64,000 bases of DNA, from the NCBI RefSeq assembly GCF_009834535.1, contig NC_045696.1:18478001-18542000 (forward strand), written 5' to 3'. Source of the stretch: Camelus ferus. Its lineage: Eukaryota. Positions 1 through 64,000 of this stretch are shown one piece after another. The notes beneath the pieces were generated by a model. It saw only the letters and a program-made list of their open reading frames with translations. It did no database searches and was not told the origin of the DNA. The translations under genes were made by a program, and so were the position numbers. Position 1 is the first letter of the stretch. Every line of letters starts with the position of its first letter.

Positions 1-495
1 AATAGAAAGTAGTTTGTAAATGGAATATGAAGACCTAATGGAGCCAATCACAAGCCTGAATCCTCAATTTCCATACTTAGCTCATTTCATAGATTAATTG
101 CCCATCAATGGAAGGGAATGCCATTCTTGAGAAAGTTCCCTGTGATACCAGTACAGATACTGGAAACTTCCTCCTAGGCTTTGCAAGATGTTACTAACAC
201 TACTTATCAAGTTTATTCTTAACTGAAGAAATGAGGGTTTCACATAATTTTGAAATGATTAGATCACGAATCTGAGATAATACTAGTCCTTGAGGACACA
301 GAAGAAAAATGTTGTCTACCAATTAGAGCAGAATCTTATGCATCATATGATAAATGGGGTTTAATTCTAAGTCTTTCACACAATAGATATAAAATAGAAA
401 ATCAACCTTATTTATTTACCCAGTTTCTTATGGTACAATTTAAATACAAATACTCAAAAACTAGCAGAATATCCACATTAGTGCCATAAAATGCA
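1..495 (+). mobile_element. ERVL internal fragment (gag end/protease), degenerate, copy 1
   Basis: Translates near 259-490 to LDHESEIILVLEDTEEKCCLPIR...INGVL...YPVSYGTI*IQILKN*QNIHISA, resembling the recalled ERVL protease LLDTGSELTLIPGDP...INGVLAQV...SPVPECIIGIDILSSWQNPHIGSL. Confidence 0.75.
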
Positions 496-499
496 ACTT

Positions 500-3360
500 C
501 TTAGGTTCTGCTTCAGTGAGAAATGCTGATTCTCTTAAATATCCATTCCCCTCTAATTCTCATTACTTCTAGAACTATAAACAGACTCAAACATTAGGAA
601 GTCCAAGAGACAGTTACCAAGTCTAACCTAGGATGAGTACCATACTCACCAAAAGGACTGTAAGTTTCCTCATTCTTTTACTTTCAGAAAATAAAGTAGT
701 ATATACTAGAATGTTAAAGTAGGGCAGAAAGACTATAATGGTGGACTACTTCAAATCTTTTATTTCCTTATCCTGACTACAATTCTGGACACATTGGTGG
801 CCTTCATTAAATGAAGGAGTAGAGCTAGAATTGCTCTGATATCTTGTAGAGAAAAGTAGCCAATTGGTGGAATGGACTTATTTGTATGGTTGGCTCAGCC
901 AGTGTTCCAGAAGACACCCCTTCATGGAGGTTTCTGGAAATACATTGTTGAAGAGAGCGCTGGAATCCTTAACTGTTCTGTGGTGGTTGTTCTCTGCAGC
1001 CCAGGGATGACCATGTGCGATGCTGCATCTATGTAGGTTTCTTGAAAGCTGTGGGAATGAGGGAATCTCAGAATACCATAGGGGAGTTAGTCATTAGGTG
1101 GGCATGATTATTATACTGCGGAGCGGTACCAAAGCACTGCTTAGAATAAATTTATGGAGAGAGATCTTTTGTGGTACCCCTAGGAACGAGATAGTTGTAT
1201 CGTCAATAAAATTGTACTTGACATGCGTAAGGGGGAAATAGCTAGACCTGGCAAATATAGTGGAACACAGGAGAGTCATGCCCCCCACCAAATCCTCAGA
1301 AATGAACAAAGCTGAGGTCAGAATCCCTTGAATGAATGGAGGAGCTGGAGCCCCTGAGAGACCTTGCTATACTTGTAAAATGTTCACAGTAAATATTCAC
1401 TTAGGAATTCACAAAAGGGACATGTGGCCATATACTAACTGAAAAAAGGAAAATACTATAAATTGCTGAGTTATTAGCTACTGGTTATGAATTGATGAAT
1501 TCTTGGTGTGGCAACCAGTCAATACAGGCAACATAAGGACTTATGGTGGTCAGATTATTAATGGAATTTCAGCTCAAGTCCATCTCACTGTAAATCCAGT
1601 GTAATCCTTAACATGCTCTCAATAGTTAATCCCCTTGTCCTAGAATGTATAATAAGAATAGATATACTCAGCCACTGAAAGAATTTATATTTTGTTTCCC
1701 TGAAGACCAACAAAGTAAAGAAAGTTCTGGGCCATTTTCTCAGCATTGCATTTCTTGCAAAATTTTAGAGATTAATGTCACCAAAAGACTTGAAGGGCAT
1801 AGGTGATTAGGACACATAATTTAAATCAAGCTACTTCTCTACAGAAGGTAGAAAGGACCTGGAGAATGGTAGTGGATTATCCTTCTTTTAATTTTACTTT
1901 CTGAAGCAAGTCGGTAGAGACCCCCATTAAACTGTTGATTTTTTTTTTTTTTTTTTTTTTTTTTTGTCTATTCCTGTGAATAAAGACTAACAGAAACCAA
2001 TAGCTTTCCCTTGAACAGGTCAGTTGTCAGTTCAGTCCCAGGATTATACAAATTCTCTAAACCTCTGCTATGACCCAGCTCACAGAGACCTTGCTCATTT
2101 TACCATTCTGGTCCACCGCATGGATGATATCATGCTGATATGATTTATAGAAAGCAAGTAGCAAATATCACAGACTTCCTTTTGCAAGTTGTTGTATCTG
2201 CCCGCCGCTAGCACTGGGAAAGAAATACCTAGTAAACATCTTTTAAGTTTGGACGCAATATATATCAACCCATGTACTGAGCAAACTGAAAGGTTTCCAA
2301 TTTTTCTTAGGGTCCGAATCAGAAGAAAGCTCTCCAACACATCCAGATTTCTCTGCTACCTATTACCCAGTAGATTCAGTGGCTGTTAGCATCTGTGACA
2401 GCTCAGCATGCTCGTGGAGACTCTAACAAGCTCCTGTATGTGAATTACAGTGAAGAATTACAGAATTTTGAAACAAATTTACATCATCATCTGAAGAAAA
2501 CTCTTTTCCTTTCAAGAAAAGCATCTGACTTTCTAGGAGGCCTAGAAGAGACGAACTGCTTGAACATGTGCCACCAAATTAACATATCATCTGAGCTCCC
2601 CACCATGAATTTCGCATTAGTAAGACTTCCCACGTGAAGTAGTAGTAATCTATCATTAGGCTTGATTAGGTCTTACGTATGTTTGACAGTATGTGGTTTT
2701 GCCTCCTATGGCTTAAATTCTTACTGAATATATACCTTTTCTCGGGCCCATGTCCATAGCCTCAAGGGGGTTTCTCCATTGCCAGTTAATTTAGCAAGAA
2801 AAATTTAAGCCAGATATTCTGGGATGTTTTGTACAATATTCTGACCAACTTGAAAGTGAGTTGCTGCTTCTTCATAACCCCACTCAACAGTATCCCTGAA
2901 ATACAGCAGTAAGAGAAAAAAACTAGAGAAAGAAACTTAAGCAGTACATCTGGTTGTTTATCTTACCTAGAACAAGAGAAGGTAAAGATTATAATCTATA
3001 TTGATTTGTAAGTAGCAGCTAATAGTTTGGCTAGAGGGTCAAAGACATGGAAGAAACACACCTGGATGATAAAAGCGACCTCTCAAAAGATGCACAGAGT
3101 TGAGGATATTTCTACTTCAGTTAAATCTGCTGACCAGATGTAACCACTTTAGAAAAACTCTTAATTTTCAGCTGGACAAATGATTCATTTTAAAGGTGTC
3201 TGGCAAATCCTTTTCCATATCTGTCTCCTTGCCTAACAGGCATATTGGGCAAATTGGCCATAGGAATATGAACAAATATTACTCATGAATTTAGCAACTG
3301 AAATTTCCACTTATTAAGCTGATGTGGCTCTAGCCAGTCCTGAATTGCCATCCTTGGTCA
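500..3360 (+). mobile_element. ERVL internal region (gag-pro-pol), heavily decayed, copy 2
   Basis: gag-like 500-1300; protease motifs LLATGYEL (~1470), RTYGGQIINGISAQVHLTV (~1537) and VLECIIRIDILSH (~1636); RT 'ggagaatggtagtggattat' (1861) and LVHRMDDIMLI (~2108-2140, YIDD-type motif); many stops and frameshifts. Confidence 0.85.
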
Positions 3361-3384
3361 GAGGTGACCAAGCCTTCTTCTGCA

Positions 3385-4245
3385 GTTTTCCTCATCTCCA
3401 TTAAAGGAATATTCATTCTTTTAATTATTCAGGCCAAAATCCTTGGCAACTTTATTAAATCTCTCATTCTCATATCCAACAATAGGCTTGTTTGAAAAGT
3501 CTATCAAATTGGCTTTTAGATGTTATCTAGATTTGGGTACTTCTCCTTGGTCCCACCTCACTCCTTAGCCCCACAATTGTGGTTCATTTCAATGTCTTCC
3601 GTGTTATTATGTAATAACATCTAGACTGGTCCCTCAGAGTCTTTCCTTGCATCCTTCAGCCTGTTCTCTGCAGAGCAGTCGGCATGATCATTGCATAAAC
3701 ATATATCCGAGTATGATGCATGTCTCCTAAAAACCTCTAATGTCCTCCCATCTCACTTTGAAAACAGTAGGGTTCTTGTCCCTTTAACATTATGTACTGA
3801 TCTCCTTCTCATGAAGGACCATTTCAGATACATTGGCCTTATCACTGTTGTTTGAGCAGAAAGAATGCTGCCTCAGGGCATTTGCACTTGCTCTTCCTCT
3901 AACAATCTGCAGGGCCAGGACTGTCATTACCTTTAGGTTGTTACTGAAAATTCACCTTTTAAGTTGATGCCCCATAGTGCCATGTAAAAATTTAATATTC
4001 ACATGGCAAAAATCCCATATAAAAACCCACACTTTATACATATATTACCATCTAGCATATATACTTATGCATTAATTGTATTTATTTTCTGACTCTTCCA
4101 CTAAAATGTAAGCCTCCAAAGGTGGGAATTTTGGCCATTTTTTTTTTTTTTACTGACAATTTCCAGCACCTAGAACAAGACCACATATATGGTAATCATT
4201 CACTGTATTAATAACGGTGCATATTTAAATACATAATAAATTGAA
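3385..4245 (+). mobile_element. LINE-2 (L2a-like) 3' fragment
   Basis: L2-type text 'caggccaaaatccttgg' and a 3' end 'ccactaaaatgtaagcctcc...ccagcacctagaacaagacc'. Confidence 0.8.
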
Positions 4246-4984
4246 TGATACTATTGTTTAAGAAATAAATACATAATAATATCTAAATTAGGTAACCTAT
4301 TCATGAAGAAAAAGAATTTTAAATGTGCCTGAAACCAAAGAGAAACTTGAATAGTTCTATTGAATAAAATATGAATGAATGAGCAACTTAAAACCATAAA
4401 GACATCTTTCTTCAAATGTTTTATGTGAGTTTGACTTTTTAAAATATCTTTCTCCTTGCCATCGGCCTTCTATAAATATATATTTAACTTAACATAGGCC
4501 AAGTAGTTTTTAATAGTTCTTATTAAAAAGAAATAAGTAAGCCAGAGCAAGACTCTGCTCAAAATGAAATAAATCCTTTATCATAGTACTACATGACGTC
4601 TCTTAGAAAAGTAACTTAATGATAATTTGACCTTAAAAATAACTACAGTTACAGTGTTATAAAGAATGTCTTACAACGGCTGTGAGATTTACTCACATAA
4701 AGTGTTCTGAATAGATTTAACAAAATGTGGTACAAATTTATCATCTGCTATTTTTAGTTATCACATGTATTTGAAACTACTAATTTACATGTTGTCATTT
4801 TTAATACAATTAATGTCTGATTAAGATCATTTGTTTACGGTACTTCACAGCTCATTTACAGCCATTGTAGCTAACTAAATTTAGGTGTGATTTTTCTTTA
4901 ATATTTATTCTTTAAAATTTACAGAAATTGTGCCAAAAGGTTATAGATAGCAAATGACACTACATACATACTTAAATAACTAAA

Positions 4985-5694
4985 AAAAAAAAAAACAAGC
5001 AAACACTAATAATACCTACTATTGGTAGGGATGTGGAGAAACAAGAGCATTCACTGATTAAATGATAAGTGGTTTCCAGGGATTTGGAGAAAGGGGATGT
5101 TGAATAGGTCAACCCACAGGGTATTTTGTAAGGTGATGAGATTTTCTGCATGATACTGTAGTTGTGGATACATGATACTATGTATGCTTTAAAACTATAC
5201 AAATTTACAGTACTAAGAGTAAATTTTAATATATTAAATTTATATATTTATGTATGTATTTATTCATTTGAGGGGTCCTGGTAAGGAATGCAGACTCTGA
5301 CAAAATAATCTAACTATATTATTAATATATTAAAGAAACTGACTAAAGAGGGGTTAGTGAAAAAGTTACTGATCTAAATAGCTGGAAATCAGTTGAGTCT
5401 GGAAAGATCACTTCAAAAAGAGCTTTACATAGCACTGAATTCTAACTGATAAAATTCCTACGATGGTATAGGATAACAATTCCGATGACAGTATAGATGT
5501 ACTCTGGGATTAGAAATTAAGGAAATGGCAGGTTAAGGGAGGGATTCAGGATTCTCACTATTGAAGTTGAAAATTGCACATAATCAGAGAGGAAAACCTA
5601 GAATGAATAATGTGATAATGGAATAGATTTGGAGACATCAGTATGAACCCATTTTCAGCTTAATAAAGATGCAAACTGACATATATAATAAGAT

Positions 5695-5744
<50 letters not shown>

Positions 5745-6335
5745 GATGGATAGATACGGATAGGTAGATCTATATAGAGGTAGATAGACTGATAGGTGAT
5801 GGATAGATAGAGACACAAATCTATCAGTATCGCTTATATATCTAGATTTTTCAATACCTATACACATTCAGCTATCTATCTGTCTATATGTCTGTGTATC
5901 CAAAAGGAAACATGACAGTGACTTCCTACCAAATGATACAGTATTCAAAAGAGGGGAAAAGAGTAAATTTAAAGTGAGAAACCTGACAAACATCACCTTA
6001 CTGAGGTCATCAGGGTTAATATCAGTGATAAGTCATGCTGACAATGCAGAGCCTCATAATACGATGAAAATGATACTTTTCCTCTGTGATCCTCCTCCCC
6101 AAAACACGCAAATCAAGTCTAATTATGAAAAATCATCAATAAAAATCCCTTTGAGGGACATTTTATAAAATACATAATCAGTATGACTTAAAACCATCAA
6201 GGTCATCATAAGCAAAGAAAGTGTGTGAAACTGTCACAGCCAAATGAAGAAGGAGTCTAGGGGACATGAATACTAAATGCACTACAGCATTCTGGTTGGA
6301 ATCCTGGAATAAAAAAAATAGGTGAAAATTGAATA
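4985..6335 (+). mobile_element. Old L1 (L1MC/L1MD-type) 3' end
   Basis: 'ggtagggatgtggagaaac', 'gtggatacatgatactatgtatgc', 'gagaaacctgacaaacatcacctt...gagggacattttataaaatac' resemble L1MC3/L1MD 3'UTR blocks. Confidence 0.75.
5692..5812. repeat. (GATA)n microsatellite with degenerate flank
   Basis: Perfect gata units at about 5695-5737, then degenerate units. Confidence 0.95.
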
Positions 6336-7239
6336 CATGTATTAGTTTTTCTTAATACATATTTCAAAGTATATTGATAATAAATCAATAAATATAATCA
6401 ATTAACATTTTATAAATAACCAAGAATTTTAAAAAGTGAATGTAGTGGAGGTGTCAGCAAATGTGAAAAGAAAAAATATTTCCCAAGAAATGGCAGAAAA
6501 TGTAAAGCATTTATATCAGATAGTGTTTTAAATTTGTTATGGTCTGTAACTGATAACAGGTTTTTTATGCATTATTGATTAGAATGTAATTAAAGGAAAT
6601 TGCTGTGATAGAAGGAAAAGCACAACAATACCATGTCATAACTTCTGTTTTTCTATTTTTGAAAATTCATAAAATTCACTACCATAGCGTAAGTCAAAGT
6701 TAGAGCATAAATCCTGTTGACTTGGGTGACTACACTGAATCCCTGTATTGGAATACTGAGACAATTATGAGTCATCCTGTTTTGTAAATTTAATATTTTT
6801 TATCGTAAAACTGATTATAATATTTTAATGCATAAGAAAACAATTTAAAATCTTTCACATGACCATATGCAATTGCTTGTGGCGATTCATATATAAAATT
6901 TGAAGTTCTGCAGGTTTACTTAGAAAGTGAGATATTATATGTATCCAAAGAACTGCAAGTTACACATTTAATTCACTGCAGATCAATAAGGATTTATGAA
7001 ATAAAAATCAATACTATTCGCTATTTAAAGTTCTGTAGTATGTACGTATAAGACATGCCAGATTTTTCATGGAACTGTTGGAAAGTCTGGATCCACTTTT
7101 TTTTTTCCATATTATAAATACTTTTTAACCAGAGGTATAAGCCATGCAAAATAATGACAGAAATAAAATTAGGCACAGTAAATCAAGCACATGCACATTG
7201 TTATATACACATATGGTATAATGGAATCATGCAATATAT

Positions 7240-8300
7240 ATAAATCGCGATTAGTGACATAATTACATAATGGCGATTTTAATAAGTTAAGACAATTCCG
7301 AGATCCTGATTGCAATGTCAGAAACTAGTCCATTTTTAAACAAGTATGAGAATTAATTTGAGTTGTAATTATGCCTGACAGATCATAATTTCATTTGAGA
7401 AAATCATGTTGCAATAGAAATAAATTGAGAATAAAATATCTAAAATATTATTAGTTGCCTTTCTCACCTTTGATTTTTCCTGTGTTTTAAGGTGTGCTTA
7501 AATGGCGACAGCGTCAACTAATACTACTTAGAGTGGCTGAAGATGTTGTCTGAGGCTCTTTCATGTGAAAGGCTCAAAACTACCTCTTATTTATTAGGCC
7601 TTTTACTTTGCAGCAATTTTAAAATCAACTTTAAATTTCTCATCTAGATAACAGCATTATTACAGCACTAAATTTCCCACTGACAAAGTTCAAAATACAT
7701 TTATTAGCAAAGGTCATCTTCCCCACTGAATGTATAACATCTCTTAGAGTTTGCACAATCTGCTATTAAAATACCTAAAATAATATAGAATTTTTAGATT
7801 CATTTTGCTCCAAAGGAGAAGTATTTTATACTTCCCTGACTGTTGCCATCTGTAGTTATGTGCTGAGTTAAGGATTTTTCCGTTTACATGAACCGAGCCG
7901 TGAATACCATCAGGGATGTGGAGAGTCCAATCTCAGAATTAGTGAGGATTCATAGAGGGGCTTTGCGCAGATCTGTGTTATTCATTTAATAATTATCGAA
8001 GAAAATGAATATGGTAAATTGGCTTTTCAATTTAATTAATTTCTCTGCAGGTAATCGTAGATAACAGAAGAGGAAAGTCTCGAAAATGCGAGGGCTACCT
8101 CAAAACATATCTGGCAAATCACTTTCTGACAAAAAACATTTTCAATTTCTTCATTACATTATTTTCAGGTTGCCTAGTAATTAATTTGGTTATTATACAA
8201 TCCCATTCTGATTGGTTCTGCTTTAGCTCTGTTCTGCAAAAGCATGATTATCATTTTGTGTGCAGGAGAGGAGGCAAATGGTGTGTGCATAAAACACAAA
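7240..8300. promoter_or_regulatory. Candidate conserved non-coding element/enhancer
   Basis: No recognisable TE; about 14 CpGs between 7247 and 8090 in AT-rich DNA; TAATTA at 7260, 7366, 7990, 8033 and 8178; CTGATTGG at ~8208. Function is inferred only. Confidence 0.4.
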
Positions 8301-10036
8301 TGTACACTTTATGTAGTCGTTATAAAGCAAACATGTAACGGTCATGTAACTAAGGCAATGAAGTATTGCCAGAATTCTGGAAGGCTGCGTCTTCCTAATC
8401 ACAGTTCCCTCCTCCCTAAAGTTAAATACTGCCCGAAGTTTTATGGTGAAGATCTCCTTGCTTCTGTGTTTTATGTTTGTGCCAGACTGTGCATCTTGTA
8501 AGATCAGAATTAACTATGTGACTTTGAAATAAGGACTTAAGTAGATGTAACTAAAATTAATACAATGAAAAGGAATATGCTGATGAAAACAACAAAGTTC
8601 TGCAACCCACTGCAGAAAGATTTAAAGTTCAGAGTTCTAATTGGAATTTGAAAGAACATTCCTCACCTGCAAGGTGAAAAACAAGCCAGATAGCACAGGT
8701 TTTATCTTGCCTGCTCTCTGTTGTTAGGGACTGAGTGGGAACATTTGTTTTGCTTGTTTCCTGGATTTTGAATGCTAACTTTATACTAAGTTTTAAAGTG
8801 CTAAGAGTAGTTAGTCTAATATTTTAGATATATTCGATTCAAAGTGACTGAAATATTCATGAGTCTAGAGATGGGAATGGACAGTTATCTGAGAAAATCA
8901 GATAAAAGGAGAATAGAACTAAAAGCTTACATTTTACACATATTCAAATATTATTTACATTAAACTTGTAGTGGTAAAAGTATGCTTTCTCTTTCACATC
9001 TTTATCTATGGACTGTGACCTCTATGTCAGATTATGGAATCCAGTGGATTTCAGCGTGTGGTCAAGTAGCCTGGTTAGTAAGTGCTCACCTTTGATGTGA
9101 CCACTCAAGTTGGAGAATGTTTAGCCAGATTCCATCTCTTCTTCCCACACTACTGAATAGATTCACAGGTTGAAAATTTGCTCTTTGAAATCTCTACTTG
9201 GACTCTGACATGTTTAACTTTCCCATTTCTTGTCCTCATATTGAAAGAGGAGTTCTTGCTCTCTTGTTTAATTCCAAGATGGTGTGATAAACTCAGATTT
9301 ATGACTTTAATCTGCTTGCACAGAAATTGTGAGATCACACTTCAACCATATTGAAAAATTGAATTAATAAAGTATTTGTTTGTATAGCCCTTTGACCTCA
9401 TGATTTGATAGACTTTTAAAAGTGTTACTTGAAGAAGTGTGTGAGCTTTAGATAATCTTGCCAGAAAGAATTATACAATGATTAAAATTCAGCAATATAT
9501 GCTTGCAACGCTGCTGGTTCTCTTCCTTCTCCTCTTTGAAGGGCACAAAGAAAGCTGTGGAGTCAAACAAAAGGAAATGAACACCATAGAAGACAATGTT
9601 TTCTAGTACTTTTTAAAAACTTTGGTCCAGCAAATAGAAATGCCAATTCCTCTTTAAAACTTATAATATAGCGTTGTTGAACTGCTCCCCATTTCAACCT
9701 GACTCTCAGGGATCTTTATATTAATATCATATCTTTTTAGACTGATCTGGCGATTACACTTCGACTATGTACTTTACATTTATCCATCTAAATTAAGCAT
9801 TCTTTCCACCCAAAAGAAAATGACTTTTCTCACCACTTCAGAATTAGATATCCTTCCTTATTCAGTACTTGCAAGAGTTCAGTTGGGGTTTAGAGATTAA
9901 TATGGGACAAGATTTCATATGTGTGCTTGAACAGCCAGCTTGCAAGTCCAAACCTATCTGTGCCCTTTATAAATAATAATCTCTTAGCCTTTTCCCAAGC
10001 CTTGCACATTAATGGTATATTTGTTCTTAGGAAAAT

Positions 10037-10837
10037 TGTCACAAGTAGAGAATTATACATGTCCTGCATGGGGCCTCTGGTCTGATGGACAAAAAGTTCT
10101 GGAAGCATGCGTACCCAGAGAATGGTTTGGAGGGAGAGATCCTGGCAAGCCACGTTTCATTGGGTCCACAGGCTCCTAGCCATGGGGGTAGGTTACTGCC
10201 AGAGGAGGGCCAGAGTGAGTAGGCTCAAGTCTGTCTTGCCTAGGTCTAAAAGTTATCCAAAAGTGAAACGGAAAAACAAAAACAAAACCAAAAACAAAAA
10301 ACTTGATTCTTGGCGTTACCTGAAAGGTAAGATTTATAGATGGGAGATGGAAAGCGTTTTGTATCAGAAAGATTATAATATATTTAATTAGGAAAAGAAG
10401 AGGATGCCTCCAAGAGTGGGAGGAAGGCTGATCCAAGGGGGAATCACAGTGGTCTTTGTCTCCCCCTTCTCTTATACCCTTCCTTAGAGGTGGTCTTTTG
10501 ATTGATTGACAGATTCTTGTCCCTGGATTGCTTACTCATGTTTAATCCCTTTGCGCATGTCCTCACCTGTGGTGTACAGAGAAAAACCCAAAGAGGGAGC
10601 TTAAATCGCAATGTTAATTATAATACCATGAACATTGGATCATGTCTAGTTAAGTCCTTTCTGCTACCATGCAGTCATGGCTGTTGAGTCTTAACCTTTT
10701 TTTGTTTTTTGTTTTTTTTTTTTTTCGGAGAAGCAAAATCCTTTTATGCTGGAGGTGGGCACGCCACCATCTTCCGGACCATCCTCCCTCTTCTCCACTT
10801 ATCTGCCTGGTGCCCCCACTTATCTAACTACCTAACA
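10037..10837 (-). mobile_element. ERV1-type solo LTR (family uncertain)
   Basis: GC-richer block ending 'cttatctaactacctaaca' (TGTTAGGTAG on minus, a typical LTR start). Left boundary approximate; no TSD found. Confidence 0.65.
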
Positions 10838-10859
10838 TGAAGACAGTACAACATCCCAT

Positions 10860-10960
10860 TTTCTCTCTGAAGGTGGAGGCTGTGACTTATACATCTTTCT
10901 ATTCCCAGGGTTGTTTGGTACTCAACACATTTGTTTTGTTTTAGTTATTGTTGAATGAGG
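10860..10960 (+). mobile_element. L2 3' terminal fragment
   Basis: 'gaaggtggaggctgtgacttatacatctttctattcccaggg...tactcaacacatttg...ttgttgaatga'. Confidence 0.55.
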
Positions 10961-10961
10961 C

Positions 10962-11080
10962 AGTTAAAACACAGAGACATAATGTAATTGTGACTAAGGC
11001 CATATAGCTAGTAAATGTTAAAAACAAAACTCAGATTCAGGCATCAAAATTAGAGTCTTCCGCTTCCAAAGTCCTTAGTT
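10962..11080 (-). mobile_element. MIR SINE fragment
   Basis: 'ctaaggccatatagctagtaaatg...cagattcaggc' resembles the MIR core on the minus strand. Confidence 0.55.
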
Positions 11081-13541
11081 ATTGTTTCATACCAATTCCT
11101 TTATAGTAAAGTATATAAAAGGAGAAGCTTAAGAAGTGTTAAGTCACTGGAGGCCTGGTCGTTATGGGATCCCACCTGAAGGAAAGGATAAAGTAGCCCG
11201 TGATAATGTGAAAATGAGGTATAATTGTATGGAGAAAGTATGATTAGGACAGAATCTTTCAAGTCAGAACATGATTTATTTAGTTAAGAATGTAGAAAGA
11301 ATTCTAAAAAGCAAAGGAACAACCAGCTCTTTATCGTGTTGACCTCATTCATCTGTAAAAAGAGAAAAAAAAAAGATATATTAAAAGTAAAATTCAGCTC
11401 AAAAGAAAAAGAGTCAACATTTACCTGTGATAATAAAAATGTCATGGAGTTTTGCATAATTAAATTGTATCTCCACGACTTTCTCAACAACAGGAATATA
11501 GGAAGATTGAAATGTTTACAAATCATTTTAAAGACAATGTCTCAGGTGAACTTGTTCAAACCAATAAATTTAAAATACATGTCTCTCCCCCAAATTAAGA
11601 TTCAATCTAGCAAAATAAATCTTTGTACATTTCATCCTCATGTTAGGGAAAATATTCACAATATATATGCATTGGGGTTAAAAATGTTTCTCTTTCTCTC
11701 ATTTAGTTGGATAAAGGCCACAAGCAAATTACAGTGCCAATCACAGAAGAAAGTTTTTGAAATCATTGTGAAAAAAATATCATTTCTGTTGAGACAAGGG
11801 GTCTTCTGAAGTGTTTAAGAGTAATATTTGATGAGACAAAGGATGATTCTTCTCTCCTGTGATAACAAGTTCTATTTGTCCTAATTTATGGCAGCAGGGG
11901 AGGGAAAGATGTCCCTAATATGCAAATAAACTATCCAGGTGCAGAGTGTGTGTGCAAAAAGATAAGCTGAGTACTGGCTGAGTAATTACAGTAATTCAGG
12001 ACATGTAAATATATCCTGTGGACCAAAGAAGCATAAATAGGTGTAATAGAAATGGTACAATTAAGAAAATATGCCTTGAGGTTAAATAGCAGCGTACATT
12101 CCAAAGGACTTACTTGATCACAGGACAACATCACGGATAATGTGCTCATTGGAATAATAACTTTTTAACCATATTTCAAAGTCAAGTGTAAACTAAAGCC
12201 AAGTTAGGTGCAGCTGATTATCTAAGGTGGAAAAATTCTATCATGCTCCATTCCAAGGATGCTTTTTTTTAATGAACAAATAACAACAGATGCAATTGTT
12301 GCATAAATCTTTTAATTTCTTTGAGAGATAGTAATGAACTCCTCAAGCATACTTGATGAGAATAAATTTCAGTAACAATGGAGTAAAGTGGAAGAGTGTC
12401 TCATTTTCTGGAGTATCACACTGTACTGTCTGGCAATTCGTAAGCTACTTCTGCAAAGTCAATGTTAAGGTGGCAGGCTAAGGGGACAATTAAACCTCTT
12501 GATTTTCCAACTATCTTTAGTTCTATGCTAATTCTGAAAGTTATGGTCAATTATTAGTTTATATTTAATTAAAAAATTGCAATTTAAACTAAGTTCATGT
12601 TCTAATATGGATTCCGAACAAATAATTCTATTTTGTGTTTTAATAAAATTTTATGAGCTTAATTTTTTTTTCAAATTGGAGCCTTGAGATAGCCTCCATT
12701 CCCATTTCTCCCATATACAAAGTGATGGATGGTACTCCTCAAAGAGCACGCTGATATGGGGGCTTGCAAATTCCCAAACAACGCATAGACCAAGCCTTCT
12801 GCTGCAGCATGCATAGGGGAAACTCATTTAGGAAGAAATGCCAGCACGTGTTCAGGATCTCTATTGCTCCATGACACTGGGGGACTGTATACAGTGATAC
12901 GGCAAGGCAGGACCTGAGAATCAGGGAGAAAGATTATGACCATAAGTCTGTGAGACATTAAAGGTCAATTATTAACAAAGCTGTGCTCTCTCTCCTGCTG
13001 TAATTAGTATCTAGGTTATAACATCAGGACGATGTGGTAAGAACTACACCATAGCCTTCTTTTTCTAGTTCAATATATGTGGTTGGGAAAGTATCAACTC
13101 GTCTCCTGGAATAATCAGTATATTGATGACTAGCTCTGGTTGTAAACTGGAATTGATTGTTGTGATCAATTTCTATAGAGCTTTGCAGGGCAACTCGTTT
13201 GATGGGGTTTCAGACTGTAGATTACCCTTACCCTTATATGGTCATCAACACCAACAGCATTTGTGTTGTTGACAACTCTCTGAACGTCTAGTAATGATAC
13301 TGGAAAAGTGCAAAAAGTGTCCATCATATAGTTGTTTCCTTCACTGAACACCTAGTATTGTGTAAAAAAAATAAGTACATAGGAAACAGCTTAGTACTGA
13401 CAAAGAGAAAATTGGGGGAGTCATGAGCAACAGAAAAAGCAAATGTGAACATTTCTAAAGTTATGTAGAGTGGCTAGAGGAATCTGCAGATTAATTAATA
13501 TTAATTAATGTCATGTCTTTTCTCTATAGGAAGAGCATAAG

Positions 13542-13712
13542 CAGTGTTGTGCTGGAGTCAGCCCAGGCTGGCTCAAGGGACTGACTGTTAAATTTTCAAG
13601 TAGCTTATAATCAACTTTAATGGGAGTATTTACATCATGGGAATCAACAGAGCCTAACGCCAAGGTTTCCCCCTCATCTCTCAGAGGGCTAATTATTAAA
13701 CATATTCCTGAG
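13542..13712. mobile_element. MER63-like hAT-Blackjack MITE
   Basis: Begins 'cagtgttgtgctggagtcagc...tgttaaattttcaag', has internal 'gggagtatttacatcatgggaatc', ends 'ttattaaacatattcctg'. Confidence 0.75.
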
Positions 13713-15051
13713 TAGGAGTCAAAGAGGGAATTGCCTGAAATTGATGCTGGAATTCATCAGTTCCTCTTCAATTCTAGTTATTATTTTAGCAGTTGGGAAG
13801 TTTATTAAATAATCTATGCAATTTTAATAGAATGAGGAGTAATTAGGGTTCCCTTCAATAAGTCTAGGATATTCTTTGATTTAAATTTATGTTTACCCCA
13901 AACTGTAAGATGTGATATTTGCATGGAATGGAAACATCATACCCCACTGCACACTCAATTAAAATAATTTTGTTTTAACATAAATAAATATTGATCATCA
14001 TTACACAGTTTTCGATGTCTTTTGTACAGTAATGGTATGTTATGTGCTTTCCAGCCAAAATAGAGTGTTGAGAAATTTATAACCAATTATAAATCCAATT
14101 TAGTTAAATTGATTTTTATTTTGACTTTCTTTAAAATTCTCTAACATTTGCCAGTCCCCACATGAGGGGTTGATGCACATTGTGAAATTCTATACCCACC
14201 ATAGCACTTTATTTTACAATTCCACCAGCCTAACCAGAATGAGAGTGATAGCCTGCTTTCAGACGGTGTTGCTGCCAACCTTGCCAAGTGGTACATCCAC
14301 TGACTCAGTAGAGAGAGTGACAGCTGAGTCTACAGTTGTCAGACTTCTGATAGCCTCAGCTAGGCAGAGCAGATTTCAAAGCAGGTGGAAACTAAGTTTT
14401 GCCTGACCCATTGCAGTTCAGGCCTCTTAGATGTGCTAAGTGAACTCCCATTTTAATTAACCATGATTTCCTTAAAGGGACTTTCAGAATTTTGTCTACT
14501 TTCAACAAATTTTCCAAAGTCATTTTGAAATATTTATATAATACTGATGGTGAAATCTATCTCATATTCATAATGATCACACTTTGAGTTATCAGTTATA
14601 ATCTGGGAATTACTCTGGAAAATATTCTGCTCCATATGTCAATTATGATATACAAGGGGAAAGAATTTGTGTTTAAAATCCACTAACTGTGATCTGTTAC
14701 TGATTATATTAAGATCTGGACAATAAATAAAGTGAATGATAAAGAGAAATTTTAAAAATATTCATTGTAAGATATTATTTGCATAGATATCATTTGGATT
14801 TATTTCATTAAGCTGACTAGCATTAGTTATTTCATTAAAAACATTTTAGTTATAGTTTCACCATCAAGACAATGTATAGGAGACAGTATCCCTACAGATC
14901 TATAAAAGTTCTGATTTCTCTTCAGTTTGAAGCTAAAACTCTTAATTCTCCTTCAGTTTGTTCGTTCCTTTTAGAATCAGCTTCAGTCGATATTTATGGA
15001 ACAGTAAATTGTGAACTCTGGGCTCTGTTAAGTCACAGAGGTTTATGCATT

Positions 15052-15173
15052 GGGTTATCATACATCTGAGTTTTCTGTGACAATCCAGTATTTTCCTGAT
15101 TTCCTGGCATGATAATAAACAGCCACCATTTCATTCTCACTCCATTTTGGATGATAAATTACATGATCACCCT
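15052..15173. mobile_element. MER94-like hAT-Blackjack MITE
   Basis: About 120 bp with TIR-like ends 'gggttatcatac' ... 'atgatcaccct' and internal 'ttggatgataaattac'. Confidence 0.75.
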
Positions 15174-15453
15174 GTACATAAGGGTCTCGAACATGTACTT
15201 TTTCACTGTATGTGGTAGTACATTTCAGATTTTTTTCCCCCAATCCAAGTTCTAAGTCAGGAACTTGAAAGCAAATGCCCAACAATCTCTGAAAGACCAT
15301 ATCTACTAACTCATAAAATAGTGGCTAATAATAATCAAGAGAAAAGGCATACTTATTTATATAAACAGCAAAACATAATAGTATTTTTAAAAGTTTTTCA
15401 AAGTAATTTCAAGCAGAAAAAGATAATCTAAAAGCAGACAGTTACATTATTAA

Positions 15454-15488
15454 AACACACATACACCCCCCCCACACACACACACACA
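15454..15488. repeat. (CA)n microsatellite, interrupted
   Basis: acacacatacacccccccc(ac)n. Confidence 0.85.
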
Positions 15489-17126
15489 AACTGTGTCAAG
15501 GTTAAAACTAAGTGATGACTGCTTTCTAGACACTGATTTTATATATAGGATTTTAAAATTCATATATAATTGCTGAAATATTTAATCCATATTTGACAAA
15601 GCAGTTTTGATACATGTACGCTGACTTAATTTTATATGTTGGAAAGGATATCTTGAACATGAAACTACGAACAGGATGTGGTTAAATAAGTACGAAAAAA
15701 AATTAGCTCCTGATATGTTTTTATTCTAAAATTATTTGTTCCAGATGCTGACTTATGTCAGCTTCAATTCTGATTTGCATTGTCATTAAAGAAACTAGCC
15801 TTCTCACCCCTCTTGATTATTCCATCCTCGTGTAAATTTATCAGTTCCTTGCTTCTTTCCATTATCTTGGCTACTTCAGTCCTGGTTGCTTTACCTGTTC
15901 TGATGTTCAAGCTTGCCCTCCCAACTCTGCAATATTGCTAAGAGCTGTGCTTGGCTTTTTGCCTCCAATTTGCTATCTTTTCTGTCAGTGTTCCTTGTTT
16001 TGCCTACCGAGTTTCAACATGACCGAAGGGGAAAGGAGGCCGACAGAATGTCAACTCACTACTTTGAAGGTCCTTATGCTTTAGCAGCTTGGCCCCTCAG
16101 TCCCTGATTACCTAGGTATCCATCTTATTTTTTAAGACAGACTATTTTTGTACTTTTCTCTGGAGTTTCTAGTTGTTACCGTTCTCCTTCAAGCTACTCC
16201 AACTGATTCAGCATTAGAATTTGAAACCTTTTTTCAATGAATACATGATTGTCTTTTCTTAAGAAACAGAAATATGTAATATATAATAAAACCCCTCTGG
16301 AGAGGATAGTGAATAATTCTTTCAGCTATATGGAAACTTTTTGAAGTGTGTACACCTTTGAACTATTTTGATCATATGAGTATAAATGTTGGGAATATTT
16401 TATTGCACACTATTTTGTTCCCTCATGTATTTGATGCCTAAAGAAGAAATATATTTAATCACATATATTAGAAATAAAGCTACAGATTGATTTTTCTAAT
16501 TTAGTATGATAGAAAAATAAAATGCTCTGTTTGAATTTTTTTTACAAATTGTTCTGATTGATGCCATGTAAATTATCTCTCAACATAATAGAAACTAAAA
16601 AATATGCTTAAGTTTTTTTTAAGTTTACATATGATTATAGACAATAAACACTCTGTCTCTTTTCTTTTCCCTTTTTTGTTGCTGATCAAACTTGTGTCTT
16701 AAGTATTAGATTATTATTTTCAAGCAACCTAGTACTATCTTCATAATTCTGTAACAAAAGTATTTATAATCTTCTTTTTGCTGTGTAGTATGGCCTTTTC
16801 AACATGCACCTGTATGTCTTGAAATACTTAACTCCATCTTTTAAGCTCCAAGAGAACAGAAAGTTTATTCTTTAGTCTCTGCTTAGTAACTAACACATGT
16901 TTAGCATATAAATTGCATGCGTAATCTATACTTTCCATGTATCAGAAATGAATTATGGAACATGCCTTTTAAAGTTGTATTTTGGTAAGATTTTAGTTAG
17001 TTGTCCCTGTCATTTGGTTTGATTTCCACATCTAAATTGAGAAAAAGAATTCTATACTATTATAATTCCTCACAATCCAAAAGCAAATTAGTCTTAATAT
17101 CTTGCCCATAGCAGGTTATCAATGCT

Positions 17127-17815
17127 AGTCTATCATATAGGAATCTCAGGTGCAAGCAATAATATGATTTTATGTTATTAAAGCACAAAAGTAATTTTAT
17201 TAAAAGAATATTGGATGGGTTAGTAATTCCATGGGTAGCTTGAAATTGAAGCTTAGAAAAGAGGAAGGAATAGACAAAATGAAAGAGCTGAGGTTAAAAT
17301 TCATCTCAAAAACCAGTGTGAAACCAGACAACACAACTGCACTAACAGGTAGGTGGATGTTGAGTGTTAACATGAAATGTGTCTCATGCAGCCACAGTTT
17401 GGAGGAAACCGAAGAAAAGCTCTAGGGTTTTTTAAATCAGTGGGCTTGCCGCGGGCACTGGAATGGAACAGCCACACTCACACCACAGCCCCCACTGTTC
17501 CTATAAATTGGATGCTGCTGCTGTAATTACTCTTGATACTGTTCCCCATCTGGGTAATTTTTCCATTATGAGTGCTACTTTGTTATAATATCTCAAAATT
17601 AGAAGTGTAAGGTGTTTATATTGGCTCTCTTAGCCTTCATCTAGTTCCAAAATCCTAGGTCCAAGACAACTCAAGAAAATAATGGTCAGAGTTGTTTCAA
17701 TCTCTCCAGTAGAGGTGGTCTCTTTCACTGACCAAGGCTCACTGTGTGGGAAAATATTCAAATATAGTCAAGAGACCTTAATTTAGGAACAAACAAATGA
17801 CCAATGTCTGTTAGA
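17127..17815 (-). mobile_element. Old MaLR LTR (MLT1L/M/N-like)
   Basis: 'ctcaggtgcaagcaat...taagcacaaaagtaattttattaaaagaatattgg' at one end and 'accaaggctcactgtgtggg...aaatgaccaatgtctgttaga' at the other. Confidence 0.65.
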
Positions 17816-18059
17816 GTTGTATGTAAAATTTACGTTTTCTTTAGCTTTCTTGAATACGCATTACTATCCAAAATTATCTTGGATAATTTGATTCTAGGTA
17901 CTGCTAAAACAAAGAAAAGCAAAACAAAACAAGAAACAAGAAACAACAAAAACAAGAGGAACCCCAAAATTATTCCATTGTGAGGAGTTATAAGTTCTGC
18001 ACTCATCAGCATGAAAGCTCTACATTAAAGATTTAGGATTTTAAAATTTAGTTGAGGAT

Positions 18060-18825
18060 AAAACATCCTCAACTTGATAAAGAACATCTACAAAAGACTT
18101 AGAACTAACATACTTAATGATGAGGAACTAGATGCTTGTCCATTAAGATCAAGAATAAGGCATGGGTATCTCTTCTCATCACTTGTTTCCAACATTGTAC
18201 TGAAAGTTCTAGATAATAAAGTAAGATGAGAGGAAATAAAATTTATGCAGGTTATGAAGAAATAAACTGTATTTGTTCACAGATGATGTGACTGTCTACA
18301 CAGAAAACCCTGGAGAATCAACAAAAATCCACCCTGGAACTAATAAGTGATTATACTAAGGTTCCAGGATATGAGCTATAATACACAAAAGTCAATTGTT
18401 TTCTCATATAACAGCAATGAGCAACTCAAGTTCAAAGTTCAAAACAACATATAATTTACATTAGCAGCAGAAAATGAAATACTTAGATGAAAATCTAACA
18501 AAATACATACAAGATTTACATGAGAAAAACTATAAAAGTCTGATGAAAAAAGTACAGAAGATCTAAATAAATGGAGGGGAATTTTATGTTCATGGAAAGA
18601 TTCAATATTGTCAAGAGGTCAGCATTCTCAACTTGATGTATCGACTCAACACATCAAAACCTCAGCAAGTTCTTTTACAGATTTCAGCCAACTGATTCTA
18701 GCTTATATGGAAAAACCAAAGAATCAAAATAGCCAACAGAATACTGAAGAAGAACAAAGTTAGAGGAATGACACTACCTGACCTCAAGACTTACTATGAA
18801 ACCACAACAGTCAAAACCTAGTGTT
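18060..18825 (+). mobile_element. Old L1 ORF2 (reverse transcriptase) fragment
   Basis: 'ttgttcacagatgatgtgactgtctacacagaaaaccct' = LFTDDVTVYTENP (FADD motif); 'gacactacctgacctcaagacttactat' = TLPDLKTYY. Confidence 0.9.
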
Positions 18826-20077
18826 ACTGAGGCAATGATGGATTTTACATTTATGTGTTCTGACATTACATTTCCTCATGTATATTTTAATGTTACATCA
18901 AAATAATTAGAATTGTTATTATTATTACAATAATGGTTTTATAGTTCTGTGATAGTGAAGATTTACATGTATCTCTGGGTTTTTTATGCAACTAAAATAA
19001 AATAAGCTTTTGTATAGCGATTTAATCTATTATAAAGTACAATTTGCTCTTAAAATGATCTTCTTCCCACTGTCTTATTCTACTATGTAAGCAGTTTATT
19101 TGTCTTAGCTTTTCCTAAAATCTCCTCAATCTAACATTTTCAAATTACATTATGTGAGCTAATACTTTTCTTTACAGATAGGTAGAGTACTTGACTAATT
19201 TGTTTTTCTTTTTTTTAATATTTATTACCCCTAGTTCTTCCATAATATTTTGGAGGAAATAGGTTACCTTTTCAACATAATTTCTTTTCTTGTAAGCAGG
19301 TTTTAAGTAGTTTAGACTTGATCATACGAAGATTTGTAAAGGATAGAGTTTGAAAATTCAAGATAAGGTTTTAATGCTTTGTATCTTTTAGATTAAGTTA
19401 CTAACAATTATTGAGTCTTTTATCTAAAGAATGAGTGGCCTCTGTCTATACTGAACAGTTATCACACATAGGAAAAGTAAGAGCAGAAGAGGACGAACCT
19501 AGAAAGCTTCATACAAGCTCGTTATACCTGGCCGATCACTGAGGTCCTGGTGGTAGAGCCTGTTCAACCTGAGCTTTGAGACATATTTTCACTTATTCTG
19601 TTGTTGAGCAGAACAACCCCTGTTTGACAGATCTGATCCTTGCCCATCCATATTGGTTAGCTGACTAGTAGAGTGTGGATCAGAGCCTTCCAAGCTTTTA
19701 TGGATGTGGGAATCATTCTCAGCATTCCCAGTCTCACAGTCAGTGCTACCATACCTAAAATTCCTTAAGTGTTATTATTTTTTATTTTTATTTTTAAAAA
19801 GCTAACATCACTTGAGAATTACGAGGTGGTATAAAAAGAATTTAGAAATCACTTGAACAGAGTGAAATCAAGGCCAGCCCCAGGGGCAGGATGTCAGAAT
19901 GTAGTGGGAAGGAAGGAAGACGCTATGTGTTTTTTGGTTTGTTTGCTTTTGGTCTCTGAGAGAGCTGGTCAGGCCACTTCCTTGGCCCCACCCACTCCCT
20001 TCTGTTCCCCTGTTCACCTTTTCCAGGCTGGGGGAGTGGATTGCTGAATTACTATATCCTCTTTGGAAATCTAGGGG

Positions 20078-20485
20078 TCTATGACTTAGTTAGGGCTGCC
20101 ATACCAAAATACCACAGATTAGGTGGCTTAAACAAGGGAAATTTATTTGTTTATGGTTCTGGAGGCTACATGTTCGAGAGCAAAACAACAACAGCTCTGG
20201 TACCTTCTGTGGTCTCTCTCCCCGCCTCGCAGATTGCCACCTTCTCCGTGAGCTCACACGGCTGGCTTTCTGCCTGCACGTGTCGGGTGCTTTTTCCCTC
20301 TGTCTGTGTTCTGTTCACCTCCTGTAAGAACGTGACACAGACTGAATTCAGTCCCACGCTGATGCCTTCCTTTCAAATTAATTACCTCTTTAAAGACCCT
20401 TTCTCCAAATAAAGTCACATTCTGAGGTACTGAGGGTTAGAGCCTTAACATGAATTTTGGGTGGACACAATTCAGCCCAGAACCA
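20078..20485 (-). mobile_element. MaLR LTR (MLT1A/B-like)
   Basis: 'agggctgccataccaaaataccacagattaggtggcttaaac' ... 'gtcacattctgaggtactgagggttagagc...gacacaattcagccc'. Confidence 0.9.
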
Positions 20486-23484
20486 GAGGTAACTCTGAAA
20501 TTTACCAGCCCTCTTAGTTAGCACCTTTGTTTCCTGCCATCTGTCTTCTCTTCTGCTGCCACCTTGGATTCTGTTACAGTATCAAAAAATCGACCAGGGC
20601 AGAGTTTCAGGAGCTCATTTTGCTGCATTGCCACACTCCTGGCATCCCCCCTCATTCTTGTAGCTTATCGGTCTCGGCAGGGAGCCGCTCCCTCCCCACT
20701 AGGTCTAATTAGCAGTGTTTTTAAAAACCATCAGATAGGGTAAATCAGACTGCATCTGAGCCTCCTCAGGAGGCAAAGCAATTCTTCGTTTGAAGCTTAG
20801 ATGAGATAATTTTCAGATCAGAAACGATCACTGAAGATTTAGGAAACCCATTCATCTATTAAGTTTTTTGCTTGATCCTGATTTTTTTAAATGGTTTACA
20901 GTTTTTGCTCTGTACAATATGCACATTATCATTACAGATGAACAAGGGAGACAGAGTGCTGTGGGACATAAGGGACTAGAGAAAGTACAACCAATTTATT
21001 AAATGTATTAAAAATATTCAAAACTCACTGTTTCAACAGGGAGTGCTGTTTTATCCAGATGGGCACTTGAAGTTTGCAAATGGATGAACAGTGCCATTAA
21101 TTGGTAATACATAATTAACGAAACCTTAGGCAGTAATGGGAGATCTGTAGCCTTTCAAGGAAGTAAAAGTTGAGGAGAGTAATTGGAAAACTCAGTAAAA
21201 GCTGTGATTCAAACTGGCTAAATCTTTGTGAGAGTCAGCACCTTAAACATTTTAAATAAATGATCTGCTGTGGTTGATGAATTTTTTTTTCCATTCTTAA
21301 GTTTCTATTCTTTCTTCTCTTTTTTCTGCTCTGCTGTTTTTAATTTCCAAATCCTTTGTAAAGGTAGTCTTTTTGATCTGTAAAGAATCTTTCTTCTGTT
21401 CCTTCTAGCAAGTAGTAAATTGGTGACTCACCTTAACAATAAGATTAGACCATAAGGCTACCATTAGTGGATTTTTAGCATGTCTCAAAAGTGCTGATAA
21501 GGCATCTGGAAAAGCTGTGCTAGGACCTTAGAGGATAATGTGACAGTCTCATAACCCATATGTGTACAAAAACAAAAAGTTCTGATGGAAGCTGTTTTAT
21601 TCCCCAGGGCAGGGTAAGTCATCAAAATATGCACGTTGAATTTTTGGTATTCTACTTAACTCGTTAGTTACCCCCTACACTTTAATGCTGCTTCTAAGAA
21701 GATTCTTTTTATATATATTCTCTTTATATTGTACAACAGTCCTTGTCTGTATAAATAAGGATCATCCATCTTTGGGAAAAATGACAGTTGATTTTTAATC
21801 TCTAAAAATCAAAATTTCATCATATCATTACATGTCAAACTAGTTAAAATCAATGTTCAGCTAATCCTCTGTTTTTATACTTTCAAATATAGTGTTTTGC
21901 CTTGAGATTGCCAGAAAGATGTTACACTCACTGGGCACAACCACTGAGAACATTCTCTCAAAGTTCTCTCAAAAAAGAGCCAACTAATTCCATAGTCTGC
22001 TGGGAACATGACTTCCCCAGTACACATTTCCTCTTATTTTGTAATTTTTATTGGAAGTTTATTTTCAAGTGCTTTCTGTTTGTTTGTTTTCCTATGGGAA
22101 TCATTTTTTGTTTGCTTCTTTTAGTTGTCCCCAAGGCTTTACCTGTAAAGAAGCAATTGTGTGTTTTAGGAGACAGGCCTGGCTAGAGTACCAAAAAATC
22201 AAAACATAATGATACAGTAAATAATTTATAAACGTGTTTCTCTATTTCCTAGCAATCTAATATTCAGCAGTGCTAGAAAGGCGTGGAGGTGCCATTGTGT
22301 GACGAATCAAGTTTCCCTCTATTTTGTTTCACTGCTGTTCTCAAAAGGCACCTTTGTAGCTGGCAAAATAGAACATCAGTGAAAGGACACAGAAGACTAA
22401 AGGAAGCCCATTATCTGTCTTCACAAGTGTGTGCACTGACAGGGAACATTTCCATTCATAAGGGACATCTTTTTCTCCTTTCTCCTTGGTCCAACAAGAA
22501 GACATTGGCCTCATTGCTAGATGCTCAGAATGCCAGTGAACTTTTCTTTTACTCATTCAGTTTTTATTTCAAAAGCATGAATTTTCTGGAGGGCAAACTT
22601 TCTTGAGAGTGTGCAAATCCCTTTACTTGTAACAACTGCTTTTGAAATGTGGTAAGTTCAGTTAAGATGGGGGCTTTGCAAATAATTGTGAATTACTGTG
22701 GTGAGTAGTAGTCACATCTACTGGTCTCCCTGTGTCCTTTTTCTCCCTTGTTTTATTTTATTTTTTATATATTTAAGAAAAATACTGAAAAAATAATATA
22801 TTGAAGAAAAATAATGAAGTTTTCATCATTTTTGAATCGGAAGATTGGCGGAACATATGCATATAAATAAGCTTATAAATAAACAAGATGAATAAAACTG
22901 TTACTGTGAAAGCTTGGCATGTTTAAATTTTCATGTATATACAGCTTCTAGAAGCTGAGAAGATTGACATCTGTTTTTATACATGCCATGGAGGGGAACA
23001 TTAGAATATGGCTAGTATCCTAGAAATTTCAGTCTTCAATATAATCTATGAATTAAAAAAAAAAAAAAAAAGGAAGGAAAAACAGTACCTACCAAAGCTG
23101 TAGAACCCTGGGAAGGCATTCCACAATTAAATCTATTCAAACTCTTGAACGAAACAAAAGCATAAAAGTTGTTGGCCTGGGACATGTTATGTAAAGTTAA
23201 TGGGGATGACAAAGTAGAGAAAAACTAGCGAAGAAGAGATTAATTAAAAGCTACTACATTTTGAAACCAATTCAAGGGAACTCAAGTGAAATTCATTGCT
23301 TGGCATCAGTGAAGTGCATGAGAAATGACTGTGAAAATCTTAGAGACTCACTCTTCAGTATAGTTAAAAATAATATACCCTTACAAATGCTAATCATTTC
23401 CAGATTTTTATTTAAGAAGTAAAAGAATAGTAGGACAAAAATGTAACTAATATGTAAAGATGCCCAATAATGTATTAAGAAGAA

Positions 23485-23690
23485 ATGTGGTGGAAGTGAT
23501 TAAAAGCATGGTTCTTGTCAACAGAGAGATTTAATTTTAATTACCAGGTGTAGGTAAACCTCTGTTTCTCAGTTACCTCACTTGCAAAAGTTCACATTCG
23601 TATTTCCTCGCTATTAGAGGTAGTTGGTATAAATAAAGTATTGTTTGTAAAATGTTTAGCAAATAGTATGCTATGCCTATAAATGATAGG
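23485..23690 (+). mobile_element. MIR SINE
   Basis: 'gtgattaaaagcatgg...aacctctgtttctcagttacctcacttgcaaaa...tgtaaaatgtttagca'. Confidence 0.6.
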
Positions 23691-24614
23691 GAACATGATT
23701 GAATTAAATAAAGAATAGAGACATTTTAACCTATTTTATCTTATTTCTTTTCAATGATCATCATGCTTATTCCAAGACAATCAAATAATTTGTACATGAG
23801 AAATGAATGAGTTGATTAGCCGTTCTCTAATAATTATTTGCAATTCTAATATCACTTTTAATCCTAATTGTCTCCAGTGAGCTCTGCAACTTTAAGAAAA
23901 TGGTACATTTCCATGGGTTTGGTATCCCATTCTATTTGAGTGACAGTTGTGGAGATGCAGACATTAATTCTACGAACATTTTAGGAGAATATTTGTAAGC
24001 AGATTTTAGGCCTATGTAGACACTTTTATAATTTAATAAATATTTCCTATTTACTACTTTAGGTGTAGAAGAGCTATTGGTCATAATGAAAATAAATTAG
24101 TAGACTAGAAGAGCTGATATATTGTAGCATTCTCAGTGCAGCACAGCCAAGCTCTTTGTATTTCATGAAAAGAAAAAAAAGAATGTATCAATGCATCGTA
24201 GCTGAAAGATATAAAATGAGAGAGAAACTGATCAGGTAACAAGGTTCATGTATTAAAGTCTGAAAAAAGAGCACGACAGAAAAGAGAGAAAGGTAATAAC
24301 TAGTAAAACTAAATTCATGGAATTTTAGGATAGAAATAGGGAAGGGAAATTGAAACACATGCTTAACAGAATGCAAAATCTTGCAACCCCAAAAGATATT
24401 TATTTTTCTATAGGTTGAAAAATAAAGGTATAGATCTATAGATATATCATGTATTTCAAGTAAATTTTGTTTAAATTGTAAACTCTCATGTTTCAAAATG
24501 ACCCCATTGATGGTAATTGCAAGTTTTGTGCAGGTGTAGCCAAACAGACCATTTTATCTCTAGCTGAGAATGTAGTAACTATCGTCCTCCCTACATATAA
24601 ATATTTTTATTTGA

Positions 24615-24975
24615 TGTTGGGGGTCAGGTTCCCCGGGAATGTTTAGGCTTGAAGAAGTTTACGGAGAATGGTCTTGTGATCAACGGGAGAATGAAAGACG
24701 GGATCAGCTTGAGAGAAACATGGACTGCAATTCAGTCACATCATGACCTTTGCAAAACCCCCCAGGCCATCTGGAGCTGAGATGTCCCTTCAGCATCTCC
24801 CTGAGTTGGGGAAGCAGTTTGGGCCTTTAAAACTGCATGTCAACCAGTAACTGGATGTAAGATGCTCTTAAGGAAGAAGAGATGGATTTGAGCATGGTAG
24901 CGGGCAAATACAGAAACTCAGGAAAGAGTTCCTTTAGCTTTGCAGGGGGGATTTGGGAAGTGTGACACACACAAG
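24615..24975 (-). mobile_element. LTR16A-like ERVL LTR
   Basis: 'ctggagctgagatgtcccttcagcatctccctgagttgggg...ggcctttaaaactgcatgtcaaccagtaactggatg...gggggatttgggaag'. Confidence 0.75.
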
Positions 24976-24996
24976 TGAGAGACTGAATACATAAAT

Positions 24997-25620
24997 GAAG
25001 AACGGTGAGACCACAAATGAGCACAGAGCTCTAATCTGCCATCTCTGTAGCCACAAGCCCAGAAAGCCGAGCCACAACCTCTGCAGCTATTGGCCCAGAG
25101 GAGTCAGGACTTGGTTAATGACTGCTGACTTCCTTCTCATTTTTTTTATTTGCACTGCCAACTCTGGACCAACAAGAGAAAGCCACATAAGTTCCCCAAA
25201 CCATATGAAGTGCCTGCTTCTAGTTAGCCCACCTCCAGCTTCCTCATGTCAACAATCTCCAATAAGAGCATACCTGAAGCCTTCTCTTTCTTTTCACTGT
25301 AGAGTTTCTCCAAGCTCTTGCGTGACTTTGAGTCTCTAACAAGGAAGTGATGGTGGCTGACTCCTTGTTACAGCAAATTCTGAACTTGCAGACTCTCTTT
25401 GTTCTGATTTTAGTGGTCTTTATTTCCCCACCTGCCAAGAATTCCGACGAGAGCATACCTGAAACATCTCCCTCTCTCTGTCAAGTGTCCCCACATCCTG
25501 CGTGCCTTGGAATCTCGGGCAAACACAAGTGATGGTAGCTGGCTCCCTTGCTATAGCAACCTCAGATTAAATATAGCTTGTGTTTGTTCTTATTTGGGTG
25601 GGCTTTCTTTATGTCCACGG
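24997..25620 (+). mobile_element. MER110/MER90-like ERV1 LTR with duplicated 3' ~185 bp
   Basis: 'caggacttggttaatgactgc', 'ggaccaacaagagaaagcc', 'gcttctagttagcccacctccagcttcc'; 'gagcatacctgaa' occurs twice (25266 and 25451). Confidence 0.8.
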
Positions 25621-25749
25621 TTCTTCTGAAGCTGCATCAAGATATGGTCTGCACTGATCTTAAAGATTACGCTGTATTGACTTTTCTTTCCACCTCGTGA
25701 AGGAATTTCTTCTACCACAACCCAGATTGGAATCACTAGATCCTTAACC

Positions 25750-26450
25750 TTAATCCTTTTTTCTCAGAGGTCCTTAATGACTTCATGATTATTGAATGTA
25801 TTCATGTTTTTGCAAAAACAATATTTACTTGATTGCTCAGATTTATTTGCACTGTCGAATACACCCATCCATTCCCCATATTTTACAGCAACTCTCTGTC
25901 CTTGCCTTTCCTGGACAATCACCGTGAAACACCATTTCATATATAGTGTTTAGTAGGGTAGAGTTTCTTTTTTCCACTAAGTAAGCTCTAAATAGTGAGG
26001 GGCTATATCTGCTTTGTTCCCTATGATATCCCCAGACCTCAAAAGAGTGTTTCAGTCATAGTGACAGTTAAATTAATATTTCTGTATAATATAATGTATA
26101 ATTCATTTGAATGCCCATATCTTGAACTCATTTATATTCTTTTTCCCAAACTCAGATCTACTTAATTTTTGTGTTGTCTGTCTTGGAGAATGGAATTGGT
26201 TTTCAGCCAGTTATTCAAGTCAGAAATTTTTAAGCCATGATAGAATTCTTCATTTCTACCCATAGCAATCATTCATCAGATGCTTTAGTTTCTGTATATA
26301 AATTAATTATTGAATTTGTCCCTTCTTTCACAAACCTATGCTCAGAGTCTCCTTTCTTCCTGAAGCTATTTTTTCTCAACTGATCTATATCTGGCCTCAC
26401 GGTCACCAGAATAATTTTTCTTATACTTAAGTTGCATGGCTAATTGAGAT
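25750..26450 (+). mobile_element. L2 fragments (several)
   Basis: L2 3' end 'ccactaagtaagctct...ctgctttgttccctatgatatccccagacct' (~25973-26090) flanked by L2 body text ('ccagttattcaagtcagaaattt'). Confidence 0.6.
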
Positions 26451-27831
26451 GACATATAAGACTCTTGAGATATGTCTTAAAATTCAAGTTGTTTGGTTTG
26501 TCAGGGACATTAAACTGTTATTAGGCAAATGCAGAAGTATGAAAATGAATGAATACCAGGAATTCATTTATAGATTTTATGTAGGGAGTGATCATCTCCA
26601 CCTGGATAACCGCAGTATCTATTATAGTTCATAGTGTATTTAGTAATTCTTAGTTGATATATTTTTTTATTTAGTTTCCAGGATTGGCATTACTTATATC
26701 ATGGAAATTCTACCAGAACTTGACCTACTTCTTTGGTGTAAATGAAGTCTCAGAACAATGCTTGTATATGTTTCAGGCAGAAAGTATGCAAAATAAGCAT
26801 ATAAAGTAAGAATATATATTTTGTAACAGAATTTTGAGACCAGGAAACTTTTGAATGTGGGTGACTTTTCCCCCCAATGAAAATCAAAGCTTTCTTGTAG
26901 TGTCTACATAGCACCAGCATTTTTTATTTTGAAAATAAGTTTATCATGATAGAATGTGTACTGCCAATTAGTCTGGTTGATTTGATTTTGCCACTATTTC
27001 AAATGTCAAAATATCATATCTAATGTGTGTATAAGCGGCTTTTGAATAATACTTCTCTCTATTTCAACATAATTTTTTCACAAATACTTCACCTCATCAA
27101 AAACATGTTGATAAAATTTAATTTACTCTCACATACATATTCTCCACGTTACACATTGTATGTAGTAAAGCCAAATAAGGTTTGTTTTTTAATTTTAGAA
27201 GCTCCCTCTCTTCTTTTTAACAAGTTTAACAAGTCAATCTTAAATTCTATGTAATGACTTACTATAATTCTGATTATTAAAATTTCTTATTCTTTTGTAA
27301 TATAATTATTGATATAATGACATTATTTGATCCCCTTTCATAATTAAAAAAAGCAGCATATCTTCTGCTCACATTCTGAGTGTAATGCGTATAGATAAAA
27401 TAATGTGGTAACAAAATAATTACTCATTACTTGAACAAGAATGCTTAAAGAATTCACATTTAACTTAGAAAATCAGTAAGACATAAATGCTTAGTTGTTC
27501 AGAGTGCAGCAGTAATCTAGAAATGATCTTTGACTAGATGAAGCCTAGCTGTTGAATGTTTAATATATGTTATATAGTATTTTCTGTTAATTTACCTTAT
27601 TAATGAAATTTATGTTTAGTTTATTATGCAGATTACTAATCCTCTCAAGAGTTAAAAAATAAATAGATTATTATAACCAAATTAATTCTCATAATCTATT
27701 ACTGAGAAATTCTTATAGAATTTTTAAAATGTGAATGCCTAACTCGAGAGCTGACCATAATCATTATCCCATAGTGTGGTATCCACATATCTGAGACACT
27801 ACTCAAATGTTGAAAGCAACCATTTTTTAAA

Positions 27832-28286
27832 TCATTTTTTAATTGAAGTGTAGTTAATTTACAATGCTGTGTTAGTTTCAGGTGTACAGCAAAACAACTC
27901 AGTTATACATATATATGTGTGTGTGTGTATATTATAATATAATATAATATATAACATTTATATAATATATATTATAATATATAATATATATTATAATATA
28001 TAATATTATAATATAATATAATACAATATATAATCTTATATATAATATATTATATTATATAATATATTTATATAATATATAATATATTATATATTATACT
28101 ATGATATATACACACACACATATATATATGTACACACACACACACTTTTACAGATTCTTTTCCATTATAGGTTATTACAAGATATTGAATATAGTTCCTT
28201 GAGTTACGTAGTAGGTTCTTGTTATTTATTTTATGTATAGTAGTGTGTTTCTGTTCATCTCAAACTCCTAATTTAGCCCTCCGCCT
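27832..28286 (-). mobile_element. 5'-truncated artiodactyl-type L1 3' end with TSD
   Basis: 'ttgaagtgtagttaatttacaatgctgtgttagtttcaggtgtacagcaa...ttattacaagatattgaatatagttcc'; degenerate TSD ttgaa(a/g)gcaa(c/a)catttt at ~27810 and ~28287. Confidence 0.9.
27905..28146. repeat. AT-rich low-complexity expansion flanked by (TG)n and (CA)n
   Basis: About 170 bp of near-pure A/T between tgtgtgtgtgtg and cacacacaca, inside the L1 3'UTR. Confidence 0.95.
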
Positions 28287-29842
28287 TTGAAGGCAAACAT
28301 TTTAAAACCTCCAATTTAATGGAATGTTTAATCACATAATTGTAATCCTTTTCAAAGGATTCCTATTAGAAGTTCATGCAAATTCAGCCTCTGACCTAAT
28401 GTACCCAGTAGTTACATTCAGGTTTCCCTGCACATATCTACAGAAATAACAGAAAAGAAAAACAAACCCTATTTAAATCCTTGCATTTAGAAGAGCTTGT
28501 CTGCCATTAACTAATTCTAAGTGATTTCCTCTTTGTAAATGATCGTTTATTATTTTTAAGAACTACTTAATATTTATTAATAAAATAGGATATCATATCT
28601 CTATAAGTGTTCATTTGATCATGACCAATATCACTTACTTTATACAGATACATTTAGTTGCAGAGACAGATTTTGTGACTTTTTATTGTGAATTTATTTG
28701 ATGGCTGAATTGTGGTCTTAAAGTATTAACTTTCAGCTAGGTAGACAGTAAAAGGATTCTTCTAATACCGCAAGTAGCTAAAAGAAGTGACCAGATGGCA
28801 AGTAGTCCATCATTTTGCGTCTTTGTTCTGTATAAACATTGATTTTAAATAGGCAGCTCATGAGTAGTTGTGTAATAATAAAAAGTAGAGTGGAGAATTT
28901 ATCCTTGCACTCCTAGTTTTCAAATACAACCCACAGAATATAAGAGAAAAGATGAGAAAACATTAAACAGTCTTACTAAGTTTGTTCTATAAATAATTTT
29001 CCACCTCATGACTTAGATATACGTTTAGCAAATAGCAAGATCTATCTTCATTGGTTCTATAAGTGTGTTTATTCTTGGTGCAATGGTTAAATCATAACAA
29101 ATTGTAAATATCATATACTATTTATTATGCATAATATACATAATTATATATATAATATCTTGGATGTGTGACATTTGCATAAAAAGTAAGAAATAGTGTT
29201 GGAAGGTAATGTTCTATACCAAAAAAAAAAAGTTGTCTCGTACTATATAAACAATAATCAGGCAAAGTCACTAAACGACTCTGGTGGAAACAGATGTAGA
29301 CATATTCATTCCAGTTTGCACATTATGCATGAAAAAAGACACATGAACACTCTACAAATAGAAAAATACCTAAGTATCTCCTGGTTTTGACTAATAGGAA
29401 TGGCTATGCTTCTTTTTCAATTAAAACTCTAATTTTACTTTAATTTTCCCACCAAGATATCCAATCTTCTAATTGCACCCGACTCCTCATTAGCATCTCA
29501 TGTAGAACTTGCCTCAATCTCTATATACTCTCCTGAAATTCATCTTCAACACATGAGCAAGCCAACAACAGCCCTTTATAACCTTCCCAACATAATGAGC
29601 CATTTTTCCTCTGATGTATCCTCTTCCTTGATTTAAGTAAACACATAAAAATGTTACCATGTAAAACAGAGTTGTCTACAGTAGGTGGACACAAAAGAGG
29701 TCTTGGATATTACACTATTACCCAGTCAAGGGTCTTAATTCCCAGAAGTCAGGGTCCCAACCAAACCATGGTGGAACCTCCAATTTTAATAAAGACCAAT
29801 AACAACATATCTATAGTAAAACAAATTTCAATCTGCTTAATT

Positions 29843-30376
29843 GGGATCTGAAAACTAAATCCCAGTGTACAGTCAACTAATATTTAACAAGCAAATCAGG
29901 AATTCTCAGTGGGGAAGGAGACTCTCTTTTCTTTGCAGAAATAGAAGAATCAACATTAACATTTGTGTGGAACCATAAAAAGCATTAAATAGCAATCCTG
30001 AGGAGAAAAATAAAATAACAACAACAGAGCCAGAGGTATCACACTTCTGGATTTCAGTCTACACTACAAAGCCATAGTAATAAAAAACAGTATAGTACTG
30101 GCACAAAAATAGAAACATTGACCAATTGAACAGATTAGGGATCTAAAAACTAAATCCCAGCATATAGCCAACTAACATTTGACAAGCAAGTCAGGAATAC
30201 TCAATGGGGAAGGAGACTCTCTTCCATAAATGGTGCTGAAAAACTGCAGAAACACATGCAGAGCAATTAAATTGGTCCCCTATAGCACACCATTCAAAAA
30301 ATTAACTTGAAATGGATCAAACGTAAGATCTGATATCATAAAACTCCTAGAAGAAAACGTAAGACAGACGCTCCAC
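29843..30376 (+). mobile_element. L1 ORF2 fragment (post-RT region) preceded by an 86-bp duplicate of its own downstream sequence
   Basis: 'ctttgcagaaatagaag', 'ggtatcacacttctggatttcagtctacactacaaagcc', 'aaaactcctagaagaaaac'; direct repeat 29843-29928 / 30138-30223. Confidence 0.9.
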
Positions 30377-30519
30377 AAAAATGAAAAGAAAGCTCTCAAT
30401 TACCAATCTGTTGAACTGTTAGAATCAAGCAAAACAAAGTCTTGTCTAAATAAGCAGTGTTCTCTACTTCAAATGCGATGGTAGAGACACTCTTCAGCAA
30501 ACATTGTGAAAACATGGTG

Positions 30520-31196
30520 TTCTTTCACCTCCTTGCTGTTTATTCCTAAGTATTTTATTTTAGATATTATTTTAAATAGAATTGTTTTCTTAATTTTATT
30601 TTTGGATAGTTTGTTGTTAGTGTATAGAAATTCAACTTTTGTTGTATGTTGGTTTGTCTCCTGTAATTTTACTGAATTTATTAGTTCTAACAGTTTTTTG
30701 TGACATCCTTAGGATTTCTACAGATAAGATCATGTCATCTTCAGAGATAATGTTGTCCTTACCTTTCTGATTTGGAACATTTTATATCTGTTGTCTCCCT
30801 AACTGCTCAGACCAGGACTTTGAGTATTATGTTGAATAGAAGTTCATTTACTATTTGCAGGTACAGTCCTGAAACAAAGAGTACAGAAATAAATAGAGAA
30901 TGTTAAGGGAAGCCAGTCAAAAGATTGTATGATCTGCATATTGCTATAACCACATCAAAAAAATGGTGGGAGGCTGCATCCTTGTCTAGTTTTGGATTTT
31001 AGAAGAAAAAGCTTTCAAATATTCACCATTGAGTATGATGTTAACTGTGGACTTTTCATATACCACATTTATTAAATTGGGGTAAGTATCTTCTGTACCT
31101 AGTTTGTGGAGTTTTTATCACAAAAGAGTGTGAAATTTTGTCAAACAATTTTTTGCATCTGTTGAGATGATTATGTGGGTTTTATCCTTCATTCTG
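30520..31196 (-). mobile_element. L1 ORF2 RT fragment, interrupted by a ~120-bp foreign insert
   Basis: 'tctttcacctcctt...ataagatcatgtcatcttcag' (DDMIL on minus)...'ttcaccattgagtatgatgtt...gcatctgttgagatgattatgtgg'. Confidence 0.9.
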
Positions 31197-33717
31197 GCCC
31201 TGAAAAGTGTAATTTTTTTTTTTAATTTGAGTTCTGAATGTTCTGATGAGTCTATCAGTGTAAGGTTTATATTTAGTTCCCAGGACTTTGAATTCTGATG
31301 GTTGTATTAGTCCTTGGAAAAATAGAACTTCTAGCTCTCGAACAGGGAATTTCTATTGACTGTTTCCTTTCTTGGTACCTATGTGTTCAGTGTCATAAGT
31401 TCTCACTTTTCAGAATGAAATCTATGAAAAAGAAATGAACATTGGCTTAGTGATTGAATCATTGAGTTTGTCCTAATGGCTAATGAATTTAAGGTACTTC
31501 AGAGCAACTTACTTGGGACAAAATTAGGAGAAGTTTTCCTTAGCATTACTTTTAAATTCATTGTAAGCACTATTGTCTCTCCTAATGTTTTATCTCTAAG
31601 AAATGCAGTTTATAGTTCCTTCAGCTCAAAGCTGTAGATTTGGGGGGCTCGCAGTCAGTGGCAGTTAGTATCTGGTCAGGTCCCAGAGATACATGTTTGC
31701 ACATAAACCATTCTTACTGGCTATTGCAGTTCTCATGGGACATTCACTGTCTGCATTCTCTGTGGGTCAGTCACAAGTGTCCTTCATGTCATTATAGTAA
31801 AATTTTAATAAGTATATTTATCTTTGTAACTGATTTTCTTCAACAGCTTTAGGGATATTTACATGTAAACAAACAAACAAACAAGATTTTTACTAGAAAT
31901 CTCTTAGAACAAAAGGAAACACAATCTCAAGTATCCAAGGACCTGCATGTTTTGTTGTATGTTGAGGCTTCCAAATACAGTCAGACCTGTAAGTTGTATT
32001 TATACAAACTTCCTAGATCTCAGAATGAAGAGAGGATAAAAGGAACCCTCCTAAAAATAGAAATTCTGTGTCTTGTCTATATATAAAAGAGAAACCATCT
32101 TGTTTAACATCATGGCATCATCCTTCTTTGTTTGTATACCTCTGGGATAGAAGATTCTTAACCATGTAGTGTTGATGGAATTGGCAATGACCTAAAATAT
32201 GTATTTTTGATACAAGTTATGGTGACCCTTGACTTCTGTGTCAAAATGGGTTTTCCTGTATCCAGTCTTACTTCACTTCTTATAGGAAAGAAGATCAACC
32301 TTTTAGGGAGATGATTTCGTATCTATTGGTGACAAGCACTTTTTCATTTCATTTTCTTTTAATTTTCTCACTGCCACTTTATCTCTTTTCTTGAATAAAC
32401 TAAATATTTAATAGTTTATTTTTTCTATTATATATTCTAGAACTATCTAACCAGATAAACTCAGTAACTTTCAAAAGACAGAAAATAAAACCAAATGTTT
32501 TTAATTAAATAGCTGGGGTGTTAAAATTTATTACCCAGATTGTAACCCAAAGGAAGAAGTTCAACTACGTATTTAATAATGACTTTGCCTATTAGGTCAG
32601 AAATCAGGAAGAAATGATCTTTGTTACTAGACTGTAAAATATGAAGGGATATCATACATTACTTTAAGAGTCTCTGTACATTTAAAACTAATACAAAGAT
32701 TATATATCATGCTAGAAAAAATTCTTGTCGTGTTTTTATTTTAGCTGACACTTTGAACAAATTAGGGGCAAAACACTTTTAAACTAAAAAACTATCTTTT
32801 TAGTGTTTTTATAATATGATCCTCTGTACATAGACTGTGACAACAATGTTTTCATTATATAACACTTGAGTTTAATTTCTCATGGTTAAACTTTTAAATT
32901 ATATACACTGCTTTTAAAGATCAAGTAAGCAATTCTTGTTTCCACAAATTATCTGAAAGTTTAAAAATATTGCACTTAATTATAAAAAATATTAGTGAAA
33001 ATAGTTTAAAAGGGCTTTTACTATTGTATAATATTATAATGCTACAATTTATATAAACATATTTTGTTGACTCAAATTATAACATGTCCTTGGTTATCTT
33101 TAAGACATGAGATAATTAACAGTAATTTTTATACTTAGATTGCCAAATTAGAAGCTAGTATAAATTATGCATACAAAATTTCAAACATTAGTAACTAAAC
33201 TTAGTTTTATTTTGCTTTTAAATAATCCTTGAGTCACTAAACATAATCTAAGTTTACTATTCATCTTCATTTTCTATTTCATAGATTTTACATGTATTAA
33301 CAGAATGTGCAAATGCCTTTGTAATGGATATGGATATAAGTATGGATATAGATATATAGATATTTTGAGATTTGAAATATGATATAAAATGTGTCCTGTT
33401 GGAAAGAAAGCACTAGACAGTTAGTGATTTCTTTCTATGTTTTATTTTTCTCATCTGAGAGCATAATAATAATACTTCTAGATTAAATTTCATGTTTTTT
33501 AAACTTGGTCATATTACATCATTATATGATTTTATTTTGATTTAGTGCTTTACTAATTATCAAATATCATAGCATTCTGTGTTTGCAAGAACAAAATGTA
33601 ACTGCTGCAATAAGCAATAAATTTGGCAGTACATCCTTAGCATCTACTCAACAACTCAAATAATAAGGGAAGCTACCTCTTAAAATGCTAATTACAGTTT
33701 CCAAATACATACTTCTC

Positions 33718-33775
33718 TCCCACCCACCCACCCACCCATCCATCCATCCATCCATCCACCCACCCATCCATCCAA
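33718..33775. repeat. (CCAC/CCAT)n microsatellite at L2 tail
   Basis: cacccacccacccacccatccatccatcc... Confidence 0.9.
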
Positions 33776-34520
33776 CAATTTTTAACATTTATTTATTTGC
33801 CATTGTGGAATTATATTTTGTCAGAGTTAAAGAGACAAGTAAAACAGAAGAAATGTTATCTACTATGTGAGGCGATAAATGTTATGCCTAAAATTAAAAA
33901 GAATAGAAGCAAGATAAAGAAACTCGGAGCACCAAGAAAGGAAGTAATGCTTATTTAATAGAATGTCAGAGCAGCCCTGGTTGAGAAGGTGACATTTGAG
34001 CAAAGATTTGAAAAAAATAAGAACTTAGGTTTGTTCATATCTTGGAGAAGAATTTTCCAAGAGCAGGACACAGCCAGTGAAAATGATCCAAGGTGAGAAC
34101 CTGTTGGCTTTATGCAATGAGCCAGAAGATGGTAAGTGCTCCTGGGATGGAATCTATGAAGGCTAGAGCAGTGAGAGAACGGTCATAGAAATAACTGGGG
34201 TAGAGGAATGATGTAGAACCTTGCATGACACCATGGAAAGAAACACCCTTGTAGAAATTTGAGAGGAAAACAGCATGACCTAACAGCTATACGAACAAAA
34301 CAAAACAAAATACCTCTCAGGTTTCTTTAACTGAACTTTAACTGAATAGTTGCAGAGGCAGGAAACACAGTTTAAGAGGGTTTTACATATGATTATCTAG
34401 GTGAAATAATTTGGAGGCTCATATAAGAATGGTAGCATAAGAGGTGGTGAAAAGTAGCTGAATGTTGGCTAAATATTTATGGTAATCAAAGTAGGGTTTC
34501 TCATCCCTTGGTCATAGTAA
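33776..34520 (-). mobile_element. LINE-2 (L2a-like) fragment
   Basis: 'gagaaggtgacatttgagcaaagatttgaa', 'atcttggagaagaattttccaagagcaggacacagc', 'ggtagcataagaggtggtgaaaagtagctg'. Confidence 0.8.
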
Positions 34521-34547
34521 GAAGGATCTGATGCTGCACCTAATTTT

Positions 34548-34600
34548 ATATACATATACATATATATATACATATATGTGTATATATATATATATATGTA
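34548..34600. repeat. (TA)n/(TACA) microsatellite
   Basis: Read directly from the sequence. Confidence 0.9.
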
Positions 34601-34967
34601 GGGAACCATGATGAAGGGTATGTGTAGGCTGCCTAATAATTTATTCTGCTCACTATTGGATAAATACCTTAATCATGCCAGTTTTTAAGCTAGACAATTT
34701 CCTATTTAGGTCCTTTTCAAGTAATAGAATTTATCAAAAATTTAATAAATTATTATTTGTCAGGTCATCAGCCACCTTGTTTAAAGATTATCTTTGTCAA
34801 TCTCTAAAGAAAGTTCAACTATGTAGATAAATAATATGACTAATAGTTTGTGGGTAGATTCATGTTCATAAAAGAGCATACTATTAAAAATGTTTAGCTT
34901 TTCATTTGATTATTTGAATTGCAACCTGAAACTAATTTGCTCATAGGAGTTGTTCTTTATTTAATAT

Positions 34968-35017
<50 letters not shown>
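34968..35017. repeat. (GATA)n microsatellite
   Basis: About 11 perfect gata units. Confidence 0.95.
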
Positions 35018-37049
35018 TAGTTAGCAAAATCCAATATCCTTGAGGGTTCTTATAGTTCTTCCTAACTAAAATAATGGGTCATTGAAGGTGAACTTACATA
35101 CAAAATGTCTTAAGACATTACTTGATTGTACCTGACTTTTCTAACATGGTGTTTGTATTTCAATTACTAGATTTATAATAATTATTATGCATTAAACAAA
35201 AAAATAAGGAATTTATGTCATTAATTTAACTTTTCCAATCTTAAATATGAATATTGAACTACAAATTAAATGATTCTAAATGCAGTTTCTAACAAACGCA
35301 GTACAAATAAACTGCCATCTGTTCCACTTACAATCATTACAAAAAATAAGGCAGAGAGTATATCTTAGTTTTGACTCTTATTTAAGATATTTACAAGAAT
35401 TTTTTCAAGATATCTCATGGATTCAAAAAGCATACAGAAGCAGCAATAATGGACCATAATAATGACAATACAAACAAAAATCTGTTTTTATTTATTTCCA
35501 CTACTATAAAAAAGGAAAAGGTTACATAACAATGCAACTATTTTAGATTTAGTAAACATTAACATAATCTAAGCATAATGTTTCTTAGTGTTTTTCAAAC
35601 AACGATTTGGGACATATTTATATTTTCTTTCCCCTAAACTAAAAAAAGCATACTAATGGTAACCTAGATGAGGAAAACCACACATAATATGCACATGAAC
35701 CTCAGTATGTACTCATTGATTCTTTCATATAATTAATTTTCAATACAGAAAACTTCTGACATCTTTGCAGTTTTATCTTTGTAACTTATGAAGTGAAAAA
35801 ATAAGTCAATATTAAGATAACTAAAAAATCAAACTTGAAAGTTATGGTTTAATATATGAAAAAAAGTCCCTCAATTTTTTTAACTCATTAACCTCAATGT
35901 CTATTTTGGCTTGCATACAATTATATTTTCCTAAGCATTTAATCTATAGATTCATTTATACATATGGATAAATATTATTTTGGGATATCTAATGTTTTTT
36001 ATCTATTTCTCTATGGGATGTATCATCTGTGATCTCACATACTTCTATTCATGTGCAGACACATAATCCAGCCAAGGTATCAGTTCCTCTTTCTGCCCAT
36101 GTGCAGAGCCTTTTCAATCTAGTCTTAAGTTGTGCATTGCAGACTCCTCTTTTGACAAGCTAGCTAAATTTAGGAGACTACAAGTAAGCTAAGAAAGAGA
36201 TTACACACTGACTTTGAATTCAAAGGCCATCATCATGATTTCTACAACAAGATACAATTTTTAAACTAGCTAGAATTGATATGGAAAATATTATTTCACG
36301 ATATGAAAATATGTTTGAATAAGAGTGCATGATGCATTGGATTCCAAGAAGGGTGAGTGGAATTCAGGAACTCAGACTTCCTGTCTGATGCTCAAAATGT
36401 ACCACCATTCAAAATCAGCTAAGAATTATTTGGGTGAGTAAATATTTTCTGTCTTTTCTTCAGATATTTCCTATTTTCCTTTGTTATTTTACTTAGAAAC
36501 CCAATAAAGACATAATTTCTAATGTAATTGTAGAATCCAGACCTTCCCTCACTTTGTCCTAATTCTGTCATTTTAAGGAGCAGCCATGCCAATATATGAA
36601 CAAATCATGATAAGAGTGATATTAATATATTAATAAAAATAATGGGTTTACAAAGGAAAATTTTTAAAAAAAGTAACGGTGGACTTAGCCTCTGGTTTTG
36701 AATCTTAACTTCAATATTTCCTGGATTTGTGACCCCAGAGAATTCACAAATTTTCTTTATTAGAAATTCTTCATTTCTAATGTAGTGGTAAAACCAAATC
36801 AACCTCGTTGGCTAGTAAAACCTTTTCTTTTTTAATAGCTAAAAATCTATACACAACTTATCAATGCCTTAGTAAGTACTCATAGAACTTTTGTTATCAC
36901 TGTAGAACTATGACTATTTGTGCTCTTCTCTGTAAATTACACATATATAAAATATACCCATATATACACATATATGTGGGTATATGTATATGTGTATACA
37001 CACACATGTACAGATATGGTGTAAAGATGCTGGTGTACTGACAGGATAT

Positions 37050-37185
37050 TTTCTTTTAGGAAAATATATATTGATAACCAAGAATGATTTAGAAAGGAAA
37101 GATTTGGAATAAGTTGTAAGAAAACTTTACCTTTATTTTATACTTCTCTGCACATTTTGATTTTTTTAAATGTGTGTTACAGAGC
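37050..37185 (+). mobile_element. Old L1ME 3' end fragment
   Basis: 'actttacctttattttatacttctctgcacattttgatttttt' resembles L1ME4-type termini. Confidence 0.45.
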
Positions 37186-38604
37186 ATATATGGATGATGT
37201 GGCTTAGATTTATTTTTTAAATGATTATACATTTCTAGAATTTTAAAGTGAATATTTTTAAAATAATTTATTTTGTATCTGATAAAATAAATAAGCTATT
37301 TTTTCAGTCCACTAATAGTATGAATGCAATAAATAGCTATTCTGAAGTATGCTGACTTGTATTTTTTCTACAATAAATAAATAATGTTAAAATTAGACTA
37401 GAGCAGATAAGCTAATTAACTTCTGCTTCCAAGTCACATAAACACAGTATAAATAAGTTCTTCAGTACCTGTGAGGATACGTTTGCCAAATAGGAAAATC
37501 TTTGGTCCTTTGAGCACATGTATCTTGGATGAAAATAGATTGTTGGTCTGGTTTAGAAGAGAAAATCAGTATAAGAGCTGAGTAGAAATTTGTTAAGCTA
37601 ATTCCGTGATTGAAAAAAAAATATATGATATTGCTGTTGAATCGGAACCAACTTAGTGAATTTTAAATTTGAAAAAAGTAGAAAAGTTTGAGAAGTCAAT
37701 AAAAGGAACATTAATCTGTATGTTGCAAAATCCAAAAGCAAGCTATATTGAGTTTTTTTTATCTCTTAGCCATAAGAACTTTATTTGCAAATCTTAGGTA
37801 GAAATCACCTTTTATTACAGAGCTTTAAGAGTATTCATCATCTAGTCATACGAAAATAAAATTGAGTTGTAGAGGAGCAAATATGCTTTGTAAAAGATTG
37901 TGTGTTAAGTATGTGAAAATGTGTGCAATCTCAGTAATTTCCTGTGGTAACAGTTGTGAAACTTGCCTGTAAATATGAGCAACTACATAGGGGCCACTGT
38001 GAGAAGACTAAGTGAGTGGATTCTGCACCTTCAGTCCTGGTACCAGCAGAAAAGCCCAGTTTTGTACCTGGTGTTGATTGGTGCTGCTTAATACTTCAGT
38101 TGGTTGAGGATTCACTTATTATTATTTATTACTATTAAATCATTTTATTTGAGAAATAAAATCAATCACAACATATATATCCCCCTGTAAGTGGTAGAAG
38201 ATAGATGTCAGAACCTTATATTCTACTTTTCAAATGGAGAATACAATAAATGGGGCTAGGGGAGATTACAAGATGGAAAAATTCATATTAATTCTAATAG
38301 TCACAATTAGGTAATTACTGTTTAAAAAACACATTGTCTTCTTTTTATTGCCTTTCTGTTCTGCTTTAGTTTTCTAGCTTTAAACTTTCTTCAAAGGTTT
38401 TCTTGGGTTTATTTTACATGAACATCCAGAGTTACCCTTTTGCCTTTACATTAATATATCACTTAATCTTCCATTACTTTTAGTTTCTTATGTCTTCTTT
38501 TGTACAAATAGATTGCAGTTTCCTTTGGAACTTGATTTTTTATACTTCCTTTTTGTATTCTCAGTATTTTCCTCTTTCCTATACGAGCTTGATAAAATCC
38601 AAGT

Positions 38605-38800
38605 ATTATCCAATTAGCAAAATTTATTAGTATTTATTCAAGGACTAGCTAAGTGCTGGTCACAGTGGTGACTCAAAAGTGAGTAAGATATCAAGGGTTG
38701 CATTAGTTAATTGAGGGAAAGCAAGGGGAATATGGTGACAAACGTGTTACAAATAATTACAATAAAAGTGCAGCGAGGCTAATAGACATTAAAGGGAGGT
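38605..38800 (-). mobile_element. L2 3' fragment
   Basis: 'aaaatttattagtatttattcaaggactagctaagtgctgg...aaaagtgagtaagata'. Confidence 0.5.
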
Positions 38801-39044
38801 GTATAAAAAATCTGAGTCAACTTAATTTGTGACTTTTGAAATCACATATATGGAATACTACTGGGCAGGACTGTGCGTTAAGTTTTCCACATATGTAAGT
38901 TAACCAAAGAAGTACATGAGTAATTCAGATTGCTTGAGAAAAAGAAAATTTGATTGGTATTAGGGGCATTTCTACTTGTTAGTCAAATAAAAGTGTATTA
39001 GGCAAAAAATAATAATCACATAAAAAGTAAAATAAAGTCATCTC

Positions 39045-39393
39045 AGTGTATTTCAGTTCTTTGGGATCCAGAATGTTGTTTACAGCTTTTTGTTTCACTC
39101 TTCCTGGAGTTCTTTCCTCTTCTCAAGTTATAAGATGGAGCTCTAACCATTCTATCCATGTACCAAGCAGAAGGATGGAGGAAGGAGAGAAGACAAGGAA
39201 ACATTCTGAAAATATACCCATGGCTTTTCTCATTTCTAGGTCTGAAATTAGTCACTTTGCCACATCAGCATGCAAGGATGTCTAGAAATGCTACTTCATA
39301 TGGATAGTCATGTGCCCATTCAAAAGTTAAAGGCCCTTTGGAGAATTTCAGGAAAGTGGAGTGAGGATAGCAATTGTGCTAGTGTCCCATGAT
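39045..39393 (-). mobile_element. MaLR LTR (MLT1J/K-like)
   Basis: 'gttataagatggagctc', 'aattagtcactttgccacatcagcatgcaaggatgtctagaaatg', 'gtcatgtgcccatt'. Confidence 0.7.
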
Positions 39394-40342
39394 AATAGTG
39401 GTAATAAACGAAAGAGCAACTGGAATTTTAAAGAGAAAACACCAAAAAGAGGCAGCCAAGGAGAGCCCTCTTGGGATCAGAGTCAGTATATTAGGCTCCA
39501 CCACTGCCCAAGACATTAGGCAGATTTGAAAACAATGAACATATTCTCTGACCACATACAGACACCGTTAAAATCAGCAGAAGATTCACTGGTGCAGGAG
39601 GCTGAAGTATAACATCTCAGTGTGTTGGCTGTTCAGAAAGCTACTCTGACCCACGGATGACTCCTAAGAAACCAGGATTAGAAATAAAATCGCATTTATT
39701 CTTGACAATCTGGAAGAATTTATGTATACGCAAGGCTGCACCCTCTCCACAGTGATCAGAGAGAGAGTATCTGAGCTATCAGTCCCTGGCTGAACACAGG
39801 GGAAAAGCATATCTCCTTGAACTGTGACATCCAAGCCACACACATATTCAAAGGTAAGAAGGTAAAAGATCTAATTGGCAAAGGGGCATAGGTGTAACTT
39901 TTGACCAATAATTGAATTATCCTGACCTAGAGGAGACCCCTAATTAGACCGGTCTAAAGATAAAAAATGAGGAAAAGAAATCTAGGACATCAGAGGCTGC
40001 ACTCTGCGGGGAAAATACACATCACAAAATAAACTAAGCCAAATCACTAAACAAATAAACAAATGACCAAGCAAATATACAACAACAGCATCAACCTCTA
40101 GGGAGAAGGAGACAGAGGAAACCGAAAGTGTATCTGGAGAAGCAACAATCTATTATCTGAAGTTTCCACATTTCAAGAAATATTAAGAGACCTATAAAAC
40201 ACACAGAAAGTGTGATCCAGATAAACAAAAGCTGAGAGAATTCATTCCTGTCACCTGCCTGACAAGAAATTCCAAATGCATTTCTTCAGACTAAAAGCAA
40301 GTGATAACAGATAGTGATTTTTTCAAGTTTACATGCTTTATG

Positions 40343-40448
40343 TTTATTTATTTTTTAAATTGAAATATAGTCAGTTACAATGTGTCAATTTCTGGTGTAT
40401 GGCATAATGTCCCTGTCATACATGTAAGTACATATACTCGTTTTTTGA
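40343..40448 (-). mobile_element. Young L1 3' stub (camelid-like) nested in old L1
   Basis: 'tttttaaattgaaatatagtcagttacaatgtgtcaatttctggtgtatggcataatgt'. Confidence 0.8.
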
Positions 40449-41370
40449 ATGACAGAAAAAAAGCGGAGAGCCAGTAAAGACAATTATGTGGTAACTGTAA
40501 AATACAGCATAATTGCATAATTCTTATTTTTTTCTTAACTGATTTAAAAGGCAACTGCATAAAACAATATATATATATATTTTATATTCTTTGACTTATA
40601 GCATGTAAAATGTAACATATTTGACAAAACAACTCAAATGAGGTTGGTCAGAACAAAGCTGTACTTGAGGGAGGAAATGACACAGACGGTAAGTGAAAAA
40701 CACAGAAGGAAAGAAAGAGAAATAGAAATCGTCAATGCAAAACAATATAACAAGCTATAAATATGTACTCACTCTCATCCTGTTCTTTAAAAGATGTGAA
40801 CTTATATAAAGTAAAATGACAATGATATGGTATTGGAAAAAACCACTAAATCAATTTTCGGTTATAATTAAAACTCTTAAAATGTTAAAATAGAATATAT
40901 TTATTTAACACAAGATGCCAGTAAAGGAAGAATGGATCAACAGAAAGACGTTAGACATATAAAAAGCAAAATGCAAAATGACAGCTGAAAATCCAACCAT
41001 ATAAGCATAACAAAAATGTGAATGTCTTAAAATGCCTAATCAAAAAAGATTCAAATTATCAGTTTGGATTAAAAAAAAAAAAACAAAATCCAGCTATATA
41101 CTGTCTACAAGAGTTGCATTAGATGTAAAGACACAAGTAAGTTGAAAGTAAAAGGGTGGAAAAGGATTTACCATGTCTTGCCATGCAAGAATAGTTACAT
41201 TATTACCAGACAAAATAGACTTAAAAAAAAGTTACCAGAAATTAAAAGGAATGATTCATCATGATGAAAGTGTCAATCAATGAAAAAGATACAAAAATGA
41301 TAAACATATATGCACCTAACAAAGATCTCCAAAATTCTTACAAAGCAAAATTGAAAGAATTAAAGATGGA

Positions 41371-41514
41371 TGATAATGAAAAAGAACATAAAATGGAATA
41401 TATATATTTGTATAAATGAATCACTATGCTGTATACCAGAAATTAACACAACATTGTAAATCAACTATACTTCCATCAAAAAATGTAAAAAAGTAAGAGA
41501 GAAAGAAAGAAAGG
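41371..41514 (+). mobile_element. Artiodactyl-type L1 3' stub nested in old L1, with TSD
   Basis: 'tgaatcactatgctgtataccagaaattaacacaacattgtaaatcaactatacttc' plus A-rich tail; TSD aagaattaaagatgga (41355-41370) / aagaaatcaaagatgga (41515-41531). Confidence 0.9.
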
Positions 41515-44064
41515 AAGAAATCAAAGATGGAAATTAAAAAATCAACAATAATAGTTGGAGACCTCAAAATCTCAAATTCAATAATAGATAAAACAACACA
41601 GAAATAAAATAGTTTAACAACACTGTAAGTCAAGTAGTTCTATCGTATCTATGGAACATTCCATCCCAAAATAGCAGTATACTCATTCCTCTGAAGCACT
41701 CATGAAACATCGAAAGATTATACTATATGCTTGTCTCTAAAACAAAGTTAAAATAATTATAAATATTTATAAAATGCAAAATATATTCTTTTACTAAAAA
41801 TTAAATTAGAAATTATAAACAGAGAGCATTGGGGAAAATTAACAAATATGTGGAACTTAAATGACATAATCCTAAATAACCAGTGTGTCAGAAAACAAAT
41901 CACATGTAAAAATTTGAATTAGTCAATTAAAAATATCCCCAAAATAAAATCCCAGCCAAGAAGACTTCATGTGTAAAATCTACCCCACATTTAATGGAGT
42001 TAACACAAATACTTTATAAACTCTTCTAAAACATAGAACAGGAAGAAACATGTTCTCTCATTCAATGAGGCAAGAGTTTTCCTGATAGCAGAACCAGGAA
42101 AAGATATTACAAGAGAAGAAAACTGCAGACTAATAATTCCTGTAAATGCAGATACAAAATGTCCTTAACAAAATATAAAAATAATCCAAATGCTCATCAA
42201 CTGATATCTGGGTAAACAAAATGTAGTTTGTCATTACAATGAAATACCAGTCAACAATAAAAATGAATGAATTACTGATACATGATGCAATATGGATAAA
42301 CTTTGAAGACATTATACTAAGTGAAAGATGTTAATGATAAGAGATCACATATTGTATTGCTTCATTTTTAGAAAATATCCAAAATAGGCAAATCTATAGA
42401 GACAGAAAATCTATTAGTGGTTTCCTAGGATTTAGGAGGCCAGGAATAGAGAGTGACTGCTAAAAGATAGAGGTTTTTTTGGTAGGTGATTAAAGTGTTC
42501 TAAATTTAGTTTCTGGTGATGGTTGCAAAACTGTGAATATAGTAAAACACACACACACACATCAAATTGTAGACTTTAAGTGGGTAAATTTTATGACTGA
42601 GTACTGAATCTCAGTAAAGATGTTAAAAAAATAAATAAAAATGCTGGAGTTTTTATTACTGCAGAAGAAAAGCAGAATGATGTTTTAGGGGCAATGAGGT
42701 TGTTTACTATAAGCACAATATTCTGAAAAAATACTTCACAGAAAATACAGGTATAATTATGCTTTCTTCAGTTTTGTTCTTCAGAAGCATTTTTATAATT
42801 CTGTAGGACTTATATAGCAATTGCTTTTTTCCCCTTCAATCAGAATCTATTTTTTTTTCATATTTGTTTTGATCAAATCTGTGCTAGACACTGAGAGTAT
42901 GGAGGGAAACTGTAGGACATAGCTGACACACATGATGTGGAAGATCAAACTTCTTGAGTTGGAGACACACTTCCCAGAACTTTTACTTCAATTATAATAG
43001 TTGGTTTGTTATTTAAATAAGTGAAGGAGTGAGATATTGCTTCTTTAAAGCATTTGGATGATAATATATTTCATGATTATTTATGAGCCTCTGGGCTAGA
43101 ATATAATATATAGGAGAAACCCAAGTAATACTTATTGAATGAAAGAAATCTAGAGCTTTGCATTGAAATCCTGTAAGTGCCAGATAGCATTATTTATCGG
43201 TTAGCCAGTTATATAAATGTATTTCAATATTTTATATGGTATGTATCCTCTATATTTAGTAGATAATAATGAAACATCTTACATAAATGAGGAAGAATAA
43301 GGGTTTGTGATGAGTTTTCTATCTTTGGTAAAAAGCTGAAGAAAATACCCAGACACTAATACTATCCAGTAAGAATTCAAAATAATTGCTTATACTATGG
43401 CAAGCAACCAGACTATTTATAGTAGTGGACTACTGTTTATAGTAGTTATCTATGGTAATGAAGTCTTCGAAAACTTTAAGTGGCTGCCATCAATGAAGAG
43501 ATACAGAAAGCATCTGTCAAACATGTAATCTTTGAGATCAGCTGTTCTGGTAGGCTCTGTTTATCTTGAAAGAAATCATGCTTGCCTGCTGTTTCTGAAT
43601 TTTGTTATTTTATCAACAAAATGCTGCTATATGGGAGATAAAAGTGGTGGGAAGGCTTTGAGCATTGCATTCTTGTTTTCAAGATCTGACTCTCACCCTA
43701 GTCCTAAGAATAAGAATGTGTTGAACACTGTGCATTATCTTAGTTGGAAAGATAAGGAAATTGTAAAGGCATGACAAAAAGGAATGTTGGGAGGGATACT
43801 GTATTGTTTAACAGAATAACATTTTCATCTTATGTTTTGACTTCTCAGCATCCACATAAAGATACAAATGCAAGCAGCAGACCTGATCAAAAAAGTGAGG
43901 GGCATCTAATCCCAGACATCAAATATCAATTGAATTAGGTAGTGTAACATTTCTTTTCCATGAATAGTATAATAACCATATAATGCAAGCAATGTATGTT
44001 GACCTCTCCAAGTAAGCCTACCTATGTATTTCTTCATTTGTTTTTCACTTAGAGACATCACAAA

Positions 44065-44242
44065 TTTAAATTCTTGCAAAAAGTTTTACTAAATGCAGAA
44101 TTAGTCATATCACGTACTCCTTGTATTATCATTAGCAAATTAATCACCTTAATCTTCTCATATGTGAAATCAGAATAATGGTAGCATCTAATTAAAACAT
44201 TATTGCAAGAACTTAAGTAGATAATACATGTGAAATGCTCGT
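44065..44242 (+). mobile_element. MIR SINE
   Basis: 'cttctcatatgtgaaatcagaataatggtagcatcta...attattgcaagaacttaagtagataatacatgtgaaatgctc'. Confidence 0.75.
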
Positions 44243-44267
44243 CCCCCCAAAAATATCAGGACCAGGG

Positions 44268-45370
44268 TTCTGGTACATGGAAGTAGCGTAGTGCTATAAG
44301 AAATACCTAAAGATGTGGGAATGACTTTGAAAATTGGCAGTGGATGGAAGCTAGAAGAATTTCAAAGATTTCTGATAGAAAAAACCTAAATCATTGGACA
44401 GATTGTTAGAAATCTGTACTTTAAAGATTCAGGCAGTGAAGACTCATTGACTCTACTATAATCTGAACTTGGATCATGATAATGATGAGAGCGACAAAGG
44501 AAACAAAGAACATACTATTGGAACAGAAAGGAAAGAGGATCCTTATTGCCTAGTTGCAGAAACTTAGCAACTCTATTATCCATAATAAAATGGAAAGTAA
44601 AACATGTGCCTAATGAATTTGATGACCTAGCTAAGGAGATGTCCAAGCAGAGTGGAGAAGATATTGCCAGGTTTCTTTTTCCTACTTACAGCAAAATTCA
44701 AGAGAAGTGAGATAAACTGCAGAAAGATCTGCTAAACAAGAAAAATAAAAACTAGGATGAAATGATTTGGGGCTGTCTCAACCTCTCCCAGTAGGAAAGG
44801 ATACTAAAATTTGGAAATGGATTCTGAGCACTGTCAAGAAAGCATGCCTAGAGAAATAACTGACAGTGTGATGGTGTAAACTTTTTCTAAATACTCAGGA
44901 AGATAAAAAAAAAAGTGAGAATATTTAATCATGCAAAGTTTCTTTTTAAGAGATTAAGGATGTGTCTCATAGAACCTCTCAATCAAACCATCATCTCTCT
45001 AGGAAACAAGAGTGATGTCCCTCAGTCAGCTCAGCCTGAGCTCAAGACAGAGAAGGGCTTACCTCAAAATGACCTCTTAATATGGATTTTGTGTAAAGAA
45101 TGAACCTCAGTTAATTCCATGGGAGATATATATAGTTTTTGAGAAAATTATTTCAGCAGAAAAACTGACAGGATGGGAAGGAACAGAGAGAATACAAGCT
45201 AGAAGCTTACCCCAACTTCAACCATTGAACAGGCTGATAACACTATTTACCTACAATCCTTGAACAGATAATTTACTAGACTAAAACTCTCAACAAGCAT
45301 TTGGGATAAGGAAGGTAAATGTATTTTACATGTGGGACAGATGTGAACCACTGGAGGGTAGAGGGTGGAC
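44268..45370 (+). mobile_element. MaLR internal sequence (MLT1-int), 5' LTR missing
   Basis: Starts 'tggtacatggaagtagcgtagtgctataagaaatacctaaagatgtgggaatgactttg'; contains 'ctagctaaggagatgtccaagcagagtg'; ends in purine tract 'ggagggtagagggtggac' abutting the LTR. Confidence 0.85.
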
Positions 45371-45912
45371 TGAGATGAACAGTCTCCTAGAGTGGCCCTT
45401 CATAATCCAAGTTCCCTTATGTTATGTTCAAGCCCTGTGTGATCCCTTCGAGTGTGAGCAGGATCTGTGACTTGCTTCTAATCAATAGAATACATCAAAA
45501 GTGAAAGGACCTCTCTGATCAAGTGATTAATCTACAAGGGATTGCAGTAACCATTTTCCTGGAGTCTCTCACTCTCTTGCTCACCTTGACGAAGCAAACA
45601 GCTTTGTTGGAAGGTCCATATGACAAGAAACTGGGAGTAGCCTCCAGCTTTTGATCAGCAAGAAACTAAAGGTCTTGTTTCCAAAGCATCAAGAAACAAA
45701 TGCTGCTAAAAATCATGTAATCTTGAAATAGATATATCTCCAATAGAGTCTTGAAATGATAACCCAGCCTGGTGTGACACCTCGATTGCAGCATTTTAGA
45801 GGACAAGCTACATTGTTCCTAGACATCTTGCCTAGACAGAAGTTTTGAGTTAATGAATTTGTGGCCACTAAACTCCTGGTAATTTTTTAATTGCAGCAAT
45901 AGAAACTGTTAC
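45371..45912 (+). mobile_element. MaLR 3' LTR (MLT1E/F-like)
   Basis: TG...CA ends; 'gagtgtgagcaggatctgtgacttgcttctaatcaatagaat'; 3' end 'gcagcaatagaaactgttaca'. Confidence 0.85.
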
Positions 45913-47259
45913 AGACATACTAAAGATTTCCCTGTTTAGGGCTGATGGTCATGGGGTAGCTGAGGGCAGAGAAGACTAAAAGGAAAGGAAAATAATTAGG
46001 TTTCTCTTTATTAACATTCCACGACAGTCATTCACACATCTGTAATGTGACACTTCCTAGTGTTTTTGTGCTATTAATCTAGCCATTAGATTATTACCTA
46101 AACTATTGTTTCTAACTCCTTTGTTCCAAAAGGGGAGAGTCTAGACCTTTGAACTATATTAAGTTGCCCTATTTGGAGGACAATTTGTATAGGAGGTGCT
46201 AAGAAAAGTTAAAATGCATAGTGAAGAAGGGAGAGAGAATTTAGAATGATAATCTTCTTAAACTAATTATTAGGTAAACTAAACCATTCTTTAAGAAATT
46301 ATTGACTAAATTAGGAATTGCAGGAAGTTATTTTTTCTAAAACATAAAAAGTGGTTTAAAAGATGGGATTTTTTTCTCATAAAATTCAGATATGTTTTGT
46401 TAACAGATCATAAGTAAAATGTTAACATCAGTTTCTATCTGTATGTCCTTAATTTTATTCCTGAGATATCTTTTATTAATGTCTAGAAATTATACCTGAG
46501 TTCAGTTTTACAAATAATTATAATTAAACTAACATGTTATATAAATGTTGCCTCTCCTAAATATATGGTGACCCCTCCCATATCTAGAGCAATCCACCAT
46601 CATTATTCCTAATTACAGTAATGCTTTCTTTTGACTCTACATACAATCTTTGACCACGTAGAAATTATACTAATCATTTTCTTTCCCATCATTTTATTAA
46701 GATGAAAACAAAGCAGATAGGTGTATGGATTGGTGAATTTTCTCAAACTGAATTTTCCCATATAGCCACCTCCCATGTGAATAAATAGAATATAGAAAGA
46801 CCTCAGAAATAATCATAACCCTTGATCAAAAAATCACCCCCTGTCTATCAGCATAAGTTAATTTTGTCTGGTTTTGAACTCTTCATAAATGGACACAACA
46901 GTGCCATTTTGTGTCTGACTTCTTTTTTTTTAATTTTTTAATTTTAATTTTTTTTACTTTTTTTATTTAGTGATGGTCATTTTACAATGTTGTGTCAAAT
47001 TCTAGTGTAGGCACAATTTTTCAGTTATTCATGAACATATATATATTCATTGTCACATTTTTTTTTCCACTATGAGCTACCACAAGATCTTGTATATATT
47101 TCCCTGTGCTATACAGTATAATCTTGTTTATTCTGCATTTTAAAATCCTGGTCTGTCCCTTCCCACCCCCAGCCCCTTTGGCAACCACAAGTTTGTATTC
47201 TAATGTGTATGAGTCTGTTTCTGTTTTGTATTTCTGTTTTGGTTTTTTTTTTAGATTTT

Positions 47260-47618
47260 TCATATGAGTGATCTCATATGGTATTTTTCTTTCTCTTTCT
47301 GGCTTACTTCACTTAGAATGACATTCTCCAGGAACATCCATGTTGCTGCAAATGGTGTTATGTTGTCGGTTTTTGTGGCTGAATAGTATTCCATCATATA
47401 AATATACCACTTCTTTATCCAGTCATCTGTTGATGGACATTTAGGCTGTTTCCATGTCTTGGCTATTGTAAATAATGCTGCCATGAACATCGGGGTGCAG
47501 GTGTCATTTTGAAGTAGGGTTCCTTCTGGATTTATGCTCAAGAGCAGGATTCCTGGGTCCTATGGTAAGACTATTCCTAGTCTTTTGAGGAATCTCCATA
47601 CTGTTTTCCACAATGGCT
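47260..47618 (-). pseudogene. L1 ORF2p C-terminal remnant (~119 codons)
   Basis: PLWKTVWRFLKRLGIVLP*DPGILLLSINPE...[40 protein letters not shown]..: the L1 ORF2 C-terminus, with one in-frame stop. Confidence 0.92.
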
Positions 47619-47757
47619 TTCCTTGCTTCACTCTCCCACTTTTAAAGATTTAGATGTCTTCTTTTACGATTTTGTGTTTATTCGTTTTGTAATTCATGGC
47701 AGTTATCTCCTTTCCAGTTGAGTTTCTCATTTTTGTTGCATCCTGCTTCTTTTCTAT

Positions 47758-48672
47758 TTAGAGTAGACCTGTCAATATTTCTTTTAGCATGAGTTTAGTG
47801 TTGCTAAACTCTTAGTTTTTTCTTGTCTGTGAAGTTCTTTATCTCTCCTTCTATCCTAAAGGATAGCCTTGCTGGATAGAGTATCCCAGGCTGCATATTT
47901 TTTTCATGCAGGACTTTGAATATGTCAGGACTTTGAATATGTCTTGCCACTCCCTTCTGGCCTGTAATATTTGTGTAGAGAAATCAGCTGAGAGCCTTAT
48001 GGTGATACCCTTGTAACTCACTCTTTGTTTTTCTTTTGCTGCCTTTAGGATCATTTCTTTATCCTTGACTCTGGCCATCTTGATTATGATATGTCTTGAT
48101 GTGGTTCTGTTTAGGTTCTTCCTGTTTGGGACCCTCTGAGCCTCCTGTACTTGGATATCTGATTCCTTTAGGTTTGGGAAGTTTTCAGTCATGATTTCTT
48201 CAAATACCTTTTCAATCCCCTTTGTTCTTTCTTCCCCTTCTGGAACCCCTATTATGTGTAGATTGGCATGCTTTATATTATTCCATAGGTCCCATATATT
48301 GTTTTCATTGTTTTTCATTTGTTTTTCTCTCAGCTGTTCTGATTGGGTGCTTTCTGTTGTCCTGTCTTCTAGGTCATTTATTCGTTCCTCTGCATTATCT
48401 AGCCTGTTTTGTACACCCTTTAGGTCAGCTCTCATCTCAGCAAATGAGTTTACTACTTCTACTTGGTTCTTCTTTATAGCTTCTACTTCATTTTTGACAT
48501 ATTTTATATCTTTAAACACTATTTCTTTTAGTTCCTTTAGTACTTTGACCACTCCTTTTTTGAATTCTTGATCTAGTAGGCCATCAATGTCTATTTCCTT
48601 GATTGTGCTTTCAGGGGATTTCTCTTGATCTTTTAATTGGGAGTGGTTCCTCTGCTTCTTCATGTTGCTCAT
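47758..48672 (-). pseudogene. L1 ORF1p (coiled coil-RRM-CTD), open for ~248 codons then frameshifted
   Basis: ORF track 47851..48672: motifs NLHIIGVPEGEE, ENFPNL, RHIIIKM, IRLSADFS, ARREW. A 17-bp duplication (47909-47942) shifts the frame; the ancestral C-terminus YPARLSFRIEGEIKNFTDK...LKEILTGLL* ends at 47758. Confidence 0.95.
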
Positions 48673-50015
48673 ATCTCTCTGGCACTGTGGCTTAGGGAGT
48701 ATCAGTTATCTAGTTCTCCTGGAGACGGTGTGCTCTTAATGATTTTATCAAGAGGCCTTTGTGTCTTTGCCCTGTTTTGCGAAATCAGCTTGCTGTTTCC
48801 AGAGACCCTCTGTTGGCACCCTTGTCTGTGCTGCTCCCAGTGGCTGTTGGCTAGCAGATTGCATCCCCTACCAACACTGGGTCAGGTGCTGAGCTCTTAC
48901 CCAGTGGGTGGGCAGGCGGGTCACTCCCCCTCCCGATGCCGCAGTCAGATGCTGCACTCGGGCGAGGCATGTGGGTGGATCGCGCCCCCTCCCAGCACTG
49001 TGGTCAGGTGCTGCGTTCCTGCCAGGAAAGCGGGTTGCCGCCCACCCGCTCCCGGCAGTTGCTGTGCTGCTCTGTGCAGCTGTCTGCTCCGCCTTGGGTT
49101 GGTGCTCTGAAGGTGGGCTCAGGGAAGACCAGGGAATGGCCTTGCCCCTGCTCCATGCCAAATCTCAGCTCATTGTTTGTCTTGGCAGTGCAAGTTCTCT
49201 GAGGTACCAGGGCAGAAAGATCCTATCTGCCTCTGGTTGTAAACAAGTCTCAGTCCTGGCTAGGAGGTTGCAGAGCTCCTGGGTGTGGATTCAGGTCTTG
49301 GCCTCACCCCCGCCTGGGTGCTGCACACAGGAGGAGATGGCGGCTGTGGCTGTGCCCCGTCTCTCTTCTTGCAAGAAGCACCAAGTAATGGCGGCACAGG
49401 TCTGAGGAGAAAAAGGCTATGGTGCCCCTCACCCCCAGGGCACACCAGCCATGTTGCTTTGCTTTTTTCGCAATTTATGGGGGACCAAGTTTGTTCTGTT
49501 CCATATCCCCTCCCAGCCATGGTGTACAGCACTCTGCAGTTCCCTGGGGCTGCCTCAATGCAGCTGCCCCAGTCCTCTGCCTGGCTCAGGTGGCCTGTCC
49601 TGGCCCCAGCTGCCGGCTCGCATCTCGGACTGGGTGTCACAGGGACCCTTTGTGCCCGTTTAACTCAGTTCTGTCGGTCAAGGGGTGCTCAGGGCAGGTC
49701 TGAGCCTCGGAGGCTCCCTCTCCGTCCCGCTGGCGTCTCCGTTGGAGAGGGGAGCCCCGGTGAATGAGCGCCAGTCCTCCTTTGCTACTCCCTCCCCACA
49801 GGATTGGTCCTGCATTGTTTTGCTTTTTTTTCTTTCTTTTTTCCTTTTCTCCTACAAGATTTTTGGCGTCTTTGCCTTTGAAGAGGGCGATGTTCTGTCA
49901 GAGTTCAGCAGGTGCTCTAGTTGGCTGAGTAGGTCCGTAGATGTGAATTTTGGTGTATTTGTGGGAGAGGGTGAGCTATAAGTGTCCTTCTACTCCGCCA
50001 TCTTGCTCCTCCTCC
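48673..50015 (-). promoter_or_regulatory. L1 5'UTR internal Pol II promoter, GC/CpG-rich, with YY1 site
   Basis: The only strongly GC-rich stretch in the window; CCGCCATCTT (AAGATGGCGG on minus) at 49995-50004, about 11 nt inside the element 5' end, as in L1 promoters. Confidence 0.85.
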
Positions 50016-50397
50016 TGTGTCTGACTTCTTTCATGCAGCTTTATTTTGGCAAGAGTCATCCAAATGTGCTGAATGTACTGATAGTTTCTTCATCTTCATT
50101 GTGTTACTGCAGCATAATATAGGTATCTGTTTTCTGTCAGTGGGCACTGAAGCAGTCTCCAGGTGAGGGTTATTATGAATAGGGCTATTCTGAACATTCT
50201 TGAATATGTCCACTGGTGTATGTATGTGCTTATTCCTTTTGAGAGTAATCGGGAGGTTTTTTTTTTTGCAAAGGTGTAGATTATGCAAATATGCCTTTTT
50301 AATGGATACTAGCAATTTTGCAAACCATACTACTTTACACTCCCAAACACCATGTTTCTGAATACAGGTCATGCCACATTCACCAAAATTTGCATCT

Positions 50398-51010
50398 GTT
50401 TGTTTTTATTGAAATACAGCTGATTTAAAATATTGTGTTAATTTCAGGTGTACAGCAAAGTAATTCAGTTTCTTATGTAAATATATATGTAAATATCTAC
50501 TTTTTTTTGCTTTGATTCTTTTCTATTATAGTTTATTATAAGATATTGAATATAGTTCCCTGTGCTATACAGTAAGACCTTGTTGTTTATCTATTTTATA
50601 TATGGCAATGTACATCTGTTAATCCTAGACTCCCAGTTTATCCCTCCCCAACCCCTTTCCCTTTGGTAACCATAAGTTTGTTTCCTATATCTGTGAGTCT
50701 GTTTCTGTTTTGTAAATAAGTTCATTTGTACTACTTTTTTAGATTCCACATATAAGTGATATTATATAATATTTGTCTTTCTCTGACTTACTTCATTTGT
50801 ATGATATTGTCTAGATCCATCCAGGTTGCTACAAATGACATTATTTCATTCTTTTTATGGCTGAGTAATATTCCAGTGTGTGTGTGAATATATATATACA
50901 CACATATATACATATGTATATATACCACACTTCTTTATCCATTCATCTCTTGGTGGACACTTAGTTTCCTTCCATGTCTTGGCTATTATAAGTAGGGCTG
51001 AACATTGGGA
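50398..51010 (-). mobile_element. Artiodactyl-type L1 3' end (5'-truncated)
   Basis: 'ttgaaatacagctgattt...ggtgtacagcaaagtaattcag', 'ccctttggtaaccataagtttgtt', 'ttccatgtcttggctatt'. Confidence 0.9.
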
Positions 51011-51134
51011 TAAAATGTATATCTTCTTAATGACTAATACAACTGTTCAGTTTTTCATAAGTTTCTCAACCATTTGGATACCTCAGAATATTTAAGTTTT
51101 TTGATTTTCTTCTGCTATCTGAAAATATTTTTCA

Positions 51135-51690
51135 AGACTAGAGCAAGAGAGTAATCTTTTTAACTCCCAAATCATGTATTCTTCAACCCTGAATTTTTTT
51201 TAAAGTAAAAAAAAGTTAAAAAAAAAAATTCCAAAGGTTTACCCTTTTTACTTTGAGTAACACCTATGTAACATTGACGTGGTCTAAAATTTCCTACACA
51301 AAATCTTTTTTCAATTCTGCTGCACGCACACTCTCTTTACTGCTGTTCTCAGGTTGCACCACGTTTTTGTTCTTGCCCTTGTTGTTACTTTCCTTTTAAC
51401 TTAGTTTAGAGATTTTATCCTTATTATTTTAATCTTCTGACTACTGACTATCTCAGCAATTACGTGTCTGCTCAATTGTCATGTAACGAGATGCTTTACC
51501 TGATGAACTAGGATTCCTTGACTTTGATTTTATTGAGGCTCCTTAACATTTTAATTTCTTTAGTTCACTTATCACTATCTGAAATTATCTTATTTTTAAA
51601 CTTCCATCTTCAATATTTCTGTCAATAGCAACTGAGTCTGTATCAGGTACATAACAACTACTTGACACATTTTTAATAAGTGAATGAGAA
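51135..51690 (+). mobile_element. LINE-2 3' fragment
   Basis: 'cacttatcactatctgaaattatcttattt', ending 'ggtacataacaactacttgacacatttttaataagtgaatgag'. Confidence 0.6.
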
Positions 51691-53079
51691 ATGGACAAGT
51701 AAAAATGTTTAATGAGTTATTTTTATGCTGACCCATTTTTAGTTGTTACATTCTCCAAAAAAAAAAAAAAAAAACTTGATTGGTTAAACTTCTGAAATAT
51801 TTATTCCACTGATAATTTTAATCTATCAGTAATTTAGGATTTATAGGTCTGGCAAGTTTTCTGTCACAATGAACATGTAAGTGAATGAAGAAAGCTGTGC
51901 TGTGGAAAGTGAGAAAAGCCTCATGTAAGTACCTGTGCTGACAGAGTTTATTAAGGAAAGCACAAGATGGTTTATGCAAAAGTGGGGAAACTGAAGCAAA
52001 ATGCAGGCAATCTTGTCTTCTTTCTTAATTACCTATGAGATCTTGGAAAGGTATTTAACACGATCATTTTTCACATCCTTTTTAGTTCTGAAATCTCATA
52101 ACTATATGATCTAACTAAACATACATCGAATTCATTATGCCAAGAATATTAGAATATTAACATAAAGGAAAAATTTGCACTACTTGTTTAGCTCTATCAT
52201 ATTTCCTTGTTATTTTCTCTGTTACATATATAGTACTGAAATAATCCAGCTGTTATCAATTCTCGGCTGGTTCTTTAACAAAATATGGCTTTCTTAAGTA
52301 ACGATAAACCACATAGCTTTGCAGGGGTTCTTAGATTAATCACTTACCACGTGTGAGATGATTTTGGTTCTTATCACCCCACTAAGGTCACATTACTGGC
52401 CACATTGACCGCTTTTGAACCCATTGCTCAGCAGGCAGGAGGAGCGAACCATGTTTAATGTTCTTGTTTTATTTCTAGTTCTCAGAGATCTTGATTTTTG
52501 TCTCTTTTTCCCAGTTTACAATTATTAGTTTGTGTGTTTGCTATTTCGTATATAAAATAAGTGTACCTGACTTTAGAACAGATTATATAGTTTATATCAT
52601 GAACTCATCATAATTTCCTGAATGGAAATTATAATATTTGTTTTTTATTTGCAATGTATATAGAGGTTAATCTAAGTAAGTAGAGAGTGAAAATGTGTGG
52701 ACCTCTTGGTTGGGTCTAGAAAAACCTATTGCATGCGTAAGGCAGTGGATTAAAAAATGTAGATAGCAAGAAGCAAAAGTTAGGTGGGAAAGAAAATAAA
52801 CATTTATAAATAAGCTTTTCACCATTAATCTAGGATTCTTAGAAAGAGAAGAGAATGTTCTCGTTTGAAACCAATATGCACCTGAGATATCCTTACACTG
52901 GGAAAGGTTCTTACTACAAACGAAAATTACAACAAAAAAGTTGCATGGAAATCTCAAGTTTTCTTGTTTTTTTTAGAGTTCAATCTTAAAATCATCATGG
53001 CCTTTTGAATTTCTTTCTTTTGCCTTTAAGGGGAAACTCCAAAGTTTCCATGAAATTATAACTAAATTGCTCAAGACCC

Positions 53080-53831
53080 TATGCTAACTCAGGGTCCAGC
53101 AAGAAGCAGGTGGTTGAGAAGGATAAGTTCAGAGGATATAATGTGCAACATGGTGACTCCAGTTAGTAATATAATATTGTGTACTTGAAAGTTATCAAGT
53201 AGACCTTAAACATTTTCACCATACACATACAGAAAAGAATGAATTATGTGAGGTGAAGGATGTGTTAATTTTCTTGATCTTGGTAATCACTCCATGATAT
53301 ATATGCATATCGTATCATTATGTTGTATACTTTAACCTTATATAGTTATATTTGTCAATTATTACTCAATAAAACTGGGAAAAAAGAAATTTGAGAAAGT
53401 AAATTTAAAAAGGGACAATTTACAGACATGTGGATAGAATGTAGGAGAACAGAAACAGATAGTAGAATATTCTGGGGCTAGTTATAGCACAAATCCATTT
53501 CCATCATTCAGTCTGGAGAATCAAAGACAAAGAGTGGTTAATGAACTTAAGAAGTGAATGTGTGGAACAAGCCCCTCCACCCCCACCCCCTTACGGGCTG
53601 GTGATACACTCAGCTCCAGGTGGTTACATAGGAAAGAAAATGAAGGAAAAATGGAACAATCTCACACTCCTCTGATTTCTGGCCAGGGCTCTCCATTGGC
53701 CAAAATCAGTGCAAAGACAGAAGACAAGGGAACCTGTTGATAAAGTACCTACAGATGGCCCTCAGAACACAGTGAAGTGTGCCAAAGGAGGGAAAGTGGA
53801 TCAGGATGGGGAGAACAGACAAGCCAGGACA
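53080..53831 (-). mobile_element. LTR33-like ERVL LTR, interrupted by an L1 stub
   Basis: 'tcagggtccagcaagaagcaggtgg' ... 'aaagggacaatttacagacatgtgg' ... 'ctccattggccaaaatc...gaagacaagggaacctgttgat'. Confidence 0.8.
53120..53390 (+). mobile_element. L1MA9-like 3' end
   Basis: 'tgtgcaacatggtgactccagttagtaat...tgtacttgaaagtt...tatgtgaggtgaaggatgtgttaa...ctcaataaaactgggaaaaaa'. Confidence 0.85.
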
Positions 53832-54360
53832 GACCCATTGGTCATTTAATTGGTCATTTTAAAAGCACAAGTATATTGGGATTTTATTTGGACCTTATTC
53901 CATCCAAGGCTACCATAACAAGCTTCATTGATTCTCAATGATCAAAACTAGTGTAAATCAACACTATCACACACTATTATCATTTGCCATCCCACTCTCC
54001 ACTTTCTCACTACACCCATCACTTCTTCAAAGTTGAAGTGTAGCTGCTTGTGTTTCTTAATTTGTTTGTTGTGTTGTGTTTTCGTCTAGAAAACAGACAT
54101 GAGGTATAAATTACACTTCAATACCAGTATTTTCTTTATGTCCAACATACAACTATATTTATCTATTTTAGAATCAGCCTTCAATTGTCATTAGTCAATC
54201 AAACATTTGGAACTTTGATAAAATATTAGATTCACTAAAATTCACTACACTGTCCATAGATTTATATTTACTATTTTGATACAATTTAAAATTTCCCCAC
54301 TTCCCCCAATTCTGACAACTGCTTACAACTGTGCTCTTGTTAGGCTCCTCCATTAACAAG

Positions 54361-54908
54361 TGTCAGGGCTCAGAGGAGGCCACTCCAATACACGCCACAG
54401 TGGCATATTGATTATTTTGAATTAAAGCTACTTGAGAAACAGTCGATATGAAAAGAAGACTGATTCTGTCTGTCCCCTCTGAAAGCAGCAAATAAATGCC
54501 CTGTGTTAAAGGTCCCCTCCCTGTACCGGGAGAAAGAGAGACGTACTTATTACAAGAGATAGGGAATCCAGGGCCAACAAATCCTTTTACTTCTTCACTG
54601 CTTTGCTAGGTTTCCAAACCTAAACTCTGCTTGGATTCTTCATTAATTTAGCACGAAAGCCTAAGTTTCTTTGGTCAATCAATTCCTCACAAATTCTTTT
54701 TTCTTTTCTTTTCTTTTTTTTTTTAATTTTGTCTAAAAAACATAAAACCTGCCTGCCTTGGTCACTTCTTAGGTTCCCTGTCTGTGAAGCCTCCATACCT
54801 ACAAATTGCATTTATTTTTTCTCCTATTAATCTGTCTTGTATGAATTTAATAATTAGAGCAAGCAAAAGAACTCAGAAAAGAAAGGGGGAATTTCCTCCT
54901 CCCCAACA
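54361..54908 (+). mobile_element. MER34-like ERV1 solo LTR
   Basis: TGTCAGGGCTCAGA...CCTCCCCAACA; 'tggcatattgattattttgaattaaag'; 4-bp flanks caag/aaag (TSD with one mismatch). Confidence 0.85.
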
Positions 54909-54960
54909 AAAGCATCAGAAACATGGCCACATTTGCTGAGTCACTGAATCATTATATAAC

Positions 54961-54990
54961 AGAGAGAGAGTGAGAAAGAGAGAGAGAGAC
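54961..54990. repeat. (GA)n microsatellite
   Basis: Read directly from the sequence. Confidence 0.85.
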
Positions 54991-55702
54991 CAAGACAGAG
55001 TTCAGAAGAGGGAAGAAACAAAACAACAAATTCCTGTGCCACATAGATTAGTCATTAACATAGAAGCTAGAATAATACACTTCAGATCTAGCATCACTCT
55101 GCCTCACCTAAGGACACACACCACTTCATTTTTCTTACTCTGGTAATTTTCTCTAAGAGCAAACTGCTGATTTATCATCCATACATTTCCTTCTTGGGAT
55201 ATCAAAAAATAAATTTACTCTTTTTCTATCTATATCATAGTTTCTTTATTCTGATTTCCCCCTGTGTTTCATTCAAATCCACAACACGTACTGTTTGTGC
55301 TTGCTTTTATCTGAGTCTAACAGAAAGGGCCCATGGTAAAGAGAATGTTGAAAATAGACCTTATCTTTGGAACTGTCAAATATCTCAATGGCTGACCTTG
55401 GGTTGGGCACAAATCCCTGGTCCAGTTTTATATCTGAGTGATAGGTTGTTATTATAATTGAACACTCAAGGTACAATATTTGTCAACTGGTAAGTATATA
55501 CGTCTGTCTAATAGTTTCAGAAGATGGATGTATGTTAAGGATTATGCTTTCCTTTCTAGTGATATATGTTTATTTTTCTTTATAAAAATTTCTATGTCTT
55601 TATAGAAATATAATAGATCTGTTTAGATAAATCAGTCAAATATTATTTACCTAGCCTACTCTAATATTATGGATATATCAAATAGAAATATTTCATATTT
55701 TT

Positions 55703-55797
55703 TAAAATTTTATTTTATTGAGTTATAGTCAGTTTACCATGTTGTGTCAATTTCCAATACAGAACACAATTTTTCAGTTATACATGAACATACGTAT
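55703..55797 (-). mobile_element. Young L1 3' stub (camelid-like) with TSD
   Basis: 'ttattgagttatagtcagtttaccatgttgtgtcaatttcc...cacaatttttcagttatacatgaacatac', similar to the 3' end of the 46926-50015 element; TSD atatttca(t/g)attttt at 55688 and 55798. Confidence 0.9.
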
Positions 55798-56173
55798 ATA
55801 TTTCAGATTTTTGAATGAATTAATCTATCTAAATAGATTTATCCTGCTAACATATACATAGAATGTAAAATAAAAAATATATATGTGTGTGTATAGGTAT
55901 TTATATACATCTAAATATGTTATAAATATGTGCTTATATACTTGATTTATAAATACACTACTTTGTTAGGAAGTAAATTACATTTTGATTGTGAAGACAA
56001 AGTGGAGTACCTGAGAATTGAAACTAACATAATTAACTGTCCTCTGTGTTAAACAATACTGATTGTTGACATCCTTTCCTGTCCCTATATTAAACAGGAC
56101 TAGAACTGAGAAAATTAAATTAGCTGCTTTCTCCAAGACATATCTTCTCCTAGAAGATAAGACTGTGAATTCA

Positions 56174-56626
56174 TGTATCAATTTCCTGGGCTGCCAAGAC
56201 AAATTACCACAAGCTGGGTGACTTTAAACCATAGCAATTTTTTGTCTTAAAATTTTGGAGGCCAGAAGTCTGAAATCAAATAGGATCATGCTCCCTTTGA
56301 AGGCTCCAGGGGAGGAGACCTCCTTACCTCTTTATTCCTTCTGATGGTTGCAGGAAATCCTGGGTATTCCTTGTTGAAGATAGATCATTTCAATTTCTGC
56401 CTTCATTTGTCACATAGTATTCTCTCTTGGTGTCTGTGTCTTTTCTCTTCCTCTAAAAACACCAGTCATTGGATTAGGGTCTACTTCAATCTAGTGTGAC
56501 TTTATTTTAACTAATTATATCTGTAAAGGCTATTTTCAAACAAGCTCACTTTAACAGCTACTGGATGTTAGGACTTAAGTATAACTTTTTGGGGTATACA
56601 ACAAACGCACATCAATCCACTAAACA
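56174..56626 (-). mobile_element. MaLR LTR (MLT1C-like)
   Basis: 'gggctgccaagacaaattaccacaagctgggtgacttt...ggaggccagaagtctgaaatcaa...caccagtcattggattaggg'. Confidence 0.9.
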
Positions 56627-56639
56627 ACTTACTTATTCA

Positions 56640-57198
56640 AGAGTAATTGTTTGCTAATCTGGACTTGCTTCGAGTCCCTCTCCTTGCTGTGAGCACAAAC
56701 TCAAAGCTATGATGTTACAAACTCTACTCAATTATAACTATTTCTTCATTTTGCAAGACCTCAAAGATCTCAAAAAACAGCTAGGCCAACTTCTAGAACT
56801 TTAATAACATGCTGCCCTAATTTTCCATTTTGAGACCCAAGATGTTAATTTGATGTCCCACTTTACTATTGCAAGTTTAATAAGCTGTGCTTTGCTTAAT
56901 TAACATTTATGCTAATGATTTTGGGGGCGTAAATAGTCAACACACCTAGATGTCCCTTGGTAAGTTTTGCTCATTAAGATTTGCTTCAAAACTTTCTCTT
57001 CACTCTTCTTATAATTCCAAAGCCATTATGTCCCAAACTGTGCATGATCTCTTTCAGTTTCCTACCTTGCAAAGCCTGATTTAAAATAAACCAGCCTAGG
57101 ACCTAAATTTTTAAAAATACCTTTTCTTTATTTTCCATTTTGAGATAATGCTGTAACTCTGTCAGCACAAAACCTTCTCTTATTGCAGAGTGATAAAA
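56640..57198 (+). mobile_element. Two tandem ERV1-type LTR 3' portions (MER89/MER90-like)
   Basis: Shared anchors caaagc(t/c)at(g/t)atgt (56702/57018) and attttccattttgaga (56820/57130); the first unit ends 'gggggcgtaaatagtcaaca'. Confidence 0.6.
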
Positions 57199-57239
57199 TT
57201 TTAAATATATTTTATATTTAAAATATATATAAAATAATA

Positions 57240-57400
57240 ACAAGAATATGGAAATCATCCAAAAGTTCATGAACAGGAGATGAAGAAATGAATAAACAAA
57301 TAATGATATAGTGACAATTAGAATATTGCCTAGCAATAAAAATTATAAACAACTTACACATAAAACACAAGTAGGAAGTATGAATAATGAATCTCATTTC
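57240..57400 (+). mobile_element. Old L1 3' fragment
   Basis: 'tggaaatcatccaaaagttcatgaacaggaga...gaataaacaaataatgatatag...gaatattgcctagcaataaaaa'. Confidence 0.6.
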
Positions 57401-57998
57401 CTACTTTTGTAGATCTATTATGTCAGACATAAAAAAAAAATATCTTTTCAAGATCCCACAAGTATTTAGTGAAGAAGACATGATTGTCAGAATTTTGACA
57501 TAGCTTTCCCACCTTTTCCATAGATCATGTCATGTTAAATTGGGAATACTCCCGTATTGTGTGTTAATACAGAATACGTTTTAAATTCAGAACCTTTAAA
57601 ACTCTTAGTATCATTACACTTGTACAAGGCAGTAAAAGAAGAAACTTTGTAATTATCAAAAACTTTATAGTTATCCATAAACTATATGGCTATGACCCAT
57701 AGTCATTTCCTTCACACTTACTTTTTCTGCCCCTTTTACTTTTCCTCCCCACTGTCAGAATGTCATCAACTCCTAGATGGGATGATGTGAATGGGTGAAA
57801 CAACAGACCAGTTTTCTCACTGAAGTTTAGTTCTTTCTCTGATTCCTTCCATTGTGCCAGATAGAACCATTGTTTATTTCTTGCAGCCATGCTTCTTTCT
57901 TCATAAATTACTTGTGTGTATACATTGCTTGCATTTTGAATCTATCAAGTATTAGAAGAAATGGAATGCTTTGTATTGCAATGGAAATGATTGGATGG

Positions 57999-58130
57999 TC
58001 TATTAGTCAGATGTATTTGTTCTGTATTTTATATATATATATATATGATATGTGATATATATAGTCTCATTATATATAATAGATGTGGAGATATATATAT
58101 AACTGTATCTCTATATATGTATATATGTTA

Positions 58131-58189
<59 letters not shown>

Positions 58190-58470
58190 AGGTAGATAGA
58201 TAGAGAGAGAGGGAGAGAAAGAGAGAATATGAGAAAGAGAATTACTATAAGGAATAGGTTTATATGATTATGGAAGCTGAAAGTGATATATCTGCAGGTG
58301 AGTTGGCAGCCAGCAAGCTGGGGATCCAGGAGAGCAAATGGTTTAGTTCCAGTACTGGTTCAGAGTTCAGAACCAATGGTGTGATTCTCATCTGAATATA
58401 GACAGACTTGAGACACAAGAAGAGCCTATGATTCAGTTCAAGTCCCAAAGCAGGAAAAATACAGATGTTT
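57999..58470 (-). mobile_element. MLT2-type ERVL LTR (partial) with expanded internal microsatellite
   Basis: 'tattagtcag'+(TA/TC/GA)n+'ttactataaggaataggtttatatgattatggaagctga...gcaagctggggatccaggagagc...cagttcaagtcccaaagcaggaaaaa'. Confidence 0.85.
58030..58238. repeat. Compound (TA)n/(TC)n/(TG)n/(GA)n microsatellite
   Basis: Read directly from the sequence. Confidence 0.9.
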
Positions 58471-58599
58471 TTGTTGTTAAGATCCTAAAAGGCTTATCAT
58501 TTCCCTTAGGGGTTAAGCAGTAGAGGTCTCTTGCAGCACTGCATTTTCTGAATTTATGTACCCTCTCTTTTCCTCTTTTATTCCTGCTTCAGGATGATT

Positions 58600-59205
58600 A
58601 ACATCAAATGAAGCCACAGCAGAGAACACACCCTACAAACATTCTAATTTCCAACTCTTTGTCCTAGCACTACAAGTGTGTTAAGTAGATGATCTGCCTT
58701 CTGAGTTTCTGCAGGTTATATTAAAAATATATATGCACCACTATGTAGCACAGGCCTGTGTTATTTTAACATCCAGTAAGAGTTTATTTATCTCCATGTG
58801 AATAGCATGCCAAGCTAAGTGACTTGGTTTCGCTGTATCAGCACAATATGACCCTCAATTTTTTCATCAGTCAGGAAAAGATGTTTGTTTCTTATTCATG
58901 CTACATGTCCTATAGGAACCATCTGGTATTGGGCCCATATGTTCTTACTCTGAGAACAAAGCTAATAGGTTTATCACAGGGAACATAGAGACTCATCATG
59001 CTGTAGGAGGACAAGGTGAGGAATTTTACAGCTTCTTAGTGACTCTATCTAGAAGTGAAACATGTCATTTTTTTTCCATGGTTTTTAACCAAAGTAAAAC
59101 TCATAGGCTTGATTAACTATAAATAGGGTAGGTAAGTTCAGTTTTAATGATTGTGCAAAAAAAGGAAAAAACAGAACACTCTTGAATTTTCTTAATGGCT
59201 ACCAA
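58600..59205 (-). mobile_element. MaLR internal fragment plus MLT1J/K-like LTR
   Basis: 'ctgccttctgagtttctgcagg' (int-like); 'tttcttattcatgctacatgtcc', 'ctagaagtgaaacatgtcattt...accaaagtaaaactcatagg'. Confidence 0.65.
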
Positions 59206-59286
59206 ACTAATTTTCATAATTCATAGAAATCCTTCTTTCCCACGATATCACCATTGCATTCTACAAAGTAAGCTGGGACTGTCATA

Positions 59287-59580
59287 CAGTGGCTGTCAAA
59301 CTCTGGGATTTGACTCATTTGTGAGTAGAAAAATAATTATTTAGTTGTGTCTCAAATAACACTTTTGAATGAAAGATGAATATCATAGAATATGATAATA
59401 AATTAGAATAAATCAAAGTTCATGGTAGTCAAACAAAAGCACTATTTTGTGAAATGATACATGTATATTTTGCATATATATCAGTCCAAAAATACAGGAT
59501 TATTATATTATTAACGTATAAAATTATAATACACACCATGTTGTAATGTACTTCACAGCCAAAAATGTGTAAAGCCATGG
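59287..59580. mobile_element. hAT-Charlie-type MITE
   Basis: TIR-like ends 'cagtggctgtcaaact' ... 'aaaatgtgtaaagccatgg'; internal 'actattttgtgaaa'. Confidence 0.6.
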
Positions 59581-59654
59581 TTTTAATGTATGCACTGAGG
59601 CTGCGGCAGCTTGAGGTCTTATACTTTACTTAGTTTTGGTTGAACTTCTATACT

Positions 59655-59842
59655 GACATTTTGCAAAGCTCTTTCACATATATTTCAGTTCACCCTTAAA
59701 ACAACCTTATAAATATGCATAGTTATCTGCAAAATGCAAAACTAAGTCTAAGCAATATGGTGCCTTGACCAAAGGTACAATTTGCAAATGGCAGGGTGAT
59801 CACAATTATAACTTTAAAACCTATTCTTTCCATTACCCAATG
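59655..59842 (-). mobile_element. MIR SINE
   Basis: 'gcaaagctctttcacatatatttc...acaaccttat...aaactaagtct...tgccttgaccaaaggtacaa'. Confidence 0.75.
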
Positions 59843-60084
59843 ACACCCTGCCAAAATCACTATGGTTTATAGCTTCTTTAAGGAATTACTCTCTTTACTA
59901 AATTCTGAGCTTCATTTTTTGTTCCTCTTATGCATTTCTTACAAATTAGAAATAATTATGTATCTTAAAATAGATGTAAGTATTTAATATACAGAGTTTC
60001 ATCTACATCAATATTAAATTTCACGCCTTACCGCTGAAGGCAAATAAGTTGCAGAACTCTTTAGGTAGTTACCACTATTACATA

Positions 60085-60170
60085 TTAAGCACTTTATTAG
60101 ATACTGGGGCTACAAAAGTAGATAAGTGATGACTTGCCTGCATGAAAGCAGCCTGGTGGGGATATGGTTG
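60085..60170 (-). mobile_element. L2 3' fragment
   Basis: 'aagcactttattagatactggggctacaaaagtagataag...cttgcctgcatgaaagc'. Confidence 0.55.
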
Positions 60171-60619
60171 TACAAATATAAAAGTCAATACAATGTAAAA
60201 ATACTGCTCTAGAAAAGTATTCAGAATCCTGGAGAATATTGAGCATGTAGGAAACACTGTGAGACCTAATGAAGTTCTGAGTAATAATAAGTCTGGAAAA
60301 AAAGTTTAACCAAGCCTTTGATGAATAAACCAAAAGACATCTTAAGATGAAGTTAGAAATGTAGTAAAGACATACCAATTTGGAAATAGAATTCTTTCTC
60401 TTATCAAACACGCATTTAGAACCAATTATGCACCGGGAGATAACTGTAGGCACTTGAAATAGGAAGATTAAAAAAATAATGTCCACCTTGATTTCAAAGA
60501 CCTTAAAAAAAAACGAAGAAGAAGAAGCTAGTGTAGTTCAAACAGTTGTTACGATGGAAAGTTTGAAGAAAGAAAGGTAACGTGATTTTAAGTGGTCTTG
60601 TTATGAACGGTTTTCAAAC

Positions 60620-60790
60620 CAGTTAATATGGGATTTAAGGTCTGAGCAGTACAGCCAAATTTCCTAGATTCAAATTTTGGCTGTGTTCAGGACAAGCTAC
60701 TTTATCTATCTGTACTTTAGGTTTCCTGTATGTAAAATAGATATAATAGTAGAATTTACCTCAGTAGATTTCTGTCAGGATTACAAATAT
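60620..60790 (+). mobile_element. MIR SINE
   Basis: 'ctagattcaaattttggctgtg...ggacaagctacttt...gtttcctgtatgtaaaatagatataatagtagaatttacctc'. Confidence 0.8.
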
Positions 60791-62281
60791 ATGTATGTAT
60801 CTCTGTGTGTGTGTGTATTCATTGCTTACCATTTTATAAGCAACATAAGTAATTTCTATAATCACTATATATCAGAGAATAGAGAATAGATTTTTTTTTT
60901 ACATTTTAAAATTTTTTAGATTTTTTAACATTCTTGTGATAATTGTCACAATGTACTGAAGGATCATTAGAAAGGGAATGGCTTGCTTCATCCAAACTGA
61001 TTAATCTAACAATTCCTTCCTTCTTATTTTCCCTAACTTGCATTTCTTTATTTTCTGAATGCATAGTTCATTGTTTGTTATCTTTTAATTAAAAGGAACA
61101 GAATAAAAAGATTTATTTGATCAAATTGTGTGGATGTGAGGCTGAAGTATGGAAGTTTGACTATATTATATCAAAATGTACCATTGCAAGGAAAACATTG
61201 CTAATTGATATTGGAAATTTTAAATTCCAGAAAGTTTTGATTTTGTTGTGTCAGATAATTTGTATTTTTATTACATATAGTTTATATCCACTTGGTTTAA
61301 ATGCTAAGAAGCTATATAATGTTCATTAGAATACCATCATTTTCATTACCATTTTGCAGTGGCAATCACACTAACCCAATAGTGAATATAGTAATTGGTT
61401 CCAACTTGCTTGACAGATGTTATGCAAACTCAGAACTTTCTTTGGTTATGGCATATAGTTATAGTCTTTACTTTCAACTTTGTAGCCTATAATGTACTGT
61501 CACTTGCATGATCTCATTTTATTTGCCTCATAATAATTTTATCTAGTTTTTCTTGTCCATTCAAAAGGACATTAAGGTTTTTCACCAAAGATTTGAAAAT
61601 ATTGCCATCAGAGAGTAAAACCATAAAATCAGCTCATGGTGGAAGAAAATGTTCATCCTAAATGTACCATTTTACAGAATAAATGGCAAATATGTGATTT
61701 TTTAATGTTTCCTTATTAGTCTATGTTAGGATGTTTTGATGTAAAAAAATTAAAAGCACTAAAAATAGGGGGAAAGAACTTAGCAAGAGAAGAATTATTG
61801 TGGGAAGATGCCAATATAGAACTTTGTGAACATCAGAGCAATACTGTGAGAAAGTAGAATCCCACCAAATGGATGACACTATTCTGATTTCCTTAGCAAA
61901 ACTAAAGAAAAACTCAGAACAAATTTTATAGCTGGAGAAATTCTTAATGAAGAATTGTGGAATACTTAAAACATCAATAATCTGAAATCAACATATGATA
62001 TAGTATAAATTCTTTTTAGTCCTAACCAAATCTAACTACCTTATTTTCAAGTGGATTACCAAGTCACCAGATGATAGCAAGATGTTAAAATAATCATATG
62101 ATCTTCAGATACCCTGGTTTCTGACTCTGATTTCTGATTACAAATTTACATTTTTTTAGTCTACTTCTTTCTCATGTGAAATTTAGTTATTGTGAGCCAA
62201 ATTCCACACTAAGAGGAGTCTCTGGGTCATACATTATAGAGATCAACAGTATTATCCAGATACAACATAATCTAGATCTTA

Positions 62282-64000
62282 CAGGCATACCTCAGAGATA
62301 TTGCAGGTTCAGTTCCCAACTATCACAATGAAGCACATATTGTAATAATGCCAGTCACACAATTGTTTTGGTTTCTCAGTTCATATAAAAGTTATATTTA
62401 CAATATAGTCTACTAAGGGTGCGATAGCATTGTGTCTAAGAAAACAATGTACATACCTCCAATTAAAAATACTTTATTGCAAAAAAAAGGTTTTTTAAAC
62501 ATAAATCAATAAAAAAGAAAAGAAAAAAAAGAAAAAAGGAAAACACAACCTATAATCACATGCTTTAAATTCTCAGTTATGAACCAAAATTTGGTAGAGC
62601 AAGCCATGTCTTTTAGCACTTACAATGTTATCAGTGATTCATTAATTAAGGGTTGCTATCTTTTGACTCAGATTTAGAGGATGTGATAGAAACATAAATC
62701 ATATACCACATTGTGATTACTTATTTGCCTATTTACATCTGTTCGACTGAAAACTCTGGGGCAAAAAACTAAAATCACATTTTTCTCATCTTTGTTCCTA
62801 CAACCTGCCTTATTTGTAACTAATATTAAATGCTCTGTAAATGCTCCTGAATGAAACAATAAAACAACAAAAAATTAAGGGCATAAAACAAAACAAAAAA
62901 AATACTTTATTGCTAAAAAATCATCCAATCCTTCAGTAGGTCATAATCTCTTTGCTGGCTGATGGTCTTGCCTAGATGCTGATGGCTGCTGACTGATGCT
63001 GATGACTGATCAGGGTGGTAGTGGCTGAAGGCTGGGGTGGCTGTGGCAATTTCTTAATATAAGATAAAAATACAGCTTGCCACATCAGCTGACTTTTCTT
63101 TTCACAAATAATTTGTCTGTAGCATGTGATGCTGTTTGATAGCATTCTACCTAGAGTCGAACTTTCAAAATTGGGATCAGTCCTCTCAAACCCTGCTGCT
63201 GCTTTATCAACCTACGTTGATGTAATATCCCAAATCGGTGGCTGTCATTTCAGCATTGCTCACAGCATCTTCACCAGGAGTAAATTTCATCTCAAGAAAC
63301 CACCTTCTTTGCTCGTCCAAAGAAGAAGCTCCTCATCCCTGAAAGTTTTGTCATGAGAGTGCAACAATGCAGTTAAGTGTTCAGGCTCCACTTCTCATTC
63401 TAGCTCTCTTGCTATTTCTACCACATCTGCAGTTCCTTCCTTCACTGACATCTTGAACTTCTTAAAGTCATCTATGAGGGTTGGAATCAACTTCTTCCAA
63501 ACTCCTGTCAATGTTAATGTTTTTTTTTTTTTTAACTCTTCCCATGAATTTTAAACATTCTTAATGGCATCTATAATGGGGAAGCATTTCCAGGAAGGTT
63601 TAAATTGACTTTGCCCAGATCCATCAGAGGAATCTATCAATGGAAGTCATAACCTTACAAAATATATTTCTTAAATAATAAGACTTGAGAGTCAAAATTA
63701 CCCCTTGATCCATGGGATTCAGAATGGATGTTGCATTAGCAAGCATGAAAACAACATCAATCTAATTGTATGTCTCCATTAGAACTCTTGAGTGAGCAGG
63801 TGCTTTGTAATTAAGCAGTCATATTTTGAAAGGGGTTGTTTTTCTGGGCAGTAAGTCTGAACAGGGGGCTTAAACTATTCAGTACACTATGTTACAAACA
63901 GATGTACTGTCATCCAGATTTTGTTGTTCCACTTATAGAACACAAGCATAATTAATTTAGCATAATTCTTGAGGGCTCTAGGTTTTTTGAAATGGTAATT
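62282..64000 (-). mobile_element. Tigger1 (TcMar-Tigger) DNA transposon, decayed transposase, runs off the window; interrupted at 62481-62897
   Basis: TA-preceded TIR 'caggcatacctcagagatattgcaggttcagttcc'; transposase text 'ccccttgatccatgggattcagaatggatgttgcattagcaagcat' (QPMDQGVI-type motif on minus) and 'gtcatccagattttgttgttcc'. Confidence 0.95.
62481..62897 (+). other. TSD-flanked polyadenylated insert of non-L1 sequence (probable L1 3' transduction)
   Basis: 16-bp TSD aaaaatactttattgc at 62465-62480 and 62898-62913, preceded by tt (TT|AAAA); AATAAA at 62858 followed by an A-rich tail. Confidence 0.85.

Follow-up and report, generated by a model that had tools for sequence, protein, structure and literature searches.

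A full-ended L1 insertion lacking most of ORF2 in Camelus ferus, probably a camelid HAL1-type element now decayed

Structure of the insertion

The window, that is the whole 64-kb stretch of Camelus ferus DNA analysed here, contains a minus-strand L1 insertion of 3,090 nt (46926-50015), flush at both ends with a target site duplication (TSD). Read in the sense direction, the element proceeds from a 5'UTR through ORF1, a spacer and an ORF2 tail to a 3'UTR and an A-tail. The two copies of the TSD, on the same strand, form an exact direct repeat of 16 bp (5' copy at 50016-50031, 3' copy at 46910-46925), and the window holds 25 complex 16-mer pairs, the other 24 of which do not involve these positions. 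The sense context of the insertion site is TG/AAAG, a variant of the consensus L1 endonuclease (EN) site TT/AAAA. The marks by which TPRT is recognised, a TSD, an A-tail and an EN-like site inserted as a unit, are all present; by themselves, they do not show that the inserted RNA was already without ORF2. The segment is one L1 insertion which has kept both of its ends and is now a dead copy of 3.1 kb. A sequence-only reading made beforehand had described a single insertion with a perfect 16-bp TSD and a poly-A, as well as an intact 5' terminus with a YY1 site and a GC-rich 5'UTR of 1.34 kb, and this description stands, with the additions that the A-tail is degenerate and that the YY1 site is a presumed one.

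The element inserted into an older and far more decayed L1 ORF2 3' remnant of the host sequence (50032-50430, minus strand), detected by tblastn at ~30% identity (E 1e-4 to 1e-6), whose ERSQTQ motif sits within the duplicated target. This remnant and another at 50424-51000 are two older L1 3' remnants, both on the strand of the element, which directly adjoin its 5' end. Elsewhere in the window, old and fragmented L1 ORF2 remnants occur at 18062-18827, 29929-31198 and 41015-42379 (26-52% identity). Within an old stretch of L1 sequence there is an 86-nt direct repeat (29843-29928 and 30138-30223, 88% identity, 295 nt apart), and at 25247-25610 lies a tandem repeat of ~185 nt, itself degenerate.

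The L1 5'UTR is complete (48673-50015, minus strand), measures 1,343 nt with 57% GC, and is partly CpG-decayed, with 36 CpG and a CpG o/e of 0.33. After a G-rich start, AAGATGGC is found at nt 12-19 of the element (49997-50004), and is presumably a YY1 site; pig full-length L1 consensi begin like the element's 5' end. Long plus-strand ORFs over this region were considered as genes and rejected, being antisense frames of a GC-rich UTR.

ORF1 (47758-48672, minus strand; Pfam PF02994, PF17489 and PF17490) matches Transposase_22 (E 1e-23), has a match to Tnp_22_dsRBD (E 1e-13) after a shift of frame, and is 86% identical to the protein record P0001 and 81% to P0002. It was earlier described as nearly intact, which is overstated: the frame is shifted by the tandem duplication of 17 nt at 47909-47942 and by the loss of 2 nt near 47810, so that the product, 273 aa to its first stop, is without the C-terminal domain. 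The ORF1 of the examined copy is dead. A domesticated ORF1 gene like L1TD1 was also considered and rejected, since the frame is shifted and the element still lies inside its TSDs. Ten camelid-type ORF1 fragments among the protein records (an ENA cluster, P0041 and P0122-P0130) have a common frameshifted ending after GVPEGE and differ in their mosaic substitutions, a pattern which may reflect either a multicopy segment or the spread of a subfamily whose ORF1 was already broken. A pattern scan for ORF1 gave 10, 520 and 213 matches in viral, metagenome and genome contigs respectively, none of them a confirmed relative; these collections are without camel DNA, and the scan is uninformative.

Downstream of ORF1, the initial 141 nt of the ORF1-ORF2 spacer remain (47617-47757, minus strand), identified through a by-eye match to pig L1 spacers, and this remnant ends at a sharp deletion junction (47617/47616, minus strand). 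Full-length ORF2 proteins align inside the element only at 47619-47263, and the pig spacers match the element up to the breakpoint and then run ~250 nt more (by eye; supplement to PMC6501411). Beyond it stands the ORF2 tail (47260-47616, minus strand), consisting of the last 118 codons and the stop, from PLWKTVW onwards, with an internal stop at 47562-47560. The first retained proline corresponds to residue 1147-1152 in four ORF2 proteins among those listed (1,259-1,275 aa), and ~3.45 kb of ORF2 are gone, comprising EN, RT and the CCHC zinc knuckle. The zinc knuckle is counted as lost because relatives carry ...HCWWECSLVQ ahead of the breakpoint, their knuckle ending four residues before it. 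With the ~250 nt of spacer, judged by eye from pig, the total loss amounts to ~3.7 kb. The sequence-only reading had placed a jump about 140 nt after the ORF1 stop straight into the last ~119 codons of ORF2, with EN and RT (at least 3 kb) absent, and each of these points is borne out by the alignments, to which the internal stop and the missing zinc knuckle are added.

The spacer remnant has a length divisible by three, and ORF1, spacer and ORF2 tail share one frame, in which two TAA stops separate them; the spacer has an ATG at 47730 and a TAA at 47652. The element closes with the L1 3'UTR, an AATAAA and the degenerate A-tail (46926-47259, minus strand, read from the sequence), and a 3'-end fragment elsewhere in the window (55697-55812) is 80% identical to this end. 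An Rfam search of 47000-64000 returned 0 matches.

Parent family and age of the copy

Identity between the ORF2 tail and camel-family records, mostly of Camelus dromedarius, lies at 81-91%. Among the 120 near-length tail matches listed, the eight of highest identity all belong to this species, and in a search for longer matches Bactrian camel and alpaca records come out on top by identity. In a tree of 22 rows, the tail falls among 15 camel-family rows (support 89/87, and 95/89 for the camelid group) on a branch of 0.055; the tail of the dromedary gene model KAB1270384.1 (P0279), considered below, has a branch of 0.15. These comparisons of tails show the parent to be a camelid L1 family, found in many dromedary records, and agree with the camelid origin which had been proposed as probable. 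Repbase holds the camelid L1 families L1-1_Vpa, L1-2_Vpa and L1-3_Vpa, and a copy 97% identical to the consensus is given for L1-1_Vpa (PMC6726744, supplementary Table 4). Like the parent these are camelid L1s and, unlike the element, they are of autonomous length (PMC6726744). By age, L1-1_Vpa would be the likeliest parent, judged from family names and copy identities. The last ~275 residues of a Bactrian camel GTF2F2 isoform model (P0270, XP_074234302.1) are the ORF2 C-terminus of the same L1 family, an ending which is possibly an exonisation or an annotation artefact.

Private amino-acid changes number 20 in 228 positions of ORF1 and 9 in 114 of the tail, and range from 3.5 to 10.4% in 22 other tails. 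This corresponds to a divergence of ~8% in amino acids, or ~3-4% in DNA by a rough conversion. The mean identity of the tail to 21 camel-family tails is 0.862, compared with 0.874 among those tails. To judge from these values, the element is a copy of ordinary age. Its tail shows no extra drift relative to ORF1, and hence nothing points to a lineage that persisted for long without ORF2.

One copy or a family of copies

A clue to a second locus comes from KAB1270384.1, an automated gene model which was read as protein only. The model is colinear with the translated 5'UTR of the element at 49793-48786 (identity at 199 of 325 residues, over ungapped blocks that overlap) and remains of 5'UTR type as far as ...ENSKL (window position 48786), after which it skips ORF1 and reads R-K-PLWKTVW from exactly the breakpoint of the window. 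Its non-L1 flanks have no match in the window (best E 0.95), and it therefore derives from another locus. The window junction offers an AG acceptor and the bases for part of the R and for K-P. Joining SKL to RK-P through a GT-AG intron takes 1 base change with the window junction, while an ordinary ORF2 requires 3 or more, in a comparison of the best of 288 codon sets. Furthermore, of 212 tail matches 202 have Q before the tail proline and 4 have K, and the minority N at LQN, present in 6 of 29 tails, is common to the model and the window. K in this place is also found in an ordinary context, in the first copy in P0267. The model is more diverged than the element, and the 3' half of its tail, after a repeated segment, is by eye of an older L1 type. 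On the evidence of its residues, the R-K-P of KAB1270384.1 appears best explained by the same junction as that of the window.

Ordinary ORF2 lies upstream of the breakpoint in 24 of 25 informative camel-family records (26 carry the family signature, and one, which joins downstream of the breakpoint, was set aside), a count that is biased in that junction copies are without an upstream reading frame and are rarely annotated. No second junction occurs within the window. A scan for the junction motif in prokaryotic genome and metagenome contigs gave 0 matches and is uninformative, as such collections hardly contain camel DNA. Spacer-derived residues were not found in the protein collection or its representatives, and a spacer-plus-junction peptide compared with 1.84 billion representatives had 1 match, to an ordinary ORF2 tail. 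In a word search of sequencing runs, the 14 rows listed of 24 contained a share of 0.61-0.64 of the words and bore four organism labels; this share fits an occupied site or an empty one. Genome-wide counts of ORF1-only copies do not discriminate either, with 677 in the dromedary against 326 carrying both ORFs, values which are ordinary beside those of dog, horse and pig (PMC5203782).

A family of ORF1-only copies sharing the junction is favoured, the basis being one dromedary gene model, and the element is probably a camelid non-autonomous L1 of HAL1 type (ORF1-only), mobilised in trans by full L1 and since decayed. On this reading, the deletion would have arisen once, in a master copy, likely by a template jump across a microhomology of 1-2 nt (A or AG). 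The master would have been transcribed from its own 5'UTR and would have made ORF1p that coated its RNA, which the ORF2p of intact L1s would have reverse-transcribed at new sites, producing a normal TSD and A-tail. The examined copy then decayed by ~8% in amino acids, and its ORF1 is dead. A helper existed, since 326 dromedary L1s carry both ORFs (PMC5203782, supplementary Table 6). Moreover, in cells ORF2p acted in trans to mobilise a reporter composed of an L1 5'UTR and a functional ORF1 (ORF1mneoI, a proxy for HAL1; PMC11260458), and by analogy we infer that L1 ORF2p may have mobilised the element in the same manner.

Alternatively, the deletion could be a one-off event at insertion, in which ORF2p jumped templates on a full-length L1 RNA and the copy never spread. 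The clean junction, with a probable 1-2 nt of microhomology (by eye against pig spacers), the ordinary age of the tail within its parent family (mean identity 0.862 against 0.874) and the 24 ordinary records among 25 are all consistent with such an event, which is nonetheless rather unlikely, as it leaves the breakpoint-exact R-K-P of KAB1270384.1 (1 change against 3) unexplained. The same breakpoint match speaks against a deletion after insertion, by which a full-length L1 of ~6.8 kb would have lost its middle through double-strand-break repair. L1 copies are known to decay via internal deletions with age (PMC5872511) and the examined copy has other indels, but its divergence is only ~8% in amino acids, and this course of events is unlikely.

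A further alternative is SpIRE-like splicing from a spacer donor to an acceptor ahead of the ORF2 proline codon, the RNAs being retrotransposed independently and with no master, so that several loci would have come to carry one and the same junction. It would account for KAB1270384.1 too, the left side of the junction ends in AAG, the parent's preceding Q codon could give CAG, and among full-length human L1s ~2% are SpIREs that have TSDs and A-tails (PMC5860796). However, the three published SpIRE classes splice within the 5'UTR or into ORF1 (PMC5860796), and at the matching position the pig spacers continue with TATAGA or TCTAGA, without a GT donor (by eye, in an outgroup). Splicing is quite improbable, and microhomology is favoured over it because the pig spacer has no GT at the breakpoint, a weak argument as pig is an outgroup.

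It is very doubtful that the source family was of an "ORF1 plus mini-ORF2" type and thus not strictly ORF1-only, with a product of ~156-159 aa made by re-initiation after ORF1. Such a protein could comprise 38 spacer residues followed by the C-terminal segment of ORF2 only. The spacer stop at 47652, the sole stop from the ATG to the junction, corresponds to a codon for lysine in pig spacers (by eye); the shared frame of spacer and tail has by itself a chance of 1 in 3, and no protein of this type was found in the protein searches. If made, it might aid the capture of full-length ORF2p or interfere with it. An assembly collapse between two family copies is highly improbable: the region is a repeat, but the perfect TSD spans the unit and the join would need a long shared repeat, which the spacer and ORF2 codon 1150 do not have.

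If the family of ORF1-only copies is real, it would represent a camelid, clean-deletion example of the repeated births of ORF1-only L1 parasites. The precise junction and known parent would allow the birth of the family to be dated, selection on ORF1 could be tested against a neutral ORF2 tail, and the insertions could serve as markers for camelids. Such a family would also be missed by RT-based surveys of camel repeats, such as one which finds non-LTR elements by their RT and in whose text, in the part available, "ORF1" is absent (PMC8605555). If the deletion was a one-off, the element is an ordinary deleted L1.

Comparison with known L1 derivatives

HAL1 ("half-L1") elements, reportedly described by Smit in 1999 and by Bao and Jurka in 2010, are non-autonomous derivatives of L1. 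They arose several times in mammals (PMC5753468). The element resembles them in carrying an L1 5'UTR and, of the two ORFs, ORF1 only, with no EN or RT and with L1-type ends (PMC5753468, PMC5786205, PMC13756887); unlike them, it has a dead ORF1, keeps 118 codons of the parent's ORF2 tail and is known from one copy. The HAL1 structure, with 5'UTR and ORF1 present and the EN and RT of ORF2 absent, is thus found in the window, and as to dispersed copies there is one candidate second locus, KAB1270384.1, beside 24 ordinary records among 25.

Rat RNHAL1 is likewise a young, lineage-specific derivative of a resident L1 by ORF2 deletion, the front part of which closely matches the parent family, as in the element (PMC2241872). 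Its HAL1 copies in rat are reported to number ~7,500 and to share 98% identity with the active L1, whereas the element is older and decayed (PMC2241872). The pig HAL1_SSc (3,016 nt) is also an artiodactyl element of ~3 kb made of 5'UTR, ORF1 and part of the spacer (PMC6501411). Its spacer, however, is followed by AT-rich filler, unrelated and ~0.8 kb long, and then only by a short 3' end that lacks an ORF2 tail (by eye), and identity with the element was rejected on account of the different junction, 3' filler and parent family (by eye, from the consensus). SpIREs are similar in being L1 copies complete at both ends, with a TSD, an A-tail and a precisely bounded internal deletion, but they are dead ends that have lost sequence from the promoter or from ORF1, whereas the element keeps both and loses ORF2 (PMC5860796).

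No camelid ORF1-only L1 was found in the available parts of the literature, and no camelid one is present among the 6 HAL1 rows of supplementary Table 4 of PMC6726744; such an element may already be catalogued in Repbase or Dfam. The HAL1 way of life is already known, and the element is probably a new camelid member of this group.
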